Below are positions 1 to 64,000 of a stretch of DNA of 64,000 bases, in pieces. The stretch lies in assembly GCA_027858835.1 (NCBI GenBank), contig JAQIBY010000143.1, positions 4,332 through 68,331 of the forward strand. Direction: 5' to 3'. The DNA comes from Bacteroidales bacterium. Lineage in GTDB: Bacteria > Bacteroidota > Bacteroidia > Bacteroidales > ML635J-15. The first letter of the stretch is position 1, and the number at the start of each line of letters is the position of its first letter. The notes under the pieces are model-generated. The model searched no databases. It was not told where the DNA came from and saw only the letters and a list, made by a program, of their open reading frames with translations. The position numbers were made by a program, and so were the translations under genes.

Positions 1-246
1 GGAGAAATAGACAAAATCGCCATTGCCAAAGGCGTAAGAGCAAAGCAAATAGAAAAAGACTATGTTATCTCTTGGATTCTTTGGGGAATTGCCCAAAACA
101 AATTGTTAAATAACAAGATAGTATTTAAGGGAGGAACCTGCTTAAAGAAAATGCACTTTGTAGATTACAGGTACTCTGAAGACATGGATTTTACACTGCG
201 AGATGATAGTGTGTCTGATGAAGATATTTTGAAGAATGTGGTGTAG
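1..246 (+). pseudogene. AbiEii/AbiGii-type nucleotidyltransferase toxin (DUF1814), N-terminal fragment entering from the left edge, prematurely ended
   Basis: Frame 1 reads ...EKDYVISWILWGIAQNKLLNNKIVFKGGTCLKKMHFVDYRYSEDMDFTLRDD...KNVV*. The FKGGT.L.K and R(Y/F)SEDxDF motifs are the N-terminal signature of this family. Full-length members continue for roughly 200 aa. Here the TAG at 244-246 lies inside a palindromic repeat and no coding continuation follows. Confidence 0.6.
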
Positions 247-289
247 TGGACAAAAAGGAGGCTGTTTTTACCAACTATTTTGTCCATTA
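244..289. repeat. 46-bp palindromic mini-element made of the two terminal inverted repeats seen at 59782-60107
   Basis: TAGTGGACAAAAAGGAGGCTGT (244-265) and TACCAACTATTTTGTCCATTA (269-289) form an 8-bp GGACAAAA/TTTTGTCC stem. The arms match the left TIR (18/22) and right TIR (19/21) of the element at 59.8-60.1 kb. Confidence 0.55.
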
Positions 290-319
290 ACCCTAAGTCT
301 AGCTCTTTTTCTCTTTAAC

Positions 320-605
320 TTCCCGTCCTGCAGGCTGGTCCGCACTCACATTAACGAAACGGTAGTGCAATGAAATTCCATGCTTGATTAATCCCGTTTC
401 CAATTTTTACATTCACATCGGGACTCAACTGCAACAGGGCGGAAACCGGCAGCCTTGCCTTGCGGGTTTTTAGTGTGAACAGCTGATGCATAGTGACCGT
501 AGGAAACTCATGCAAGCAGCTTGTGAACAGAAAAACCTGTACGGCAAGCTATAGGTTGCAGACCGTTCGCCGGAGTAGGTTTACGGGTGGGGGCGAGTTG
601 CCCAA
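320..605. ncRNA. Candidate structured non-coding RNA, class and strand unassigned
   Basis: By hand count, 321-600 is about 51% G+C, visibly richer than the AT-rich surroundings. There is no credible ORF. Several nested helices can be drawn: 356-362/394-400, 443-447/465-469 enclosing GGCA/UGCC 448-451/456-459, 479-491/510-524, 323-334/536-544 and 591-594/600-603. Confidence 0.35.
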
Positions 606-662
606 ATTATACCGAATAAATATCAAAATTTTATCCAAAGAATACTTTTGCGCTTTCACAGT

Positions 663-1907
663 TTATCGCGCAACCAATTTATAGACTTTGTCTGATCGAC
701 GGATTAGGGTGTTGAGTTTGAAGGAAACCCGAGCGGTTTTGGGTGCTGTTTTAACCACTTGGTCATCAACCCGAAGCTCGGTGATTGTGTGCTCTACAAC
801 GCCGGTGGTTGGACCAATAATGACAATTTCATCATCGACAGAAAGCGTTCCGGCTTCTAACAAAATATCAGCAACTTGAATTTTGTCAAAATAATTCATG
901 CCCTTACCGATATATTGCTTTTTCTTAGTGGATTTTGAGCCGTATTCTTCTGCCCATTCGCCGAGTTTCTGACCCATGTAATAGCCGTCCCAAAACCCGC
1001 GATTGAAAACCGTTTTGAGTTGTTCGTTCCATACTTTTAGTTTTTCCTGTCCGAAGCTGCCGTCAATTACAGCGTGAATTGCTTCATCATAAATTTTCAC
1101 AACGGTTTTCACATATTCGGCTGAGCGCGCACGTCCTTCAATTTTTAACACGCTAATTCCGCTTGCCAGCAATTTATCCAGAAAGTCGATGGTTTTTAAA
1201 TCTTTCGGTGACATGATGTATTCATTGTCCACTTCAAGCTCAAACCCGCTTTCTTTGTCGATTACTTGATATGCGCGGCGGCAAGTTTGATAACAGGCAC
1301 CACGATTTGCTGATTTATTAAATTCGTGCAGACTTAAATAGCATTTTCCGGAAATTGCCATGCAAAGTGCGCCGTGTACAAAGCTCTCAATCTGCAAAAG
1401 CTTGCCATTTGGACCTTTAATTTGTTGTAAGGAAATCTGTTTGCTGATTTCTGCAACCTGCGCTAAATTCAATTCCCTTGCGGTGACAATTACATCGCAA
1501 AACTGTGAAAAAAAGCTTGCCGATTGGGTATTTGAAATATTAAGTTGTGTGCTTGCATGTACCTCCATGTCGATTTCACGGCAATATTGGATAACTGCCA
1601 TGTCTGATGCGATTATTGCGGTAATTCCCTCTGCTTTTGCTGTCCGAACAGTTTCCTGCATTTCAGGAATCTCGTAATCGTAAATTACCGTATTTACTGT
1701 AAGATAGGATTGAATGCCGTTTTCTTTACAAATCGCTGTAATTTTTCGCAAATCATCCAAGTTAAAATTATTGGATGAACGGGAGCGCATATTCAATTGT
1801 CCGACACCAAAATAGACAGAATCGGCACCTCCCTGAATGGCTGCCATTAGTGATTCATAAGAACCAACCGGAGCCATTAGGTTAATATCAGAACGTTTCA
1901 TGCACAC
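663..1907 (-). CDS. U32 family peptidase (collagenase-like)
   Basis: 414-aa ORF. The N-terminus INLMAPVGSYESLMAAIQGGADSVYFG and the length are typical of peptidase U32. It sits 3 nt downstream of lon on the same strand. Confidence 0.75.
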   Translation of the reverse strand: MCMKRSDINLMAPVGSYESLMAAIQGGADSVYFGVGQLNMRSRSSNNFNLDDLRKITAICKENGIQSYLTVNTVIYDYEIPEMQETVRTAKAEGITAIIASDMAVIQYCREIDMEVHASTQLNISNTQSASFFSQFCDVIVTARELNLAQVAEISKQISLQQIKGPNGKLLQIESFVHGALCMAISGKCYLSLHEFNKSANRGACYQTCRRAYQVIDKESGFELEVDNEYIMSPKDLKTIDFLDKLLASGISVLKIEGRARSAEYVKTVVKIYDEAIHAVIDGSFGQEKLKVWNEQLKTVFNRGFWDGYYMGQKLGEWAEEYGSKSTKKKQYIGKGMNYFDKIQVADILLEAGTLSVDDEIVIIGPTTGVVEHTITELRVDDQVVKTAPKTARVSFKLNTLIRRSDKVYKLVAR

Positions 1908-1910
1908 GAA

Positions 1911-4367
1911 TTAAGCGGTAATTAATTTTGCATCCTGCACTTTTTGTTTCAACAAAGCGATATTCATTACATCAAGAATGGTTTTCACATAATGAAATTT
2001 CAATCCTTTGATATATATTTCAGGAATTTCTTTGATGTCTTTTTCATTGATTTTCGATAAGATAATATCTGTAATTCCTGCACGTTTTGCTGCCAGAATT
2101 TTCTCTTTAATTCCGCCGACGGGAAGCACATGTCCCCGCAAAGTAATTTCTCCGGTCATCGCCAGATTTTTCTTCACTTTTCGCTGAGTAAATGCTGATG
2201 CAACGGAAACTGCCATTGTGATGCCTGCAGAAGGTCCATCTTTTGGGATTGCGCCTTCAGGAACATGCATGTGAACATTCCACTTATCAAAAACTGCATT
2301 GTCAATGTTAAGTAAATCGGCGTGTGATTTAATATATTCCAGCGCAATGGTTGCCGATTCTTTCATAACATCGCCGAGATTTCCCGTGATTGTTAGATTT
2401 CCTTTTCCTCTTGACAAACTGGTTTCTATATATAGGATATCGCCACCTACAGGAGTCCATGCTAGACCGGTAACAACACCGGCATGTTCGTTTCCAATAT
2501 AATTATTTTTGAAAAATACAGGGTTTCCGAGTAAATCAACAAGATGTTCGGGTTTTATGGTTTTCGGGTAAGACTCATCCATTGCAACGCGTTTTGCAAT
2601 TTGACGAATAAGTTTTGCAATTTGCTTGTCTAAACCACGCACTCCGGATTCCTTGGTAAAACACTCAACAATATTGCTGATTGCCTTATCGGATACGGTA
2701 ATTTTATTCTTTTCTACCCCATGAGCTAATTGCTGTTTAGGAATCAGATGTCGTTTTGCGATTTCAATTTTTTCTTCCTGAACATATCCGCTGACATCAA
2801 TCATTTCCATACGATCTTTCAGCGCCGGATTAATGGTTGCAGTGGTATTTGCTGTTGCAATAAACATGACATTTGACAAATCATAATCCACTTCAAGATA
2901 ATTGTCGTGAAATTCTTTATTTTGCTCGGGGTCAAGCACTTCAAGCAATGCAGATGCAGGGTCTCCGCGGAAATCACTACCGACTTTATCAATTTCATCG
3001 AGTACAAAAACTGGGTTTATACTTTTTACTTTACGGATATTTTGGATAACCCGACCCGGCATGGCGCCAATGTAAGTTTTTCGATGTCCTCGGATTTCAG
3101 ATTCATCATGCAAGCCACCGAGTGACATGCGGACGTATTTTCTACCCAAAGCTCTGGCAACACTTTTACCCAGCGATGTTTTTCCAACTCCGGGAGGGCC
3201 AACAAGACATAAAATCGGCGCTTTCATGTCACCTTTCAGTTTCAAAACGGCAAGATGCTCAATAATACGGTCTTTTACTTTGTCGAGTCCGTAATGGTCT
3301 GAATCCAGAATTTCTTCTGCGTATTTTAAATCAAAATTATCATCCGTTCGCTCGCTCCAGGGAATATCAAGCAGCGTTTGCAAATAATTCAATTGCACGG
3401 AGTACTCACCTGCCGCAGGATTCATGAATTGTAATTTATTTACTTCCTTCTCGAAATGCTTGCCGACATAATCTGCCCATTTTTTCTTTTTGGCTTCTTC
3501 TTTTAAGATATTGATTTCCTGCTCCATGGGATTTCCGCCAAGTTCATTTTGAATGGTTTTCATCTGCTGGTGAAGCAAGTATTCTTTTTGTTGTTGAGAT
3601 ATTTCCTGTCTGGCTTTGTTTTGAATTTCCTGTTTTAGTTTCAGCATCTCCACCTGCTTACTCAGGGTTTCCAAAAGTTTTGTCGCCCGTTCTTTGATGT
3701 CGTCAATTTCCAATAAATCCTGTTTGTCTTTTAATTCAATATCGCTGTTTGAGCAAATAAAATTGATCAGGAAACTGGAGTTTTGAATGCTTCTGATTGC
3801 AAAAGACACCTCATGAGGAATGTTTTGATTCAGCTTGACAATGTTTAAAGCGATGTCTTTCAATGACCCGACCAGTGCGACAAATTCGCTATCGTGTTCG
3901 TAAGGTCTGAGCTCCATGAGTGGACGTACATTCGCAATAAAATATGGGTCGGTTGTAACATAACTTGTAATTTCGAAGCGTTTTTGTCCTTGGATAATAA
4001 CAGAAACCGTTCCGTCAGGCATTTCTATGACTTTCAGAATTTTTGCAAGGCTTCCTATATTCACAAGGTCTTCCGGATTTGGTTCTTCAATTTCCGCATT
4101 TTTCTGTGAGATACAGCCTATCATTTTAGTTCCACTATATGCATCATGAATTAACTTCATTGATTTTTCTCGTCCCACCGTGATTGGCATGACAACTCCA
4201 GGAAATAAAACCGTGTTTCGTAATGGAATGATTGGAAGTTCTTTTGGCATTTCAGTATTTGAAAGTGCCTCTTCATCATCATCCGCAATAATCGGTATTA
4301 TTTCTGAATCATTTTGCATTTTTGAAAGAAACAGTGCTTCTAAATCTTTATCTTTTTGATGTCCCAT
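1911..4367 (-). CDS. lon: ATP-dependent Lon protease (endopeptidase La)
   Basis: 818 aa. Walker [10 protein letters not shown], catalytic [11 protein letters not shown] serine motif and [14 protein letters not shown] lysine motif. Confidence 0.95.
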
Positions 4368-4431
4368 AGTTCGTTCTTCTCCTCTGTAATTATATTAAGT
4401 ATCCAAATAACAGATTAGTTGGCATTATGTT

Positions 4432-5613
4432 TTAATGAAATTTGCGATAGTTTTGCGATGCTTGAAAAATATGTTCCATAATGCTTTTATCTTCATCAGA
4501 AAGTTGAATGCTTCTGCGCTTCATGACAATTTCGGCAACTGACAATGCTTTATTAATTGCGTATTCAGTGTATCCACCTGAACCGCCCCAGGCAAAAGAC
4601 GGAATGAAATTTCTTGGGAAGCCGGCTCCAAAAACATTACAGTTTACACCGATAACGGTTCCTGTATTAAGCATCGTGTTAATGCCGCATTTGGAATGAT
4701 CACCCATGATTGTTCCACAAAATTGCAAGCCTGTTTTTGAGAATCCGTTGGTTTCATAATCCCACATTCTGACTTGTGCGTAATTATTTTTCAAATTTGA
4801 ATTATTTGTATCAGCTCCCAGATTACACCATTCTCCAATAACTGCATTGCCGAGGAATCCATCATGCGCTTTATTTGAATAGCCGAAAATCACCACATTA
4901 TTTAGTTCTCCACCAACTTTCACATGCGGACCTAAAACTGTCGGTCCATAAATTTTGGCACCCATTTTAACGGCAGAATGCTCGCACATGGCAAAAGGGC
5001 CGCGAACTTGGCTTCCTTCCATGATTTCAGCATCTTTTCCTATGTAAATCGGACCATTTGTTGTATTTAGCACTGCAGCTTCAATTTTTGCTCCTTTTTC
5101 AAGGAAAACCGGATGATTGCCGATAATGATATTTGTATCAGAAATTTTATCTGAAATGCGATCTTTTGTGAGCAAATCAAAATCAAATTGAATCATGCGT
5201 CCGGCATGTGTGAAAATATCCCAAGTATGTTCAATAATAAGACATTCTTTTTCATATTCCATGACAGGAGCAGGTGGATTTGTCTGGAGATCTGAAATTT
5301 CAGAATCAGTGCAAATTGCAGCTAGGGTTCTTCCTTGTTGGACAATGCTTCCCTTTTTTAAGGCCAAGATTTCGGAAATAATTTCATCATCAGGCATTAA
5401 TCCGGCATGAATTATCAGATTTTGGGTTTTGGATTTAAGTGGGAATTTTCCCTGAATGTAATCCTCTGTAAAAACACTACAATTCGTATTGAATACTTTT
5501 TCCCATCGAGATTTTGATGTTAGTATGCCGGTACGAAATTCTGCAATTGGCCTTGTCCAGCTTAATGGTTTCATTGCATTATGTAGTCCTGCATCTGTGA
5601 TTATGATATTCAT
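4432..5613 (-). CDS. GlmU-family putative sugar nucleotidyltransferase / left-handed beta-helix protein
   Basis: 393 aa. The C-terminal half is rich in hexapeptide-repeat-like [LIV]G motifs (VIGEWCNLGADTNNSNL, GTVIGVNCNVFGAG). The N-terminal half is nucleotidyltransferase-like. Confidence 0.55.
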   Translation of the reverse strand: MNIIITDAGLHNAMKPLSWTRPIAEFRTGILTSKSRWEKVFNTNCSVFTEDYIQGKFPLKSKTQNLIIHAGLMPDDEIISEILALKKGSIVQQGRTLAAICTDSEISDLQTNPPAPVMEYEKECLIIEHTWDIFTHAGRMIQFDFDLLTKDRISDKISDTNIIIGNHPVFLEKGAKIEAAVLNTTNGPIYIGKDAEIMEGSQVRGPFAMCEHSAVKMGAKIYGPTVLGPHVKVGGELNNVVIFGYSNKAHDGFLGNAVIGEWCNLGADTNNSNLKNNYAQVRMWDYETNGFSKTGLQFCGTIMGDHSKCGINTMLNTGTVIGVNCNVFGAGFPRNFIPSFAWGGSGGYTEYAINKALSVAEIVMKRRSIQLSDEDKSIMEHIFQASQNYRKFH

Positions 5614-5677
5614 AATGTTTCAGATTAAGTAAAAAGCCCAAAGATACAAAATCTTGGGGAAGGCTAAGTTTTGGGGA

Positions 5678-5712
5678 ATAAAAAAAGCCTTTCAAAATAT
5701 TTGAAAGGCTTT
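5678..5712 (-). terminator. Rho-independent terminator downstream of rpmE2
   Basis: 13-bp stem AAAGCCTTTCAAA/TTTGAAAGGCTTT (5684-5696/5700-5712). The plus-strand A-run at 5681-5686 gives a U-run on the minus strand. Confidence 0.7.
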
Positions 5713-5729
5713 CATGTATGAAAATCTGA

Positions 5730-5993
5730 TTATTGTTTTTTATCAGTGTAATGTTTTTTGTAACGGTTACGGAATTTGTCAACACGTCCTGCAGTATCAA
5801 CAAGTTTCACTTTACCGGTATAGAAGGGATGAGATGTGTCTGAAATCTCAAGTTTGCAAAGCGGATATTCAGTACCGTCAACATCAATTTTCTCTTTTGT
5901 TTGTACAGTTGATTTAGTGATAAACACTTCCTCATTTGACATATCTTTGAATGCCACCATCCTGTAATTATCTGCGTGTATTCCCTTTTTCAT
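5730..5993 (-). CDS. rpmE2: 50S ribosomal protein L31 type B
   Basis: 87 aa, [15 protein letters not shown]...SHPFYTGK...[14 protein letters not shown]. It lacks the CxxC zinc motif, as type B L31 does. Confidence 0.9.
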
Positions 5994-6065
5994 TGCTCTA
6001 TTGTTTTGAAATTCAATTTTATTTGGGCTGCAAATGTAAGTAAAGCTTGTGAAAAAACAAAACTT

Positions 6066-7274
6066 TTAATCGTTATTATAAACTTTTTTTGCCTTATCGC
6101 TCTCTTCATTGGTAAACCGCACAAATTCGGCGTCTCTGTCAAAGAGATAACGGAAAGTCGCATGCGTTTTTGCTTTTTCTGCATTATCCATTTGTTTGTA
6201 AATTTTATTCACGGTATGGTTATATTCTCCCACCCAAGACATTTCGAGTTCTTTAATGCCATGTTCTTTAAGAGATTTAGCCATTTTCAAAAATAAAGGT
6301 GCAATAATTCCGCTGCGTTGATATTCCGGAATCATTCCTGAGATTAATTGTCTGGCACGTGTTAAAACTTTCCGATTTTTCCGACGTTGAACGAAACGAA
6401 TTTTGTTGATGAGATTTAGTTTTCCGTTAAATGGTTTAATAACCTGATTAACATCGGGGAAGGTAATTACCATACCGATTGGTTTTCCGTCATCATATGC
6501 AAACCAGATAAACTCTTCATTGATAATATCTTTGGCATCATCCAGAATTTGTGCAATTTCCGAACGATCCAGGGGGGTGTAATCTTCATGAAAATCTGAC
6601 CAAACTGCATTGAAAATATCTGTTACCTCATCGATAAACCGATCTTTTTGAGATAATTTTAAATGTTCGAATGTGAAATTTCCTTTTCGCATCAAGAATT
6701 TTGCGAATTTCTCCTGTCTTTCATTGAAAGGTTTTGTCAGGTCAACATGATAGGAAAATTGGTTGAAATAATTTTCAAACCCATAGGTTTCAAACAGAGT
6801 TTTATAGTATGGCTTATGATATTGCATTCCGTATGCTTGATGAGTGTACCCTTCAATAAGAAGACCCCAGTAAACAAAGTTTTCCCCAAAATTTACCGGC
6901 CCGTCCATTGCTTCCATCCCTTCTGATTTCAGCCAGTCTCGCGCTGTGTCAAAAAGCATATCTGCAACTTTCTGATTGTCTATGCTTTCAAAAAAACCGA
7001 CACCACCGGCATATGGCTTGCTTTTCAGGGCTTTTTCACGATGATAAAATGCGCCAATCCTACCGACAGCTTGTTTGTCGGAATCAACAACAATCCATCG
7101 CCGTGCATCGCCGTGATTAAAAGCCGAATTATGTTTCGGATCAAAAATTGATTCAATTTCGATATCTAAAGGACAGACCCAATGTGGATCATCTGCGTAA
7201 ATGATTCTGGCACAGTTGAAAAACTGTTTTTTCTCTGCCTTGTCTTTAACTTCGACTAAATTAAATTCTGACAT
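6066..7274 (-). CDS. GNAT-fold acyltransferase-like protein (uncharacterised)
   Basis: 402 aa. The C-terminal half carries an acetyl-CoA-site-like motif, YQRSGIIAPLF. Confidence 0.45.
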   Translation of the reverse strand: MSEFNLVEVKDKAEKKQFFNCARIIYADDPHWVCPLDIEIESIFDPKHNSAFNHGDARRWIVVDSDKQAVGRIGAFYHREKALKSKPYAGGVGFFESIDNQKVADMLFDTARDWLKSEGMEAMDGPVNFGENFVYWGLLIEGYTHQAYGMQYHKPYYKTLFETYGFENYFNQFSYHVDLTKPFNERQEKFAKFLMRKGNFTFEHLKLSQKDRFIDEVTDIFNAVWSDFHEDYTPLDRSEIAQILDDAKDIINEEFIWFAYDDGKPIGMVITFPDVNQVIKPFNGKLNLINKIRFVQRRKNRKVLTRARQLISGMIPEYQRSGIIAPLFLKMAKSLKEHGIKELEMSWVGEYNHTVNKIYKQMDNAEKAKTHATFRYLFDRDAEFVRFTNEESDKAKKVYNND

Positions 7275-7285
7275 AATGACTAATT

Positions 7286-8026
7286 TTAACGTCGCAATTT
7301 AGCTAATAATCGCAAGATTTCAAGATATAACCAAATTAAAGTTACCATTAAACCGAATGCGCCGTACCATTCATAGTTTTTGGACAGCCCCATTGCAGCG
7401 CCTTTTTCAATATTGTCAAAGTCAAGAATTAAATTGAATGCTGCAATGCCGACAACAAGCAAGCTAAAACCGATGCCGGCAATTCCATTGTCATAAATTA
7501 AAGCAATTCCGGAACCTCCAAAGAGGGAAAACACAAAGTTTAAAATGTAAACCACCGCAATTGCGCCCGTTGCAATAATGACTCCCTTTCGAAATGCCGG
7601 AGTGGCTTTTAAAACGCCGGTGCGATAAAGTGTCAGCATCAGAAATAATGTAGCAGCAGTGAGTAATACCGCGTGCACGACAATGCCTTCGTAAATGTAA
7701 TTGTACATTGCGCTAATGCCGCCCAAAAAGAGTCCTTCTGCCAGTGCATAAAGCGGCACGGTGACTTGCACATATTTTGGACTAAAAATTGTGATTAGAG
7801 CCAAAATAAAGCCCACAATAGCGGAGCCGATAACCAGCGGCATTGCGAAAGATGCACCTTCTGCAATCATCTTCCAGGAAATGCTTCCGGCGGCAATAAT
7901 TATTAACACCATAAACAAACTTTTGTTGATGGTTCCTCGAATGGACATGGTTCCTGTTTCGGTGTTTGTGTTTGCAAATGCTTTTAAAGCAGTTTTGCTG
8001 CTGAATGCAGGATTTGATGTTCTCAT
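7286..8026 (-). CDS. Bax inhibitor-1/YccA-like integral membrane protein
   Basis: 246 aa with about 6-7 hydrophobic spans. The MRTSNPAFS N-terminus is typical of this membrane family. Confidence 0.55.
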   Translation of the reverse strand: MRTSNPAFSSKTALKAFANTNTETGTMSIRGTINKSLFMVLIIIAAGSISWKMIAEGASFAMPLVIGSAIVGFILALITIFSPKYVQVTVPLYALAEGLFLGGISAMYNYIYEGIVVHAVLLTAATLFLMLTLYRTGVLKATPAFRKGVIIATGAIAVVYILNFVFSLFGGSGIALIYDNGIAGIGFSLLVVGIAAFNLILDFDNIEKGAAMGLSKNYEWYGAFGLMVTLIWLYLEILRLLAKLRR

Positions 8027-8044
8027 AATGTGATTAAAATTTTA

Positions 8045-8761
8045 TTACAAGTTTTTTAACACAGGATTTTTAGGGACAGTTGCCTGAAATGCTTTCAGAT
8101 AAAATGGTTCATAATATGCCAAGTCAACAAATTGGCTTTCTGCAAATTTTTGTTCAGCAATTTCTGTCATGTATTGCGCATCAGGGAGGATTTCGTTCAC
8201 AAAAATGGCATTTCTATGTGAAATGACATCTTGACATTTATTGCTTCCATCTCCAAAAAACACTAAAGTATTGGTTTTAAGATAGGATTTAAAGCTTTTT
8301 TCATCAATGATTTCTGCCTGAACTTTACGGATGACTTGTTTTTGTGTACCAAAAATACAGTTATAAACCTCCATTCTACGGGCATCAATCATGGGAACAA
8401 ATAAATCTGCATCCTGAGGAATCATTTGTTTTTTTTCGGCTTCGGTTTTTAAATGTGCCAGCATGATTTCCAGCGTGGGAATGGCAATAAGCGGAATGTT
8501 TGCTCCGTAGCATATGCCTTTTGCAGCAGAAATTCCGATTCGTAATCCGGTGTAAGATCCCGGTCCTTCGCTAACCGAAACAGCATCTAAATTCTTTGCT
8601 TCAATTCCGATGGATGCCAAAGCATCAATTATCATTTGTGTTAAATGTGCTGCATGGCTTCGCTCCTCTTCGATTCGTAAATGGGCAAGTGTTTTGCTGT
8701 TTTCTGAAATTGCAACGGAGCAATTTTTTCCGGAGGTTTCTATATGTAAAATCTTAGCCAT
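8045..8761 (-). CDS. tsaB: tRNA t6A37 biosynthesis protein TsaB
   Basis: KILHIETSGKNCSVAI and GPGSYTGLRIG motifs. I chose the start at MAKIL (ATG 8759-8761) rather than the track start at 8791, which would overlap the upstream gene by about 30 nt. Confidence 0.85.
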   Translation of the reverse strand: MAKILHIETSGKNCSVAISENSKTLAHLRIEEERSHAAHLTQMIIDALASIGIEAKNLDAVSVSEGPGSYTGLRIGISAAKGICYGANIPLIAIPTLEIMLAHLKTEAEKKQMIPQDADLFVPMIDARRMEVYNCIFGTQKQVIRKVQAEIIDEKSFKSYLKTNTLVFFGDGSNKCQDVISHRNAIFVNEILPDAQYMTEIAEQKFAESQFVDLAYYEPFYLKAFQATVPKNPVLKNL

Positions 8762-8762
8762 T

Positions 8763-10112
8763 TTATTTTTTCTTCTGTTGATACAATTCACTCACGGAAA
8801 CTTTTTCAACGGTCGTGTTATTTTTCAGAATTTTTGAAATCAGGCTATATGGTGCGCTAACAACTTCTTCGCTAAGTTCCAGTCCTGACTTTATTTCAAT
8901 GAATTCAGTATCCTGAATGCCAGTTTCCACATTGCGTTGTTCAACTTTTCCGTCATTATAAACAAAAACCACTTCTTTCATTGGGATGTCCAGCGTTTCA
9001 TCTGTTTTCTCCGATGCTTGCGGATTGCTCACCATGGAGGAGTCCACTCTGACAGTGACAGATTGTATTGGTGCAACAAGCACTTGGTTTACCGCTTCGG
9101 TTTGAATATCAACACTGGCTGACATTCCCGGACGGAAAGGGCTCAAATTGTCTTCGCGCTGCAAATCCTTGTAAGATTCGGGAAGCATGCGTATTTTCAC
9201 TTCAAAATTTGTGACTTGATCTGCTGCCAGCCCTGTGTTGGTGGCTGAGTTTGCAATTTCCGTAACAATTCCTTTGAAAATCCGATTTAGATAGGCATCA
9301 ACTTCAATTTCAGCTGTATCTTTAAGGCTGACTTTTATAATGTCGTTTTCGTTTACTTCAACAACAACTTCCATTAAATTTAAATTGGCGATACGTAGCA
9401 TTTCTGTACCTGCCATCATTTCCGTACCAACAACCCGTTCTCCTTCTTCAACATTAAGCATGGAAATCGTTCCTGATATTGGTGCATAAACCACCGTTTT
9501 TCGTAAGTTTTCTGATGCTTCTTTGACAGATGCTTTTGCACTCAACACAGAGAATTCAGCTGCATTTACTGATTCTTCAGCTGCATTTACATCGGCTTTT
9601 CCCATTTCAAAAGCTGCCTGTGCATTTTCAAAATCGGCCAGTGAAATGGCTCCTTCTGCATATAATTGTTCATTTCTATCGAAGCTTAATCGGGTTTGGT
9701 TGAACTGGGCTTTAACCTGTTCTAAGCGAGCTTTTGAATTTGCAAGATTCGCTTTTGTTGAATTTAATGAGGCTTCTGCTCGTTCAAGATACGATTCATA
9801 AACATCTGGTTTGATTTTCAATAAAAAATCGCCGGCTGTTACTTCTTGCCCTTCTTTTATGCGTAGCTCAACAATCTCTCCGGAAACATCGGGAGAGATT
9901 TTTACTTCGGTTTCAGGTTGTATTTTTCCGTTTGTACTAACAGTCTGAACAATATTTCGCTTTTCAATTTCACTGACAGCAATCTGATGACCCGTGGTTT
10001 TTCCAAACCAGTTAGCTTTTCCTCCAATAATTGCGAGGACAATAAGCACTGAAACCAAAATGATCAGATTTCGGCGCAGTTTTTTCGTTTTATTTGTGTT
10101 TGCTTTTCCCAT
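8763..10112 (-). CDS. Efflux transporter periplasmic adaptor subunit (HlyD/MacA-like)
   Basis: 449 aa with an N-terminal membrane anchor, a long coiled-coil segment (ASLNSTKANLANSKARLEQVKAQ...) and barrel domains. It is adjacent to a TolC-family gene. Confidence 0.8.
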   Translation of the reverse strand: MGKANTNKTKKLRRNLIILVSVLIVLAIIGGKANWFGKTTGHQIAVSEIEKRNIVQTVSTNGKIQPETEVKISPDVSGEIVELRIKEGQEVTAGDFLLKIKPDVYESYLERAEASLNSTKANLANSKARLEQVKAQFNQTRLSFDRNEQLYAEGAISLADFENAQAAFEMGKADVNAAEESVNAAEFSVLSAKASVKEASENLRKTVVYAPISGTISMLNVEEGERVVGTEMMAGTEMLRIANLNLMEVVVEVNENDIIKVSLKDTAEIEVDAYLNRIFKGIVTEIANSATNTGLAADQVTNFEVKIRMLPESYKDLQREDNLSPFRPGMSASVDIQTEAVNQVLVAPIQSVTVRVDSSMVSNPQASEKTDETLDIPMKEVVFVYNDGKVEQRNVETGIQDTEFIEIKSGLELSEEVVSAPYSLISKILKNNTTVEKVSVSELYQQKKK

Positions 10113-10114
10113 AA

Positions 10115-11557
10115 TTATTGACTTATACTGATTGGTATGCCCCGATAAAAATCGAGAATTTTTTGTTTAAAAATAAACTCATATTTCGCACGAAGCAATT
10201 CGGATTCGGTTTGATTGAGCTGATTTTTCGCGGTGTTATATTCAAGTGAGGTTACCAAGCCTATATCAAAGCGTTTTTGAGTATATCGAAATGATTCCAC
10301 CATTGCTTCTAAGGCTTTTTCCGTGGCTATGTATTTTTTTTGGGTTGCACTTGCATCTGCATACGCTTGTTGTATTTCACGCAGCAAATTTTTCTTTGTC
10401 AGCTCTAGACTGTACTTGCTGATGTCATAATTAATTTTTGAATTATCGACAGCAGAACGCACTTGCCATCCGTTAAAAATCGGGATGCTTAATCCCAAGC
10501 TGAGTGATGCGGATGCATTGTCTTTAATCTGGTCAGAAAATGGACGATTTTTGTATGTGTAGTCAAATCCGTATTGATAGACATCGAACATATCACCTGT
10601 TGTGCTATTTATTCCGTATCCGATAAGCATAGGATTTGTTGGTATAACTTCATCAATGTCTTTTCTAGCACTTGAATATCCTGAGCCGTAGGATGCAGAT
10701 AAAACCAAGCTAGGATAAAAATTACTTCGTGCTAAGGCTAAATCTCGATTTGCAATTTCAACATCAAGTTCTGATCGTTCAATTTCGGGCATAATCATTT
10801 CTGCTTCAAGAAAAACTTGTCTTGCCGAAGGGAGTATGATTGTTTCATCAATGGGATTTAGTGCAGGGCGTTCAATTTTAAAGCCTTTCACTGAATCGAG
10901 TTCGAGAAATTGAACCAGGGTCAGATAAGCCAAATCCAGATTATTTTCTGCGTTTACAACCTGAAGTTGTTCGTTGGCGAGCTGCGATTGTACTTCCAGT
11001 AAGTTTCCTTGTGCCAAAGCACCTGCATTTACCAGTTTTTCAGTATTTGACAATTGCTCTTGGGTTGTTTCAAGCTGTTTGATGCTCACCTCCAACAATT
11101 CTTCATTAAATAGCACATTAAAAAAAGCATTGGCAATATTAACCGATAAGTCATTTTTCGCTTTTTCTAAATCTTTTAAGCCTGCTTCAAGATTTAGTTG
11201 TGATTTTTTAATTTCATGGATGCGTTGTCCGCCACGAAACAAATCCATTTGCGTCGAAACATCCATATTGAAGGATTGTGTGTTGTCTTCAGTGAAATCG
11301 TTCGTATATGGATCAACGTTTCGACCAAAGCGCAAACTTTCATATGCCGATGCATTTACAGAAGGTAGTGCCGACAATTTTGTCGATTGCAACTGATTTT
11401 CCTGAATTTCCGTGTAAAGGCTTTGTTGTTTGATTTGGATGTTGTTGTCAATGGCATATTGTATGCACGACTCTAAGCTCCATCTTTCCTGAGCATTACT
11501 AATTTGCGCTAATAAAACAGCGAGAAAAATAATTCCAAATTGTATTCGTCTTTGCAT
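10115..11557 (-). CDS. TolC family outer-membrane efflux protein
   Basis: 480 aa with a signal peptide. It has the two-repeat TolC architecture, with the typical LSLESCIQYAIDNN start and a FYRGIP end. Confidence 0.85.
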   Translation of the reverse strand: MQRRIQFGIIFLAVLLAQISNAQERWSLESCIQYAIDNNIQIKQQSLYTEIQENQLQSTKLSALPSVNASAYESLRFGRNVDPYTNDFTEDNTQSFNMDVSTQMDLFRGGQRIHEIKKSQLNLEAGLKDLEKAKNDLSVNIANAFFNVLFNEELLEVSIKQLETTQEQLSNTEKLVNAGALAQGNLLEVQSQLANEQLQVVNAENNLDLAYLTLVQFLELDSVKGFKIERPALNPIDETIILPSARQVFLEAEMIMPEIERSELDVEIANRDLALARSNFYPSLVLSASYGSGYSSARKDIDEVIPTNPMLIGYGINSTTGDMFDVYQYGFDYTYKNRPFSDQIKDNASASLSLGLSIPIFNGWQVRSAVDNSKINYDISKYSLELTKKNLLREIQQAYADASATQKKYIATEKALEAMVESFRYTQKRFDIGLVTSLEYNTAKNQLNQTESELLRAKYEFIFKQKILDFYRGIPISISQ

Positions 11558-11596
11558 GATATTTTATCTCAATTTCAATATGCCAAGATACAAAAA

Positions 11597-14113
11597 TTAC
11601 ATCATTCCATCACCACCTTCTGCTTCAATCGCGTCATTGTTTTCATTTCTGCGCTCAAAATCATTAAATTTATATGATAATGTGATACGGAAAGTGGGAG
11701 ATATTCTGTCAAAATTTGAGTAACTGTAAAAACTTTGTGTATATGATTCGTGTTCATGTTGCATTGTGCCGAAAATATCATTAACGCTCAACATAACAGA
11801 GAACTGACGCTTCATGAATTCTTGTCTAATTGCAGAGTTTATCATAAAAAATGCACCGCGCTCGCCTTGTGCAGTAATTGATGGACCATTGTACATTCCG
11901 GAAAGTTGTATGCGGGTGTCAGTTTTCTTAATTTTAAAGGTGTTGTTTACTCGTGTGCTATATGTCAGGGTTGAATTTTCTCCGGTGCTGCTGTTGTCGA
12001 TATTAGCATCAATGGTATATTGATATAAATCGGCAGTTAGGTTTAGATTCCACCATTTAGTAAAATTCATATTTCCCATAATTTCCATACCGTAAGATTC
12101 GTCTGAGCCAACATTTTCAAAACTGTAAATTAAAATTTCCGGATTATCTGGATCTGCATTGGTTACTCTTTCAAATAAATTGGTTGTTTTTTTATAAAAA
12201 CTTTCCAAAGCAATGAAATGTTTTCCAAAACGTTTTTGCGCATTGAGTTCATAAGAATTTATGTAAGCGGGTTCAAGGTTAGGATTTCCCTGACGGTAGG
12301 TGTATTCATCCATTTTACTGCGAAACGGGTCGAGAAACCAGCTGCGTGGCCTGCGAATACGGCTGGTATAACTTGCTTGCAGCTGAATATCATATTTCAG
12401 TTTTCGGGAGATATGAGCCGTAGGAAATACGTCAAGTTTTTCATAAGTCCAGGATTCTCCTAGTTTGATACTTTTGAAATTTCGTTTTGTATATTCTCCA
12501 CGCAATCCGACCATATAGTCAAATTTCCAAATGCGATTTGTAAAGGTGGCATAGGTGGAATGAATCTGTCGATTGAAATCCACATCATTAAATTGTGTGC
12601 TGTCATCAACATATTTAGTTCCATTCCAAATTTCATATTCATAATCGGAGGGCCCTATGCGGTTTCGAAATTGATATCCTGCTTCAATTTTTCCGTTTTC
12701 AGAAAAAGGATTTGTGTAGTCAAGTTTGGCACGCATGCGGATATTATTCCCAGTTTCATTTGACTGTTCGGCTTCATTGAAATTTTCACTGTATGGTTCG
12801 AATTCTGAATCGGCATCATAGCGTTTAAATCCTGATTGCTGCTTTGTATCAGATCCTGAAAAGAAATAATATGCTTGAAGGTTATGTCCTTCGGTATTGA
12901 ATTTGTGCTGATAATTAATGTCACCACTGTAATACGTGTTGTCAATACTAAAAAATGTATTGTTTTCATAATAGGTTGCCGGAGAAAGCATATCGGTATC
13001 AAAATCAGGTTCAGTATTGCCAGAATAATAAAGCATATAATTTCTGTCGGCATTTCTGTCCATCAGCCATTTTCCGTATTTCCCGGAAACGGTAAAAACA
13101 TCTTTGTCGGTCATGTAATAATCAAAACCTAGTCGCCCGCTGTAACCTCCGTGTGCCCACAAACCGTCTCCTGCGATATCCGTGACAAATGCAGAATCGC
13201 CAAGAAATCTTGCGGTAAGATTTTCATTGGTTCCGTGATTTTCTCTGTCGGAATAATCAGCTCCAACAAAAAAGTTGAATTTTCCTGTACGTACATTGAT
13301 GAGGAAATCACCGTTAAGTGCATTAAATGAGCCGTAGGAAAGATTAATATTTCCATTTACTCCATCATTTTCCTGTTGTTTCATGACAATATTAATGATA
13401 CCGGCAACACCGTCGGGATCATATTTTGCGGATGGATTGGTAATGATCTCAATGTTTTCAATGGCGCTTGCCGGAATTTGTTGCAATGCTTCGCTTCCTT
13501 CCAGCGGTGTTGGTTTGCCGTCAATTAACACGGTGAAACTCGAACTTCCGCGCAATTGGACATTTCCTTCAATGTCGGTTTGAATGGATGGTGTGTTTTC
13601 CAGAACATCCACTGCGCTTCCGCCCTGCGCAGAAATATCTTGGCTGACATTTACAATTTTCTTGTCAATTTTGTATTCAATATGTTTTCGATCTGCTTCA
13701 ATGGTGACATCTTCGAGTAATTCAGTAGCAGGTTTAAGTTTAACAATTCCTGCATCGTGCATTGGTTTGTTGGGAGTAAGCTTAATGCTGTTTTGAAAAT
13801 GCTTGTTGTATCCGATAAAATCAATTGTGAGATAATAATGTCCAAACGGAAGGGGTCTTATCATAGCATGTCCCGAGGCATCGGTAATTCCGCCGGAAAC
13901 CATTGTGGAATCTTTTACTGAAAACACAACAATGTTTGCATATTCTATGGGTTTTCCGTCGCTGTCATCCAATACTTGTAATTTTATCGCTCCTCCTGCA
14001 GGGCCGTTTCCTGATTGCGCTCGCCCACCTCCATGTTGTGCGTGAGCAAAACTGATGGAAATTATCATTGACAAAATCAACAGGGTGAAATTCTTAACCA
14101 CTTGAATCTTCAT
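11597..14113 (-). CDS. TonB-dependent-receptor-like outer-membrane beta-barrel protein with carboxypeptidase-regulatory-like N-domain
   Basis: Signal peptide MKIQVVKNFTLLILSMIISISFAHA (start chosen at 14113). CarbopepD_reg-like IKLQVLDDSDGKPIEYANIVVF. Plug-like DVLENTPSIQTDIEGNVQLRGSS. The C-terminus is typical of a beta-barrel. Confidence 0.8.
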   Translation of the reverse strand: MKIQVVKNFTLLILSMIISISFAHAQHGGGRAQSGNGPAGGAIKLQVLDDSDGKPIEYANIVVFSVKDSTMVSGGITDASGHAMIRPLPFGHYYLTIDFIGYNKHFQNSIKLTPNKPMHDAGIVKLKPATELLEDVTIEADRKHIEYKIDKKIVNVSQDISAQGGSAVDVLENTPSIQTDIEGNVQLRGSSSFTVLIDGKPTPLEGSEALQQIPASAIENIEIITNPSAKYDPDGVAGIINIVMKQQENDGVNGNINLSYGSFNALNGDFLINVRTGKFNFFVGADYSDRENHGTNENLTARFLGDSAFVTDIAGDGLWAHGGYSGRLGFDYYMTDKDVFTVSGKYGKWLMDRNADRNYMLYYSGNTEPDFDTDMLSPATYYENNTFFSIDNTYYSGDINYQHKFNTEGHNLQAYYFFSGSDTKQQSGFKRYDADSEFEPYSENFNEAEQSNETGNNIRMRAKLDYTNPFSENGKIEAGYQFRNRIGPSDYEYEIWNGTKYVDDSTQFNDVDFNRQIHSTYATFTNRIWKFDYMVGLRGEYTKRNFKSIKLGESWTYEKLDVFPTAHISRKLKYDIQLQASYTSRIRRPRSWFLDPFRSKMDEYTYRQGNPNLEPAYINSYELNAQKRFGKHFIALESFYKKTTNLFERVTNADPDNPEILIYSFENVGSDESYGMEIMGNMNFTKWWNLNLTADLYQYTIDANIDNSSTGENSTLTYSTRVNNTFKIKKTDTRIQLSGMYNGPSITAQGERGAFFMINSAIRQEFMKRQFSVMLSVNDIFGTMQHEHESYTQSFYSYSNFDRISPTFRITLSYKFNDFERRNENNDAIEAEGGDGMM

Positions 14114-14483
14114 ACTTTTTCTTTTATACAAATATCTTTTATTCTGCGAATGCGACAAAAGATATTCATCTGTTTAACATAGTTTTAACTGCAAATCGCT
14201 GATGAGCGAGATAATAGCGTGATATTAATCTCATGCTAAATTGCTTTAGCTTTGACAGATTTTGAACGTAAAGGTTTAACCGGAGAGTGTTAAATAAATG
14301 TTATAATTCGTGTTTGACAAAAATAGGCGATTTCATTGTTATGTGGTAATGGTAAATTGTATGTGGTGTAGCCGAATGCAAGTGGTTTACCTTTTAATAA
14401 ATTGTTGTGTTTATACGGGTTACAAGCTTTCAAACATGCACTTTCCCAGCTATGACATATATAAAATGTTAACGGCTTACTTT

Positions 14484-14654
14484 TTATAATTCTTCAAGTT
14501 TTTTAACCCACTCATTAAACCTTGGACTTTTAGCTCTAATTTTATCTAAACCGATTGCTTCAGCTAATATATTTCCATAAATAATTTTGTTGTACCCAAG
14601 AATTATTCTTTCTAACCTATGAGAAGGAGATGTTTCTCTATTGTTATTTATCAT
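14484..14654 (-). CDS. Small hypothetical protein (56 aa), below the ORF-track cutoff
   Basis: ATG 14652-14654 to TAA 14484-14486 reads MINNNRETSPSHRLERIILGYNKIIYGNILAEAIGLDKIRAKSPRFNEWVKKLEEL. The composition looks helical and protein-like, but I do not recognise a family. Confidence 0.3.
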   Translation of the reverse strand: MINNNRETSPSHRLERIILGYNKIIYGNILAEAIGLDKIRAKSPRFNEWVKKLEEL

Positions 14655-14816
14655 TGGATTATGTTTGTAATGAAGTTAGAGAAGGAGCCAGAAAAATACC
14701 GCTTAAAAAACAAAGAGAAATCGCTTTTGATAATGACTTATTTTCCGGTTAATTCATGTTTTTACAACGTGCTTACTGGGATATAGATGTTTTTTAGGTT
14801 ATGCCTGAAAGTTTTT

Positions 14817-14836
14817 GGATCCCTGATTAACAGTCA
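14817..14836 (-). repeat. Partial duplicate of the tRNA-Asn anticodon arm
   Basis: CCCTGATTAACAGTCA at 14821-14836 is identical to 15214-15229 inside the tRNA-Asn gene. The flanking GGA(T)CC extends the similarity to about 20 nt. Confidence 0.8.
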
Positions 14837-15135
14837 TATTTATTTTTTAATTTCTCAATTATTTCAGGATAAATTTTCAGAATTTTTATGTGCTTTTTAC
14901 TTTTCATTTTCTTAATATGTTTCTCTATAAACATTGCTTGTTTCATACTATTACACTCAATCTCTAGGAACAAAACCCAGTCATCTGTTTTTGATGTATA
15001 TTTCTTATCCCCATAATATTTAGTATTGTGCTTCTCTAAGCGTTCTGAGGAATTTAAACTTGTAGCACCAATATAAAATCCATCAATTTTTCCGCTGTAT
15101 AGTATGTAACATCTATAATTCATAAGTAAATTCAT
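14827..15135 (-). CDS. Small GIY-YIG nuclease family protein (UPF0213/YhbQ-like)
   Basis: 102 aa. YRCYILYSGKIDGFYIGATSLNSSERLEKHN matches the GIY-YIG core (Y.LY...YIG......R...H). The last codons and stop (GAC TGT TAA) are encoded by the tRNA-derived repeat. Confidence 0.8.
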   Translation of the reverse strand: MNLLMNYRCYILYSGKIDGFYIGATSLNSSERLEKHNTKYYGDKKYTSKTDDWVLFLEIECNSMKQAMFIEKHIKKMKSKKHIKILKIYPEIIEKLKNKYDC

Positions 15136-15136
15136 T

Positions 15137-15171
15137 AAAAAAAGCGGCTTGCTTTTGCAAACCGCTTTTTT
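15137..15171. terminator. Bidirectional hairpin terminator between tRNA-Asn and the GIY-YIG gene
   Basis: GCGGCTTGC-TTTT-GCAAACCGC stem with one mismatch, flanked by an A-run (15137-15143) and a T-run (15166-15171). Confidence 0.65.
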
Positions 15172-15184
15172 GACTACTTCTGAG

Positions 15185-15258
15185 CTCCCCCTCTTGGACT
15201 CGAACCAAGGACCCCCTGATTAACAGTCAGGTGCTCTAACCCGCTGAGCGAAGGAGGA
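15185..15258 (-). tRNA. tRNA-Asn (anticodon GTT)
   Basis: The minus strand reads TCCTCCT TC GCTC AGCGGGTTA GAGC A CCTGA CTGTTAA TCAGG GGGTC CTTGG TTCGAGT CCAAG AGGGGGA G. This is a full cloverleaf with a 7-bp acceptor stem (one G-U) and GTT in the anticodon loop. CCA is not encoded. Confidence 0.92.
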
Positions 15259-15366
15259 AGATCGTTGCGCATTAACAACCCATTGGGTTTTTTGTCAAAT
15301 GCGATGCAAATCTAAGCTGTTTTGTTAACTTTACCAAAATTTTTGACAATAAAAATTAAAGCAAAT

Positions 15367-16344
15367 ATGAAAATTTTTGGAATCGGTAATGCACTCGTGG
15401 ATATCATGACCAGTTTAGATCAAGATGAGTTTCTGAGTGTCAATAATTTACCAAAAGGAAGTATGCAACTTGTGGATGCTGAAAAATCACAAGAATTATT
15501 AAAATCGGCAGATAAATTTGAAAAACAACAAGTCTCCGGAGGTTCTGCGGCAAATACAATCAGAAGTCTTGCCAAACTTGGAGTGGATGTTAGTTTTCTC
15601 GGAAAAGTCGGAAAAGATGAATTGGGACTATTTTATGAAAAAGAATTGCAGGATTATGGCGTAAAAACTTTTATGTCAAAATCCGAAATCCCGACAGGAA
15701 CTGCACTTGCTTTGGTGAGTCCCGACGGAGAACGGACTTTTGCAACACATTTAGGAGCAGCGGTTATGCTTATGCCCGATGATATTAGTGAAAGTGCTGT
15801 TAATGCTCATGATATTCTGTATCTTGAAGGATATTTGGTAATGAATCATGCTTTATTAGAACGCGCCGCAGCACTTAAAAATCAAAAAGGTATTAAACTG
15901 GCGATTGATTTGGCGTCTTTTAATGTTGTGGAAGCAGAACACAATTTTCTCGTGGATTTTGTGAGAGATAATGTGGACATCGTGTTTGCAAATGAAGAAG
16001 AAGCAGCCGCATTTTTCCCAGGAAAATCACCGGAAGAGGCAGTTGTTGCGTTCAGCGAAATGGTAGAAATTGCTATTGTGAAAGTTGGTGCTGAAGGTGC
16101 GTATATCCGACAAGGTGATGTGCAGGTAAAAGTTCCAGGACGCCCTGCTAAGTGTATCGACACAACCGGTGCTGGCGATAATTTTGCAGCAGGATTTCTT
16201 TACGGATTGTCAAAAAATCTGGGTCTTGAAAAATCGGGACATATCGCTAACTTGATGGGATGTAATGTCATCGAGGTAATTGGCACAAGCATGGACGAAA
16301 ATCGCTGGAATAATATTTTCTCAGTGATTGAAGAAATTAAATAA
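15367..16344 (+). CDS. Adenosine kinase / PfkB-family ribokinase-like kinase
   Basis: MKIFGIGNALVDIM start (chosen over the track start at 15322). DTTGAGDNFAAGF PfkB signature near the C-terminus. Confidence 0.8.
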   Translation: MKIFGIGNALVDIMTSLDQDEFLSVNNLPKGSMQLVDAEKSQELLKSADKFEKQQVSGGSAANTIRSLAKLGVDVSFLGKVGKDELGLFYEKELQDYGVKTFMSKSEIPTGTALALVSPDGERTFATHLGAAVMLMPDDISESAVNAHDILYLEGYLVMNHALLERAAALKNQKGIKLAIDLASFNVVEAEHNFLVDFVRDNVDIVFANEEEAAAFFPGKSPEEAVVAFSEMVEIAIVKVGAEGAYIRQGDVQVKVPGRPAKCIDTTGAGDNFAAGFLYGLSKNLGLEKSGHIANLMGCNVIEVIGTSMDENRWNNIFSVIEEIK

Positions 16345-16365
16345 GGATTATAATTTGATAAATGC

Positions 16366-16400
16366 GAAAGGCTATCCAATAACAAGCGGATAGCCTTTTC
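16366..16400 (+). terminator. Hairpin terminator between convergent kinase genes
   Basis: 11-bp stem AAAGGCTATCC/GGATAGCCTTT (16367-16377/16388-16398) followed by a T-run. Confidence 0.65.
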
Positions 16401-16460
16401 CTATTTAATGTTTCCTAAAACCCTGTCTTCTAACGCCTAAACCCTGACCTTTGTCCCCTG

Positions 16461-17075
16461 CTAAAATAGTCCGTGAATTTCTGCATCAATACGGTCAATG
16501 ACGTGACTTAAGTCTTCTACTTTATTCATAAAATCTAAGTTATCTACATCAATTATCAGTAATTTCCCTGCATCATAACCTTGTATCCAAGCTTCATAAC
16601 GCTCATTCAAGCGGGTAAGGTAATCCAGACGAATGCTGTTTTCATATTTTCGGCCGCGTTTTCCTATTTGGCTCACAAGTGTCGGTACGCTTGCGCGGAG
16701 ATAAATCAATAAATCCGGTGGCTCAATTACCCGTGTCATCAACTCAAAAAGCGAGTAATAATTGTCAAAATCCCGTGTTGACATTAACCCCATACTATGC
16801 AAATTCGGAGCAAAAATTGAGGCATCTTCATAAATTGTTCTGTCTTGAACCACTTTTTTTCCGCTTTTACGGATATTTAAAATCTGATTAAACCTTGAAT
16901 TCAGAAAATAAATCTGAAGATTAAAGGACCATCGTTGCATATCTTCATAAAAGTCGGTGAGATATGGATTGTCATCAACATCTTCATAATGAGGTTCCCA
17001 CCTGTAATGTTTGGATAGCAATTTTGTAAGGGTGGTTTTCCCAGAGCCGATATTTCCTGCAATTGCGATATGCAT
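16461..17075 (-). CDS. Deoxynucleoside kinase
   Basis: 204 aa. P-loop GNIGSGKTT, then DNPYLTDFYEDMQRWSFNLQIYFLNSRF, typical of the dAK/dGK/dCK family. Confidence 0.85.
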   Translation of the reverse strand: MHIAIAGNIGSGKTTLTKLLSKHYRWEPHYEDVDDNPYLTDFYEDMQRWSFNLQIYFLNSRFNQILNIRKSGKKVVQDRTIYEDASIFAPNLHSMGLMSTRDFDNYYSLFELMTRVIEPPDLLIYLRASVPTLVSQIGKRGRKYENSIRLDYLTRLNERYEAWIQGYDAGKLLIIDVDNLDFMNKVEDLSHVIDRIDAEIHGLF

Positions 17076-17145
17076 AGTATTAAATTTTAAAAAATGAACA
17101 CACTAAGATAATATGCTTTTTTTAATTAAGCATGATATTTTGTAA

Positions 17146-17901
17146 TTATCTCATTTGGATTCGGTTTAAATTACCGTCTGAAAGATAAATTAATTCATTC
17201 CCGATTATTGAAAACCGCTCAACGGGAACAGGCAATGTCATTATTTCGTTGGATTCTGCATCTTTTAATTGATACTGAAAAAGCACATTCGACTTAAAAT
17301 AATAAATACAATCATTTTTTACTGTAGGAAGACTAGAAAAGCCCAATGGAAGCTGTTTAACAAATCCGGCATAGGTATTAAATATCAATAAATTACCATT
17401 GTCAAAAGCCAAAAATAATTGCCGTTCATGCACTTGAAGCAAAACCGGATTTCCTTGATTTTCAATTTCCCCGCTTTTTAAATCTTGATTTCCAAGCGGG
17501 TCAATATGAACAATTTGATTACGGGCTCCGTCAAAAATCCAAAACCCGCCACGAGCCGCTGTACAAGCCAGTAAACTGTTGTAATAATCATAATCATCCA
17601 ATAAAATAGCATCTGATATTTCGCTCAAATAATTATCAAGAAACATAATCTGATTGAAATCGGATGAAAATATCAAAATACGCATTGGGTTACTCACATC
17701 AAAACTGCTGATATAAGATGTTTGAGGCAAATCATACACGCTGATTAGCTTTCCCTCTGCATTTAGTTTTTCTAAACGGTTTTTTTTCAGGATATATTCA
17801 TTTCCATGATGATCATGTTGAATATCAAGCACTTGTCCCACCAAGGGAAACACACTTATAATGCCCATTAATAAGGCTATCAGCATCTTTGCAATTTGCA
17901 T
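17146..17901 (-). CDS. Hypothetical secreted protein
   Basis: 251-aa ORF with an N-terminal hydrophobic signal-like segment. No family recognised. Confidence 0.5.
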   Translation of the reverse strand: MQIAKMLIALLMGIISVFPLVGQVLDIQHDHHGNEYILKKNRLEKLNAEGKLISVYDLPQTSYISSFDVSNPMRILIFSSDFNQIMFLDNYLSEISDAILLDDYDYYNSLLACTAARGGFWIFDGARNQIVHIDPLGNQDLKSGEIENQGNPVLLQVHERQLFLAFDNGNLLIFNTYAGFVKQLPLGFSSLPTVKNDCIYYFKSNVLFQYQLKDAESNEIMTLPVPVERFSIIGNELIYLSDGNLNRIQMR

Positions 17902-17927
17902 GCTGAAAGATACAAAAAATTTGCAAT

Positions 17928-17968
17928 AAAAAAAGTGCAGTAAGCCCGAAGTTTTACTGCACTTTTTT
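17928..17968 (-). terminator. Rho-independent terminator downstream of the Spy/CpxP-like gene
   Basis: 10-bp stem AGTGCAGTAA/TTACTGCACT (17934-17943/17954-17963), flanked by A- and T-runs. Confidence 0.7.
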
Positions 17969-17985
17969 GATGATGTGTTTAATAA

Positions 17986-18492
17986 TTAATCTTTACACGA
18001 GCCGTCACGCATGCCATGTCCGCTCATTCCGCGACCTTTTTTGTGATTGCTGTTCATGCCGTGTTTCCCATTTCGGGAAGAACGATGCATGTCAAAATTC
18101 GCTTTTTGCTCCGGAGTTAAAAGATTTCTTACCGCAAGATGATGTGCCACACGCTTTTTTTGCATCTGGTTTTGAATTTCACTCATCTCGTCAATTTTAG
18201 CGTCGATTGCTTTTGCATTCGGATTGTCCGCAATCATTAATTTGTGCTTTTCAGCCCGCAGAATTGCTAAATCAGCCTTTAAATCTTTCACCTCGGCGTA
18301 ATGTGCATTGCGCAATTCTGTTATTTGCGCTTCCTGTTCATCGCTTAAATCAGGAATTCGGCAATCTTGACCCCGATATTCGGTGTCTGAATTTCTTGAT
18401 CCGTCGGAACTACGACCTTGTGCTTGAACCTGAATCGTGCTTAAAAATAAGACAGCGATTAAAATCTGTGTTAATAATGTTTTTGTTTTCAT
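17986..18492 (-). CDS. Spy/CpxP-family periplasmic protein (LTxxQ motifs)
   Basis: Start chosen at MKTKTLLTQILIAVLFLSTIQVQAQ (signal peptide, ATG 18490-18492). LSDEQEAQI and LTPEQKANF motifs. The C-terminal tail is His/Gly-rich. Confidence 0.7.
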   Translation of the reverse strand: MKTKTLLTQILIAVLFLSTIQVQAQGRSSDGSRNSDTEYRGQDCRIPDLSDEQEAQITELRNAHYAEVKDLKADLAILRAEKHKLMIADNPNAKAIDAKIDEMSEIQNQMQKKRVAHHLAVRNLLTPEQKANFDMHRSSRNGKHGMNSNHKKGRGMSGHGMRDGSCKD

Positions 18493-18747
18493 AATATTTT
18501 GTATTTTGTTTGTTTGTATCTTTGATGCGAATAATTTACGAAGGTTTAAATGAGGTGGAAAGTTTGATCCACTGGTGAGCTGCCTGTCCGACTGCTGGCT
18601 GAGACAAGGGTTAGAAGTTTCCGTCTTCACTGCGTTACGCCGGACAAGTTCAGTTGGAGGTTAGTTGGTTTTTTTTATTTGTAATTTGAATATTGGGATT
18701 TGAAATTTATTTGTTATTTGTTATTTGAGATTTGAGATTTATAAACT

Positions 18748-20019
18748 ATGGATATTCCAGTAATTGTTTTATTGGTCGGATTACTAATTTTTGGTTCGTT
18801 CTTTTTTAATCGGATTTTCTCCAGATTAAAAATCCCCAGTGCATTGTTTTTCATTATTGTTGGTGTTATTCTCGGGTTTTACATTGATCCGGATTTATAT
18901 CTTGGTGATGTTGGCGGAGCATTTGCTGCATTAACACTTAATGTAATTATATATCATGTCGGGAAACGATTTAATTTTAAAAACATAAAAACCGTTCCAA
19001 CCAGAGCATTGCCATTTACCTTGCTCAATGTGTTTTTTGCAATTGTTTTAATTGCCGGAGCTGCTCGATTTATTGGGAAAATGGACTGGACAGCATCCTT
19101 ATTTCTTGCATTTATATTAAGTGGAACATCATCCGTAATTATTGTGCCTATAGCACAGTCATTAAAACTAAAAGATAAAAGCCGAAAAACGCTGGTTTAT
19201 GAATCTGTTTTCACTGATATAATATGTATTGTCGGCGGACTTATTTTCTTTGAATATATTATTCACGGTGCAAATACAACGACAGGTGTTTCCGGAAAAG
19301 TAGCAGAATCCGTACTTTTTGGATTGCTTTCAGGAGTTATTGCCGGCGTCTTATGGGTATTAGTGTTAATCAGCATGAAACGTGTAACCCACACGATGTT
19401 TGCCAGTCTTGCATTCATTCTTATAATTTTCGGAGCCAGTACACTTATCGGATTTAATGGCGGTTTTGCGGTTTTGGCTTTTGGTATTATGGCGGGAAAT
19501 ATCGACCATAACATGTTTAGAAAGTGGTTCACACCCGTAATGACAGAAAAAGCAAAAGAATACACATCAAATGAAAAATATTTCTTTGAGGAAATTATTT
19601 TGCTCATTCAAACCTACTTCTTTGTTTACATGGGGATGATGTTGGAATATTACTCAACGCTAGTCTTTCTGATTGCACTTGTACTCATGGTTATTCTTGT
19701 TTTATTAAGATGGGTTAGTGTAAGAGCCTTTGCTTCCCGCGGGATTGATTATAAAGAGCGAATTATAATGAGTGTCCTGCTGCCAAAAGGAATTATTCCG
19801 GCGGTCATGGCAACTTTTGCATTTGAGATGGGATTAAACGGGGGTCTTGAAATTATGCAATATGCATATGCTATCATTATTATCAGCTTATTTGTTAGTT
19901 CAGTTTTAATTGCCATCGCAAGAAAAGACCCGGAATATTTCGGGCGGGTAAAAGACAAAATGCTTAGTCACAATAAAACAGACAAAGATGTTGACAATAA
20001 TTCCTCTGAAGAAAATTAG
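18748..20019 (+). CDS. Cation:proton antiporter (Na+/H+ exchanger family)
   Basis: 423 aa, polytopic with about 11-12 hydrophobic spans. Layout is typical of CPA-type exchangers. Confidence 0.65.
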   Translation: MDIPVIVLLVGLLIFGSFFFNRIFSRLKIPSALFFIIVGVILGFYIDPDLYLGDVGGAFAALTLNVIIYHVGKRFNFKNIKTVPTRALPFTLLNVFFAIVLIAGAARFIGKMDWTASLFLAFILSGTSSVIIVPIAQSLKLKDKSRKTLVYESVFTDIICIVGGLIFFEYIIHGANTTTGVSGKVAESVLFGLLSGVIAGVLWVLVLISMKRVTHTMFASLAFILIIFGASTLIGFNGGFAVLAFGIMAGNIDHNMFRKWFTPVMTEKAKEYTSNEKYFFEEIILLIQTYFFVYMGMMLEYYSTLVFLIALVLMVILVLLRWVSVRAFASRGIDYKERIIMSVLLPKGIIPAVMATFAFEMGLNGGLEIMQYAYAIIIISLFVSSVLIAIARKDPEYFGRVKDKMLSHNKTDKDVDNNSSEEN

Positions 20020-20422
20020 TTTACCACCAAACGGATTGCACCTTTGGCTGAGTTTAAGCGCTCCGGATTTGCCGTCAGGAAGCGGTGTTATTATTGATAC
20101 CGGTGCCTCCCAAACCGTATTTGACCCAGATATTATGGGAAATTACCTGAGTGACATCCGTGAAAACACAGAAACTGATTTTGCCTCTGGGGTAAATGCA
20201 ATGATAGAAAAAACAGAATTCGGATACATTAACGAGCCAATTATCGGAGCACAAAAATGCAAAGACCTAAGCGTTGGAATCATGAGCTTAGAACATATTC
20301 GCAGTATTTATAGTGAATTCTTCGGATTGAATCTTTGTGGCCTCATTGGCAGTGATTTTCTTCAAAAATACAGTGCTAAAATTGATTACAAATTATCAAA
20401 TTTGACACTATATTCAGATTAA
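19988..20422 (+). CDS. Retropepsin-like aspartic protease family protein
   Basis: 144 aa. IIDTGASQTVF (DTGA active-site motif) and a C-terminal LIGSDFL flap-like motif. The start overlaps the antiporter 3' end by 32 nt. Confidence 0.7.
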   Translation: MLTIIPLKKISLPPNGLHLWLSLSAPDLPSGSGVIIDTGASQTVFDPDIMGNYLSDIRENTETDFASGVNAMIEKTEFGYINEPIIGAQKCKDLSVGIMSLEHIRSIYSEFFGLNLCGLIGSDFLQKYSAKIDYKLSNLTLYSD

Positions 20423-20457
20423 GTCTTATAAAGCCTTATGTTTTTAAAAATTATCAA

Positions 20458-20465
20458 TATATTTG
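20458..20465 (+). promoter_or_regulatory. Bacteroidota -7 promoter element candidate (TAnnTTTG) upstream of secDF
   Basis: TATATTTG lies 38 nt upstream of the secDF ATG. Confidence 0.3.
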
Positions 20466-20503
20466 CAAGTCAAATTAAATAGAATAATTAAAAGTTTATT
20501 ACA

Positions 20504-23500
20504 ATGCGGAATAAAGGAGCAGTTATTACGATTTTGGTTCTCCTGACATTAATTGTCTTGTATTATCTGTCTTTCAGCCTTAAAACTTTTCAGGTTGAAA
20601 AAAATGCAAAAGCGCAGGCCGTTGAGCTTGCCGACAGAAATCTTGGAGAAGCAGCAGATGCCGATAAGTATGAATTTTATGTAGATTCCGTTGAATCTTC
20701 ATATCTGGATTCTATTTCCGGCGAGGTGATTTACAATTTTCTAGGAAAACATACTTACCTAGACTGTAAAGCAAGTGAGATAAATTTAGGTCTTGACCTT
20801 AAAGGAGGGATGAACGTAACCCTCGAAATTAAGGCTGAGGACATGGTAAAAGCTTTAGCTAATGACAAGCGCAATCCGAAATTGATTGAAGCATTGCAAA
20901 TTGCGGAGGAAAACCAAACCAAAGGTAGCGAAAGCTTTGTCGTACTTTTTGTGGAAGCATATGAATCAATTGCGCCAGGAGAAAGTATCGCTCCATTGTT
21001 TATCACACCTCAAAACAAAGAAAAAATTACGATTTCTTCCCCAAATGAAGATGTTCAACAATATCTAATGGAAGAAACTCAGGCAGCTTATAATAATGCC
21101 TTTGATATCTTGAGAAAACGTATTGACCATTTTGGTGTAGTACAACCTAACATCCAGCGTGATGTCGCCGTTAAGGGACGTTTTCATATTGAGCTTCCGG
21201 GGATTAAAGACCCTGAACGTGTAAGAGATTTATTGCAAGGAACAGCGAAGCTCGGATTTTACGAAACCTATGAGTTTGCTGAAATCATTGCAAGTCTGCA
21301 ACAAGCTGAAAATACCATCGCAAAATCCATCATGAAAGATGAAACAACTGTAGATGATACCCCGGAAACCGAAACAGAGGAAACAACTCAGGAGGTTGAG
21401 CAAACCGAGGAAGCTGATAGCATTACACAAACTGATGAAGTGCCGGATTTCCTCGAAAACGAAGAAATTGAGCCCGGAGTTAAAACAGTTGAAGAAGATG
21501 TCGTTGATACAACGGAAACCAGTCAACTTGCACAGCAGAAACAATATAAAAAAGACCATCCTCTTTTTGCGCTCTTACAACCTAGCATCAATCAAGAAGG
21601 ACAAGCTGCAAAAGGTCCCGTTGTTGGTACTGCTCATTTTAAAGACACAGCACGTATTAACCGTTACCTAAACATGAAAGAAGTACGCTCTATACTGCCG
21701 ATTGATTTGAAATTTGCATGGACATTTAAAGCAATACCGAATGCTGAAGGTGGTGTGATGGAAGGTTATTTTAACCTAATCGCACTGAAAGAAACCCGTA
21801 AAGGTGGTCCTGTCCTTTCAGGTGATGTGGTTGAAAAGGCAACAAAAGAGTTTAGTAATTCCGGTGGTGCCGCTGCAGAAGTTACCATGCTGATGAACAG
21901 CGAAGGAGCAAAAGAATGGGCGAAAATTACCGAAAACAATATCAACAGAAGCATCGCGATTGTACTTGACGGATATGTCTATTCTTATCCAAATGTATCA
22001 GGAAAAATTCCAGGAGGACGTTCATCCATTACTGGTAACTTTACTCCCGAAGAAGCAGAGGATTTGGCAAACGTATTGAAATCAGGTAAAATGCCTGCTC
22101 CTGCACGGATTATCTCAGAAGAAATTGTCGGACCAACCTTGGGGCAAAAAGCAATCGATTCAGGCTTGAAATCCTTTATTATTGCCTTCCTCGTTGTTCT
22201 GCTTTATATGATATTTTATTATAACCGCGCCGGTTTGGTTGCAGATATTGCTTTGATTGCAAATATTTTCTTCATCTTCGGTTCACTTGCGGCATTCGGG
22301 GCAGTGCTAACATTGCCGGGAATTGCAGGTATCGTGTTAACAATTGGTATGTCGGTGGATGCGAATGTGCTCATCTACGAGCGAATTCGAGAGGAACTTG
22401 CCGCCGGCAAAGGCTTAAAACTTGCCATTTCTGATGGGTATAAAAACGCTTATTCAGCAATCCTCGATGCGAATATTACCACATTACTTGTTGCAATTAT
22501 TCTCTTTAAATTTGGCGTTGGTCCGATTCAAGGTTTTGCAACAACATTGATTATCGGTATTCTTTCTTCACTATTTACTGCAATTTTCATTACCCGCTTA
22601 ATATTCAGCGCAATGATGGGAAAAGATAAAGTCGTGAAGTTTGATACAAAATTGACTCGTAATGCATTTAAAAATCTGGAAATCAAATTCCTTGCAAAAC
22701 GCAAAATAGCTTATATTGTTTCCGGAATTTTTATTGTAATTGCACTCGGCTCACTTGTAACACGTGGTTTAAACCCAGGCATCGACTTTACCGGAGGTAG
22801 AACTTTTGTCGTGAAATTCGACCAAGATATTGAGGTGCAAAATGTAGCTTCAACTTTGGAAATGTCTTTTGGTGAAAGACCAATGGTGAAATCATTCGGT
22901 GGTAGTGATCAGGTTAAAATTGTCACAAAATATAAAATTGATGACAATTCAAAATCTGTTGATAATGAAGTTGATTCACTTGTATATGCCGGTTTGAAAA
23001 CTCAACTTGGTGATGATGTTACAATGGATCAGTTCCAGAAAGAATACAAGCAATCATCGCAAAAGGTTGGTCCATCCATTGCAGATGACATTTTAAGAAA
23101 ATCATTCTTTGCCGTTGGATTGGCACTGATTATTATTTTCCTTTATATCCTGATAAGATTCCAAAAATGGCAATACTCACTTGGTGCAATTGCCGCTTTG
23201 GTACATGATGTGCTATTTGTGCTTGGTTTGTTCTCACTATTCTATGCAATCATGCCATTTAGCATGGAAATTGATCAGGCCTTCATTGCTGCTATTTTAA
23301 CGGTAGTTGGTTATTCAATTAACGATACGGTTGTTGTATTTGATAGAATTCGTGAATTCTTTAAGATTCACCCAAAACGCAGTGAAGAAGTTAATATTAA
23401 TAATGCATTGAACAGTACAATTAGTCGTACCTTCAGTACATCGTTAAGTACCTTCTTTGTACTACTTACCATCTTCATTTTCGGTGGTGAAGTAATCCGC

Positions 23501-23611
23501 GGGTTCATTTTTGCACTCATGGTTGGTATTGTTGTCGGTACTTACTCATCACTTTTTGTTGCAACTCCGGTCGCCTTTGAAATGATGAAAAAGAAATACA
23601 TGAAAAAATAA
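20504..23611 (+). CDS. secDF: Protein translocase subunit SecDF (fused)
   Basis: 1035 aa. The SecD-like half has a large periplasmic domain and the SecF-like half carries IAALVHDVLFVLG and INDTVVVFDRIRE motifs. The fusion is typical of Bacteroidota. Confidence 0.92.
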   Translation: MRNKGAVITILVLLTLIVLYYLSFSLKTFQVEKNAKAQAVELADRNLGEAADADKYEFYVDSVESSYLDSISGEVIYNFLGKHTYLDCKASEINLGLDLKGGMNVTLEIKAEDMVKALANDKRNPKLIEALQIAEENQTKGSESFVVLFVEAYESIAPGESIAPLFITPQNKEKITISSPNEDVQQYLMEETQAAYNNAFDILRKRIDHFGVVQPNIQRDVAVKGRFHIELPGIKDPERVRDLLQGTAKLGFYETYEFAEIIASLQQAENTIAKSIMKDETTVDDTPETETEETTQEVEQTEEADSITQTDEVPDFLENEEIEPGVKTVEEDVVDTTETSQLAQQKQYKKDHPLFALLQPSINQEGQAAKGPVVGTAHFKDTARINRYLNMKEVRSILPIDLKFAWTFKAIPNAEGGVMEGYFNLIALKETRKGGPVLSGDVVEKATKEFSNSGGAAAEVTMLMNSEGAKEWAKITENNINRSIAIVLDGYVYSYPNVSGKIPGGRSSITGNFTPEEAEDLANVLKSGKMPAPARIISEEIVGPTLGQKAIDSGLKSFIIAFLVVLLYMIFYYNRAGLVADIALIANIFFIFGSLAAFGAVLTLPGIAGIVLTIGMSVDANVLIYERIREELAAGKGLKLAISDGYKNAYSAILDANITTLLVAIILFKFGVGPIQGFATTLIIGILSSLFTAIFITRLIFSAMMGKDKVVKFDTKLTRNAFKNLEIKFLAKRKIAYIVSGIFIVIALGSLVTRGLNPGIDFTGGRTFVVKFDQDIEVQNVASTLEMSFGERPMVKSFGGSDQVKIVTKYKIDDNSKSVDNEVDSLVYAGLKTQLGDDVTMDQFQKEYKQSSQKVGPSIADDILRKSFFAVGLALIIIFLYILIRFQKWQYSLGAIAALVHDVLFVLGLFSLFYAIMPFSMEIDQAFIAAILTVVGYSINDTVVVFDRIREFFKIHPKRSEEVNINNALNSTISRTFSTSLSTFFVLLTIFIFGGEVIRGFIFALMVGIVVGTYSSLFVATPVAFEMMKKKYMKK

Positions 23612-23631
23612 CTAATTTCAAATAAATAATT

Positions 23632-23666
23632 AGAAGCTTGTTCCTTGGAACAGGCTTCTTTTTTGT
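23632..23666 (+). terminator. Rho-independent terminator after secDF
   Basis: AGAAGCTTGTTCC/GGAACAGGCTTCT stem followed by TTTTTTG. Confidence 0.7.
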
Positions 23667-23773
23667 TTAAAGACAGATCAATTAAGTATATTTCAACAAT
23701 AATTTAGCAATAAATTCATTCTGAAATTCATAAAATAGTGTATCTTTCCATTTTATTAGGAGCTTGTCATTTT

Positions 23774-25030
23774 ATGAAACGCATTATATACATTCTCGCC
23801 GTAATTTCCATTGTACTGATTAGTAACTCAGGGCAGGCACAAACTTACCGGGACACAATCAAAACTTACGAAGAAATCCTACAGCGGTATGAATCTAAAA
23901 CCGATTCTGTCCGTAGCTTAATGGGAAACATGAAATTAAAATACATTCAAAGTACAATTGAATCTGTCGGATTACCCATCGGTGCAATACAAGAAGAAAT
24001 AACAAGCCATCCGGGACTCCGAATTTCTTACAATGAAAATCATGAAATTGCAAACTGGGTTGCAAGTATGATTTTGCCGGATATTAAAACAGGGAATTTC
24101 GGTCGTACAAATGACTTTCGTGTTGACACAAGCATTTCTACCGGATCAACCGAAGAAGCTGACTTCTTTTTAAAAACACGCATTGAAGCGGATAAATATG
24201 AATACGACGGCTACGGATTCGACAGAGGTCACCTCGCTCCTTCTGCAGATTATCGCTGGTCACAAACCGCTATGTCTGCAACTTACTTTTATTCAAACAT
24301 GACACCTCAGCATCCCGATTTTAATCGTGGGAAATGGGCAAGTGTCGAAGCATTTCTTAGAGCATATATTATGGAAACCGAAACGGAGTTAATCATTTAT
24401 ACCGGACCGATTTTGTATGATAACATGCCACAAGTAAAACGCAGTATAAATGAAATGAGTTTGCCTGACGAACATTACAAAATTGCGATTGACATGGAAA
24501 ACGAGCGGGTCATTACTTTCTTAATGCCCAATCAACGCATAGACAATCCAATTGAAGATTATGTGGTGACAATTGATTCCATCGAGAAAAAAACAGGTTT
24601 AGATTTTTTAACTCAAATACCGGAAAATAAAGAAACAGAGCTGGAATCACAAAACAACCCAGAGCCTTGGTTTAGCGGAAAACAAAAAGGAGATCGCATG
24701 CCCTTGACAAAGTCCGAATTGCCGCCAAAAGCATACAATACCCGCGATGCGAGGGCATTTATGGGAGCAAAGCGTAAAGCCACTATTTGCGGAACAGTTG
24801 TCTCAACACATAAATCTCAAAAAGGAAATACCTTTATCAATTTGGACAAATCCTTCCCGAATCAAGTTTTTTCAATCACTATTTGGGCATCAGATCATGT
24901 AAACTTTCCATTCAAACCGGCAGAATTCCTTATGGATAAAAAAATCTGTGTAACAGGGAAAGTCACAGAATATAATGGAACTCCATCGCTTTACCTGAGC
25001 AATGAAAATAACATTGAAATTTTAGATTAA
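23774..25030 (+). CDS. Secreted DNA/RNA non-specific endonuclease (NUC family) with C-terminal OB-fold-like domain
   Basis: Signal peptide MKRIIYILAVISIVLISNSGQA (start chosen at 23774). Active-site FDRGHLAPSADY ... SNMTPQ. The C-terminal roughly 90 aa (ICGTVVSTHKSQKGNTFINL...KICVTGKVTEYNGTPSL) resembles an OB-fold nucleic-acid-binding module. Confidence 0.8.
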   Translation: MKRIIYILAVISIVLISNSGQAQTYRDTIKTYEEILQRYESKTDSVRSLMGNMKLKYIQSTIESVGLPIGAIQEEITSHPGLRISYNENHEIANWVASMILPDIKTGNFGRTNDFRVDTSISTGSTEEADFFLKTRIEADKYEYDGYGFDRGHLAPSADYRWSQTAMSATYFYSNMTPQHPDFNRGKWASVEAFLRAYIMETETELIIYTGPILYDNMPQVKRSINEMSLPDEHYKIAIDMENERVITFLMPNQRIDNPIEDYVVTIDSIEKKTGLDFLTQIPENKETELESQNNPEPWFSGKQKGDRMPLTKSELPPKAYNTRDARAFMGAKRKATICGTVVSTHKSQKGNTFINLDKSFPNQVFSITIWASDHVNFPFKPAEFLMDKKICVTGKVTEYNGTPSLYLSNENNIEILD

Positions 25031-25174
25031 CCTCCAGATTTATCTCGGGTTTTTATGAAAAAATAAACCCCGAGCTTTAAGCCTGGCATCTCATATTTTG
25101 TGCATACAACAAACCCGTCACTGCCAAAATGTCAATTTAACTGCCAATTTGCAGATTTTTCATTTGAATTTTTG

Positions 25175-25182
25175 TATTTTTG
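25175..25182 (+). promoter_or_regulatory. TAnnTTTG -7 element candidate upstream of the sigma-54 activator gene
   Basis: TATTTTTG lies 20 nt upstream of ATG 25202. A TTTG at 25148-25151 sits about 23 nt further upstream as a possible -33 element. Confidence 0.3.
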
Positions 25183-25201
25183 CAATGAAAAGAATGGTTT
25201 A

Positions 25202-26452
25202 ATGGAAATTCAAACAGTTAAACAACGATTTGGAATTACAGGAAACTCGGATGGCTTAAATCGTGCGATTGATTTAGCGATGCAGGTTGCTCCAACTGAT
25301 TTATCAGTTTTGGTAACCGGAGAAAGTGGAGTCGGGAAAGAAAATATTCCTCGCATCATTCATCAAAATTCGCATCGAAAACATGGTGAATACATTGCCG
25401 TTAATTGCGGAGCTATCCCTGAAGGAACCATTGACAGTGAGCTTTTTGGACATGAAAAAGGGTCATTTACCGGTGCCACGGATAACAGAAAAGGCTATTT
25501 CGAAGTAGCAAATTCCGGAACGATTTTTCTCGATGAAGTGGCTGAGCTACCTTTGTCAACACAAGTCAGATTACTACGTGTACTCGAATCCGGCGAATTT
25601 ATGCGTGTCGGTTCGTCAAAAGTTCAAAAGACCGATGTGCGAGTTGTTGCAGCAACTAATGTTAACATTCTTGATGCAATCGCTAATAACAAATTTCGGG
25701 AAGATTTGTATTACAGATTAAACACTGTTCCTATCAGTATCCCGCCATTGCGAAACCGACAAGAAGATATTTACCTATTATTTCGGAAATTTTCAATTGA
25801 TTTTTCTGATAAATATCGCATGCCAACTTTAAAATTGGACAGAAATGCAAGAGAATTGCTGGAAAATTACCGTTGGCCTGGAAATATTCGTCAGCTTCGA
25901 AACATTACCGAACAAATGTCAATTATTGAGCAAGCAAGAGAAATTTCAGCCGAAACCTTAGCTCGATATATCCCGGGAGTTGAAAAATCAAAACTTCCGG
26001 CACTTGTGAAAAAAGCGGATGGTAACAGTCAGGATTTTTCCTCAGAAAGAGAAATTTTGTACAAAGTGCTTTTCGATATGAAAAATGACATGAACGACTT
26101 GAAAAAGCTCGTTTTTGACATGATGAAAAATGATCCGAATACGGCACAAAAAACGGAGGAGGAAAATTCCGCAATTCTTCATAAATTATATAAAGACGAA
26201 GACATTTATAAAATCAGCAGTGCGGATGAAAATTCAACACCTCCTACAGGATTTCATGCAAAACAAGAAGAAATTGAAGATACAGAGGAGTTTGTGGAGG
26301 AAAATTTAAGCCTTGCTGAAATGGAAAAAGAAATGATTTCAAAAGCACTGGAAAAACATCGCGGAAAACGAAAAGATGCCGCACAGGAGCTTGGTATCAG
26401 CGAACGGACTTTGTATCGCAAAATTAAGGAATATAATATTGAACCGGCTTGA
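25202..26452 (+). CDS. Sigma-54-dependent transcriptional activator (AAA+ plus Fis-type HTH, no receiver domain)
   Basis: Start chosen at [18 protein letters not shown] Walker [14 protein letters not shown] (GAFTGA-type loop), FLDEV Walker B, C-terminal [19 protein letters not shown]. Confidence 0.88.
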
Positions 26453-26955
26453 GAATAAATTTGAAACATATCGTCCTTATTCTTATAAGCCTGACTTTAG
26501 CAGCTTGTTCAGGCGGGTATTCCTTTACCGGTGGCAGTGTCGGAGAAGCAAAAACGCTTCGCGTAGGGTATTTCCCAAACAGAGCTGCAGTCGTAAATCC
26601 CTCATTAAGCAATCAGTTTGCAGAGGCCTTAAAGGATCGATTTTTGCAACAATCAAGCTTGAAATTAAGCAATGATGTGGCAGATTTAGAGTTTGATGGT
26701 CAGATTACTGCTTATCGCATTACACCGCAGGCAATTCAGGGAAATGAAACCGCAGCGCTCAACCGTTTAACAATTACGGTAAATGTAAAATTTGTGAACC
26801 GAATCGATGAATCGAAAAATTTTGAAAGCAGCTTTTCCCGCTTTGCAGACTATTCCAGCACAGAAAGCCTGACAAGTGTTGAAAACCAACTTGTTGACGA
26901 AATATTAGAACAAATTACTGAAGATATATTTAATCGCGCATTAGTTAATTGGTAG
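26449..26955 (+). CDS. lptE: LptE-family lipoprotein
   Basis: 168 aa with lipobox LTLAACSGG. Its size and position between the sigma-54 activator and secG match a gene order I recall from other Bacteroidota; this was not checked. Confidence 0.6.
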
Positions 26956-26956
26956 T

Positions 26957-28042
26957 ATGGAAAAACTCAGCTTAAAAAAATACATTAATCATCCGGATGC
27001 CCTTAATAAGGACAGCTTGAATGATTTATTTGAGTTGAGCAAAGAGTTCCCCTATTTTCAAACTGCATGGATATTGCTAGCAAAAAACCTCCATGTAATT
27101 GACGACCACCGCTTTGACGAAATTATCAAGAAAGCTGCAACTTATGCGAATGACAGAAGCAGACTTCAACAAATTATCATGAAAGCTGAACCAGAAACGG
27201 TTCCAAATAAAGCAAAACCTGTTGTTGAAAAAGCCTCAAACACGGAAAATCTACAGGAAAAACAATCAATAGAAAAGTCCGATCAGACAAATACCGAAAC
27301 AAAAGAGACAAGCCCTAAACCCGAGGCGAAAATACCTGTCAAAGAAGAGGTGAAGGAGTTGAAACCTGAGCAAGCGGATAAAGAAAAAAAGCCAGAACAA
27401 GCTAAAGCTGTGGCACAAACCGCAAAGCCGGACACATCCAAACCAGAAACAAAAGAAAAAAAACCAGAAGACGATTTAGAAACACTTTTAAAGAAACGCT
27501 TAGAAGAGCTAAAAAAAAAACCGAATGAAATAAACGAAAATCAGCATCAAATTGATGTAAAATCGAAACATCTGGAAGAAAAAATACCGCAGGATTCGGA
27601 AAATAAGGACGAAAATGAGGGATACATCATCAGTGATGAGGATTTATTTGCCTTTCCTGAAAAAAAATCAAAAGAAAAGTCACAAGCTGAAAAAGCTTTA
27701 AATACAACGCCTGAATTTTCACTTGATTCGGTAGTCAAAGAAGGAAAAAAACAGCCTGAAAACCACAAGCAAAAGCTTCTAGAACGATTCATTTCAGTGC
27801 GTTCTGAGACAAAGTTAAAATTTTCAAAATCAAAGCCAAATAAAGATTTTAACATTCCGGAATTTCACGAAACAAGTGAGCTTGTTACCGAAACATTAGC
27901 TAAAATTTACCTTTCACAGGGACATTTAGAAAAAGCATTGATTACTTATGAGAAATTAAGTTTGAAATATCCGCAAAAAAATATTTACTTTGCAAATCAA
28001 ATTGAAAAAATTAAAGAATTAATCCGAACTAAAGATAAATAA
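26957..28042 (+). CDS. Hypothetical protein with K/E/P-rich low-complexity centre and TPR-like C-terminus
   Basis: 361 aa. The central part is KPE/KKPE-rich. The C-terminal LAKIYLSQGHLEKALITYEKLSLKYPQKNIYF is TPR-like. Confidence 0.55.
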   Translation: MEKLSLKKYINHPDALNKDSLNDLFELSKEFPYFQTAWILLAKNLHVIDDHRFDEIIKKAATYANDRSRLQQIIMKAEPETVPNKAKPVVEKASNTENLQEKQSIEKSDQTNTETKETSPKPEAKIPVKEEVKELKPEQADKEKKPEQAKAVAQTAKPDTSKPETKEKKPEDDLETLLKKRLEELKKKPNEINENQHQIDVKSKHLEEKIPQDSENKDENEGYIISDEDLFAFPEKKSKEKSQAEKALNTTPEFSLDSVVKEGKKQPENHKQKLLERFISVRSETKLKFSKSKPNKDFNIPEFHETSELVTETLAKIYLSQGHLEKALITYEKLSLKYPQKNIYFANQIEKIKELIRTKDK

Positions 28043-28044
28043 CA

Positions 28045-28368
28045 ATGTTTGTATTTTTAACAATCTTATTACTCATCGTTTGTGCACTGTTAATTTTAAT
28101 CGTGCTGGTACAAAATCCTAAAGGAGGCGGATTGTCTTCTTCATTTGGACAAGGAAATTCCGTAATGGGTGTTCGCAAAACAACGGATTTTTTAGAAAAA
28201 GCAACCTGGACTTTGGCAATTGCGCTATTGGTCTTAAGTTTATTAGCAGGATTTGCAATTCCGGATCGTGCTAAAGACACAAAAGAACCACCGCCTATAG
28301 AGCAAACACAAGGAACTGAAACTCCTGTCGAAACTCCTGTCGAAACTCCGGCTCCACCTGTAGAATAA
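28045..28368 (+). CDS. secG: Preprotein translocase subunit SecG
   Basis: MFVFLTILLLIVCALLILIVLVQNPKGGGLSSSFG is the canonical SecG N-terminus. A second transmembrane span follows, then a TETPVETPVETPAPP tail. Confidence 0.88.
   Translation: MFVFLTILLLIVCALLILIVLVQNPKGGGLSSSFGQGNSVMGVRKTTDFLEKATWTLAIALLVLSLLAGFAIPDRAKDTKEPPPIEQTQGTETPVETPVETPAPPVE
28318..28356 (+). repeat. 15-bp in-frame tandem repeat (about 2.6 copies) in the secG 3' end
   Basis: GAAACTCCTGTC GAA ACTCCTGTC GAA ACTCCGGCT encodes ETPV-ETPV-ETPA. Confidence 0.8.
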
Positions 28369-28392
28369 AGGAAACACCATAAAGCTTTTATA

Positions 28393-28423
28393 AAGCCCTG
28401 CGGTATCCGTAGGGCTTCTTTTG
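28393..28423 (+). terminator. Rho-independent terminator after secG
   Basis: AAGCCCTGCGG-TAT-CCGTAGGGCTT stem followed by CTTTTG. Confidence 0.7.
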
Positions 28424-28472
28424 TGAAAATACAGACTTTTTTCTTAGCTTTGGGGCTTCTTAGTAAAAAATT

Positions 28473-29258
28473 ATGGGCTTGACAATTCTTATAACAGGTG
28501 CAGGCGGGGGAATCGGACATGCTTTGTCTTTGGAATATGCAAAACCGGAGACTCATTTGATTCTCTGCGATTATGATGTAAAAAAACTGGAGCATACTGC
28601 TGAACTTTGTAAGCAATCAGGAGCAAGTACAGATATTTTGCAATTCGATCTGTCCATAGAAAGCCAAGTCAATGATGCAGCAAAAATAGTTTTAGCAAAA
28701 TACAAACAGATTGACCGCTTATTAATACTCGGAGGTGTTTCACAACGCGATAAAGCCATAGAAACCAAATTGGAGGTAGATCGCAAAATCATGGAAATTA
28801 ATTATTTTGGACATATCAATTTAACAAAACAGATTTTGCCCCTATTGCTGAAATCAAAGCAGCCGAGAATTGGGGTAACCTCAAGTATTTCCGGACGTTT
28901 TGGCTACCATTTACGCTCTGCTTATGCGGCATCAAAATTTGCATTACACGGTTTTTACGAATCGCTCCGACTTGAGCATTGGAAGGACAATTTAAGTGTC
29001 AGCATCATTTGTCCGGGAAGGATTAATACGCCAATTTCACTGTCTGCGCTTACAGCCGAAGGGAAAGCACATGGAGCAATGGATCCGGGACAAGCAGAAG
29101 GAATGTCGGCAGAAAAATGTGCAAAGAAAATGCGCAATGCAATTGAAAAAGGCAAAAAAGATGTACTCATTGGAAACAAAGAAATTCTCATGGTATATTT
29201 TAAAAAATATTTACCGTTCATTTTTTATAAAATAGCAAACAAAGTAAATCCTAAATAG
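28473..29258 (+). CDS. SDR family oxidoreductase
   Basis: TGAGGGIGHAL cofactor motif and YAASKFAL (YxxxK) catalytic motif. Confidence 0.85.
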   Translation: MGLTILITGAGGGIGHALSLEYAKPETHLILCDYDVKKLEHTAELCKQSGASTDILQFDLSIESQVNDAAKIVLAKYKQIDRLLILGGVSQRDKAIETKLEVDRKIMEINYFGHINLTKQILPLLLKSKQPRIGVTSSISGRFGYHLRSAYAASKFALHGFYESLRLEHWKDNLSVSIICPGRINTPISLSALTAEGKAHGAMDPGQAEGMSAEKCAKKMRNAIEKGKKDVLIGNKEILMVYFKKYLPFIFYKIANKVNPK

Positions 29259-29260
29259 TT

Positions 29261-30319
29261 ATGGCAAAAATCATTAGTGGAATACAACAGATTGGCGTGG
29301 GAGTACCGAATTTCAAAGAAGGCTGGAATTGGTATATTGAAAATTTCAATATGAATATCCGTGTTTTTGAAGAAAAAGCTGTTGCGGAATTAATGTTACC
29401 ATATACTCAGGGCGAAGCTCGTGAAAGACAGGCTTGTCTTGCCATTAACATGAATGGCGGTGGCGGTTTTGAAGTTTGGCAACATACCGGAAGAGAACCA
29501 CTTATGCCAAAAGAGCCCATTTTATTTGGAGACCTTGGGATTTCTGTCGCTATTTTGAAAACTCATGACATTAACGCAATGCATCAATCCTTTAAATCAA
29601 AAGGACTGAATGTACTTTCCGAGATTTGTCATAACCCCGGGGGAAAGAAGCATTTCTTTGTCAATGACTTGTATGGAAATTGCTTTGAATTTGTGCAAGA
29701 AGAGAATGTATTTCAGGAGAAAAATTTGAATGGAGGCGTTTTCGGTGCAGTGATTGGTGTAAACAGCATTGAAGAATCACTTCCTCTGTATCATGACATT
29801 CTAAAATACGATGAAATTATTTACGATCGTACCGGATGTTTTGACGATATTAAAAACATTCCTGGTGGAAATGAAGAAATGCGCCGTGTTTTATTAAGAC
29901 ACAGCAAACCAAGAAAAGGTGCATTTTCACCACTACTCGGCCCAACACAAATTGAACTTGTTGAAGTGAAATCCAGAAAACCTAAAGATATTTTTGAAGG
30001 ACGCATGTGGGGTGATCCTGGATTCATTCATTTATGTTTTGATATTCAGGGAATGGATGATTTGCGCGAAGAATGTAAAAATGCAGGATTCCCATTTACC
30101 GTGGATAGCGCGGATAGTTTCGACATGGGCGAAGCTGCAGGTCACTTCTCATACATTCAGGCACCTGAAGGAACATTGATTGAATTTGTGGAAACACATA
30201 AAGTGCCTGTAATGAAAAAATGGGGTTGGTATATCAATCTAAAAAAACGAAATCCTGAGAAATCCTTACCAACATGGATGCTGAAAGCATTAGGCATGAA
30301 TAAAGTAAAATCTGTTTAA
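29261..30319 (+). CDS. VOC (glyoxalase/dioxygenase-fold) family protein
   Basis: 352 aa with repeated beta-alpha-beta-beta-beta-like modules, starting IQQIGVGVPNFKEGWNWY and ending APEGTLIEFVE. The assignment is by general resemblance only. Confidence 0.45.
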   Translation: MAKIISGIQQIGVGVPNFKEGWNWYIENFNMNIRVFEEKAVAELMLPYTQGEARERQACLAINMNGGGGFEVWQHTGREPLMPKEPILFGDLGISVAILKTHDINAMHQSFKSKGLNVLSEICHNPGGKKHFFVNDLYGNCFEFVQEENVFQEKNLNGGVFGAVIGVNSIEESLPLYHDILKYDEIIYDRTGCFDDIKNIPGGNEEMRRVLLRHSKPRKGAFSPLLGPTQIELVEVKSRKPKDIFEGRMWGDPGFIHLCFDIQGMDDLREECKNAGFPFTVDSADSFDMGEAAGHFSYIQAPEGTLIEFVETHKVPVMKKWGWYINLKKRNPEKSLPTWMLKALGMNKVKSV

Positions 30320-30397
30320 ACTGAACGGAATTTCCTGATGCATAATTTTTCCGGACTTGATTTACCTTTTGGAATGAATACCTGAGTTTTAATTTTT

Positions 30398-30405
30398 TAA
30401 CTTTG
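30398..30405 (+). promoter_or_regulatory. TAnnTTTG -7 element candidate upstream of uvrB
   Basis: TAACTTTG ends 5 nt before the uvrB ATG, which would imply a near-leaderless mRNA. Confidence 0.25.
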
Positions 30406-30410
30406 TCTCA

Positions 30411-32426
30411 ATGAAAAAATTCAAACTGGTATCGGATTTTAAACCCACAGGCGATCAACCCGAGGCAATCCACCAACTTATGGATGGGATGGAATCCGGT
30501 CGGAGACATCAAACCTTATTAGGTGTTACCGGCTCAGGAAAAACATTTACCATTGCCAATATGATTGAAAAAATCAATCGTCCGGTTTTGGTGATGAGTC
30601 ATAACAAAACGCTTGCAGCTCAGCTATACAGTGAATTTACACAGTTTTTTCCAGACAATGCCGTTGAATATTTCGTATCATATTACGATTATTATCAACC
30701 CGAGGCATATTTACCCGTAACCGACACTTACATTGAAAAGGATTTATCCATAAACGACGAAATTGAAAAACTCAGGTTGAGTACGACATCTGCACTCTTG
30801 TCTGGTCGTCGTGATGTAATTGTTGTAAGCTCTGTTTCATGTATTTATGGAATCGGAAATCCTGAAGATTTTCATTCAAACACCATAAAAGTTAAGGTCG
30901 GACAGATTATTGACAGAAATCAATTTCTGCGTTTACTCGTTGATTCGTTGTACTTCCGGTCTGAAATTGATTTTAAACGTGGCAGTTTCCGAGTTACCGG
31001 CGATACGGTGGATATTTATCTCGCTTATCAGGATACTGCAATTCGTGTCGTTTTTTGGGATGATGAAATTGAAGAAATCCGCAGTTTTGATCCGGTTAAC
31101 GGAACATTGATGGAGCGCATGGATCAAGGAATTATTTATCCTGCAAATATTTTTGTAACCACGCAATATCGACGCAATCAGGCCATAGAGAATATTCAGC
31201 ATGACATGCACGCACAGGTTCAGTTTTTCAAAGATCAGGGGAAACCACTTGAAGCAAAACGTCTGGAAGAACGGGTAACATATGATTTGGAAATGATGAA
31301 GGAATTGGGACATTGCCCGGGAATTGAAAATTACTCCCGATATTTTGACGGCAGAAAATCAGGCTCCCGACCATTTTGTCTCATCGATTATTTCCCTGAA
31401 GATTTTATTACCATTGTGGATGAAAGTCATGTAACCATTCCTCAAATTCGTGCAATGTTCGGTGGAGATCGTTCAAGAAAAGAGAATCTCGTAAAATACG
31501 GATTCCGCTTACCTGCCGCAATGGACAACCGCCCCTTAAAATTTGAAGAGTTTGAAGGCTTGATGAATCAAGTAGTCCATGTATCGGCAACTCCGGCAGA
31601 CTATGAATTGGAGCATTCTGAAGGAATTGTAGTGGAGCAAGTTATCCGGCCAACGGGAATTTTGGATCCACCAATAGAAATCCGCTCGTCAAATGGACAA
31701 ATTGATGATTTATTGAATGAAATTCGAATTCGCATTACCCGAAAAGAGCGAGTACTTGTTACAACGCTGACAAAGCGCATGGCGGAAGAGTTAACCAAAT
31801 ACCTTGTCAGGATACAGGTTAAAACCCGCTATATCCATTCTGATGTGGATACAATGGAGCGAATTGAAATCATGGAACAATTGCGTGGCGGAGCAATTGA
31901 TGTGCTTGTTGGCGTTAATTTGCTACGTGAGGGGCTGGATTTACCGGAAGTTAGCTTGGTAGCAATTATTGATGCCGATAAAGAAGGCTTTTTACGATCT
32001 GAACGAAGTTTGACTCAAACCGCAGGTCGTGCGGCCAGAAATATTAATGGTTTGGTTATTATGTACGCCGATAAAATTACCGGCTCCATGCAACGTACGA
32101 TTGATGAAACAAACCGTCGTCGTGAGAAACAAATTGCATACAATAAAGCGCATAATCTCAGTCCGCAGCAAATTGTAAAAGCCAATAAATCCATGATGGG
32201 TGAGCATCATAAACCCGGAAAAATCTATCAGGATCCGAGTGAGCGTGAATTTGATATTGCTGCTGATCCGGTTGTAAGATATATGAATAAGGAAGCCATT
32301 TTACAGAGCATTAGTAAAGTGAAAAAAGAAATGGAGGCTTCTGCTAAAAAACTTGATTTTATTGAAGCTGCCCGTAAACGTGATGAAATGTTTGCTTTGG
32401 AAAAACTTTTGAAACAAAAAGTTTAA
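30411..32426 (+). CDS. uvrB: Excinuclease ABC subunit B
   Basis: 671 aa. GVTGSGKTF Walker A, YYDYYQPEAY, helicase motifs and a C-terminal UVR domain (FIEAARKRDEMFALEKLL). Confidence 0.95.
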   Translation: MKKFKLVSDFKPTGDQPEAIHQLMDGMESGRRHQTLLGVTGSGKTFTIANMIEKINRPVLVMSHNKTLAAQLYSEFTQFFPDNAVEYFVSYYDYYQPEAYLPVTDTYIEKDLSINDEIEKLRLSTTSALLSGRRDVIVVSSVSCIYGIGNPEDFHSNTIKVKVGQIIDRNQFLRLLVDSLYFRSEIDFKRGSFRVTGDTVDIYLAYQDTAIRVVFWDDEIEEIRSFDPVNGTLMERMDQGIIYPANIFVTTQYRRNQAIENIQHDMHAQVQFFKDQGKPLEAKRLEERVTYDLEMMKELGHCPGIENYSRYFDGRKSGSRPFCLIDYFPEDFITIVDESHVTIPQIRAMFGGDRSRKENLVKYGFRLPAAMDNRPLKFEEFEGLMNQVVHVSATPADYELEHSEGIVVEQVIRPTGILDPPIEIRSSNGQIDDLLNEIRIRITRKERVLVTTLTKRMAEELTKYLVRIQVKTRYIHSDVDTMERIEIMEQLRGGAIDVLVGVNLLREGLDLPEVSLVAIIDADKEGFLRSERSLTQTAGRAARNINGLVIMYADKITGSMQRTIDETNRRREKQIAYNKAHNLSPQQIVKANKSMMGEHHKPGKIYQDPSEREFDIAADPVVRYMNKEAILQSISKVKKEMEASAKKLDFIEAARKRDEMFALEKLLKQKV

Positions 32427-32450
32427 TACAATAATCTTTTAAAACGATAT

Positions 32451-32828
32451 GTGATGAATATTGAAGATTTCAGATTATACTGCCTTTCAAAACCAGGTGT
32501 TACTGAGGGATTTCCCTTCGATGAGACAACATTAGTTTTTAAACTTATGGGAAAAATGTTTGCCCTTACAGATACGGAAGATGATTTTGCAATTGCGCTG
32601 AAATGCGATCCCGAGCGAGCCATTGAGCTAAGAGAAAAGTATCCCGCGGTAAAGCCCGGCTTTCACATGAATAAAATACATTGGAATACCATCACAGTGG
32701 ACGGCAGCATGAATAATCAATTTTTAATTGAGCTTACCGATCATTCGTACGATTTAATAAAATCAGGATTAACGAAAAAGTTAAAAGCAGAACTGCAGCA
32801 GCTAGAAAAACAGATGAATAAAAACTGA
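32451..32828 (+). CDS. MmcQ/YjbR family DNA-binding protein
   Basis: FRLYCLSKPGVTEGFPFDETTLVFKLMGKMFAL is typical of the YjbR family. Confidence 0.7.
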   Translation: MMNIEDFRLYCLSKPGVTEGFPFDETTLVFKLMGKMFALTDTEDDFAIALKCDPERAIELREKYPAVKPGFHMNKIHWNTITVDGSMNNQFLIELTDHSYDLIKSGLTKKLKAELQQLEKQMNKN

Positions 32829-32990
32829 CTTGAAAATAATTTCAAGGACAATCGCTTTTTGCAATTTTGAATATATAGAACATTGAAATCAAAACCACTC
32901 AAAAATCTGTATGAAAAATATATTATTCCCCCAAAAACATGCTATCTTGCAACACAATTTTGTTGATAATCAACCATAAACTAATAAGAT

Positions 32991-33581
32991 ATGAAAGAAA
33001 TAATTTTCTTAACTATTTTGATAAGCATTTTCTCTTGTTCAAGTAAGGACAACAGTACAAGTAAAACCGACAATGAAAAAAATGAAATAACGGTTAAAAA
33101 AATAACAAATGCTGATTTTGAGGAATTTTTAAATTATCTGGATTTTATTGAGTTCCCATACCAAACAGCGTGCTTTAGCAATTACGAAATTAATAACTCA
33201 ATAGACGAAGAACTGATTTTAAAATTTGCTGATAATAAGCTTGAATATCCTTATAAAAGAATTTATACGCCCCGAGATTTTGAGATCGTTTTGTTTTTGA
33301 GCACTGCAGATATATTGATACCAACAATTCGAACATACAAACTAAATGGAGAAATTATTGATTCTGAACAAATGTTTTTTGGTTATTGTGGAGGAGAACC
33401 TGGATATTACCACACCGAATATATTCAAATAAAATCTGACAAATTGATTACTCATAGTGATTCAACCTGGACAAATGAAGTCGATGAGGATTTCAATGAT
33501 ATTCCAAACACTAAGAAACTTAAATATGACACATATGATTTCATAATTAATGATGAAGGAATAATATCTAAAAAAGAATAA
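32991..33581 (+). CDS. Hypothetical lipoprotein
   Basis: 196 aa. Signal peptide with lipobox-like ISIFSCSS. No family recognised. Confidence 0.5.
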   Translation: MKEIIFLTILISIFSCSSKDNSTSKTDNEKNEITVKKITNADFEEFLNYLDFIEFPYQTACFSNYEINNSIDEELILKFADNKLEYPYKRIYTPRDFEIVLFLSTADILIPTIRTYKLNGEIIDSEQMFFGYCGGEPGYYHTEYIQIKSDKLITHSDSTWTNEVDEDFNDIPNTKKLKYDTYDFIINDEGIISKKE

Positions 33582-33951
33582 CAAGCAGCACAATATTAGA
33601 TATAACTAGCGCCTGCATGAAAAGTCCTTAATTTTCATTTTTGATAAAACACACCAAAGACAAACATTGAAAGAAGCAAAAGCAGACGCACAGTGTGTTT
33701 TATGAATAATTTATTCTTCCTTATTATACAATTGTGTTTCAAAATGCACTGCGGCACCAAGCCAACCACAGCTGTATAAATAGCCCATAATTCAATAAAC
33801 AATCCCCAGAATCACCTGTTATAGTAATTGTGATAATTAGAAAAGTTGCTGCTCATTGATAATTTCAACCGGTTTGTTTTACATTGACATCCATCAAAAA
33901 CCCTCAAAAATTATCATGACATTTATTATTGCTTCTTTTGCTGATTAATCG

Positions 33952-33959
33952 TAATTTTG
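33952..33959 (+). promoter_or_regulatory. TAnnTTTG -7 element candidate upstream of sufB
   Basis: TAATTTTG lies 33 nt upstream of the sufB ATG. Confidence 0.3.
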
Positions 33960-33992
33960 CAAACAGTTTAGAATTCATCTAAATAAAACACT

Positions 33993-35447
33993 ATGGGTAA
34001 AGAAGAACAACAAAATAAAGTCCTGCAGGAAGTAACCAAAAACGAATATAAGTACGGGTTTTCTACGGAAATGGAGCAGGACAGCATTGCCAAAGGACTC
34101 AGTGAAGACGTGGTGAGAATGATTTCTGCTAAAAAAAATGAGCCCGAATGGATGCTGGACTTTAGATTGAAAGCTTATCGAAAATGGCTTACAATGAAAA
34201 TGCCCGAATGGGCGCACCTGAAAATCCCGAAAATTGATTATCAAGACATCATTTTTTATTCTGCACCAAAGAAAAAACTACAACTCGACTCCCTCGATGA
34301 TATCGATCCGGACATCCGAAAAACCTTTGATAAATTGGGAATTCCGCTGGACGAGCAAAAACAACTTTCCGGCGTAGCAGTGGATGCTGTAATGGATTCT
34401 GTCTCGGTGAAAACCACATTTCAGGAAAGCCTTGCCGAGAAAGGCATTATCTTTTGCGCATTTTCTGAGGCAGTGCAAAAACACCCTGATTTGGTAAAAA
34501 AATACATGGGATCTGTCGTTCCTTACGGAGATAATTATTTTGCAGCATTGAACTCTGCAGTCTTTAGTGATGGGTCATTTTGTTATATCCCGAAAGGCGT
34601 GCGTTCCCCAATGGAGTTGTCAACTTATTTTCGCATTAATGCCGCAAATACCGGACAGTTTGAGCGCACACTTATTGTAGCTGAAGAAGGATCTTTTGTG
34701 AGTTATCTCGAAGGATGTACGGCTCCGCAACGCGATGAGAATCAACTGCATGCAGCAATCGTTGAGATTGTGATTGAAAAAGATGCGGAAGTCAAATACT
34801 CAACAGTTCAAAACTGGTATCCGGGGGATAAAAACGGAAAAGGCGGAATATATAATTTCGTAACAAAACGTGGAATTTGCAAAGGAGACAACTCAAAACT
34901 CAGTTGGGCACAGGTTGAAACCGGATCGGCAATAACCTGGAAATATCCAAGCACGATTTTATTGGGAAACCACTCAGTTTCTGAGTTTTATTCTGTTGCT
35001 GTGACAAATAATTACCAACAAGCAGATACCGGCTCAAAAATGATACATCTCGGCAAAAACACCCGAAGTACCATTATTTCCAAAGGAATTTCTGCCGGAT
35101 TTAGCGAAAACTCCTATCGGGGATTGGTGAAAGTTGCAAAAAATGCCGATAATGCCAGAAATTTCTCGCAATGCGATTCCCTTTTGCTTGGCGATAAATG
35201 CGGAGCGCATACTTTCCCCTATATTCAGGCTGATAACAATTCCGCAATATTGGAACACGAGGCTACCACATCAAAAATCAGTGAAGACCAGATTTTTTAT
35301 TGCAAACAACGCGGAATTTCCGAAGAAGATGCCATTGGTCTGATTGTCAACGGATATACCAAAGAGGTGATTAATAAATTACCGATGGAATTTGCGGTTG
35401 AGGCACAAAAATTATTGCAAATAACCCTTGAAGGCTCAGTCGGATAA
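33993..35447 (+). CDS. sufB: Fe-S cluster assembly protein SufB
   Basis: 484 aa. EYKYGF, the beta-helix core and the [26 protein letters not shown]-terminus are typical of SufB. Confidence 0.93.
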
Positions 35448-35448
35448 A

Positions 35449-36024
35449 ATGGTGCAGAAAAACACATATCAGGAATTGAAAACCTTTTTTGTTGAAGGGC
35501 AATTTTGCACGCAGGATATTGTCGAGATGACAGAAAATCCTGAGCTTATTCCTGATTTGATGAAATTGGCATTATCAAACGATGAACCTGCAGGTTGGAG
35601 AGCTGCATGGGCATTGTCGCATGCAATGAAGCATTCCATTAATCTGTTGATTCCGTATCTTCCGGAGATTGCAGATGCCTTACCGGAAATCCGTAAAGAC
35701 GGACACATCAGGGAACTGCTGAAATTTTTCAGAGATGTAAAATTGGAGCAAATCCCGGAAAGCCTTCACGGACAATTGTTCGATTATTGTTTTACACTTT
35801 TTGAAAACAATAATGTACAACCTGGAACGCGAAGTAATGCCTTACAGATTTTATTAAAAATTGCGGAAAAAGAACCCCTCTTAATTGGAGAAATTAAAGC
35901 CGCTTTTGAAATGATTAGCCCTTTCCTGAGTAAAGGAATTCGGTACTCATGTCAACGGCGAATTAATGAAATATCACTACAAACAATTAATACCCATAAA
36001 ACGAGATACAATGTTGAAAATTAA
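35449..36024 (+). CDS. Hypothetical helical-repeat (HEAT/ARM-like) protein inserted between sufB and sufC
   Basis: The ATG at 35449 lies 2 nt after the sufB stop and the ORF overlaps the sufC start by 14 nt. The sequence is helix-rich (PELIPDLMKLALSNDEPAGWRAAWALSH...). No family recognised. Confidence 0.45.
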   Translation: MVQKNTYQELKTFFVEGQFCTQDIVEMTENPELIPDLMKLALSNDEPAGWRAAWALSHAMKHSINLLIPYLPEIADALPEIRKDGHIRELLKFFRDVKLEQIPESLHGQLFDYCFTLFENNNVQPGTRSNALQILLKIAEKEPLLIGEIKAAFEMISPFLSKGIRYSCQRRINEISLQTINTHKTRYNVEN

Positions 36025-36760
36025 TAATTTACACGCAGAAATTGAAGGTAAGAAAATCCTTAACGGAATCAATCTCGAAGTGAAACCCGGAGAAACCCAC
36101 GCAATTATGGGTCCCAACGGTTCCGGAAAATCAACCTTAGCATCGGTACTTGCCGGTCGTGATGTATTTAATGTCACCAAGGGAGATGTGACTTTCCTCG
36201 GAAGAAACTTGCTGGAAATGGAACCGGAAGACAGAGCACGCGAAGGGCTTTTTCTCAGTTTCCAATACCCGGTAGAAATTCCCGGAGTAAGTATGATGAG
36301 TTTCATGCGTACTGCCGTGAATCAAGTCAGAGAGCATCGTGGGCTCGAGGTCTTGTCGTCTGCTGCTTTTCTGAAATTTATGCGGGAACGTAAAGAATTG
36401 GTTGAAATTGATTCAAAATTAACGAATCGTTCTGTCAACGAAGGTTTTTCGGGAGGAGAAAAGAAGAAAAACGAAATTTTTCAGATGGCCATGCTGGAAC
36501 CTAGACTTTCGATTTTGGATGAAACCGATTCAGGGCTGGATATCGATGCCTTGCGTATCGTTGCCAATGGCGTTAATGCATTAAAAACATCTGAAACATC
36601 AAATATTGTAATTACCCATTATCAGCGACTGCTTGATTTTATTGTGCCGGACTTTGTACATGTCTTGTACGAAGGTCAAATTGTGAAATCTGGAGGCCGT
36701 GAATTAGCCCTTCAACTCGAAGAAAAAGGCTATGATTGGATTAAAAATGAACTTGCCTAA
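36011..36760 (+). CDS. sufC: Fe-S cluster assembly ATPase SufC
   Basis: Start at MLKINNLHAEIEGKKIL. GPNGSGKST, FSGGEKKKNEI and ILDETDSGLD motifs. Confidence 0.93.
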   Translation: MLKINNLHAEIEGKKILNGINLEVKPGETHAIMGPNGSGKSTLASVLAGRDVFNVTKGDVTFLGRNLLEMEPEDRAREGLFLSFQYPVEIPGVSMMSFMRTAVNQVREHRGLEVLSSAAFLKFMRERKELVEIDSKLTNRSVNEGFSGGEKKKNEIFQMAMLEPRLSILDETDSGLDIDALRIVANGVNALKTSETSNIVITHYQRLLDFIVPDFVHVLYEGQIVKSGGRELALQLEEKGYDWIKNELA

Positions 36761-36771
36761 AGCAAATCATT

Positions 36772-38115
36772 ATGCAAATAGAAAATTATTTAAAAACATA
36801 TCAATCCATACTCGATGCTTCTAATGGAAGTATCCCTGATTTCATCCGTAAAGAAAGGGATGCAGCGAAAGAAGAAATTATCGAAAACGGATTACCCGAC
36901 AGAGCGGATGAGCGATATCGCTATCTCGATTTAAAACCGGTTTTTGATGATACCGAATATAAGCGAATCACCTCTGAACCTGCTGTGACCGATTCATTGG
37001 GCTCATTTTTTCAGTGTGAGGTGCAAGGCATGGATACTGATTTAATTTTATTGTCAAACGGTTGGTATCATGAATCTACATTGCCAAAAGACAGTAAAGT
37101 TGTGGTTTGTAGCATGCGGGAAGCTTTTCATAAACATCCTGAATTAGTGCAGAAGCACTTTAATCAATATCTCAAAAAAGCAAAAGACGGCTGGACAGAA
37201 TTGAACACCATGCTTGCCCAAGACGGCGTATTTATTTATGTTCCAGATAATTATATTACCGAAAAAGCCATTCAAATCGTGAATTTAACACACGGTTTCA
37301 GTGAAAAAGAAATTTTTCAACGGAATTTGATTGTCATCGGGAAAAATGCAAAACTACAACTCTTAATTTGTGATCATACCTTAAACAAGGCGAAAAATGT
37401 CAATCATCTTGGGACAGAGGTGTTTATAGATGAAAATGCAGATTTCCAAATGTACGACTTACAGAATGAACCTGACATTTCGAATGTGTTTTCACATCTT
37501 GCTTTTCATCAGGAAGCTTATTCCAGATTAACATCTCTTGCTTTCAGCTTACATGGCGGAACTATTCGCAATAATCTTTATGTGACCATGAACGGACAGG
37601 GCGCAGAAAGCAATGTATATGGTTTGGTTCTGTCTGACAGGCAGCAGCGAATGGATAATTTTACATTTATCGATCATGCGGTGCCAAATTGTGTCAGCAA
37701 TGAGTTTTACAAAGGCATTTTGGATGAACAGTCTCGTGGAGCGTTTAGCGGTCGCATCTTAGTGCGAAAAGACGCGCAAAATACCAATGCATTCCAGACA
37801 AATAACAATATTTGTTTAACCGATGAAGCCAAAATACGAACCAAACCACAATTGGAGATTTATGCTGACGACGTAAAATGTTCGCATGGTGCTACGGTGG
37901 GACAATTGGATGAAGAAGCAATGTTTTATTTACGTACTCGCGGCATTGATAAGCACGAAGCTCGTTTTATGATGCTGTTTGCTTTTGCCAATGACATTGT
38001 TCGGAAAATTGAAATTGAACCACTCCGGGAACGCGTTGCAGACTTGGTTTCAAAACGCCTTCGAGGCGAATTAGTTGCCTGTGAGCACTGTTTGCTGAAT
38101 TGTGAAAGTAATTAG
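36772..38115 (+). CDS. sufD: Fe-S cluster assembly protein SufD
   Basis: 447 aa. KPQLEIYADDVKCSHGATVGQLDEEAMFYLRTRGI is the conserved SufD C-terminal block. Confidence 0.9.
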   Translation: MQIENYLKTYQSILDASNGSIPDFIRKERDAAKEEIIENGLPDRADERYRYLDLKPVFDDTEYKRITSEPAVTDSLGSFFQCEVQGMDTDLILLSNGWYHESTLPKDSKVVVCSMREAFHKHPELVQKHFNQYLKKAKDGWTELNTMLAQDGVFIYVPDNYITEKAIQIVNLTHGFSEKEIFQRNLIVIGKNAKLQLLICDHTLNKAKNVNHLGTEVFIDENADFQMYDLQNEPDISNVFSHLAFHQEAYSRLTSLAFSLHGGTIRNNLYVTMNGQGAESNVYGLVLSDRQQRMDNFTFIDHAVPNCVSNEFYKGILDEQSRGAFSGRILVRKDAQNTNAFQTNNNICLTDEAKIRTKPQLEIYADDVKCSHGATVGQLDEEAMFYLRTRGIDKHEARFMMLFAFANDIVRKIEIEPLRERVADLVSKRLRGELVACEHCLLNCESN

Positions 38116-38159
38116 TTATAAGCAGCTTAAATACTGCAGAGTGAAGTTGTGATTTATGT

Positions 38160-38660
38160 ATTCAATCTCTTTGCGTAATAATTAAAAAAGCTATACCGCA
38201 GAGAACCGCTAAGAAGGCGCAGAGGACCGCTAAGGAAAATAATAGCTCTATACTGGAAAAATCTTTGCGAAACTTTGCTCCTTTGCGAAACTTTGCGGTA
38301 CAATTTAAAAATGCTGTACCGCAGAGAACCGCCAAGAAGTCGCAGAGGACCGCTAAGGAAAATGATAGCACTATACTGGAAAATCCTTTGCGTAACTTTG
38401 CTCTTTTGCGAAACTTTGCGGTACAATTTAAAAATGCTGTACCGCAGAGAACCGCTAAGAAGTCGCAGAGGACCGCTAAGGAAAATAATAGCTCTATACT
38501 GGAAAAATCTTAGCGAAACTTTGCTCCTTTGCGAAACTTTGCGGTACAATTTAAAAATGCTATACCGCAGAGAACCGCTAAGTAGTCGCAGAGGAAAACA
38601 ATAGCATCTATGTAATGAACTTTTTCGTAACTTTACTCTTACGAGCCTTTGCTTACAACA
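38160..38660 (+). repeat. 123-bp-period tandem hairpin repeat array, left block (3 full and 2 degenerate units)
   Basis: Units start at 38190, 38313, 38436 and 38559, exactly 123 bp apart. Each junction carries CTTTGCGGTACA-N12-TGTACCGCAGAG. Confidence 0.9.
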
Positions 38661-38690
38661 AAAAACCGTTAAGAATTAAAAGATAGCCTT

Positions 38691-39068
38691 ATGAACGAAA
38701 ATGAATTATCAAAAATTATTATCGGATGTGCAATAGACGTACATAAACAATTAGGTCCTGGACTTCTCGAATCTGCATATCAGGAATGCTTAGCTTATGA
38801 ATTAAAGGAACATGGGCTTTATGTTAGAAAAGAAGTTGGTATGCCTATAATCTATAAAGAAGTAAAACTTGACCATGGTTATCGGATAGACTTACTCGTT
38901 GAAAATAAAGTTGTAATTGAGACAAAGTGTGTTGAGTACATAACCGATGTTCATGAAGCACAGTTGTTAACCTATTTAAAATTAGGAGATTACAGGCTAG
39001 GCTTGATACTGAATTTTCATGTTAATACATTAACCAAAGGTATTAGGCGTATGGTAAATAATTTATAA
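38691..39068 (+). CDS. GxxExxY protein (PD-(D/E)XK-like, TIGR04256/PF13366-type)
   Basis: 125 aa. GPGLLESAYQECLAYEL contains the GxxExxY motif. RIDLLVENKVVIETK resembles a D...(E)xK nuclease core. Size is typical of the family. Confidence 0.75.
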   Translation: MNENELSKIIIGCAIDVHKQLGPGLLESAYQECLAYELKEHGLYVRKEVGMPIIYKEVKLDHGYRIDLLVENKVVIETKCVEYITDVHEAQLLTYLKLGDYRLGLILNFHVNTLTKGIRRMVNNL

Positions 39069-39094
39069 TTAAGCATCGCGTCACAACTATAAAA

Positions 39095-39436
39095 GCTATA
39101 CTGCAGAGAAAAAAGTGATAAATTATTCCATATTTCCTTTGCGTAACTTTGCGGTACAATTTAAAAATGCTGTACCGCAGAGAACCGCTAAGGAAGCGCA
39201 GAGGACCGCTAAGGAAAATGATAGCACTATACTGGAAAATTCTTTGTGTAACTTTGCTCCTTTGCGAAACTTTGCGGTACAATTTAAAAAGCTATACCGC
39301 AGAGAACCGCTAAATAAGCGCAGAGAACCGCAGAGGAAAACAATAGCACTATACTGGAAAATCTTAGCGAAACTTTGCTCCTTTGCGAAACTTTGCGGTA
39401 CAATTTAAAAATGCTGTACAGCAGAGAACCGCTAAT
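39095..39436 (+). repeat. Same tandem hairpin repeat array, right block (1 degenerate, 2 full and 1 partial unit)
   Basis: Units start at 39095, 39169, 39291 and 39413 (122-bp spacing between the last three starts), with the same hairpin and sub-repeats as the left block. Confidence 0.9.
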
Positions 39437-39475
39437 GTCGATTAAACATCCCAGCTTGAAACTTGTTATCCATAC

Positions 39476-39964
39476 ATGGAAAATCTTAAAATACCACATC
39501 GGATTTTACTTTTGCATTACGGAAAATCATCCGCTTTTGCAGGGAAAAACATCAAACTTCGAAATGCATTAGCAGAGGCAGTCATTCACGAGGCAAATCT
39601 CATGCATAAAATTCGGATTGATGAATCGGAAATCATTCATGCCGGCACGAAACATACAAGCGGTCACAGCATTATCGATCAGGTTGCAGATCAAATTTCA
39701 ATTGCCCCCGGAAAATCAGTGGGGCATTGGATAAAACAATTAGCTGCGAATGATACCATTGCTTTGCATGTTACAGAAAACTTGATTAATAATCAATTGT
39801 TAAAAGCACACAAAAACAAAGGCTTGTTCCGTAAGAAACCGACAACATACAGTCTGAACGGCAAAAACGACAGTCAGCTAGTATCAGATTATTTAAAGGA
39901 ATCTGCAAAATCGGATGCCCGAAGTACAATAAGTCTGGCTATTTTGACAAAACATGAAATTTGA
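39476..39964 (+). CDS. Hypothetical protein (weak GPP34/GOLPH3-like resemblance)
   Basis: 162 aa. The pattern HRILLLHYGKS...ALAEAVIHEANL...STISLAILTKHEI loosely recalls the GPP34 family. This was not verified. Confidence 0.3.
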   Translation: MENLKIPHRILLLHYGKSSAFAGKNIKLRNALAEAVIHEANLMHKIRIDESEIIHAGTKHTSGHSIIDQVADQISIAPGKSVGHWIKQLAANDTIALHVTENLINNQLLKAHKNKGLFRKKPTTYSLNGKNDSQLVSDYLKESAKSDARSTISLAILTKHEI

Positions 39965-40051
39965 TTATCAATCAATCTGAAACACAATTGGTAATACACG
40001 TATTTTTGACAAATTGTCTCTGTTCATAAAACAAGGCGGAATGCTATAATA

Positions 40052-41131
40052 TTACTGCTTTACAATTTTTCGAGTGATAATAGAGCCGGTACTTAAGTTT
40101 GAAATGCGTATCATGTATATACCCGACTGAAATGCAGAAACATCCAACGATATATCAGTATTAGTAGTTTTTTGTTTCATTAATGATTTTCCACAATAAT
40201 CAAACAAAACAATTTGATATCCTTTGGAAGATTTAATCGGAATTTCCAGATTTAAAACATCACTTACCGGATTAGGGTTAATCTTAGCATCCTGCAAATT
40301 TGATTGTACGCTTGCATTTGGTGGATCTCCCCAAACATACTCCACAAATTCCGGATTATCAACATAAGGATTTCTATTGTACTGCCAGTCGTAAATCGCA
40401 TTGTTTCGGTTCTGCTCTTTTTCACTCACAGGATCTTCCTCATGCCATGTCATTAGCATTGCCAAAGCACCGGGCTTTAGCTGTGAACCATCAACCATAT
40501 CATTACTATTGAAACTACCGTCTTCGCCATAATAGCGTGTTGCCATATAGAAATAAATGCGTGCAAAATCACCTTTATACTCATCAATGGGCTCAAAAAC
40601 GGTTTCATTTGTCCATGACAAAGCTGAGCTTCCTTTTTTACTTCCGTTTGTCGATGTCCAACTTGCACTGCTTACTTCCCCATAAACAAAATTACTCCGT
40701 TGTCCATTCGTATATCCATCGGAAGGAACCAATTGCACTAAATCTGAATACATCGGAGATTCATCATTAAACCAGGATTTTGGCCAGGAATGTTCACGGT
40801 TGTAGCAGGAGCCTTCGCCTGAATAATTTCCACACTGATCACTCCCAAATGTGTAATAATAAGATGGAGTTCCACCGGGGACATCACTATACATATCCCA
40901 TACTAAATTGCTGTTATCCGGTCTTGGGTCGGTATCTTCAAATGCTGACCACAAATCTTCATAACTCAATGAATTATGATTGTCGATGATATTGTGCAGC
41001 GCTTGCTGTAAGCTCTCTCCATATATTCCTTCTGCACTGTCGTAATATCCTGCCGGGATTTGTGCGGTGGCAAGAATGGCAGACAAAATGCCTGCCATTG
41101 TAAAAACAAATCGTTTGTAAAAAATGAACAT
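40052..41131 (-). CDS. Secreted endonuclease I family nuclease with T9SS C-terminal sorting domain
   Basis: Signal peptide. YNREHSWPKSWF and DLVQLVPSDGYTNGQRSN are endonuclease I-like. The last roughly 80 aa (NPNPVSDVLNLEI...GIYMIRISNLSTGSIITRKIVKQ) look like a type A T9SS sorting domain. Confidence 0.75.
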   Translation of the reverse strand: MFIFYKRFVFTMAGILSAILATAQIPAGYYDSAEGIYGESLQQALHNIIDNHNSLSYEDLWSAFEDTDPRPDNSNLVWDMYSDVPGGTPSYYYTFGSDQCGNYSGEGSCYNREHSWPKSWFNDESPMYSDLVQLVPSDGYTNGQRSNFVYGEVSSASWTSTNGSKKGSSALSWTNETVFEPIDEYKGDFARIYFYMATRYYGEDGSFNSNDMVDGSQLKPGALAMLMTWHEEDPVSEKEQNRNNAIYDWQYNRNPYVDNPEFVEYVWGDPPNASVQSNLQDAKINPNPVSDVLNLEIPIKSSKGYQIVLFDYCGKSLMKQKTTNTDISLDVSAFQSGIYMIRISNLSTGSIITRKIVKQ

Positions 41132-41134
41132 ATA

Positions 41135-42190
41135 TTATTCTTTAATTTCTTTAATCACGTAAATGTAAGCTGGGAAGTGGTCAGAATACCCACCCATATA
41201 TGTGTCCCCAACATAAGTTCTCCATGGATAACCTTTAAACCGACCTTCGCGCTGCGTGAGTTCCGGGTTATTATACACATGAGCTGCGTAATATTTATAG
41301 GTTTCTGGCTCTCCCAAAGCTAAGCTCGGGCTGATAATAACCTGATCGAAAAGATTCCATTTGTCGCGATAAGCACCTGAGCCAACGCCATCACGAAAAA
41401 GCTGAGCAAAAGGATTAAACAAATCGCCCTCTTTCAATTCTGATTTTTTGCGTTTTGCACGCAAATTATCCTCTAATGATTCGTTTACCGGATCGTCATT
41501 AAAGTCACCCATGACAACAATTTTTGCATCCTTATCCAAGGCCATTAGACTATCTACAATTTCTCGGGTTTTATCACCGGCAGCATTCCGTTTCGGACGA
41601 CTGGCTTTTTCTCCACCACTACGTGACGGCCAGTGATTTACAATAAAATACATGGGCTCTCCGTCAAATTTCCCGGAAACCAATAAATGATCTCTGGTTT
41701 TATCTTTCTTGTCAAAATCAAAATTCAAAGGAATTGATTTGTAATCACTTACTTCAAACACAGATTTGCGATACATAAATGCGACATCAACGCCGCGTTC
41801 ATCCGGTCCGTCAACATGAACATAGTCATATCCATATTTTTTCAAATCCGTTTTGTTAATTAAATCCTCAATTACAGTGGCATTTTCAACCTCAGAAATT
41901 CCGACAACAGCAGGGGGAAGTTTTGATAAGTCTGCACCAATTTTCAAAATTACTGAAGATAATCTTTCCAATTTTTCTTCGTAAATCTTGGTATTATAGT
42001 TTTTATCTCCTTCGGGAGTAAATTCATCATTAAGAAAAATGTCAGGATCATTAATTGTATCAAACAAGTTTTCAAGGTTGTAAAAAGCAATCGTACTAAC
42101 TTTATATTGCTTTTCCTGAGCATTCACATTAAATGTGAAAAAGATTGCGAGCAATGCAATTGCAATAGTGTATAAACGTTTCATAAACAA
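41135..42190 (-). CDS. Secreted endonuclease/exonuclease/phosphatase (EEP) family protein
   Basis: Signal peptide. IAFYNLENLFD near the N-terminus and GGYSDHFP near the C-terminus are EEP catalytic motifs. Confidence 0.75.
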   Translation of the reverse strand: MFMKRLYTIAIALLAIFFTFNVNAQEKQYKVSTIAFYNLENLFDTINDPDIFLNDEFTPEGDKNYNTKIYEEKLERLSSVILKIGADLSKLPPAVVGISEVENATVIEDLINKTDLKKYGYDYVHVDGPDERGVDVAFMYRKSVFEVSDYKSIPLNFDFDKKDKTRDHLLVSGKFDGEPMYFIVNHWPSRSGGEKASRPKRNAAGDKTREIVDSLMALDKDAKIVVMGDFNDDPVNESLEDNLRAKRKKSELKEGDLFNPFAQLFRDGVGSGAYRDKWNLFDQVIISPSLALGEPETYKYYAAHVYNNPELTQREGRFKGYPWRTYVGDTYMGGYSDHFPAYIYVIKEIKE

Positions 42191-42208
42191 AATATTTTCA
42201 AATTTTAA

Positions 42209-43144
42209 TTATCTGTCAAGCAAATTTCTTGCCATGGATTGGAAAACTCCTTCTTTTAAAGCGTAAGCCGAACGAATCATCACTTTAATCCGGAACAAAT
42301 TTATCAGAAATTCTGTAAAAACCGAAGCTAATGGAATCATTTCTACTCGCATGGCTTCCATTCCCGGTATTTTCAGGCGTTTTTCACGACTTTTTTGGGT
42401 TAGTTCCTGATAGATTTCCAGCCAATATTCACGAGGAATTTCGTACCATTCGGCATGTTTGTATGTCCCTACCAGCCCGGCCTTGTGTATATAAATGGAT
42501 GCAAAGGTATCGAAACTTCCGGATGATCCAATTAGCACTTTGGGTTGATATTTTTCTGCAATTGAAATTAATTCTTTCATTTCAACAGAGAGGTAGTCAT
42601 GAATATCCTTAATGTTTTGTTCGGTAAGGGGGTCGGATGGTTGAAATTTCAACAGCAAGCGAGCAATTCCCAAATCAAAGGATTTTCGATAATAGACTTT
42701 TCCCATGCTAGCAATTTGAATTTCATTACTGCCGCCACCAATATCGAGTAATAAATACGGTTTTTCATCCATGGGAACCGCCTGACGAACACCACGATAT
42801 ATAAATTCCGCTTCTTGTTCTCCGGAAATAATATTAAGCTGATATCCGGTAATTGTTTTTACTCGGGATATTATTTCTTGCTGATTTTTAGCATTACGCA
42901 CTCCTGATGTTGCAAACACCTGTGTATTTTCAACATTATATTTGCTGATTGTTTCCCGGTATTTTGACAGGACAGTCAGCACTCGTTGAATTGCCGGTTC
43001 AGAAACATTTCCGTTCGAAAACCCTTCGGCTCCCAGTTTAATTGGTTGCTTTTCGGCATGTAACACATCAAGTTTGTGCGGCGACCAGTCTGCAATGCTC
43101 AAATTACAAGTATTGGTTCCTAAATCTATGCTTGCAAGTCTCAT
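42209..43144 (-). CDS. Ppx/GppA family phosphatase (exopolyphosphatase-like)
   Basis: MRLASIDLGTNTCNL, LLDIGGGSNE and IGSSGSF ASKHA-fold motifs. 311 aa. Confidence 0.8.
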   Translation of the reverse strand: MRLASIDLGTNTCNLSIADWSPHKLDVLHAEKQPIKLGAEGFSNGNVSEPAIQRVLTVLSKYRETISKYNVENTQVFATSGVRNAKNQQEIISRVKTITGYQLNIISGEQEAEFIYRGVRQAVPMDEKPYLLLDIGGGSNEIQIASMGKVYYRKSFDLGIARLLLKFQPSDPLTEQNIKDIHDYLSVEMKELISIAEKYQPKVLIGSSGSFDTFASIYIHKAGLVGTYKHAEWYEIPREYWLEIYQELTQKSREKRLKIPGMEAMRVEMIPLASVFTEFLINLFRIKVMIRSAYALKEGVFQSMARNLLDR

Positions 43145-43145
43145 T

Positions 43146-44510
43146 CTAGTTTTTATAACGAATCCATTTCCATAGTTCTTTATAGCTCACTTTTTTACCG
43201 TACATCAGAATTCCTATTCGATAAATTTTTCCTGATAGCCACACCATGAAGATAAAGCTCAGAATTAAAACCGAAAAGGATAATACCAAATCAATGACGG
43301 GAACTCCAAACGGAATTCGTACCATCATTACAATGGGTGAAGTAAACGGAATGATTGAGAACCACCATGCCAAACTGCTTTCCGGGCTGTTTATGACGGA
43401 AAACATCACAATCAACCCCAAGACAAGCGGCAGCGAAATCGGCAACATAAACTGCTGAGTATCTGCCTCGTTGTCAACCGCTGCACCAACCGCAGCAAAC
43501 ATTCCGGCATATAACAAATATCCGAAAAGGAAATAGAACAAAAATGCCCCGATTAATAAGGGGAAATTAATAGAAGAAAGTGCGTTTAAAGCATTTTCAA
43601 TTTTCCCGGAAAACTGATCCTGTATTGGGCTGTTACCAACTTGAGCATTTGAAGATATGAGTTGCTCCATTTGCGGTGATTGCTGAAAACCTTTAATATC
43701 ATCAAGCAAAATAAATTGAGCAGCTGTAACGATTCCAAAGGTTAATATAATCCACAGGATAAATTGTGTTAATCCAACCAAAGCAATTCCAATAATTTTT
43801 CCCATCATTAATTTGAAAGGACGAACAGAAGAAACAATGATTTCTACGATTCGGTTGGATTTTTCTTCAATTACACCACGCATAACTTGAGATCCATACA
43901 TGAACACAAACATGTAAATAAGGAATCCGGCAATATAACCGATAATCATTGCTATTTCAGTACTGGTGCTTTTTTGCTCCCCGTTATCATTGATGATTCG
44001 TGTTTTGATATCGACGTTAGTTTCAACGGCTTTAATTACATTTCGCAGCGCCTCTTTTTCAACGCCAAGTTCTTCTCCTTTAATTTGCAGCTTTGCGTCA
44101 GTAATGTATTTTTCCATGTGATTAAGCAGTTCCATTTGAACTGCCAATCCAGGTTGCTTGTAAGAATACATCATTGCACTGCTGCGTCCAGTACTAACAA
44201 TGTTATTCGGAATATAAAGCACTGCATAAAAATCGTTTTGTTTCATCAACTCAAGAGCAGCATCAACATCCATGCTTTGGAGATATTCATATTTTAAATA
44301 TTCGCTATCCTCAAACTGATCAACAAACAAAAAGGAATCATCCAGAATTGCAATGGTTTTTTCCTCTGTATCTTTAATCTGAGCCAACCAAATTGGTACA
44401 ATCATTAGGGCAGCAAATAAAATCGGCCCTAAAATGGTCATAATAATAAAGGTTTTCTTTTTTACTCGGCTCAAATATTCTCGTCTAATAATAATACTAG
44501 TTCTATTCAT
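43146..44510 (-). CDS. ABC-2 type transporter permease (NatB-like)
   Basis: Start chosen at MNRTSIIIRREYL (44510). One N-terminal transmembrane span, a large extracytoplasmic loop and about 5 C-terminal spans. It overlaps the upstream ATPase gene. Confidence 0.7.
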   Translation of the reverse strand: MNRTSIIIRREYLSRVKKKTFIIMTILGPILFAALMIVPIWLAQIKDTEEKTIAILDDSFLFVDQFEDSEYLKYEYLQSMDVDAALELMKQNDFYAVLYIPNNIVSTGRSSAMMYSYKQPGLAVQMELLNHMEKYITDAKLQIKGEELGVEKEALRNVIKAVETNVDIKTRIINDNGEQKSTSTEIAMIIGYIAGFLIYMFVFMYGSQVMRGVIEEKSNRIVEIIVSSVRPFKLMMGKIIGIALVGLTQFILWIILTFGIVTAAQFILLDDIKGFQQSPQMEQLISSNAQVGNSPIQDQFSGKIENALNALSSINFPLLIGAFLFYFLFGYLLYAGMFAAVGAAVDNEADTQQFMLPISLPLVLGLIVMFSVINSPESSLAWWFSIIPFTSPIVMMVRIPFGVPVIDLVLSFSVLILSFIFMVWLSGKIYRIGILMYGKKVSYKELWKWIRYKN

Positions 44511-44514
44511 AGCT

Positions 44515-45459
44515 TTAATTATTAACAGGTTGGTCGTTTTCTTCAACAAGTGAAATAAATACAGAATTCATACTTGGTATAATCTGTCTGAAAGATTTCA
44601 ACTCTCCTTTGGGTAATAAAAATTTGATCAAATCATTGGCTGAAAAATTATCATTCAATTGCTTTAAGCGTATGCTTGTTTCACCGTTTAAAGGAGTTGT
44701 TTGCAAAATTTCATAATCAGAGGTCATTGCCAAATCAGGATTTGTAAACTCTCCTTCAAAGATGATTTCATAAATATCAGGAGCATACCGTTTCCGAATG
44801 GTATCAATATTCCCCTCAACTACAATTTTGGACTTATTGATAAGCGCAATATCATCACAAATTTCCTCAACGGAGGACATGTTGTGTGTACTGAAAATTA
44901 CGGTAGCTCCTTTATCACGGAGTTCCAAAATTTCATTTTTTAACAAGTTTGCATTAATTGGGTCAAAGCCGGAAAACGGCTCATCAAAAATCAGCAATTC
45001 CGGTTCGTGCAACACGGTGGTAATGAATTGTACTTTTTGAGCCATTCCTTTTGAAAGCGCTTCCACTTTTTTATCCCACCAAGACTCAATTCCAAATTTC
45101 TCAAACCAATATTTGAGCCGTTTTGCAGCATCAACGCGGCTTAAGCCTTTAAGTTGCGTTAAATACATTGCTTGTTCGCCAACTTTCATTTTTTTGTATA
45201 ATCCACGTTCTTCAGGCAAATAGCCAATATTTCGGATATGTTTTTTATTTAAAGCTTGTCCGAGCAACTCAATTGTACCACCGTCGGGTGCAGTAATTTG
45301 ATTCAAAATTCGAATAAAACTGGTTTTTCCGGCACCATTCGGCCCTAGCAATCCGTAAATACTCCCCTTGGGGACAGACAAACTTACATTGTCCAATGCT
45401 TTGTGACCGGCATATTGTTTTGTCACATTTTCAGCTCGCAGAATGTAATCCATAATCAT
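44515..45459 (-). CDS. ABC transporter ATP-binding protein
   Basis: GPNGAGKTS Walker A, LSKGMAQKV signature and LLIFDEPFSGFD Walker B. Confidence 0.9.
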   Translation of the reverse strand: MIMDYILRAENVTKQYAGHKALDNVSLSVPKGSIYGLLGPNGAGKTSFIRILNQITAPDGGTIELLGQALNKKHIRNIGYLPEERGLYKKMKVGEQAMYLTQLKGLSRVDAAKRLKYWFEKFGIESWWDKKVEALSKGMAQKVQFITTVLHEPELLIFDEPFSGFDPINANLLKNEILELRDKGATVIFSTHNMSSVEEICDDIALINKSKIVVEGNIDTIRKRYAPDIYEIIFEGEFTNPDLAMTSDYEILQTTPLNGETSIRLKQLNDNFSANDLIKFLLPKGELKSFRQIIPSMNSVFISLVEENDQPVNN

Positions 45460-45626
45460 TTAAAATTTGACGTGAAAATAATGATAATATGTGTGAATGC
45501 TGTTAATATTTTTATAAAGAATTAAAAAAACTTGCTAAAACCACGGCACGATTTTTATTACAGCTTAATAAAGCAATATTTTTAAAGCCGTAGAGTTATT
45601 AAAAATGATGTTATCTTAGCAAATCT

Positions 45627-47027
45627 ATGAATTTTAAAATTCGACATATTATTTTATTGATTGGGGCCGTCTTTACGTTTCAAAGCCTTAGTGCAACACG
45701 TATTCACGGGACTGTGAGCGATTATGCGAATTTTGAATTGATTTTTTATCGTTACAGCGATTTAATCACAGAAAAAACCGACACACTCTTTACGCTTCGG
45801 ATAGATTCAGACGGGAGTTTTGACAAAACATTTGAAATGGCAGATACTGCGCCCGTGTACACACTGGTAGGAATCTATAAAATTTGGTTTGTCGCTGAAC
45901 CTAATGGTGATTACGATTTAGTTTTTCCTGATTATGTGGAGAAAACCAATGCCGAAATTTACAATCCATTTTTTAAGCCAATCTTATTAATGGCGGGAAT
46001 GAAAGGACAGGGAAAAACAGATCTGAATTATTTAATAAATCAATTTGACAGTTTTTACAACGATTATCTCGATAGCCACTTGCTGGATTTCCTTGCCAGA
46101 GGAAGAGATTCCGGTGTGGAATTTTACATTGACAGCTTGAAACAAGATTTTTCATATCATGAAAACAACTACTTCAATGCCTGGAAAAAATTCCGTTTTG
46201 CAAATTTAAGACGCATTGCTTACGAACGCAACCATCGATTTACCATCAATCAGTATTTCAGACAGGATGAGGTGCATTATCAAAATCCCGCTTACATGTT
46301 TTTATTTAAGGAATTGTTTGAAAATTATTTTGACCGTTTCTTGCTGCGACCAGATGGAGAAGAATTACTCAAGGCTGTCAATTTGGCAAAAAGTCCTCAT
46401 GCTATTTCAAAAGTACTCAGCCGGATGTTTGAACTCGACAATCAGGCATTGCAAGAATATGTTATGATAAAAGGACTGCGCGATGCATATTTTGGAGATA
46501 ACTTCAGAAAGCAACCCATTTTAATTACGCTGGATTCAATTGCTGATTTTTCAAACTTCCCTGAACATCGAATTGCGGCAAAAAATGTCATTGAGTCGCT
46601 TACCCATCTTGCAAAAGGCACACTTGCGCCGGATTTTAGTTTTTCAACAATTGACGGCAAACAAGGGATGCTTTCTGAACTGAAAAATCGCTATTTGTAT
46701 GTGGCTTTTTACCAAACAGAACTTACAACTTGCCAACAAGAAATCGGACCATTGATTGAGCAAGCAATAAAACATAATGGAGATTTTGAAGTGCTAATGG
46801 TATTGTTTGATGAGGATAAATATAAAGCGATGAATCAATTAAAACATCTTGACATTCCTTTTGAAATTGTTTTTCCTGACAATCCCGAACAAATTAAGAA
46901 ACAGTGGAATCTTAAAACCTTCCCGACCTATTTTCTGTTGGATACACAAGGAAAGTTTATTTTTTCACCTGCACCCTCACCAACTGAACAATTTGAGAAT
47001 TATTTCTTTCGCTATGTAAAAGATTAA
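45627..47027 (+). CDS. Thioredoxin-fold (TlpA/redoxin-like) protein with N-terminal extension and degenerate CxxC
   Basis: 466 aa with a signal peptide. The C-terminal roughly 130 aa is redoxin-like (APDFSFSTIDGKQGMLSELKNRYLYVAFYQTELTTCQQE ... FPTYFLLD), but only one Cys sits where WCxPC is expected. Confidence 0.45.
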   Translation: MNFKIRHIILLIGAVFTFQSLSATRIHGTVSDYANFELIFYRYSDLITEKTDTLFTLRIDSDGSFDKTFEMADTAPVYTLVGIYKIWFVAEPNGDYDLVFPDYVEKTNAEIYNPFFKPILLMAGMKGQGKTDLNYLINQFDSFYNDYLDSHLLDFLARGRDSGVEFYIDSLKQDFSYHENNYFNAWKKFRFANLRRIAYERNHRFTINQYFRQDEVHYQNPAYMFLFKELFENYFDRFLLRPDGEELLKAVNLAKSPHAISKVLSRMFELDNQALQEYVMIKGLRDAYFGDNFRKQPILITLDSIADFSNFPEHRIAAKNVIESLTHLAKGTLAPDFSFSTIDGKQGMLSELKNRYLYVAFYQTELTTCQQEIGPLIEQAIKHNGDFEVLMVLFDEDKYKAMNQLKHLDIPFEIVFPDNPEQIKKQWNLKTFPTYFLLDTQGKFIFSPAPSPTEQFENYFFRYVKD

Positions 47028-47653
47028 TCAGGCAATATCATACCAATCGTTTCCAGAAAATTCTGAATAGAACCATACGTGTTTTTCATCAAAGGATAAA
47101 TAGTCTCTCTGTCCACCCACACGCAACGCTGAATACCCTCTTCCAACTGAGGCTCTAGCATTTCCGTATTTCCGGCGTATAACATCCCGAACCAATGTGT
47201 TGTCTTTAAACGTGTTTTTTTATTCTGTTTGTAGATATGATAAGTTTTTCCCAAAGCATCCTGAATGCTCAAAGTATTAATATCCATGCCACATTCTTCG
47301 GAGACTTCACGTAAAGCACAGGTTTCGGGAGATTCTCCTTTTTCTGCTTTCCCTTTTGGCAAATCCCACTTTCCGTTTCGAAAAATAAAAAGTTTCAGTC
47401 CGCTTTTTGTGGACACAATCCCGCCTGCAGCCGTTACTGGATCGAGTAAAGACTGTAGTAACGCAAGTCCTCTTTCCGGAGATGTTCCAAAAATATTTAA
47501 ATGTTTCAATTGATTATTTGTAGTGAAGCGGATAATCTGTATTTTTAGGTCGCCAAGTTCGTTCATCGAAATGGACTGAAAACCTGAAGTTTCAAGCTTC
47601 AGTTTTTCCTTAGTTATCGAAATAAATCGATTTTTGAAATAAATTTTAATCAT
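47024..47653 (-). CDS. NUDIX hydrolase
   Basis: NUDIX box GKAEKGESPETCALREVSEECG. Start chosen at MIKIYF (47653), which avoids overlap with divergent pyrE. Confidence 0.8.
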   Translation of the reverse strand: MIKIYFKNRFISITKEKLKLETSGFQSISMNELGDLKIQIIRFTTNNQLKHLNIFGTSPERGLALLQSLLDPVTAAGGIVSTKSGLKLFIFRNGKWDLPKGKAEKGESPETCALREVSEECGMDINTLSIQDALGKTYHIYKQNKKTRLKTTHWFGMLYAGNTEMLEPQLEEGIQRCVWVDRETIYPLMKNTYGSIQNFLETIGMILPD

Positions 47654-47656
47654 ATC

Positions 47657-48289
47657 ATGGAAAATACTGCAAAACAAATTGCAAATTATTTAATGCAAAT
47701 TAACGCAATTAAACTTGAGCCGCAAAACCATTTTACATGGGCATCAGGTTGGTACAGCCCAATTTATTGCGACAACCGTAAAACGCTGTCATATCCGACA
47801 ATTCGTACATTTATCAGAGATGCTTTTGTTGAAAATGCAAATGCAAATTTTGAAGATTTCGATGTCGTTGTCGGTGTTGCAACAGGTGGAATTGCGCATG
47901 GGGCATTGGTTGCCGATGTCATGAATAAACCATTTGCCTATGTGCGTTCATCCTCAAAAGGACACGGACTCGGAAATCAAATTGAAGGAGTGGTGTCAGC
48001 CGGACAAAAAATTTTAGTGATTGAAGATTTGATTTCAACCGGAGGAAGTAGCTTAAAAGCCGTTGATGCATTGCGAGAAGCAGGTTGCAAAGTAGTTGGT
48101 ATGATTGCAATTTTCACTTATGAATTTCAGGTGGCAGCATCAAATTTCGAAGCGAAAAAAGTAAAATGCACAACCCTGAGCAGTTACAATGCATTAATTG
48201 ATGCCGCAACAGAGGCGGGCTACATCCAGGATTCAGATGTGGAAACCCTGAAGGCATGGCGACAAGATCCCGGAAACTGGAAAAAATAA
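47657..48289 (+). CDS. pyrE: Orotate phosphoribosyltransferase
   Basis: 210 aa. FTWASGWYSPIYCDNR and the PRPP-binding VIEDLISTGGS. Confidence 0.92.
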   Translation: MENTAKQIANYLMQINAIKLEPQNHFTWASGWYSPIYCDNRKTLSYPTIRTFIRDAFVENANANFEDFDVVVGVATGGIAHGALVADVMNKPFAYVRSSSKGHGLGNQIEGVVSAGQKILVIEDLISTGGSSLKAVDALREAGCKVVGMIAIFTYEFQVAASNFEAKKVKCTTLSSYNALIDAATEAGYIQDSDVETLKAWRQDPGNWKK

Positions 48290-48295
48290 TATGAC

Positions 48296-48703
48296 ATGGG
48301 TAGCTTGAAAGTTGTCAGCAAAATTGGTAAAATTCAAAATGCCGATGAACGGATTTTTCAATTTTTATCTGACTTTCGGAATTTCGATAGATTAATTCCT
48401 CCCGATGTAGAAGGCTGGGAATCAGATGCGAATAGTTGTCATTTTCGGTTAAAAGGACAAGCAATTGAATTACACATTGTGGAAAGAATTCCTTTTAAAA
48501 CCATAAAAATACAATCCGATGATGGGTCTGCATTTCCATTTACATTTTGGATTCAACTTATTTCAGCATCAGCATATGATACTCGAGTGCGACTAACGAT
48601 TCATGCCGATGTAAATATGATGATGAGGGTTGTGATGAAAAAACAATTGAAAAAAGGACTAGATCAATTGGTTAATCAATTAGCGATTATTCCGTATCCA
48701 TAA
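48296..48703 (+). CDS. SRPBCC (START/polyketide-cyclase-like) family protein
   Basis: 135 aa. Size and pattern are consistent with the SRPBCC fold. The assignment is weak. Confidence 0.4.
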   Translation: MGSLKVVSKIGKIQNADERIFQFLSDFRNFDRLIPPDVEGWESDANSCHFRLKGQAIELHIVERIPFKTIKIQSDDGSAFPFTFWIQLISASAYDTRVRLTIHADVNMMMRVVMKKQLKKGLDQLVNQLAIIPYP

Positions 48704-48741
48704 AAAAAACCGACTCTGCAAAAAATTACAGAGCCGGTCGG
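48702..48741 (-). terminator. Terminator downstream of the cytoplasmic SOD gene
   Basis: CCGACTCTG...CAGAG(CCGG)TCGG stem. The plus-strand A-run at 48702-48709 gives a U-run on the minus strand. Confidence 0.55.
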
Positions 48742-48765
48742 ACTGAGAATTAACTTATTTTAAAA

Positions 48766-49395
48766 TTAACTGATATAGTCTAAATATCGTTTTTCAATCA
48801 CATCCCAATCAAGGACATTCCAAAATGCGGAAATGTAATCGGGGCGTTTGTTTTGATATTTAAGATAATAGGCGTGCTCCCAAACATCCAATCCGAGAAG
48901 TGGCATTCCATTTTCGTCGGCAACATCCATTAAGGGGTTGTCCTGATTTGGTGTGTCGGTTACTGCCAGACTTTTATCATCTTTCACAATTAACCACGCC
49001 CAACCTGAACCAAAACGAGTTGCAGCCGCACTATTAAACTTTTCTTTAAATGCATCAAAGCTTCCGAATTTGTTTTCAATCGCTTCTAATAATTTTCCTT
49101 TCGGTTTTCCGCCACCATTGGCACTCATGCTTTTCCAAAACATTGCATGGTTAACATGACCGCCACCATTATTTCTTACGGCAACCGAATACTTGCTGAT
49201 ATTCTTCAGCACTTCAAGAAAGGTTTTTTCTTCTAAATCGGTGCCTTTCACTGCGTTTTGCAACTTTGTAAAATACCCATTGTGATGCTTGGTATAGTGA
49301 AGCTCCATTGTTTGAGCATCAATATAGGGTTCCAAAGCACTATAATCATATCCCAATGCGGGAAATTGACAATCTTTCATTTTATCAGTAATCAT
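48766..49395 (-). CDS. sodA: Fe/Mn superoxide dismutase (no signal peptide)
   Basis: [24 protein letters not shown] and [13 protein letters not shown] motifs. Confidence 0.92.
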
Positions 49396-49428
49396 ACTAT
49401 TTCTATTTTTTTAGGTTAAACAATTTTT

Positions 49429-50202
49429 TTACGGATTATATACATAACCATCCAAAGCCATTTCGTAACGTTCGCTTACAGCACTCCAGTCAACAATTTT
49501 CCAGAAATTATCAACATATTCAGCACGACGATTTTCATATTGTAAATAATAAGCATGCTCCCATACATCAATTGTGAGAATCGGGATTCCTTGCTCCGGC
49601 ACAACATTCATCAACGGATTGTCCTGATTTGGAGTACTTACAACCGCCAAATGATTTCCTGGAAGCACAATTAACCATGCCCATCCGCTACCAAAATGTG
49701 ATTTTGCTGCAGTGCTGAATGATTGTTTGAAATTATCAACACTACCAAAATCTTCAAGAAGGGCAGCCTTAAGTTTGTCAGTCATTTCTGTGGATTCAGG
49801 AGTTAAGTTTGTCCAAAACATCCAATGATTGTAATAACCACCGGCATTATTTCGTGTTGCCGCTGAATAATTACTGACATTGGCGAAAATCTGCTCAGGA
49901 GATAAGCCATTTGCTGAAGTTCCGTCAATTGCAGCGAGGAACTTTTTATAATATCCTTTATGGTGCTTATCATAATGCAATTGCATGATTTTAGCATCAA
50001 TAAAAGGCTCTAATGCATCCGCTTTATACGGCAAATCATTAAATGCATACATGGCTTCATCGAGATCGTTTGCGGTTAAATTCATATCCTGAGATTCAGA
50101 AACCTCCTGATTTGAAATATCAGCATTTTTCTTCTCATTCGCCGGTTGACAAGCCAGTAATACAGCAATTAAGATTGGTACTATTAAAATTAATTTTTTC
50201 AT
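49429..50202 (-). CDS. Fe/Mn superoxide dismutase with lipoprotein signal peptide and about 50-aa linker
   Basis: MKKLILIVPILIAVLLACQ lipobox, followed by a full SOD domain ([36 protein letters not shown]). Confidence 0.88.
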   Translation of the reverse strand: MKKLILIVPILIAVLLACQPANEKKNADISNQEVSESQDMNLTANDLDEAMYAFNDLPYKADALEPFIDAKIMQLHYDKHHKGYYKKFLAAIDGTSANGLSPEQIFANVSNYSAATRNNAGGYYNHWMFWTNLTPESTEMTDKLKAALLEDFGSVDNFKQSFSTAAKSHFGSGWAWLIVLPGNHLAVVSTPNQDNPLMNVVPEQGIPILTIDVWEHAYYLQYENRRAEYVDNFWKIVDWSAVSERYEMALDGYVYNP

Positions 50203-50339
50203 AAAACAAAGCTTATTTAGAATTATTCTATTTTAGTAACATATGAAACGGTTCCATTGTTCATTTTTATTTACTATTTCTGGCACTGATTTTGTTTTAA
50301 AGGGGGAAAAAAGTACTTTTAAACAAAAAAGATCAGATT

Positions 50340-51122
50340 ATGAAACGATTACTACTAGTTTGTTTTGCACTTAGCACCTTTGGATTCGGACTGTCTGCAC
50401 AAGAAGACGTTGAAGATAAATTTAAAACAATGGAAGATAAATTTGACGATGCCTTTGAAGAGGAAGAGGGCGATCAAATGACATTACGTTTTTTCAATGC
50501 AGAAGATGGGGAGCCGGTTTCCGGTGCACAGGTAATAATTGATGGGATAGAATACGAAACCGATTACGACGGCAAAGTTCGCTTTCCTAAAATTGAAAAG
50601 GACGGAAATTTCCCGGCTGAATTTTCTTGTGAAGGATATATTTCGGCAGTTTATGAGTTTGAAGTGCGCGCCCTAACTATTTTCCGAAATCGTTTTTCTG
50701 TTTCCCCTATTTTAGAGATTGGCAGCATGCGAATCGTACTTGATTGGTCAAGACGACCACGAGATTTAGATGCCCATTTAATGAACAAAGGGAAATACCA
50801 TATATCTTATCGAAATGATCGTATTTCTGCCGACGGAACCGCTCGTTTAGACAAGGATGACCGGAATGGTTTTGGGCCCGAAACTATTACAGTTAACGAC
50901 ATAAATGAAGATGACTATTATTCTTATCTGGTTTTTGATTACAGCAATCGTGGACAAACAAATTCACGCTCACTTTCAAAATCAGAAGCCGTCGTTCGGG
51001 TATATATTGAAGACAGACTGGCAAAAACAATTAATATTAGAGAAGGAGATCGTGGTTCGATTTGGAAAGTATTTACATTTAGAGATAATAAATTTATAGT
51101 TTTCAATGAAATTGTGAATTAA
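50340..51122 (+). CDS. Hypothetical secreted protein (carboxypeptidase-regulatory-like plus YfaP/DUF2135-like region)
   Basis: Signal peptide. LRFFNAEDGEPVSGAQVIIDG is CarbopepD_reg-like. RDLDAHL...LDKDDRNGFGPETITV recalls the DUF2135 motif. Confidence 0.35.
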   Translation: MKRLLLVCFALSTFGFGLSAQEDVEDKFKTMEDKFDDAFEEEEGDQMTLRFFNAEDGEPVSGAQVIIDGIEYETDYDGKVRFPKIEKDGNFPAEFSCEGYISAVYEFEVRALTIFRNRFSVSPILEIGSMRIVLDWSRRPRDLDAHLMNKGKYHISYRNDRISADGTARLDKDDRNGFGPETITVNDINEDDYYSYLVFDYSNRGQTNSRSLSKSEAVVRVYIEDRLAKTINIREGDRGSIWKVFTFRDNKFIVFNEIVN

Positions 51123-51146
51123 TAATAAAGTTTAGAAAAAATAATG

Positions 51147-51199
51147 AAAAACAGTGGGGTGGGGATGTGATTAATAACCTCCCCACCCCACTGTTTTTT
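51147..51199 (+). terminator. Strong rho-independent terminator
   Basis: 14-bp GC-rich stem CAGTGGGGTGGGGA/TCCCCACCCCACTG (51152-51165/51180-51193) followed by TTTTTT. Confidence 0.85.
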
Positions 51200-51357
51200 C
51201 TGCCAAATTGACATAGATTGTTTTGCTACAAACCAAAACATCCCTTTCAGAATGTAATTTTGTCCGAAATTATTGTATTTCTTTGCTTGGCATAAAATTC
51301 GTAAGACAGCAGACAGATTTTTGAAATAAATAATAACAGATTAATTTAAATATTTGA

Positions 51358-53001
<1,644 letters not shown>

Positions 53002-53020
53002 GCATTGATTACCATAAACA

Positions 53021-53053
53021 AAAAAAGCAGACCACGTGGTCTGCTTTTTTTTA
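53021..53053. terminator. Bidirectional terminator between groEL and the S46 peptidase gene
   Basis: Perfect palindrome AGCAGACCACGTGGTCTGCT flanked by A7 and T8 runs. Confidence 0.85.
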
Positions 53054-53069
53054 TGATTAGATTAAATAA

Positions 53070-55247
53070 TTATTTAATAATTGTCATTTCATCAATTAGG
53101 TTTGATGCGCCGGCAAATTTATCAATAATCCACAATGTATAACGTACGTCAAGGTTAATACAGCGTTGTAAATTATCTTCAAATTCAATATCTCCACTCA
53201 TTGCTTCACCGTTTCCATCAAAAGCAGTACCAATTAAATGGCCTTCGCCATTAATAACAGGAGAGCCTGAGTTCCCACCGGTAATGTCATTATCCGTAAT
53301 GAAACATACAGGTAATTGACCGTTTTCATCTGCATATTGTCCGTAATCTTTTGCTTCAGCAAGGGTTTTAAGACGTTTGGGAATGTCAAATTCATAGCTG
53401 TCCGGATCTGCTTTTTCCAAAATGCCTTCCATGCTTGTTAAATATTCATAATAGACAGCATCGCGAGGGACATATCCATCAACTTTTCCGTAAGTTAAGC
53501 GAATGGTTGAATTTGCATCGGGATACCAGTTTTGTTCGCTACGGATATTCATTAACCCCTCAACAAACAAACGGCGAGCACGTTCAAGCCCCTCAGATTT
53601 TGCATTCATTTCACCTGCAACTTCACGGTATTTTCCCAAAACAGACATTGCCATTTCATACATTGCGTCTTTTTCTAATTTTTTCGCTTTGGGGTTTTCA
53701 AGAAAATCCATCATGCTTTCTTCCGTTGCGAAGATGGTCTTCTCTTTTTCTATCATTTTTTCAGCCCATTCGTTAAAATCACCTTTGTATTTTTTGTGTG
53801 CTTCTGCATAGGCTTCAGGATAATATTTCTGATCAATATTTTCTCCAAAATATGTAAAGAGTGCTGCGAGCATTTTTTGTTCTGTTCCAGCATTGTAATC
53901 TTTATAAAACTCCTTTGCAGATGTTTTCATGCTTTCAACAGCAGCTTGTTTTTGTTCTTCAGTATTGTCTTCATTTTGAAGTTGTCTAAGAAAACTTGTT
54001 GCCTGAAATGCAAAAATTGTTAAATCCGGGCCGGTAAGCAGAGCTTCCAATAAAAACTGACGTGCATAAGCTTCTTCTTTACGAGATTCATACGCATTTT
54101 CAATGGTTGAAAGTACATCTCGATATTTATCCGTACGGATATTATCTGCCCAAGCTTGATATTTTTTTTCGAGTTTTTGTTTCTGTGCCATGGTGTTTAA
54201 TTTGCGCAATGCAATATTCTGCTCATGGGAATATTTCCAATAATTTGCACTGCGTGCATATTTTGAAGCATATTGCAATTTAATTTTAGGATCAGCATTC
54301 ATGTCTTCACGCATGGCATTCAATTTTACATCACGAATTTCATATCTCCAATTATTTGTGATATCCATTGTTTCTTTCAATCCGTAAGAAGTCATGTAAC
54401 GGTCAGTTCCGCCCGGAAATCCGAGGATCATTGCAAAATCATCTTTTTCAATCCCTTTAAGTGAAACGGGAAGATGATGTTTTGGTTTAAGCGGAATATT
54501 ATCTTCACTGTAAGTAGCCGGTTTTCCATCAGGACCAGTATAAACACGGAACATAGAAAAATCTGCAGTATGTCTTGGCCAGCTCCAGTTGTCAGTATCA
54601 CCACCAAATTTACCCATGTCTTCTGGGGGTGCTCCTACTAAACGAACATCTTTGTAAATCGTGTAAACAAAGAGAAAAAATTGGTTATTATCAAACATGG
54701 TAGCTACCTGGGCAGAATAGTCAGTCCCTTTTTCGGCAGCTTCGGTAATTTTCGATGATAATTCTCTGATTTTGGCATTTCTTTCTGCCTCAGTCATTGT
54801 ATCATTTAATGCTTTTGTAATTTGCTCAGTAACATCTTCCATACGAACGAGAATCGAAGCGGTAATGCCTTCATTTGTCAACTCTTCATCCAAAGATTTT
54901 GCCCAAAATCCATCTTTCAGATAGTCGTTTTCAACTGAGGAGTGTTGCTGAATCATTCCGTAACCACAGTGGTGGTTTGTCAACATTAATCCTTTATCAG
55001 AAATTAGTTCTCCGGTACAAAAATGGCGAAATGGAGCACCTTCATTCCCTAAACCGACAATGGCATCTTTTAAAGAAGCTTGATTGATAGAGTAAATGTC
55101 TTCAGGACTTAGCTTTAAGCCCATTTCTTTCATTTCCTCATAATTTTTCCCAATCATTGACAGCAACCACATGCCCTCATCAGCAACAGCGCGGAAACCG
55201 GAAACTGTTAAACTGATAATCAATAACACACTTAATAATCGTTTCAT
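53070..55247 (-). CDS. S46 family peptidase (dipeptidyl-peptidase 7/11-like)
   Basis: Signal peptide followed by ADEGMWLL, which is typical of DPP7. Catalytic region TGGNSGSPVINGEGHLIG. Start chosen at MKRLLSVL (55247). Confidence 0.88.
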   Translation of the reverse strand: MKRLLSVLLIISLTVSGFRAVADEGMWLLSMIGKNYEEMKEMGLKLSPEDIYSINQASLKDAIVGLGNEGAPFRHFCTGELISDKGLMLTNHHCGYGMIQQHSSVENDYLKDGFWAKSLDEELTNEGITASILVRMEDVTEQITKALNDTMTEAERNAKIRELSSKITEAAEKGTDYSAQVATMFDNNQFFLFVYTIYKDVRLVGAPPEDMGKFGGDTDNWSWPRHTADFSMFRVYTGPDGKPATYSEDNIPLKPKHHLPVSLKGIEKDDFAMILGFPGGTDRYMTSYGLKETMDITNNWRYEIRDVKLNAMREDMNADPKIKLQYASKYARSANYWKYSHEQNIALRKLNTMAQKQKLEKKYQAWADNIRTDKYRDVLSTIENAYESRKEEAYARQFLLEALLTGPDLTIFAFQATSFLRQLQNEDNTEEQKQAAVESMKTSAKEFYKDYNAGTEQKMLAALFTYFGENIDQKYYPEAYAEAHKKYKGDFNEWAEKMIEKEKTIFATEESMMDFLENPKAKKLEKDAMYEMAMSVLGKYREVAGEMNAKSEGLERARRLFVEGLMNIRSEQNWYPDANSTIRLTYGKVDGYVPRDAVYYEYLTSMEGILEKADPDSYEFDIPKRLKTLAEAKDYGQYADENGQLPVCFITDNDITGGNSGSPVINGEGHLIGTAFDGNGEAMSGDIEFEDNLQRCINLDVRYTLWIIDKFAGASNLIDEMTIIK

Positions 55248-55338
55248 AATATCTTTTTTAATTAATAGATTACAAATAAGCGTCAAATTTAATGATTATC
55301 CATTAATTTTGCACATCTTAACACTTAAACTCTTGTTA

Positions 55339-56382
55339 ATGATGAAAAATGACATAAGAAACATATCCTCTGATGCGCTAAAATCATGGCTGATTTCTCA
55401 CGGAGAAAAGCCTTTCCGTGCAAAACAAATTATGCATTGGCTTTGGAAACAGCCGGTGCAGGATTTTGATGAGATGACAAATCTATCAAAACCATTAAGA
55501 CATGCATTGAAATCAGATTTTGTTTTGTCACAACTTCATTTAGTTACAACACAAAACAGCAGCGATGGCACAGTGAAAACCGGATTCCGATTGTCCGACA
55601 ACGAATTTATTGAAGGTGTATTGATTCCGTCAAAGGAGCGAGTTACTGCATGCATATCCACGCAAGTAGGCTGTCGAATGGGATGTAAGTTTTGTGCAAC
55701 TGCCGGCTTGGGTTTTCACAGGAATCTCAGCGCAGGAGAAATTTACTTGCAGGTTTGGCACTTAAATCAAATTGCAGAAGAACATTACAAAACAGGCTTA
55801 AGTAATATTGTTATTATGGGTATGGGCGAGCCGCTCGATAATTATTCTGCAGTAACAACCGCAGTGCAATTCTTAACCGGTGATGAAGGATTGGGAATGA
55901 GTCATCGACGCATCACTTTAAGTACGGCAGGTGTGGCTGACAAAATTAAACAAATGGCTGATGACGGAATAAAAATCAAACTTTCATTATCTCTGCATGC
56001 TGTTAATGACAAGTTACGAAGCCAAATTATGCCAATTAACAACAAACATACAATTCAGGTTTTGGCAGAGTCTTTGCAATATTACCACGGCAAAACAAAT
56101 CATCGAATTAGTTATGAATATGTATTACTCAAAAATATTAACGATCAGGAAATTCATGCAAGGGAGCTTGCAGAGTTTACGAAAATTACTCCCTGCAAAA
56201 TTAATTTGATTGAATACAATCCGGTTTCGGGCCTTGGATTTGAGAAAAGCACAGAAGAATCGACACAAAGATTTATGAAATTTCTTGAAGGCAGAAATCT
56301 GATTGTAAAACTTAGAAGAAGCCGGGGAGCTGATGTTGACGCTGCTTGCGGACAATTAGCAAATAAATTTCGCAATAAATAA
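55339..56382 (+). CDS. rlmN: 23S rRNA/tRNA (adenine-C2)-methyltransferase RlmN (radical SAM)
   Basis: Start at MMKNDIRN. FRAKQIMHWLW, the CRMGCKFC radical-SAM cluster, GMGEPL and a C-terminal AACGQL. Confidence 0.92.
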   Translation: MMKNDIRNISSDALKSWLISHGEKPFRAKQIMHWLWKQPVQDFDEMTNLSKPLRHALKSDFVLSQLHLVTTQNSSDGTVKTGFRLSDNEFIEGVLIPSKERVTACISTQVGCRMGCKFCATAGLGFHRNLSAGEIYLQVWHLNQIAEEHYKTGLSNIVIMGMGEPLDNYSAVTTAVQFLTGDEGLGMSHRRITLSTAGVADKIKQMADDGIKIKLSLSLHAVNDKLRSQIMPINNKHTIQVLAESLQYYHGKTNHRISYEYVLLKNINDQEIHARELAEFTKITPCKINLIEYNPVSGLGFEKSTEESTQRFMKFLEGRNLIVKLRRSRGADVDAACGQLANKFRNK

Positions 56383-56465
56383 GTAATGTAATTCCTCTGT
56401 CTGTTCAAAATGTGAAAAATTATTAATATTTTAGCAAATTAACTGGAAAATAAACCTTTGAAATT

Positions 56466-58031
56466 ATGAAACATATAGTAACTTTATTATTTGGACTTCT
56501 AGTCCTGACAGCGGTAAGCACTGCACAGTCTGTAAAATCAGATTTTGGTGTCGATCAAAAGGTCAAACTTGAAAAAGGAGAGACTTATCAAAAAATGGTT
56601 GGCGCTGACGATACCGGGTTTTATGTTTTGAAAACTGATTATGAAAATAATATTTGGTTGGAATTCTGGAATGCCGACAATTTGGTAAAAGAAAGTTATA
56701 ATCGTTTGATCCTCCCATCTGTCGGAGGCGTTCAAGCTGAGTTTCTTGAAATGTTTTACATTGATGGAAAGCTTATTATGTTTTCTACTGTGACAAATGA
56801 GTCTATCAAACAGAAAACCCTTTATGCTCAGTATGTGAATAAAGCAGGGAAAATTGTTGGAGAAAGCAAGCCGATTGGGCGATTAACAAATCAAAACATT
56901 GTTGTTGATTTCGAAGTGGATTTAACTGCCAACGGAAAACTAATATTTGTTCATTATTATCGTCCGTTCCAAAAATACAATGAAGAGCCTTTTTTCTTCA
57001 AAATGTATGATGCGGAATTAGATGAAGTTTTGAACAAAACCATTAAACTTCCTCTGGTTGACCGTGAATTTGAAATCATTCAATACATTGTCATGGAAAA
57101 TCAGGATATTCTGATGCTTTCAAAAATGAACCCTGAAGAGGAGAGACGTAGCAGACGCAGAGGTCCGGAAGTATTTGAATACAGTGTGTTAATTTACGAT
57201 GTTGAATTGAGTCTTGTAAAAGATTATCCAATTAGTGTCGAGAAATTTATTCCTCAAAATGCAATGATTGGGGTGAATGAAACCGACAAGTTCGTTGACG
57301 TTATGGGTTTCATGGCAAAAAAGAACAAAACAGAATATTCCGGCGTTTTTCATGAAAGATTGGATCTGAAAACAAAAGAGTGGGCTCCTATTGATCGTAA
57401 AACAACGTATTATAATATAGAGAGAAATGAAGAACGGGATTTCCGTGCCATGCACCTTATGGAGGATCGTGATAATTTGTATAATTATCAGCTTCGGGAC
57501 ATGGTTTATTTAAGTACTGGTGAACCTGTTTTACTTGCTGAGCACTACAATGAATGGATTGATAGTATTGTTGATCCGAGAACAAAAGAGGTCACCTATA
57601 ACAGTTATTACAAATACAATGACATTCTGGTCGCGAAAGTTGACAGAAATAATAATTTTGAATGGATAACACGAATTCCAAAATCACAATCATCCTATAA
57701 TGATTTTGGAGATTATTCCTCTTTTGGAATGACCGTTTTGGGTGAAAAAATTAAACTGTATTACAACGGAAATCATAAAAACCTGAAAATGCTGGCTAAT
57801 GACATGTACAATAGTCAGGATTTGAAAGAGGCAAAAAGCCCTGATAGAAGAGGACGTGCGCTGGCGGTTACAGTGTTCTCAGATGGCAAAGTGTTTGGTT
57901 CATATATGTTTGAAGGAAAGCACAAAAAACAGGTCATTAAACCTGAGCTTATGGCTGTGCATAAAGGCAAACACTTTATTTACACAAAAAGAGGTTCAAA
58001 TTTAAAATTCGCAAGATTCTTTGTTGAATAA
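56466..58031 (+). CDS. Hypothetical secreted protein
   Basis: 521-aa ORF with a signal peptide (LLFGLLVLTAVSTAQS). No family recognised. Confidence 0.55.
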   Translation: MKHIVTLLFGLLVLTAVSTAQSVKSDFGVDQKVKLEKGETYQKMVGADDTGFYVLKTDYENNIWLEFWNADNLVKESYNRLILPSVGGVQAEFLEMFYIDGKLIMFSTVTNESIKQKTLYAQYVNKAGKIVGESKPIGRLTNQNIVVDFEVDLTANGKLIFVHYYRPFQKYNEEPFFFKMYDAELDEVLNKTIKLPLVDREFEIIQYIVMENQDILMLSKMNPEEERRSRRRGPEVFEYSVLIYDVELSLVKDYPISVEKFIPQNAMIGVNETDKFVDVMGFMAKKNKTEYSGVFHERLDLKTKEWAPIDRKTTYYNIERNEERDFRAMHLMEDRDNLYNYQLRDMVYLSTGEPVLLAEHYNEWIDSIVDPRTKEVTYNSYYKYNDILVAKVDRNNNFEWITRIPKSQSSYNDFGDYSSFGMTVLGEKIKLYYNGNHKNLKMLANDMYNSQDLKEAKSPDRRGRALAVTVFSDGKVFGSYMFEGKHKKQVIKPELMAVHKGKHFIYTKRGSNLKFARFFVE

Positions 58032-58049
58032 ATAAAACAATATATTGAA

Positions 58050-58086
58050 AACGTCCTTAAGCATTGGTTTAGGGACGTTTTTTTAT
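58050..58086 (+). terminator. Rho-independent terminator
   Basis: AACGTCCTTAA/TTAGGGACGTT stem (one G-T pair) followed by TTTTTTT. Confidence 0.7.
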
Positions 58087-58438
58087 GATTTTATTAGCCA
58101 TTTGGGTTATACCAATTGTGTTTCAAAATGATTGATAAAGAAATTTTGAAACTACAATGGTTAATGCCGATATTACAGCAAAACAAGCCTGTCTGCCACA
58201 GGCAGGCATACAGAACGAAGTGAAAGTATGCGCCATTTTGATGTTTAATCGGTATTAGTGCAAGCAATAAAAATTATTCTTTTATCAGTACTTGAACTGC
58301 TCGACAAACATATAAGAACACATCAAAACAAGCTGATAAAATGAGATGTGAAGGTACAAGCAAAACAAGTATGCCGAAAAACCCGGTTTAGTTTATCAGA
58401 ATGAGTAAAGTCACAACGGAAATGCTAAACTCCTGAAA

Positions 58439-59605
58439 TTACCGTCGCGTTTTAATCATTGCAAATTTCCGTTTTAGCTTGAGAATAGGTCGTTCAATCA
58501 GTTCATAACTAATTGCCGGAATAATGAGTGTTAATCCGGTGAGCAAAAGCATGTAAATATACAGATTGTCAATTTCCCATTTCATCATGATTTTTTTCAT
58601 GATAATGAGTAATAAGATATTTCCATACATATAAATTCCATATGAAATTTTCCCAAAATAATGGAAAATACTATTTGGTTTTAGTACATGTCTAAATTTT
58701 GCATTAAAATTATAATCCAGTAATAACATGCCAATCACTCCAATGTAGAAGAATTTTTTAAATCCGGCAAGAAATACTGAACCCCAATTTACAACAGGTT
58801 CAAGACAAAATACTCCGATAAGCACAACCCATAGCAAAATTCTGAAATATCGACTTAATTTAATTTCAAATGGCTTTTTGGCATAATAATAAGCCCCAAT
58901 TGCCCCTATAATTAACACATCCATCCTTGATATGGTATGCAAGTACAGTGTAAACCAGGGTTTATCCATTGTCATGACTGTGTACATTCTGAAAGCAATG
59001 CTAATCATGATTAAACTGATAAATACTTTCATGAGATGTTTGGTCGGTATAAATGCAATAATAAAAGGCCACACAAGATAAAAATGCTCCTCAATGCAAA
59101 TTGACCAAAAGTGTGCAAAAGGATAGGCCCATTTAGTCGTGTTAATTGCATGAAAGTTATTTACAAAGAGAATGTTTGCCAGATAGTTCGGACTGTCTGC
59201 ATTTACCCATGAAACAATGAAAGGAGCTATCGCAATGAGTAAAAAATACAAAGGCCAGATTCGTAGTGTTCGGCGAACGATAAAATTAAAAATATTGATT
59301 TTCCCAAAACGTTCTTTTTCTTTTATCAGGATATAGGTAATTAAAAATCCACTTAGTAGAAAAAATATATCTACACCGATTTCAAAGTTTTTTAGCATTT
59401 GATGAACTAGCTTACCTCCGGGAGAGAGTGTCGTATAAGTACCTCCAGACAATATCCCAATTTCGCCAAACCAGCCTCTCCAGGCTTCGTAACCATGATA
59501 GATGATAATCATAAATGCCGCAATAAACCGAACGACATCCAAATATGGAAAGTAAACCCGCTTTGAGGTGTTTTGTGGAGTAGCCATAATTTCTATACGC
59601 TGCAA
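58439..59605 (-). CDS. Acyltransferase 3 family membrane protein (O-acyltransferase)
   Basis: 388 aa, polytopic. The N-terminal YFPYLDVVRFIAAFMIIIYH is typical of acyltransferase_3. The true start may be MATPQN at 59587. Confidence 0.75.
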   Translation of the reverse strand: MQRIEIMATPQNTSKRVYFPYLDVVRFIAAFMIIIYHGYEAWRGWFGEIGILSGGTYTTLSPGGKLVHQMLKNFEIGVDIFFLLSGFLITYILIKEKERFGKINIFNFIVRRTLRIWPLYFLLIAIAPFIVSWVNADSPNYLANILFVNNFHAINTTKWAYPFAHFWSICIEEHFYLVWPFIIAFIPTKHLMKVFISLIMISIAFRMYTVMTMDKPWFTLYLHTISRMDVLIIGAIGAYYYAKKPFEIKLSRYFRILLWVVLIGVFCLEPVVNWGSVFLAGFKKFFYIGVIGMLLLDYNFNAKFRHVLKPNSIFHYFGKISYGIYMYGNILLLIIMKKIMMKWEIDNLYIYMLLLTGLTLIIPAISYELIERPILKLKRKFAMIKTRR

Positions 59606-59718
59606 TTATCCATACAAAGATAGAGAAATAAATAGCTCCGGGAAATTTTGGATGCATTACACCTGTTTTTTCATGGATTTTATATCTTTAGCTTTCAAAT
59701 AATCAAGCCGTATTACTT

Positions 59719-59784
59719 ATGAAGTTGAAAATTATTCTTTTGGGCTGCTTTTTTATGATTGCATTTTCATTATTTGCAGCGTAA
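59719..59784 (+). pseudogene. 21-codon signal-peptide-only ORF stub ending in the left inverted repeat of the MITE-like element
   Basis: ATG 59719 encodes MKLKIILLGCFFMIAFSLFAA. The TAA stop at 59782-59784 is the first three bases of the repeat TAATGGACAAAATGGG. Confidence 0.35.
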
Positions 59785-60107
59785 TGGACAAAATGGGTGG
59801 TGTTTTTTTAAACAACATTTTGGTATTAAATTTCTTTTTTCTCTCTATGGACAGACCGTTATGATTCCTAAGTTTGTTTTCCAGTTGTGTCTTCAGCCCA
59901 AATTTGGGCTGAAGATATATTAGAACCTCCTGTAAAACATTGTCCACATGCTACACATTTATATCGTTGTTTGCCGTTTCGAACTCCATGTTATTGCAAA
60001 ATTGTACTCACACAGTTTAAACGCTTTTTTAATTCATAAGCTTTCATTTAATGCAAACCTAATAAATTACAGCCGTGTAGAACTTTTTACCAACCATTTT
60101 GTCTATT
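59782..60107. mobile_element. MITE-like non-autonomous element (about 326 bp) with about 21-bp terminal inverted repeats
   Basis: The left end is TAATGGACAAAATGGGTGGTG (59782-59802). The reverse complement of the right end (60087-60107) is TAATAGACAAAATGGTTGGTA, an 18/21 match. The interior is AT-rich with a perfect 12-bp-arm palindrome, CTTCAGCCCAAA/TTTGGGCTGAAG. No credible transposase ORF. Confidence 0.5.
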
Positions 60108-60371
60108 AACCCAAATTCAAACACATACTTTGTTTGGTTTGATAATATTTCAGTAACAACAACAGGTAGCAGTTCATACGATTATTCGGTAACGGATGAG
60201 GGACATACATATACTTGGCAAGTCCCTGCAGACTGGACAATTGACTCAGGTCAAGGGAGCAATAGCATTACGGTTACCCCAGGAAGCATGGATGGCGATG
60301 TAATTGTCACGCCATCAAATGCCTGTGGAAATGGACCATCACAATCACTTAGTGTGAATATTTGTCCTTAA
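60108..60371 (+). pseudogene. C-terminal Ig/PKD-like domain fragment lacking a proper N-terminus
   Basis: The ORF opens inside the right inverted repeat. TYTWQVPADWTIDSGQGSNSITVTPGSMDGDVIVTPSNACGNGPSQSLSVNI resembles PKD-like surface-protein domains of Bacteroidota. There is no signal peptide of its own. Confidence 0.4.
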
Positions 60372-61561
60372 TTTTTCCGAATTAGCATATAGTTTTGATT
60401 ATTTGTGTACCAATGATATCCTAATGAAAAAGGCAAATCCTCATGGTCGTAATCTTCACTACTGTAAGCTTGTTTCAAATCTGTTTGAGTCAAGTTTGCG
60501 CTAAAATCGGAGATTGGTTTTTCATATTTTCCAAATAAGACAAACTCATGTGCGTCTTTATCAAAATATTTAAATGGAATCCCGGTATCATCTTGAAATA
60601 GTGATTGTGTTTTATCCATCAGGATTTCACGAATCGAGCTAAATGTATTGTAATGCATGAGATAAGATGCGGATTTTACAAAACCATTAGATTGTCTCAA
60701 TCCTTTTAAATAAAGCTCAAGTTCAGGGTGTTTTACAAATCCATTATTGGAGATATCGCAATAAAAATAAGTCAATGTTTTAACCCGATTTTCACCATTT
60801 TCTCTAAAGAAAAATCGCACTCCACGATACTCATCATTTGGGATAATCACGGAGTCAGAATATACACTAAGAATTCCATCATCTTCCACTTTTACTGCTT
60901 CAACATCTAAAATTTCATGTCCCGTTCTGGAAAGAAATACATAAAAGATTGGCAATACACCTTCAACCTTTTCACTACCAATGTCTTTAATCATGTTTCC
61001 AGTGATGAAATATGAGCGTTTATAAATATCACGAAGGAAAAAATCAATATTGTGCAAATAGTTTTTATGTTGCTGACTTGTCATTGTTTTAAAATCAGGC
61101 ATTAATCCAATTTTCTCATTGGCAAGAAATACATAGTCGTTTGCATTTGGGAAAAGTGTATAGGCATGTAAAAAATCAGGGCCTGAAAATGGATAAAACA
61201 ATTGCATTGTATCATTAATTTGCTCACTGAAATAATCAGAGACCCATTGTCTCATTGTTGAAAGACGCTTTTCTTCAATCATACTCCAGTTCTTACTAAT
61301 TGTCGTTGAATATTCGTTCCATTCCTCATCGGATAGTTTCCCTTTTGCTTCTGTCAAATCCATTTGACTACCACTCAAATAGTGTGCAATCTGATCATGA
61401 ATACTATCTTTCGTGAAAGACATCTCAGGCTGAAGGCTGTCAATGGTTTCCTGCACTGTATCTTCTTTCGTGTTTTCATTTGTTTGTGCCGGTTTATTAC
61501 ATGCTATAAAAAGAATAGTGGGGGCAATTAATAATAAAAAGTTTTTCATTGTTTTATTCAT
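60368..61561 (-). CDS. Hypothetical lipoprotein
   Basis: 397 aa with lipobox ILFIACNK. It contains a FYPFSGPDFLHAY motif. No family recognised. Confidence 0.55.
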   Translation of the reverse strand: MNKTMKNFLLLIAPTILFIACNKPAQTNENTKEDTVQETIDSLQPEMSFTKDSIHDQIAHYLSGSQMDLTEAKGKLSDEEWNEYSTTISKNWSMIEEKRLSTMRQWVSDYFSEQINDTMQLFYPFSGPDFLHAYTLFPNANDYVFLANEKIGLMPDFKTMTSQQHKNYLHNIDFFLRDIYKRSYFITGNMIKDIGSEKVEGVLPIFYVFLSRTGHEILDVEAVKVEDDGILSVYSDSVIIPNDEYRGVRFFFRENGENRVKTLTYFYCDISNNGFVKHPELELYLKGLRQSNGFVKSASYLMHYNTFSSIREILMDKTQSLFQDDTGIPFKYFDKDAHEFVLFGKYEKPISDFSANLTQTDLKQAYSSEDYDHEDLPFSLGYHWYTNNQNYMLIRKN

Positions 61562-62895
61562 TTAGATTTTCGTTTATCAAAGTATTTACTTAAAAAATAC
61601 ATGCCACTTCCAAGTATTAGGGTTAGTAGGATGGCAAGTAAAATGCCCGGTTTCATTTTTAGGAAAAAGACAATCATCCAACCGGTGAGGATTAAATATA
61701 TTGCTGGTGTTACTGGATATCCCCAGGCTTTATACGGACGCTCTAGTTTTGGTTCTCGAATGCGCAGTACAAAAACACCAAGCACTGCCAGAAATGAGAA
61801 AATACTTAATAATACGGAAGTAAACTCAATTAAATCGCCGAACGAAACAAAAAGTATCATTGGAATGATAAGTCCAAGTTGAAATAAAATTGCAATGTAA
61901 GGCACTTTATTTCTATTTCTTGTGTTGAGAAATTTAAAGAGGCGCATGTCTTCACCAATTGCAGCGCTTACGCGCGGACCTGCCCAAATCATTGAACTAA
62001 TTGCCGAAATCAGGGCAAAGGCAATTAATCCGGAAACGATGGCTGCCCCTGTATGTCCGAACACATTTTGTGCTGCGACATTTCCCACGTCTTTTTGCAA
62101 AGCTAAATCGCTAATTGGCGCAACATACAAAAACATCATATTCAGTAAAACATAAAGCACTGCGACTAGTGCTGTTCCAATGAATAAGGATTTTGGCAAG
62201 TTTTTCCCCGGATTTTCCATGTCGTCAACAATGTAAGCTGCGGCATTCCATCCGGAATATGCTAACATTACCCAAACGAGACTCCCTGCAAATGCCATGG
62301 TAAACATGTCATTAATGCTTTGTTTTGTCGGCGCAAAGCTGATTTGTGAGCCATCTGTTAAGGTAAAACCCAATATAATCAATACAATGATTAAGATAAT
62401 TTTGAAAATGGTAAAAAACTTCTGAAAACGCGAGATTGCTCTTAAATTTTGAAGATGAATGGCAGATATAATAATGGAGATGCCGACTGCGATCACTTTT
62501 TCTTTGATTTGATTTGGGTCTTCACCGCCTAGCATACCAATTGAGTAATCGCCCATGGCTAATGCTGCAGCAGCAATAGGGGCTGCAAATCCTATCATAA
62601 TTGACACCCAACCGGCAAGAAATCCCAATAATGGGTGATATATCCGGGAAAGGAAATTATATTCGCCACCATTACGGGGCAAACTTGCGCCTAACTCGCC
62701 GTATGCAAAGCTGCCGAAAAGGGCAAGCATTCCGCCAACTGCCCAAAGCATAACAATTGTAAAACCGTACTTAAGGTCGATGACCTGATACCCGAGACTT
62801 GTAAAAACTCCGGTTCCTACCATATTTGCAACAACGACAGCAATTGCAGTTGACAGGCCGATTTTATATAAGTTTTGTTTATTCATTCCACACAA
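61558..62895 (-). CDS. APC family amino acid permease
   Basis: 445 aa with about 12 transmembrane spans. GTGVFTSLGY and ELGASLPRNGGEYNF motifs are typical of APC transporters. Confidence 0.8.
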   Translation of the reverse strand: MCGMNKQNLYKIGLSTAIAVVVANMVGTGVFTSLGYQVIDLKYGFTIVMLWAVGGMLALFGSFAYGELGASLPRNGGEYNFLSRIYHPLLGFLAGWVSIMIGFAAPIAAAALAMGDYSIGMLGGEDPNQIKEKVIAVGISIIISAIHLQNLRAISRFQKFFTIFKIILIIVLIILGFTLTDGSQISFAPTKQSINDMFTMAFAGSLVWVMLAYSGWNAAAYIVDDMENPGKNLPKSLFIGTALVAVLYVLLNMMFLYVAPISDLALQKDVGNVAAQNVFGHTGAAIVSGLIAFALISAISSMIWAGPRVSAAIGEDMRLFKFLNTRNRNKVPYIAILFQLGLIIPMILFVSFGDLIEFTSVLLSIFSFLAVLGVFVLRIREPKLERPYKAWGYPVTPAIYLILTGWMIVFFLKMKPGILLAILLTLILGSGMYFLSKYFDKRKSK

Positions 62896-63010
62896 ATTAA
62901 ACTACCCACATAGCGCTAAAAACGAAATCCAAAGATACAATTTGGAAGGATTTCTGCAAGTGCTTAAAATGTGTTTCTTGCGATGATTGACAATTTAGAT
63001 GTTGTATAAA

Positions 63011-63472
63011 TTAATCTGATAGAATTTTAGTGATTTCCTCCGATTCAAATCCTCGTTGTAGCAGAAAGGCATAAAGCTTTTGTTTTGATTTCCAAGGGTC
63101 AGATTCTTTTTTTACAATTTGTTCTCGTTTGTTTTCGGCAAGTTCCCGTAGGATATTTCGGTACTTTTCCATGTCAATTGCATCAATGAATTTACTAATA
63201 ATTGGTTCGGGGATGTGTTTCCCGGATAAGGCATAGCGGATTTTTATTTTTCCCCATTTTAGCAAGTAGCATTTATCATTGATAAAACTTCTTGCAAACC
63301 TTGATTCATCAATAAAACGCTCTTCAATCATAGTATTAATTATGATTTCATGCAAGTGAGAGGGGATTTGCCATTGAAACAGTTTTTTTTGTAAATCATT
63401 CCGGCATTTTTCCCCACGCAGGCAGTAGCGTCTAGCTTTTTCCAGCATTATGTCGAGTTGTGATGCTTCCAC
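63011..63472 (-). CDS. recX: Regulatory protein RecX
   Basis: 153 aa with three-helical-repeat composition. YCLRGEKCRNDLQKKL and IDESRFARSFINDK are typical of RecX. Confidence 0.7.
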   Translation of the reverse strand: MEASQLDIMLEKARRYCLRGEKCRNDLQKKLFQWQIPSHLHEIIINTMIEERFIDESRFARSFINDKCYLLKWGKIKIRYALSGKHIPEPIISKFIDAIDMEKYRNILRELAENKREQIVKKESDPWKSKQKLYAFLLQRGFESEEITKILSD

Positions 63473-63474
63473 AG

Positions 63475-64000
63475 CTAGCTGATATTCATTTCAATTTTGT
63501 ACCCATTGTGGCGACGAATATTGGTTGCAAATCCTTGTCTGAAAATTAGATATTGCCCGCGAATTGCAATTAAGTCTCCGGAAATCTCCTCAGAATCGTC
63601 AAAATGTTGCTGATAGATTTTCGAAAAATCATAAGTCCCCGGATACATGATTTCGGTAATGCGGTTATCTATGCTGAGATATTGAGATAATTCCTCGGGA
63701 AGCAGTGCTGCGAGTCGTTTCTTTTCGGATTTTAAATTAATATCTGAAGGTCCCGATAAAAGCATTTGTTTCCATTGGGTTTTATCCGAAACGTGATCTT
63801 TCAATAAAACTTCTATATCCCCGGCAAGTTTGCGGTATGGTGTTTTCGCAAAGCGGATGGCTTTGGATGCACCTTGGTCAATCCATCGTGTGGGAACTTG
63901 TCTAGCTTTGGTAACCCCAACTTTAAGGTTGCTGGTAATTGCCAGATAGACATAATGATCAACCAAGCTATTTTGTTTTGCCCACTCCATATCGCGGGAA
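63475..64000 (-). CDS. DUF2797-like protein, 5' end probably outside the window
   Basis: The reading frame stays open upstream of the track Met through to the window edge. HYVYLAITSNLKVGVT...RWIDQGA recalls DUF2797. Partial. Confidence 0.45.
   Translation of the reverse strand, partial: SRDMEWAKQNSLVDHYVYLAITSNLKVGVTKARQVPTRWIDQGASKAIRFAKTPYRKLAGDIEVLLKDHVSDKTQWKQMLLSGPSDINLKSEKKRLAALLPEELSQYLSIDNRITEIMYPGTYDFSKIYQQHFDDSEEISGDLIAIRGQYLIFRQGFATNIRRHNGYKIEMNIS

Follow-up and report, generated by a model that had tools for sequence, protein, structure and literature searches.

The locus examined here raises the question of why a small nuclease-like gene stands between two arrays of palindromic repeats directly behind a suf operon, and whether gene and repeats form one element. 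The whole stretch of DNA that was analysed, referred to as the window, is 64 kb long. It contains sufB-X-sufC-sufD, in which the identities of sufB, sufC and sufD were confirmed by profile search. The last gene, sufD (36772..38115, + strand; TIGR01981, E 1.7e-76), was taken as the upstream neighbour of the module and not as a part of it. Behind it lie two tandem repeat arrays with a period of 123/122 bp, one on either side of an ORF at 38691-39068. The strict-period array after the sufD stop described in the first-pass annotation was borne out by Tandem Repeats Finder (TRF), which reported 3.4 copies of 123 bp (93% matches, score 737) at 38182-38595 and 2.5 copies of 122 bp (90% matches) at 39135-39435. 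The unit starts given there were confirmed as an array, but their register was off by 2 nt compared with the starts found by regex (38192, 38315, 38438, 38561, 39097, 39171, 39293 and 39415). Each unit is an imperfect palindrome, and each of its arms repeats a 7-nt motif 3-4 times, CGCAGAG/CGCTAAG in one arm and CTTTGCG in the other. The units begin with T(A/G)TACCGCAGAG and abut, and the inter-arm loops are alike within one array. The sub-repeat CGCAGAGRACCGCTAAG was found 12 times, all within 38197-39436, with 0.04 expected. Nothing array-like was found elsewhere in the 64 kb and no solo copy in the other 62.6 kb, so the repeat is confined to one locus and not dispersed in the window.

The repeat features, which carry no strand assignment, are arranged as follows. 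The array starts 16 nt past the sufD stop codon with a degenerate short first unit (ATACTGCAGAG ... CTCTTTGCGTAATAAT) and its junction (38131..38191), and a terminator scan found no intrinsic terminator on the + strand between sufD and the array. Three intact palindromic units of 111 nt occupy 38192..38548 (38192-38302, 38315-38425 and 38438-38548; nhmmer E ~1e-37 each), with 12-nt A/T-rich junctions between them, and each consists of a left arm of four CGCAGAG/CGCTAAG heptamers, a 27-nt loop and a right arm of four CTTTGCG heptamers. A degenerate fourth unit (38561..38658, nhmmer E 7.4e-12), the equivalent of which is conserved in relatives directly upstream of the gene (loci L001, L007 and L036), probably contains the leader of the gene. 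Directly past the stop codon of the gene begins a right-arm remnant with its junction (CATCGCGTCACAAC, cf. CTTTGCGGTACAAT; 39069..39096), which was recognised by comparison with L036 and L007, where TTTTGCGCTACAAT / CCCTTTGCGTTACAAT stands directly 3' of the stop codon. It is followed by a short unit of one left and two right heptamers (39097..39158), two intact units in 39171..39402 (39171-39281 and 39293-39402; nhmmer E 6.8e-38 and 5.2e-34), and a truncated last unit with the start of a left arm only (39415..39436). Weak unit-like similarity extends to ~39488, over the start codon of the next gene (TRF row 39135-39488).

Known repeat classes did not account for these units. A CRISPR array, with its short repeats and unique spacers, was ruled out because the units abut and the loops are identical within an array, and a reading as integron attC sites was rejected. 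Nor are the units intrinsic terminators (GC-rich stem plus T-run), no + strand site having been found in 37900-39700. The Rfam 15 covariance models returned no family match, the sole hit being 11.8-bit noise outside the array. The long ORFs across the array, already suspected to be artefacts, drew only sub-threshold noise from Pfam.

A hairpin had been noted at every unit junction. This hairpin, CTTTGCGGTACA-N12-TGTACCGCAGAG, is real: it was found five times on the + strand at no more than one mismatch, with none expected from shuffles, and a sixth copy has an 11-nt spacer. However, it is not the key structure, since it arises as a by-product of palindromic units standing in tandem, and the conserved hairpin is the one formed by the heptamer arms of a whole unit. 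Centring the fold on the unit (-42.6 kcal/mol, z -6.3) or on the junction (-41.8 kcal/mol) makes no real difference to its quality, and in single-copy relatives only the unit-centred hairpin is present. This agrees with the earlier proposal that a whole unit could fold into a long imperfect hairpin. RNAalifold on the unit alignment recovered no more than 6 pairs, since more than one pairing register is open to the sub-repeats, and the pairing test was made on a nested structure specified by hand instead of the RNAalifold output. In this structure 86% of cells pair, compared with 34-52% in slid registers, and 11 pairs were changed on both sides, a number reached by 0 of 500 shuffles.

The ORF at 38691-39068 (+ strand, 125 aa) matched PF13366 (E 1.5e-42, 145.1 bits with a cut-off of 22, profile positions 2-117 of 117) and TIGR04256 (E 2.4e-44, 150.4 bits with a cut-off of 35, positions 1-116 of 116), and these full-length matches confirm its earlier assignment to the GxxExxY / PD-(D/E)XK family. 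The GxxExxY signature residues G24, E27 and Y30, in GPGLLESAY, do not vary among 40 close homologs and hardly vary among 86 diverse homologs. The nuclease signature D..ExK..QxxxY is intact (D67, E77-x-K79, Q91xxxY95) and conserved across homologs. An AF2 model made from the 40 close homologs was dropped (pLDDT 64, Foldseek matches meaningless), and a diverse alignment was used instead (mean pLDDT 95.1, pTM 0.88). In the latter model D67, E77 and K79 lie on strands E58-70 and E74-79, and the model fits the alpha-beta-beta-beta-alpha-beta core of the PD-(D/E)XK superfamily (AF2 and Foldseek). The best Foldseek matches were Cas4 (4r5q and 4ic1; probability 0.99-1.00, TM-score on query 0.49-0.57), LHK-Exo and lambda exonuclease, followed by tRNA-splicing, homing and restriction endonucleases, all of these structural matches being remote (best E 2.6e-3). 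The predicted fold can confidently be called Cas4/lambda-exonuclease-like. The protein shares the D..ExK..QxxxY motif with the Cas4/RecB nucleases, but it differs from them in its size of 125 aa, in having no Fe-S cluster cysteines, in its marginal sequence similarity and in standing in a window with no CRISPR. Neither a single-sequence nor a profile search of the PDB found a relative, and PADLOC gave only weak Cas4-like matches (E ~1.5e-3). The protein may be an active nuclease. The dN/dS values among orthologs (0.07-0.20) show purifying selection on the coding sequence. The family comprises 21,004 clusters at 50% identity (E up to 0.001), is often multi-copy, and is essentially absent from phages as well as from plasmids, where it was found on 8 of 72,556 records, all large non-mobilizable replicons. 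In the open-access papers covered, GxxExxY / PF13366 turned up only in catalogue entries, with no assigned function.

Where relatives carry the gene after sufD, it is accompanied by arrays whose copy number varies; where they lack it, no repeats were found in 39 kb. The gene follows sufD in four lineages and is absent in three more distant ones with differing downstream synteny. In the gene-less relatives (SufD 86%, 81% and 77% identical) a plain terminator and no sufS follows sufD. It had been argued that the module stands in the place of sufS/sufE; since relatives without the module also lack sufS at this site, that side-argument is refuted, while the module itself is not affected. Within the window, none of the 10 ORFs of 361-444 aa is an aminotransferase, and no sufS was found.

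Gene and repeats are also associated well beyond sufD. Repeat-rich flanks were seen at all 16 independent GxxExxY loci examined, and the maximum 7-mer count was at least 5 in 11 of the 16, compared with 0.6% of 957 control windows, in a sample that is small and was partly collected via the repeat itself. The top 7-mer belonged to the CRCRRAG class in 11 loci, L037 being a twelfth with its heptamer core one base offset, and inverted CRCRRAG / CTYYGYG arms are the motif class common to most loci. The 16 repeat-rich loci and the repeat-free relatives without the gene thus support the initial view that repeats and gene belong together. Family members with ~38% identity to the window protein are accompanied by repeats of other types, which limits the heptamer rule to a large subfamily. 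Arms directly bracket the ORF in L009a/b, L022, L063, L064, L065, L070 and L071; for example, the order in Sphingomonas is fabD-[arm-gene-arm]-fabG, and in L009 the gene with a 29-nt leader stands in place of the 5-nt loop of neighbouring solo hairpins. A generic local alignment of upstream and downstream flanks gave no significant complementarity in the window lineage and a clear one only in L009a, so the statement that the gene lies in the loop rests on L009, L022, L063-L065, L070 and L071. Matching arms at both ends are also what a pure RNA-stem model predicts. No description of the gene-repeat association was found in the open-access papers covered.

The arms vary between loci as heptamer/complement pairs: CGCAAAG/CTTTGCG, CACAAAG/CTTTGTG, CACAGAG/CTCTGTG, CGCAGAG/CTCTGCG and CGCGAAG/CTTCGCG. 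At the fabD-fabG site, L070 carries CGCAGAG-CGCGGAG-CGCAGAG with a perfect mirror ~400 nt off, and L065 and L071 carry three CGCGAAG and three CTTCGCG. The arms are shown to be complementary with compensatory change. The heptamer variant follows the protein clade. Between L070 and L065, FabD is 95% and FabG 97% identical but the GxxExxY protein only 67%, and the arms are new; judged by such comparisons, gene and arms evolve as one unit. Between lineages, the arms are 87-91% identical, the loops 33-52% and the 4-fold sites of SufD 44-56%, and by this measure the arms are shown to be constrained and the loops to drift at a neutral rate. A 24-nt core of the arms, found without mismatch in 25 genome stretches of several phyla (chance expectation ~0.3, own estimate), also speaks for constraint. 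The module also persists at fixed sites: the Sphingomonas fabD-fabG cassette across species at a FabD identity of 88%, and the sufD-lineage cassette at dS ~1. The Sphingomonas site was occupied in both cases looked up for an empty allele. The cassette ends of L009 and L065 showed no evident direct duplication, no clean empty site was found, and no transposase domain was found at the window module, where only PD-(D/E)XK family matches were obtained. In view of its long residence at fixed sites, the module resembles a domesticated resident more than an element that is still mobile.

The best explanation, to which we give somewhat less than an even chance, is that the locus is a copy of a widespread and apparently undescribed element made of a nuclease gene and inverted heptamer-array arms. 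In this element a small RecB/Cas4-like PD-(D/E)XK gene would lie between arms of 3-4 CRCRRAG / CTYYGYG heptamers, the gene-less arm-loop-arm hairpins would be its non-autonomous derivatives, and in the window such derivatives would have multiplied into the tandem arrays that flank the gene. The protein would act on the arms, and on DNA rather than RNA: it would recognise the heptamers, probably folded as an ssDNA hairpin or cruciform, and cutting followed by repair or recombination may copy and homogenise the arms, occasionally with the whole cassette. Such copying could give conserved arms, drifting loops, solo hairpins and arrays, and en-bloc cassette replacement. Against this explanation count the remoteness of the fold matches, the absence of dispersed copies in the window, the long residence at fixed sites, the missing target-site duplication and clean empty site, the near-absence of the family from plasmids and phages, the other repeat types at ~38% identity, the fit of matching arms with a pure RNA stem, and the small sample of loci, gathered in part via the repeat. 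Tentatively, we further propose that the GxxExxY gene and its heptamer arms form an unrecognised cross-phylum minimal element of ~450 bp, in which a 125-aa RecB/Cas4-like nuclease would be bounded by arrays of its own recognition site, and which would seed and maintain hairpin populations as an enzymatically unrelated counterpart of REPIN-RAYT.

The proposed element would follow the logic of REPIN/RAYT or a homing nuclease, with a different enzyme family and repeat architecture. The REP/RAYT analogy drawn in the first-pass annotation is the best available, because dispersed gene-less hairpins outnumber the genes: two replicons of Gemmatirosa have at least 40 and 39 hairpin matches versus 3 and 0 gene matches, and a Chitinophagaceae stretch of 8.7 kb has 2 gene-bearing and at least 2 solo loci. 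Both systems have a single small enzyme gene between inverted palindromic repeats that are also found gene-less elsewhere, at gene ends and intergenic spots and possibly as tandem arrays (BIME-type), and in both the gene is long-lived at its site under purifying selection. However, the enzyme is here of the PD-(D/E)XK type (RecB/Cas4-like), whereas RAYT is an HUH/Y1 (IS200/IS605 TnpA-like) transposase, and the arms consist of 3-4 heptamers, whereas REP is a single sequence of 20-40 nt. REPs are defined by a conserved 5' GTAG or CGTC tetranucleotide (PMC3733652), and no such conserved tag was found in the window units. The GxxExxY family further differs in being often multi-copy and spread across many phyla, and the window repeat stands at one locus only, gene-less dispersal being seen in the L009 contig and in Gemmatirosa. 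Free-standing homing endonuclease genes, including the PD-(D/E)XK enzyme I-Ssp6803I, are similar in that a gene for a small nuclease lies squeezed between conserved genes of the host, is present or absent among relatives, and is replaced en bloc as a cassette, as at fabD-fabG; here, in contrast, there is no intron or intein context, the inverted repeats are long and composite, and residence at the site is very long. IS elements and MITEs likewise have inverted terminal repeats around one ORF and gene-less arm-loop-arm derivatives, but here neither a transposase (DDE, serine, tyrosine or HUH) nor a target-site duplication was found, and the GxxExxY element is only ~450 bp in its minimal form.

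It is unlikely that the locus is instead an RNA-level cassette resembling the 23S rRNA IVS, in which the arms would pair in the host-operon mRNA (~24-bp stem) and loop out the ORF. The stem would then be an RNase III processing site or a clamp insulating the host operon from the insert, and the arrays after sufD would be structured RNA co-transcribed with suf. In the IVS, too, flanking inverted repeats form a long imperfect stem, there cleaved by RNase III, whose loop carries an ORF co-transcribed with the host gene (here predicted); the IVS differs in host, which is here an mRNA operon, and in the ORF family, IVS ORFs being four-helix-bundle PF05635 proteins. Such a cassette would suit the placement of the gene, which runs in the direction of its upstream neighbour in 12 of 13 contexts and is packed closely into operons such as fabD-fabG, radA-FAD and ade-manC, with arms abutting start and stop codons, a perfect 24-bp complement in L070 and no terminator from sufD to the array. 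However, 12 of 13 is not clearly over the ~70% baseline of bacterial neighbours (P ~0.06, own estimate), and in L011 the gene is antisense to both neighbours; strict co-orientation was dropped as a rule because of L011, L012 and L066. As RNA, the + strand of the window unit gives the better fold (-42.6 vs -37.5 kcal/mol), and in L063 and L065 the non-Watson-Crick pairs are G-U in the sense orientation, but the bracketing arms of L009 and L022 have A-C mismatches on the sense strand. Intact window units have 2-3 G-U versus 0-2 A-C pairs each, the balance being mixed at other loci. The small size of this asymmetry, the equal folding of both strands under DNA parameters and the arm asymmetry of L009, flipped relative to the gene, do not support the earlier idea that the fold is meant for plus-strand RNA in the suf sense. 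The cassette would also leave unexplained the dispersed hairpins far from any GxxExxY gene, even on a gene-less replicon, and it has no Rfam match.

A second alternative, which we consider quite improbable, is that the hairpins are an independent REP/MITE-like family, spread by another enzyme or by replication slippage, with the GxxExxY genes as passengers. Most of the 25 genome matches to the 24-nt arm core are solo, with no GxxExxY ORF within 8 kb. In Chitinophagaceae, a CTTTGCG run adjoins an unrelated CACGAATT run, and the very large and often multi-copy protein family would also agree with this reading. What argues against it is that the heptamer variant tracks the protein clade, that gene and both arms were replaced together at one site, that in many phyla the arms directly adjoin the ORF, and that the gene-less relatives have no repeats at the sufD locus.

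Very doubtful is the reading as an ordinary housekeeping-type gene with flanking repeats as generic operon punctuation (terminators, insulators or protein-binding sites): it would fit the persistence at fixed sites and the purifying selection, but no unit qualifies as an intrinsic terminator, a plain terminator is what follows sufD in relatives that lack the module, and like architecture, compensatory arm changes included, is seen again at unrelated loci and in different phyla. A pair of the type III toxin-antitoxin kind with ToxIN logic, in which processed repeat RNAs neutralise a small nuclease, was rejected as hardly credible: tandem structured repeats do stand directly upstream of a small nuclease-family gene, and PD-(D/E)XK folds include RNases, with tRNA-splicing endonucleases among the Foldseek matches, but upstream direct repeats with a terminator before the toxin gene are missing, the repeats being palindromic, arrayed on both sides of the gene and separated from it by no terminator, many loci having a single hairpin or bracketing arms only, solo hairpins being dispersed, and PADLOC giving no match beyond the weak Cas4-like ones.

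A gene framed by inverted 7-nt arrays that covary with its protein is open to experiment, since a candidate substrate can be read beside each gene. If the protein acts on the arms, it would represent a second, independent enzyme-plus-palindrome system beside REPIN/RAYT, provide small nucleases whose 7-nt specificities vary naturally, and explain many of the intergenic hairpin arrays that break metagenome assemblies. The element would account for small insertions in otherwise conserved operons such as fabD-fabG and, if the cross-phylum class is true, for a protein family of >20,000 clusters at 50% identity. A metagenome scan with SufD recovered only 2 loci, and five contigs of one relative end inside the array.

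The sufB (33993-35447), sufC (35966-36760) and sufD (36772-38115) genes of the window were assigned by NCBIfam equivalog models, and a repeat region begins 16 nt past the sufD stop codon and ends at about 39440. The tandem array described there by the first-pass annotation was resolved by Tandem Repeats Finder into two arrays, one upstream of the GxxExxY gene at 38182-38595 (period 123, 3.4 copies, 93% matches) and one downstream at 39135-39435 (period 122, 2.5 copies, 90% matches). The proposed unit starts were borne out with the register shifted by 2 nt (38192, 38315, 38438, 38561, 39097, 39171, 39293 and 39415). There are 12 copies of the sub-repeat CGCAGAGRACCGCTAAG (0.04 expected), each of them within the repeat region, and no repeat-motif cluster or comparable tandem repeat was found outside 38100-39500 in the 64-kb window. 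Between both arrays lies the ORF 38691-39068 (+), whose assignment to the GxxExxY family was confirmed by full-length matches to PF13366 (E 1.5e-42) and TIGR04256 'GxxExxY protein' (E 2.4e-44). The ORFs crossing the repeats yielded sub-threshold noise only in Pfam and are, as had been supposed, artefacts of stop-free repeats.

Each intact unit is a 111-nt imperfect palindrome made of a left arm with four spaced heptamers (in order CGCAGAG, CGCTAAG, CGCAGAG and CGCTAAG), a 27-nt loop and a right arm with four CTTTGC(G) heptamers, and consecutive units are linked by a 12-nt A/T-rich junction. The hairpin earlier placed at the junctions does occur (CTTTGCGGTACA-N12-TGTACCGCAGAG, five times on the plus strand against 0 expected), but it is not special: the junction-centred fold (-41.8 kcal/mol) is on par with the unit-centred one, it is an automatic result of palindromes in tandem, and single-hairpin relatives have the unit-centred form only. 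A single unit folded as RNA gave -42.6 kcal/mol on the plus strand (z -6.3) versus -37.5 kcal/mol on the minus strand, whereas with DNA parameters the strands were equal (-19.7 vs -18.4 kcal/mol). The G-T versus A-C asymmetry from which a plus-strand preference had been drawn is literally correct but weak as evidence for strand sense, and the preference itself was not upheld, with 2-3 G-U versus 0-2 A-C pairs in intact window units, mixed counts at other loci, asymmetric arms flipped relative to the gene in a Chitinophagaceae contig (L009), and DNA folds without strand preference. The units matched no Rfam family, and a terminator check ruled them out as intrinsic terminators.

The nearest GxxExxY proteins (88-92% identical) are likewise encoded directly 3' of sufD within related arrays. 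Five contigs stop within the downstream array, as would be expected of assemblies broken by repeats. The entire locus is present in L036 (SufD 89% identical), which carries sufD, a terminator, about 5.5 units, the gene, about 6 units and the ortholog of 39476-39964. Since the window has about 3.4 units upstream and 2.5 downstream and another gene-bearing relative, L001, about 2 upstream, array copy number varies among loci. The gene is absent 3' of sufD in the more distant relatives L059, L060 and L061 (SufD 86%, 81% and 77% identical), and no repeat traces were detected in 39 kb of these relatives, where sufD is followed by a plain Rho-independent terminator only. Gene and repeats at the sufD locus are thus both there or both missing, and no array without the gene was met among these relatives. 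The lack of sufS had been tied to the module; however, sufS follows sufD in none of the module-less or module-bearing relatives, and its absence is therefore unrelated to the module.

The association was extended to 16 independent GxxExxY loci: the window lineage, a Chitinophagaceae contig (two copies), Brumimicrobium, a Bacteroidales MAG, Tenuifilaceae, two further Bacteroidota contexts, a Pyrinomonadaceae (Acidobacteriota) MAG, Gemmatirosa (Gemmatimonadota), Bacteroides finegoldii, Bernardetia, Sphingomonas, Persicobacter, Treponema, a Fusobacteria isolate and Prevotella nigrescens. Whether repeats lie beside such genes elsewhere had been raised as a check, and repeat-rich flanks were found at 16/16 loci. 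Within flanks of 2 x 250 nt, the most frequent 7-mer reached a count of at least 5 in 11 of the 16, as opposed to 0.6% of 957 control windows. It belonged to the C-R-C-R-R-A-G class (or its complement) in 11/16, and in a twelfth locus (L037) it matched the heptamer core with a shift of one base. The minimal form is an ORF directly bracketed by arms, as in fabD-[CGCGAAG x3]-gene-[CTTCGCG x3]-fabG (Sphingomonas), radA-[CACAGAG/CGCAGAG/CACGGAG]-gene-[CTCTGTG x3]-FAD protein (B. finegoldii), ade-[CACAGAG x2]-gene-[CTCTGTG x3]-manC (Bernardetia) and [CGCAAAG-type x4]-gene-[CTTTGCG x4] (the Acidobacteriota locus). On the Chitinophagaceae contig, the segment common to two 99%-identical copies begins exactly at the left arm, and the gene with its 29-nt leader occupies the place of the 5-nt loop in adjacent gene-less units. 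Family members that share only about 38% identity with the window protein carry repeats of other short motifs or simple inverted repeats (for example GGATT/AATCC; AGATTTG/CAAATCT in 120-nt tandem units; an 11-bp inverted repeat), so the heptamer rule describes a large subfamily, while repeat embedding seems to hold across the whole GxxExxY family. N-terminal extensions of database representatives include peptides (EGAKDGKERRK, TEGTEDTE and HRDTEGHGEE among them) of the type expected from translated heptamer arrays, which suggests independently that the arrays are widespread.

To examine how the arms pair, 28 units from 10 loci were aligned. In the nested hairpin 86% of cells paired, versus 34-52% with one side slid by 1-3 columns, and the covariation looked for among units was present, with both sides changed in 11 pairs, a number reached by 0/500 shuffles. 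Heptamers and their complements covary across loci as CGCAAAG/CTTTGCG, CACAAAG/CTTTGTG, CACAGAG/CTCTGTG, CGCAGAG/CTCTGCG and CGCGAAG/CTTCGCG, most cleanly at the Sphingomonas fabD-fabG site. There, L065 and L071 have CGCGAAG-type arms and L070 has CGCAGAG-CGCGGAG-CGCAGAG upstream and CTCTGCG-CTCCGCG-CTCTGCG, its exact mirror image, roughly 400 nt downstream. As L070 and L065 share 95% identity in FabD and 97% in FabG and only 67% in GxxExxY, the gene was swapped together with both arms as a single block. Motif variants and protein clades go together: the proteins of the two CACAAAG loci are each other's closest (81% identical, 123 aa, HTAQV), and CGC-type loci have 125 aa and HEAQL in common. 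Arms of the window are 87-91% identical to those of L036, L001 and L008 and 85% to Chitinophagaceae units, and loop identity (33-52%) is on par with SufD 4-fold degenerate sites (44-56%); the arms are under constraint.

The 24-nt right-arm core TTTGCGNNNCTTTGCTCCTTTGCG (38264-38287) was found exactly in 25 stretches (L010-L034) of species-representative genomes from Bacteroidota, Planctomycetota, Acidobacteriota, Chlamydiota, Verrucomicrobiota and Proteobacteria, against about 0.3 expected by chance by our own estimate. Many non-coding matches lie within intergenic hairpins of 100-130 nt with a like design, and a few (a signal peptide in L030, possibly L010, L026 and L029) may be coding or chance. 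A GxxExxY ORF within 8 kb is lacking in most of these 25 stretches. In an 8.7-kb Chitinophagaceae stretch, two repeat loci carry the gene and two or more are without it, P. nigrescens has six places of its local unit per one gene, and BLAST placed the local 83-nt Gemmatirosa hairpin at least 40 and at least 39 times on two megabase replicons (palindromes possibly counted on both strands) with 3 and 0 GxxExxY matches. On Gemmatirosa plasmid 1 (L062, 1501-1874), a 374-nt GxxExxY copy with in-frame stops, probably a pseudogene or a sequencing frameshift, lies between two perfect hairpins. Three Chitinophagaceae stretches (L015, L019, L020) have a CTTTGCG run beside unrelated, non-complementary CACGAATT / ACGAATTA repeats, and this double run lies in the gap that separates a gene with the C-terminus ...MFKKKK* from the following one; several spaced short-motif array families may share intergenic spots.

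For the protein, G24xxE27xxY30, D67, E77-x-K79 and Q91xxxY95 were invariant or nearly so among 40 close and 86 diverse homologs. Within the PD-(D/E)XK superfamily, D..(D/E)xK together with QxxxY marks the RecB/Cas4/lambda-exonuclease branch. An AlphaFold model based on close homologs alone was of low quality (pLDDT 64), whereas a diverse alignment gave a confident model (pLDDT 95.1, pTM 0.88). Its top PDB structural matches were Cas4 (4r5q, 4ic1; probability 0.99-1.00), LHK-Exo and lambda exonuclease, followed by tRNA-splicing, homing and restriction endonucleases; all were remote (best E 2.6e-3), and no solved-structure relative was detectable by sequence. A dN/dS of 0.07-0.20 among sufD-locus orthologs indicates purifying selection. 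The family comprises 21,004 clusters (50% identity) at E up to 0.001 and 6,794 at E up to 1e-10, and some representatives of 266-295 aa (P0121-P0132, P0139 and others) have two tandem GxxExxY domains. When the same pairs of genomes were compared, dS of the GxxExxY orthologs (0.25-0.82) was about half that of adjacent sufD (0.98-1.69), for which lineage-to-lineage exchange, codon constraint or small-sample noise are possible causes.

The module is best supported as a nuclease-plus-palindrome element with an arm-gene-arm cassette. The gene-less arm-loop-arm hairpins would be derivatives of this cassette, and in the window lineage it is these hairpins that would have multiplied into the tandem arrays surrounding the gene. 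The protein may recognise the 7-nt motif of the arms, probably as hairpin or cruciform DNA, and cutting followed by repair or recombination could homogenise the arms, spawn copies and make block replacement possible. A serious rival is that the arms pair into a long stem in the mRNA of the operon, similar to an rRNA intervening sequence. The gene is co-directional with the upstream gene in 12/13 contexts and fits tightly inside operons; however, by our own estimate this proportion does not clearly exceed the co-orientation that is usual among bacterial neighbours, and in L011 the gene is antisense to both neighbours. Among known systems, REPIN/RAYT is the closest in its way of working, and the counts for the Chitinophagaceae stretch, Gemmatirosa and P. 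nigrescens show many repeats and few enzyme genes, as is the case for REPIN/RAYT; within the window, however, the repeat is confined to a single locus. The features that define REPIN/RAYT are lacking, as neither an HUH/Y1 transposase nor GTAG/CGTC-tagged REPs are present. Free-standing homing nuclease genes, IS with MITE derivatives and ORF-bearing rRNA intervening sequences resemble the module, but each differs from it in at least one defining feature.

The long stay at fixed sites (FabD 88% identical between Sphingomonas species; dS of about 1 in the sufD lineage), the near absence from plasmids (8/72,556 records), the absence from phages and the lack of a visible target-site duplication suggest that the nuclease-plus-palindrome element is a resident, possibly domesticated system rather than an actively jumping one. 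Such a status has been argued for RAYTs too. GxxExxY/PF13366 appears in open-access full texts only in a superfamily catalogue (function 'Unknown'), a passing gene-neighbourhood remark and genome annotations, with nothing linking it to flanking repeats; the module was therefore rated as an enzyme-associated palindromic repeat system in which the enzyme family and the repeat architecture are new.

Several further features of the region were recorded. A 198-aa ORF between sufB and sufC (35428-36024, +) has no Pfam hit, and the same gap in L001, L059 and L060 holds ORFs of 183-208 aa, likewise without Pfam hits; it is an uncharacterised conserved suf operon member in the window lineage. An Endonuclease_NS gene (23738-25030, Pfam) and the adjacent ORFs 40052-41131 and 41135-42190, by eye secreted nuclease-like and exo/endonuclease-phosphatase-like, show no apparent connection with the module. 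Just 5' of a Na+/H+ exchanger gene there is an unrelated tandem repeat of 32 nt (18674-18742, 2.2 copies, TTTATTTGTAATTTGATATTTGAGATTTGAAA). The 3.94-Mb relative L059 has a type III CRISPR-Cas module (Cas10, RAMP proteins) upstream of sufB (1-6200) and an IS element (DDE_Tnp_1, 11652-13250) in the slot 3' of sufD where the window has the module. The gene 3' of the array (39476-39964, +) belongs to the GPP34/GOLPH3 family (PF05719, E 2.9e-08); it is missing in L059 and adjoins the module in L036 too, and its start codon falls in unit-loop-like sequence (Tandem Repeats Finder row 39135-39488).
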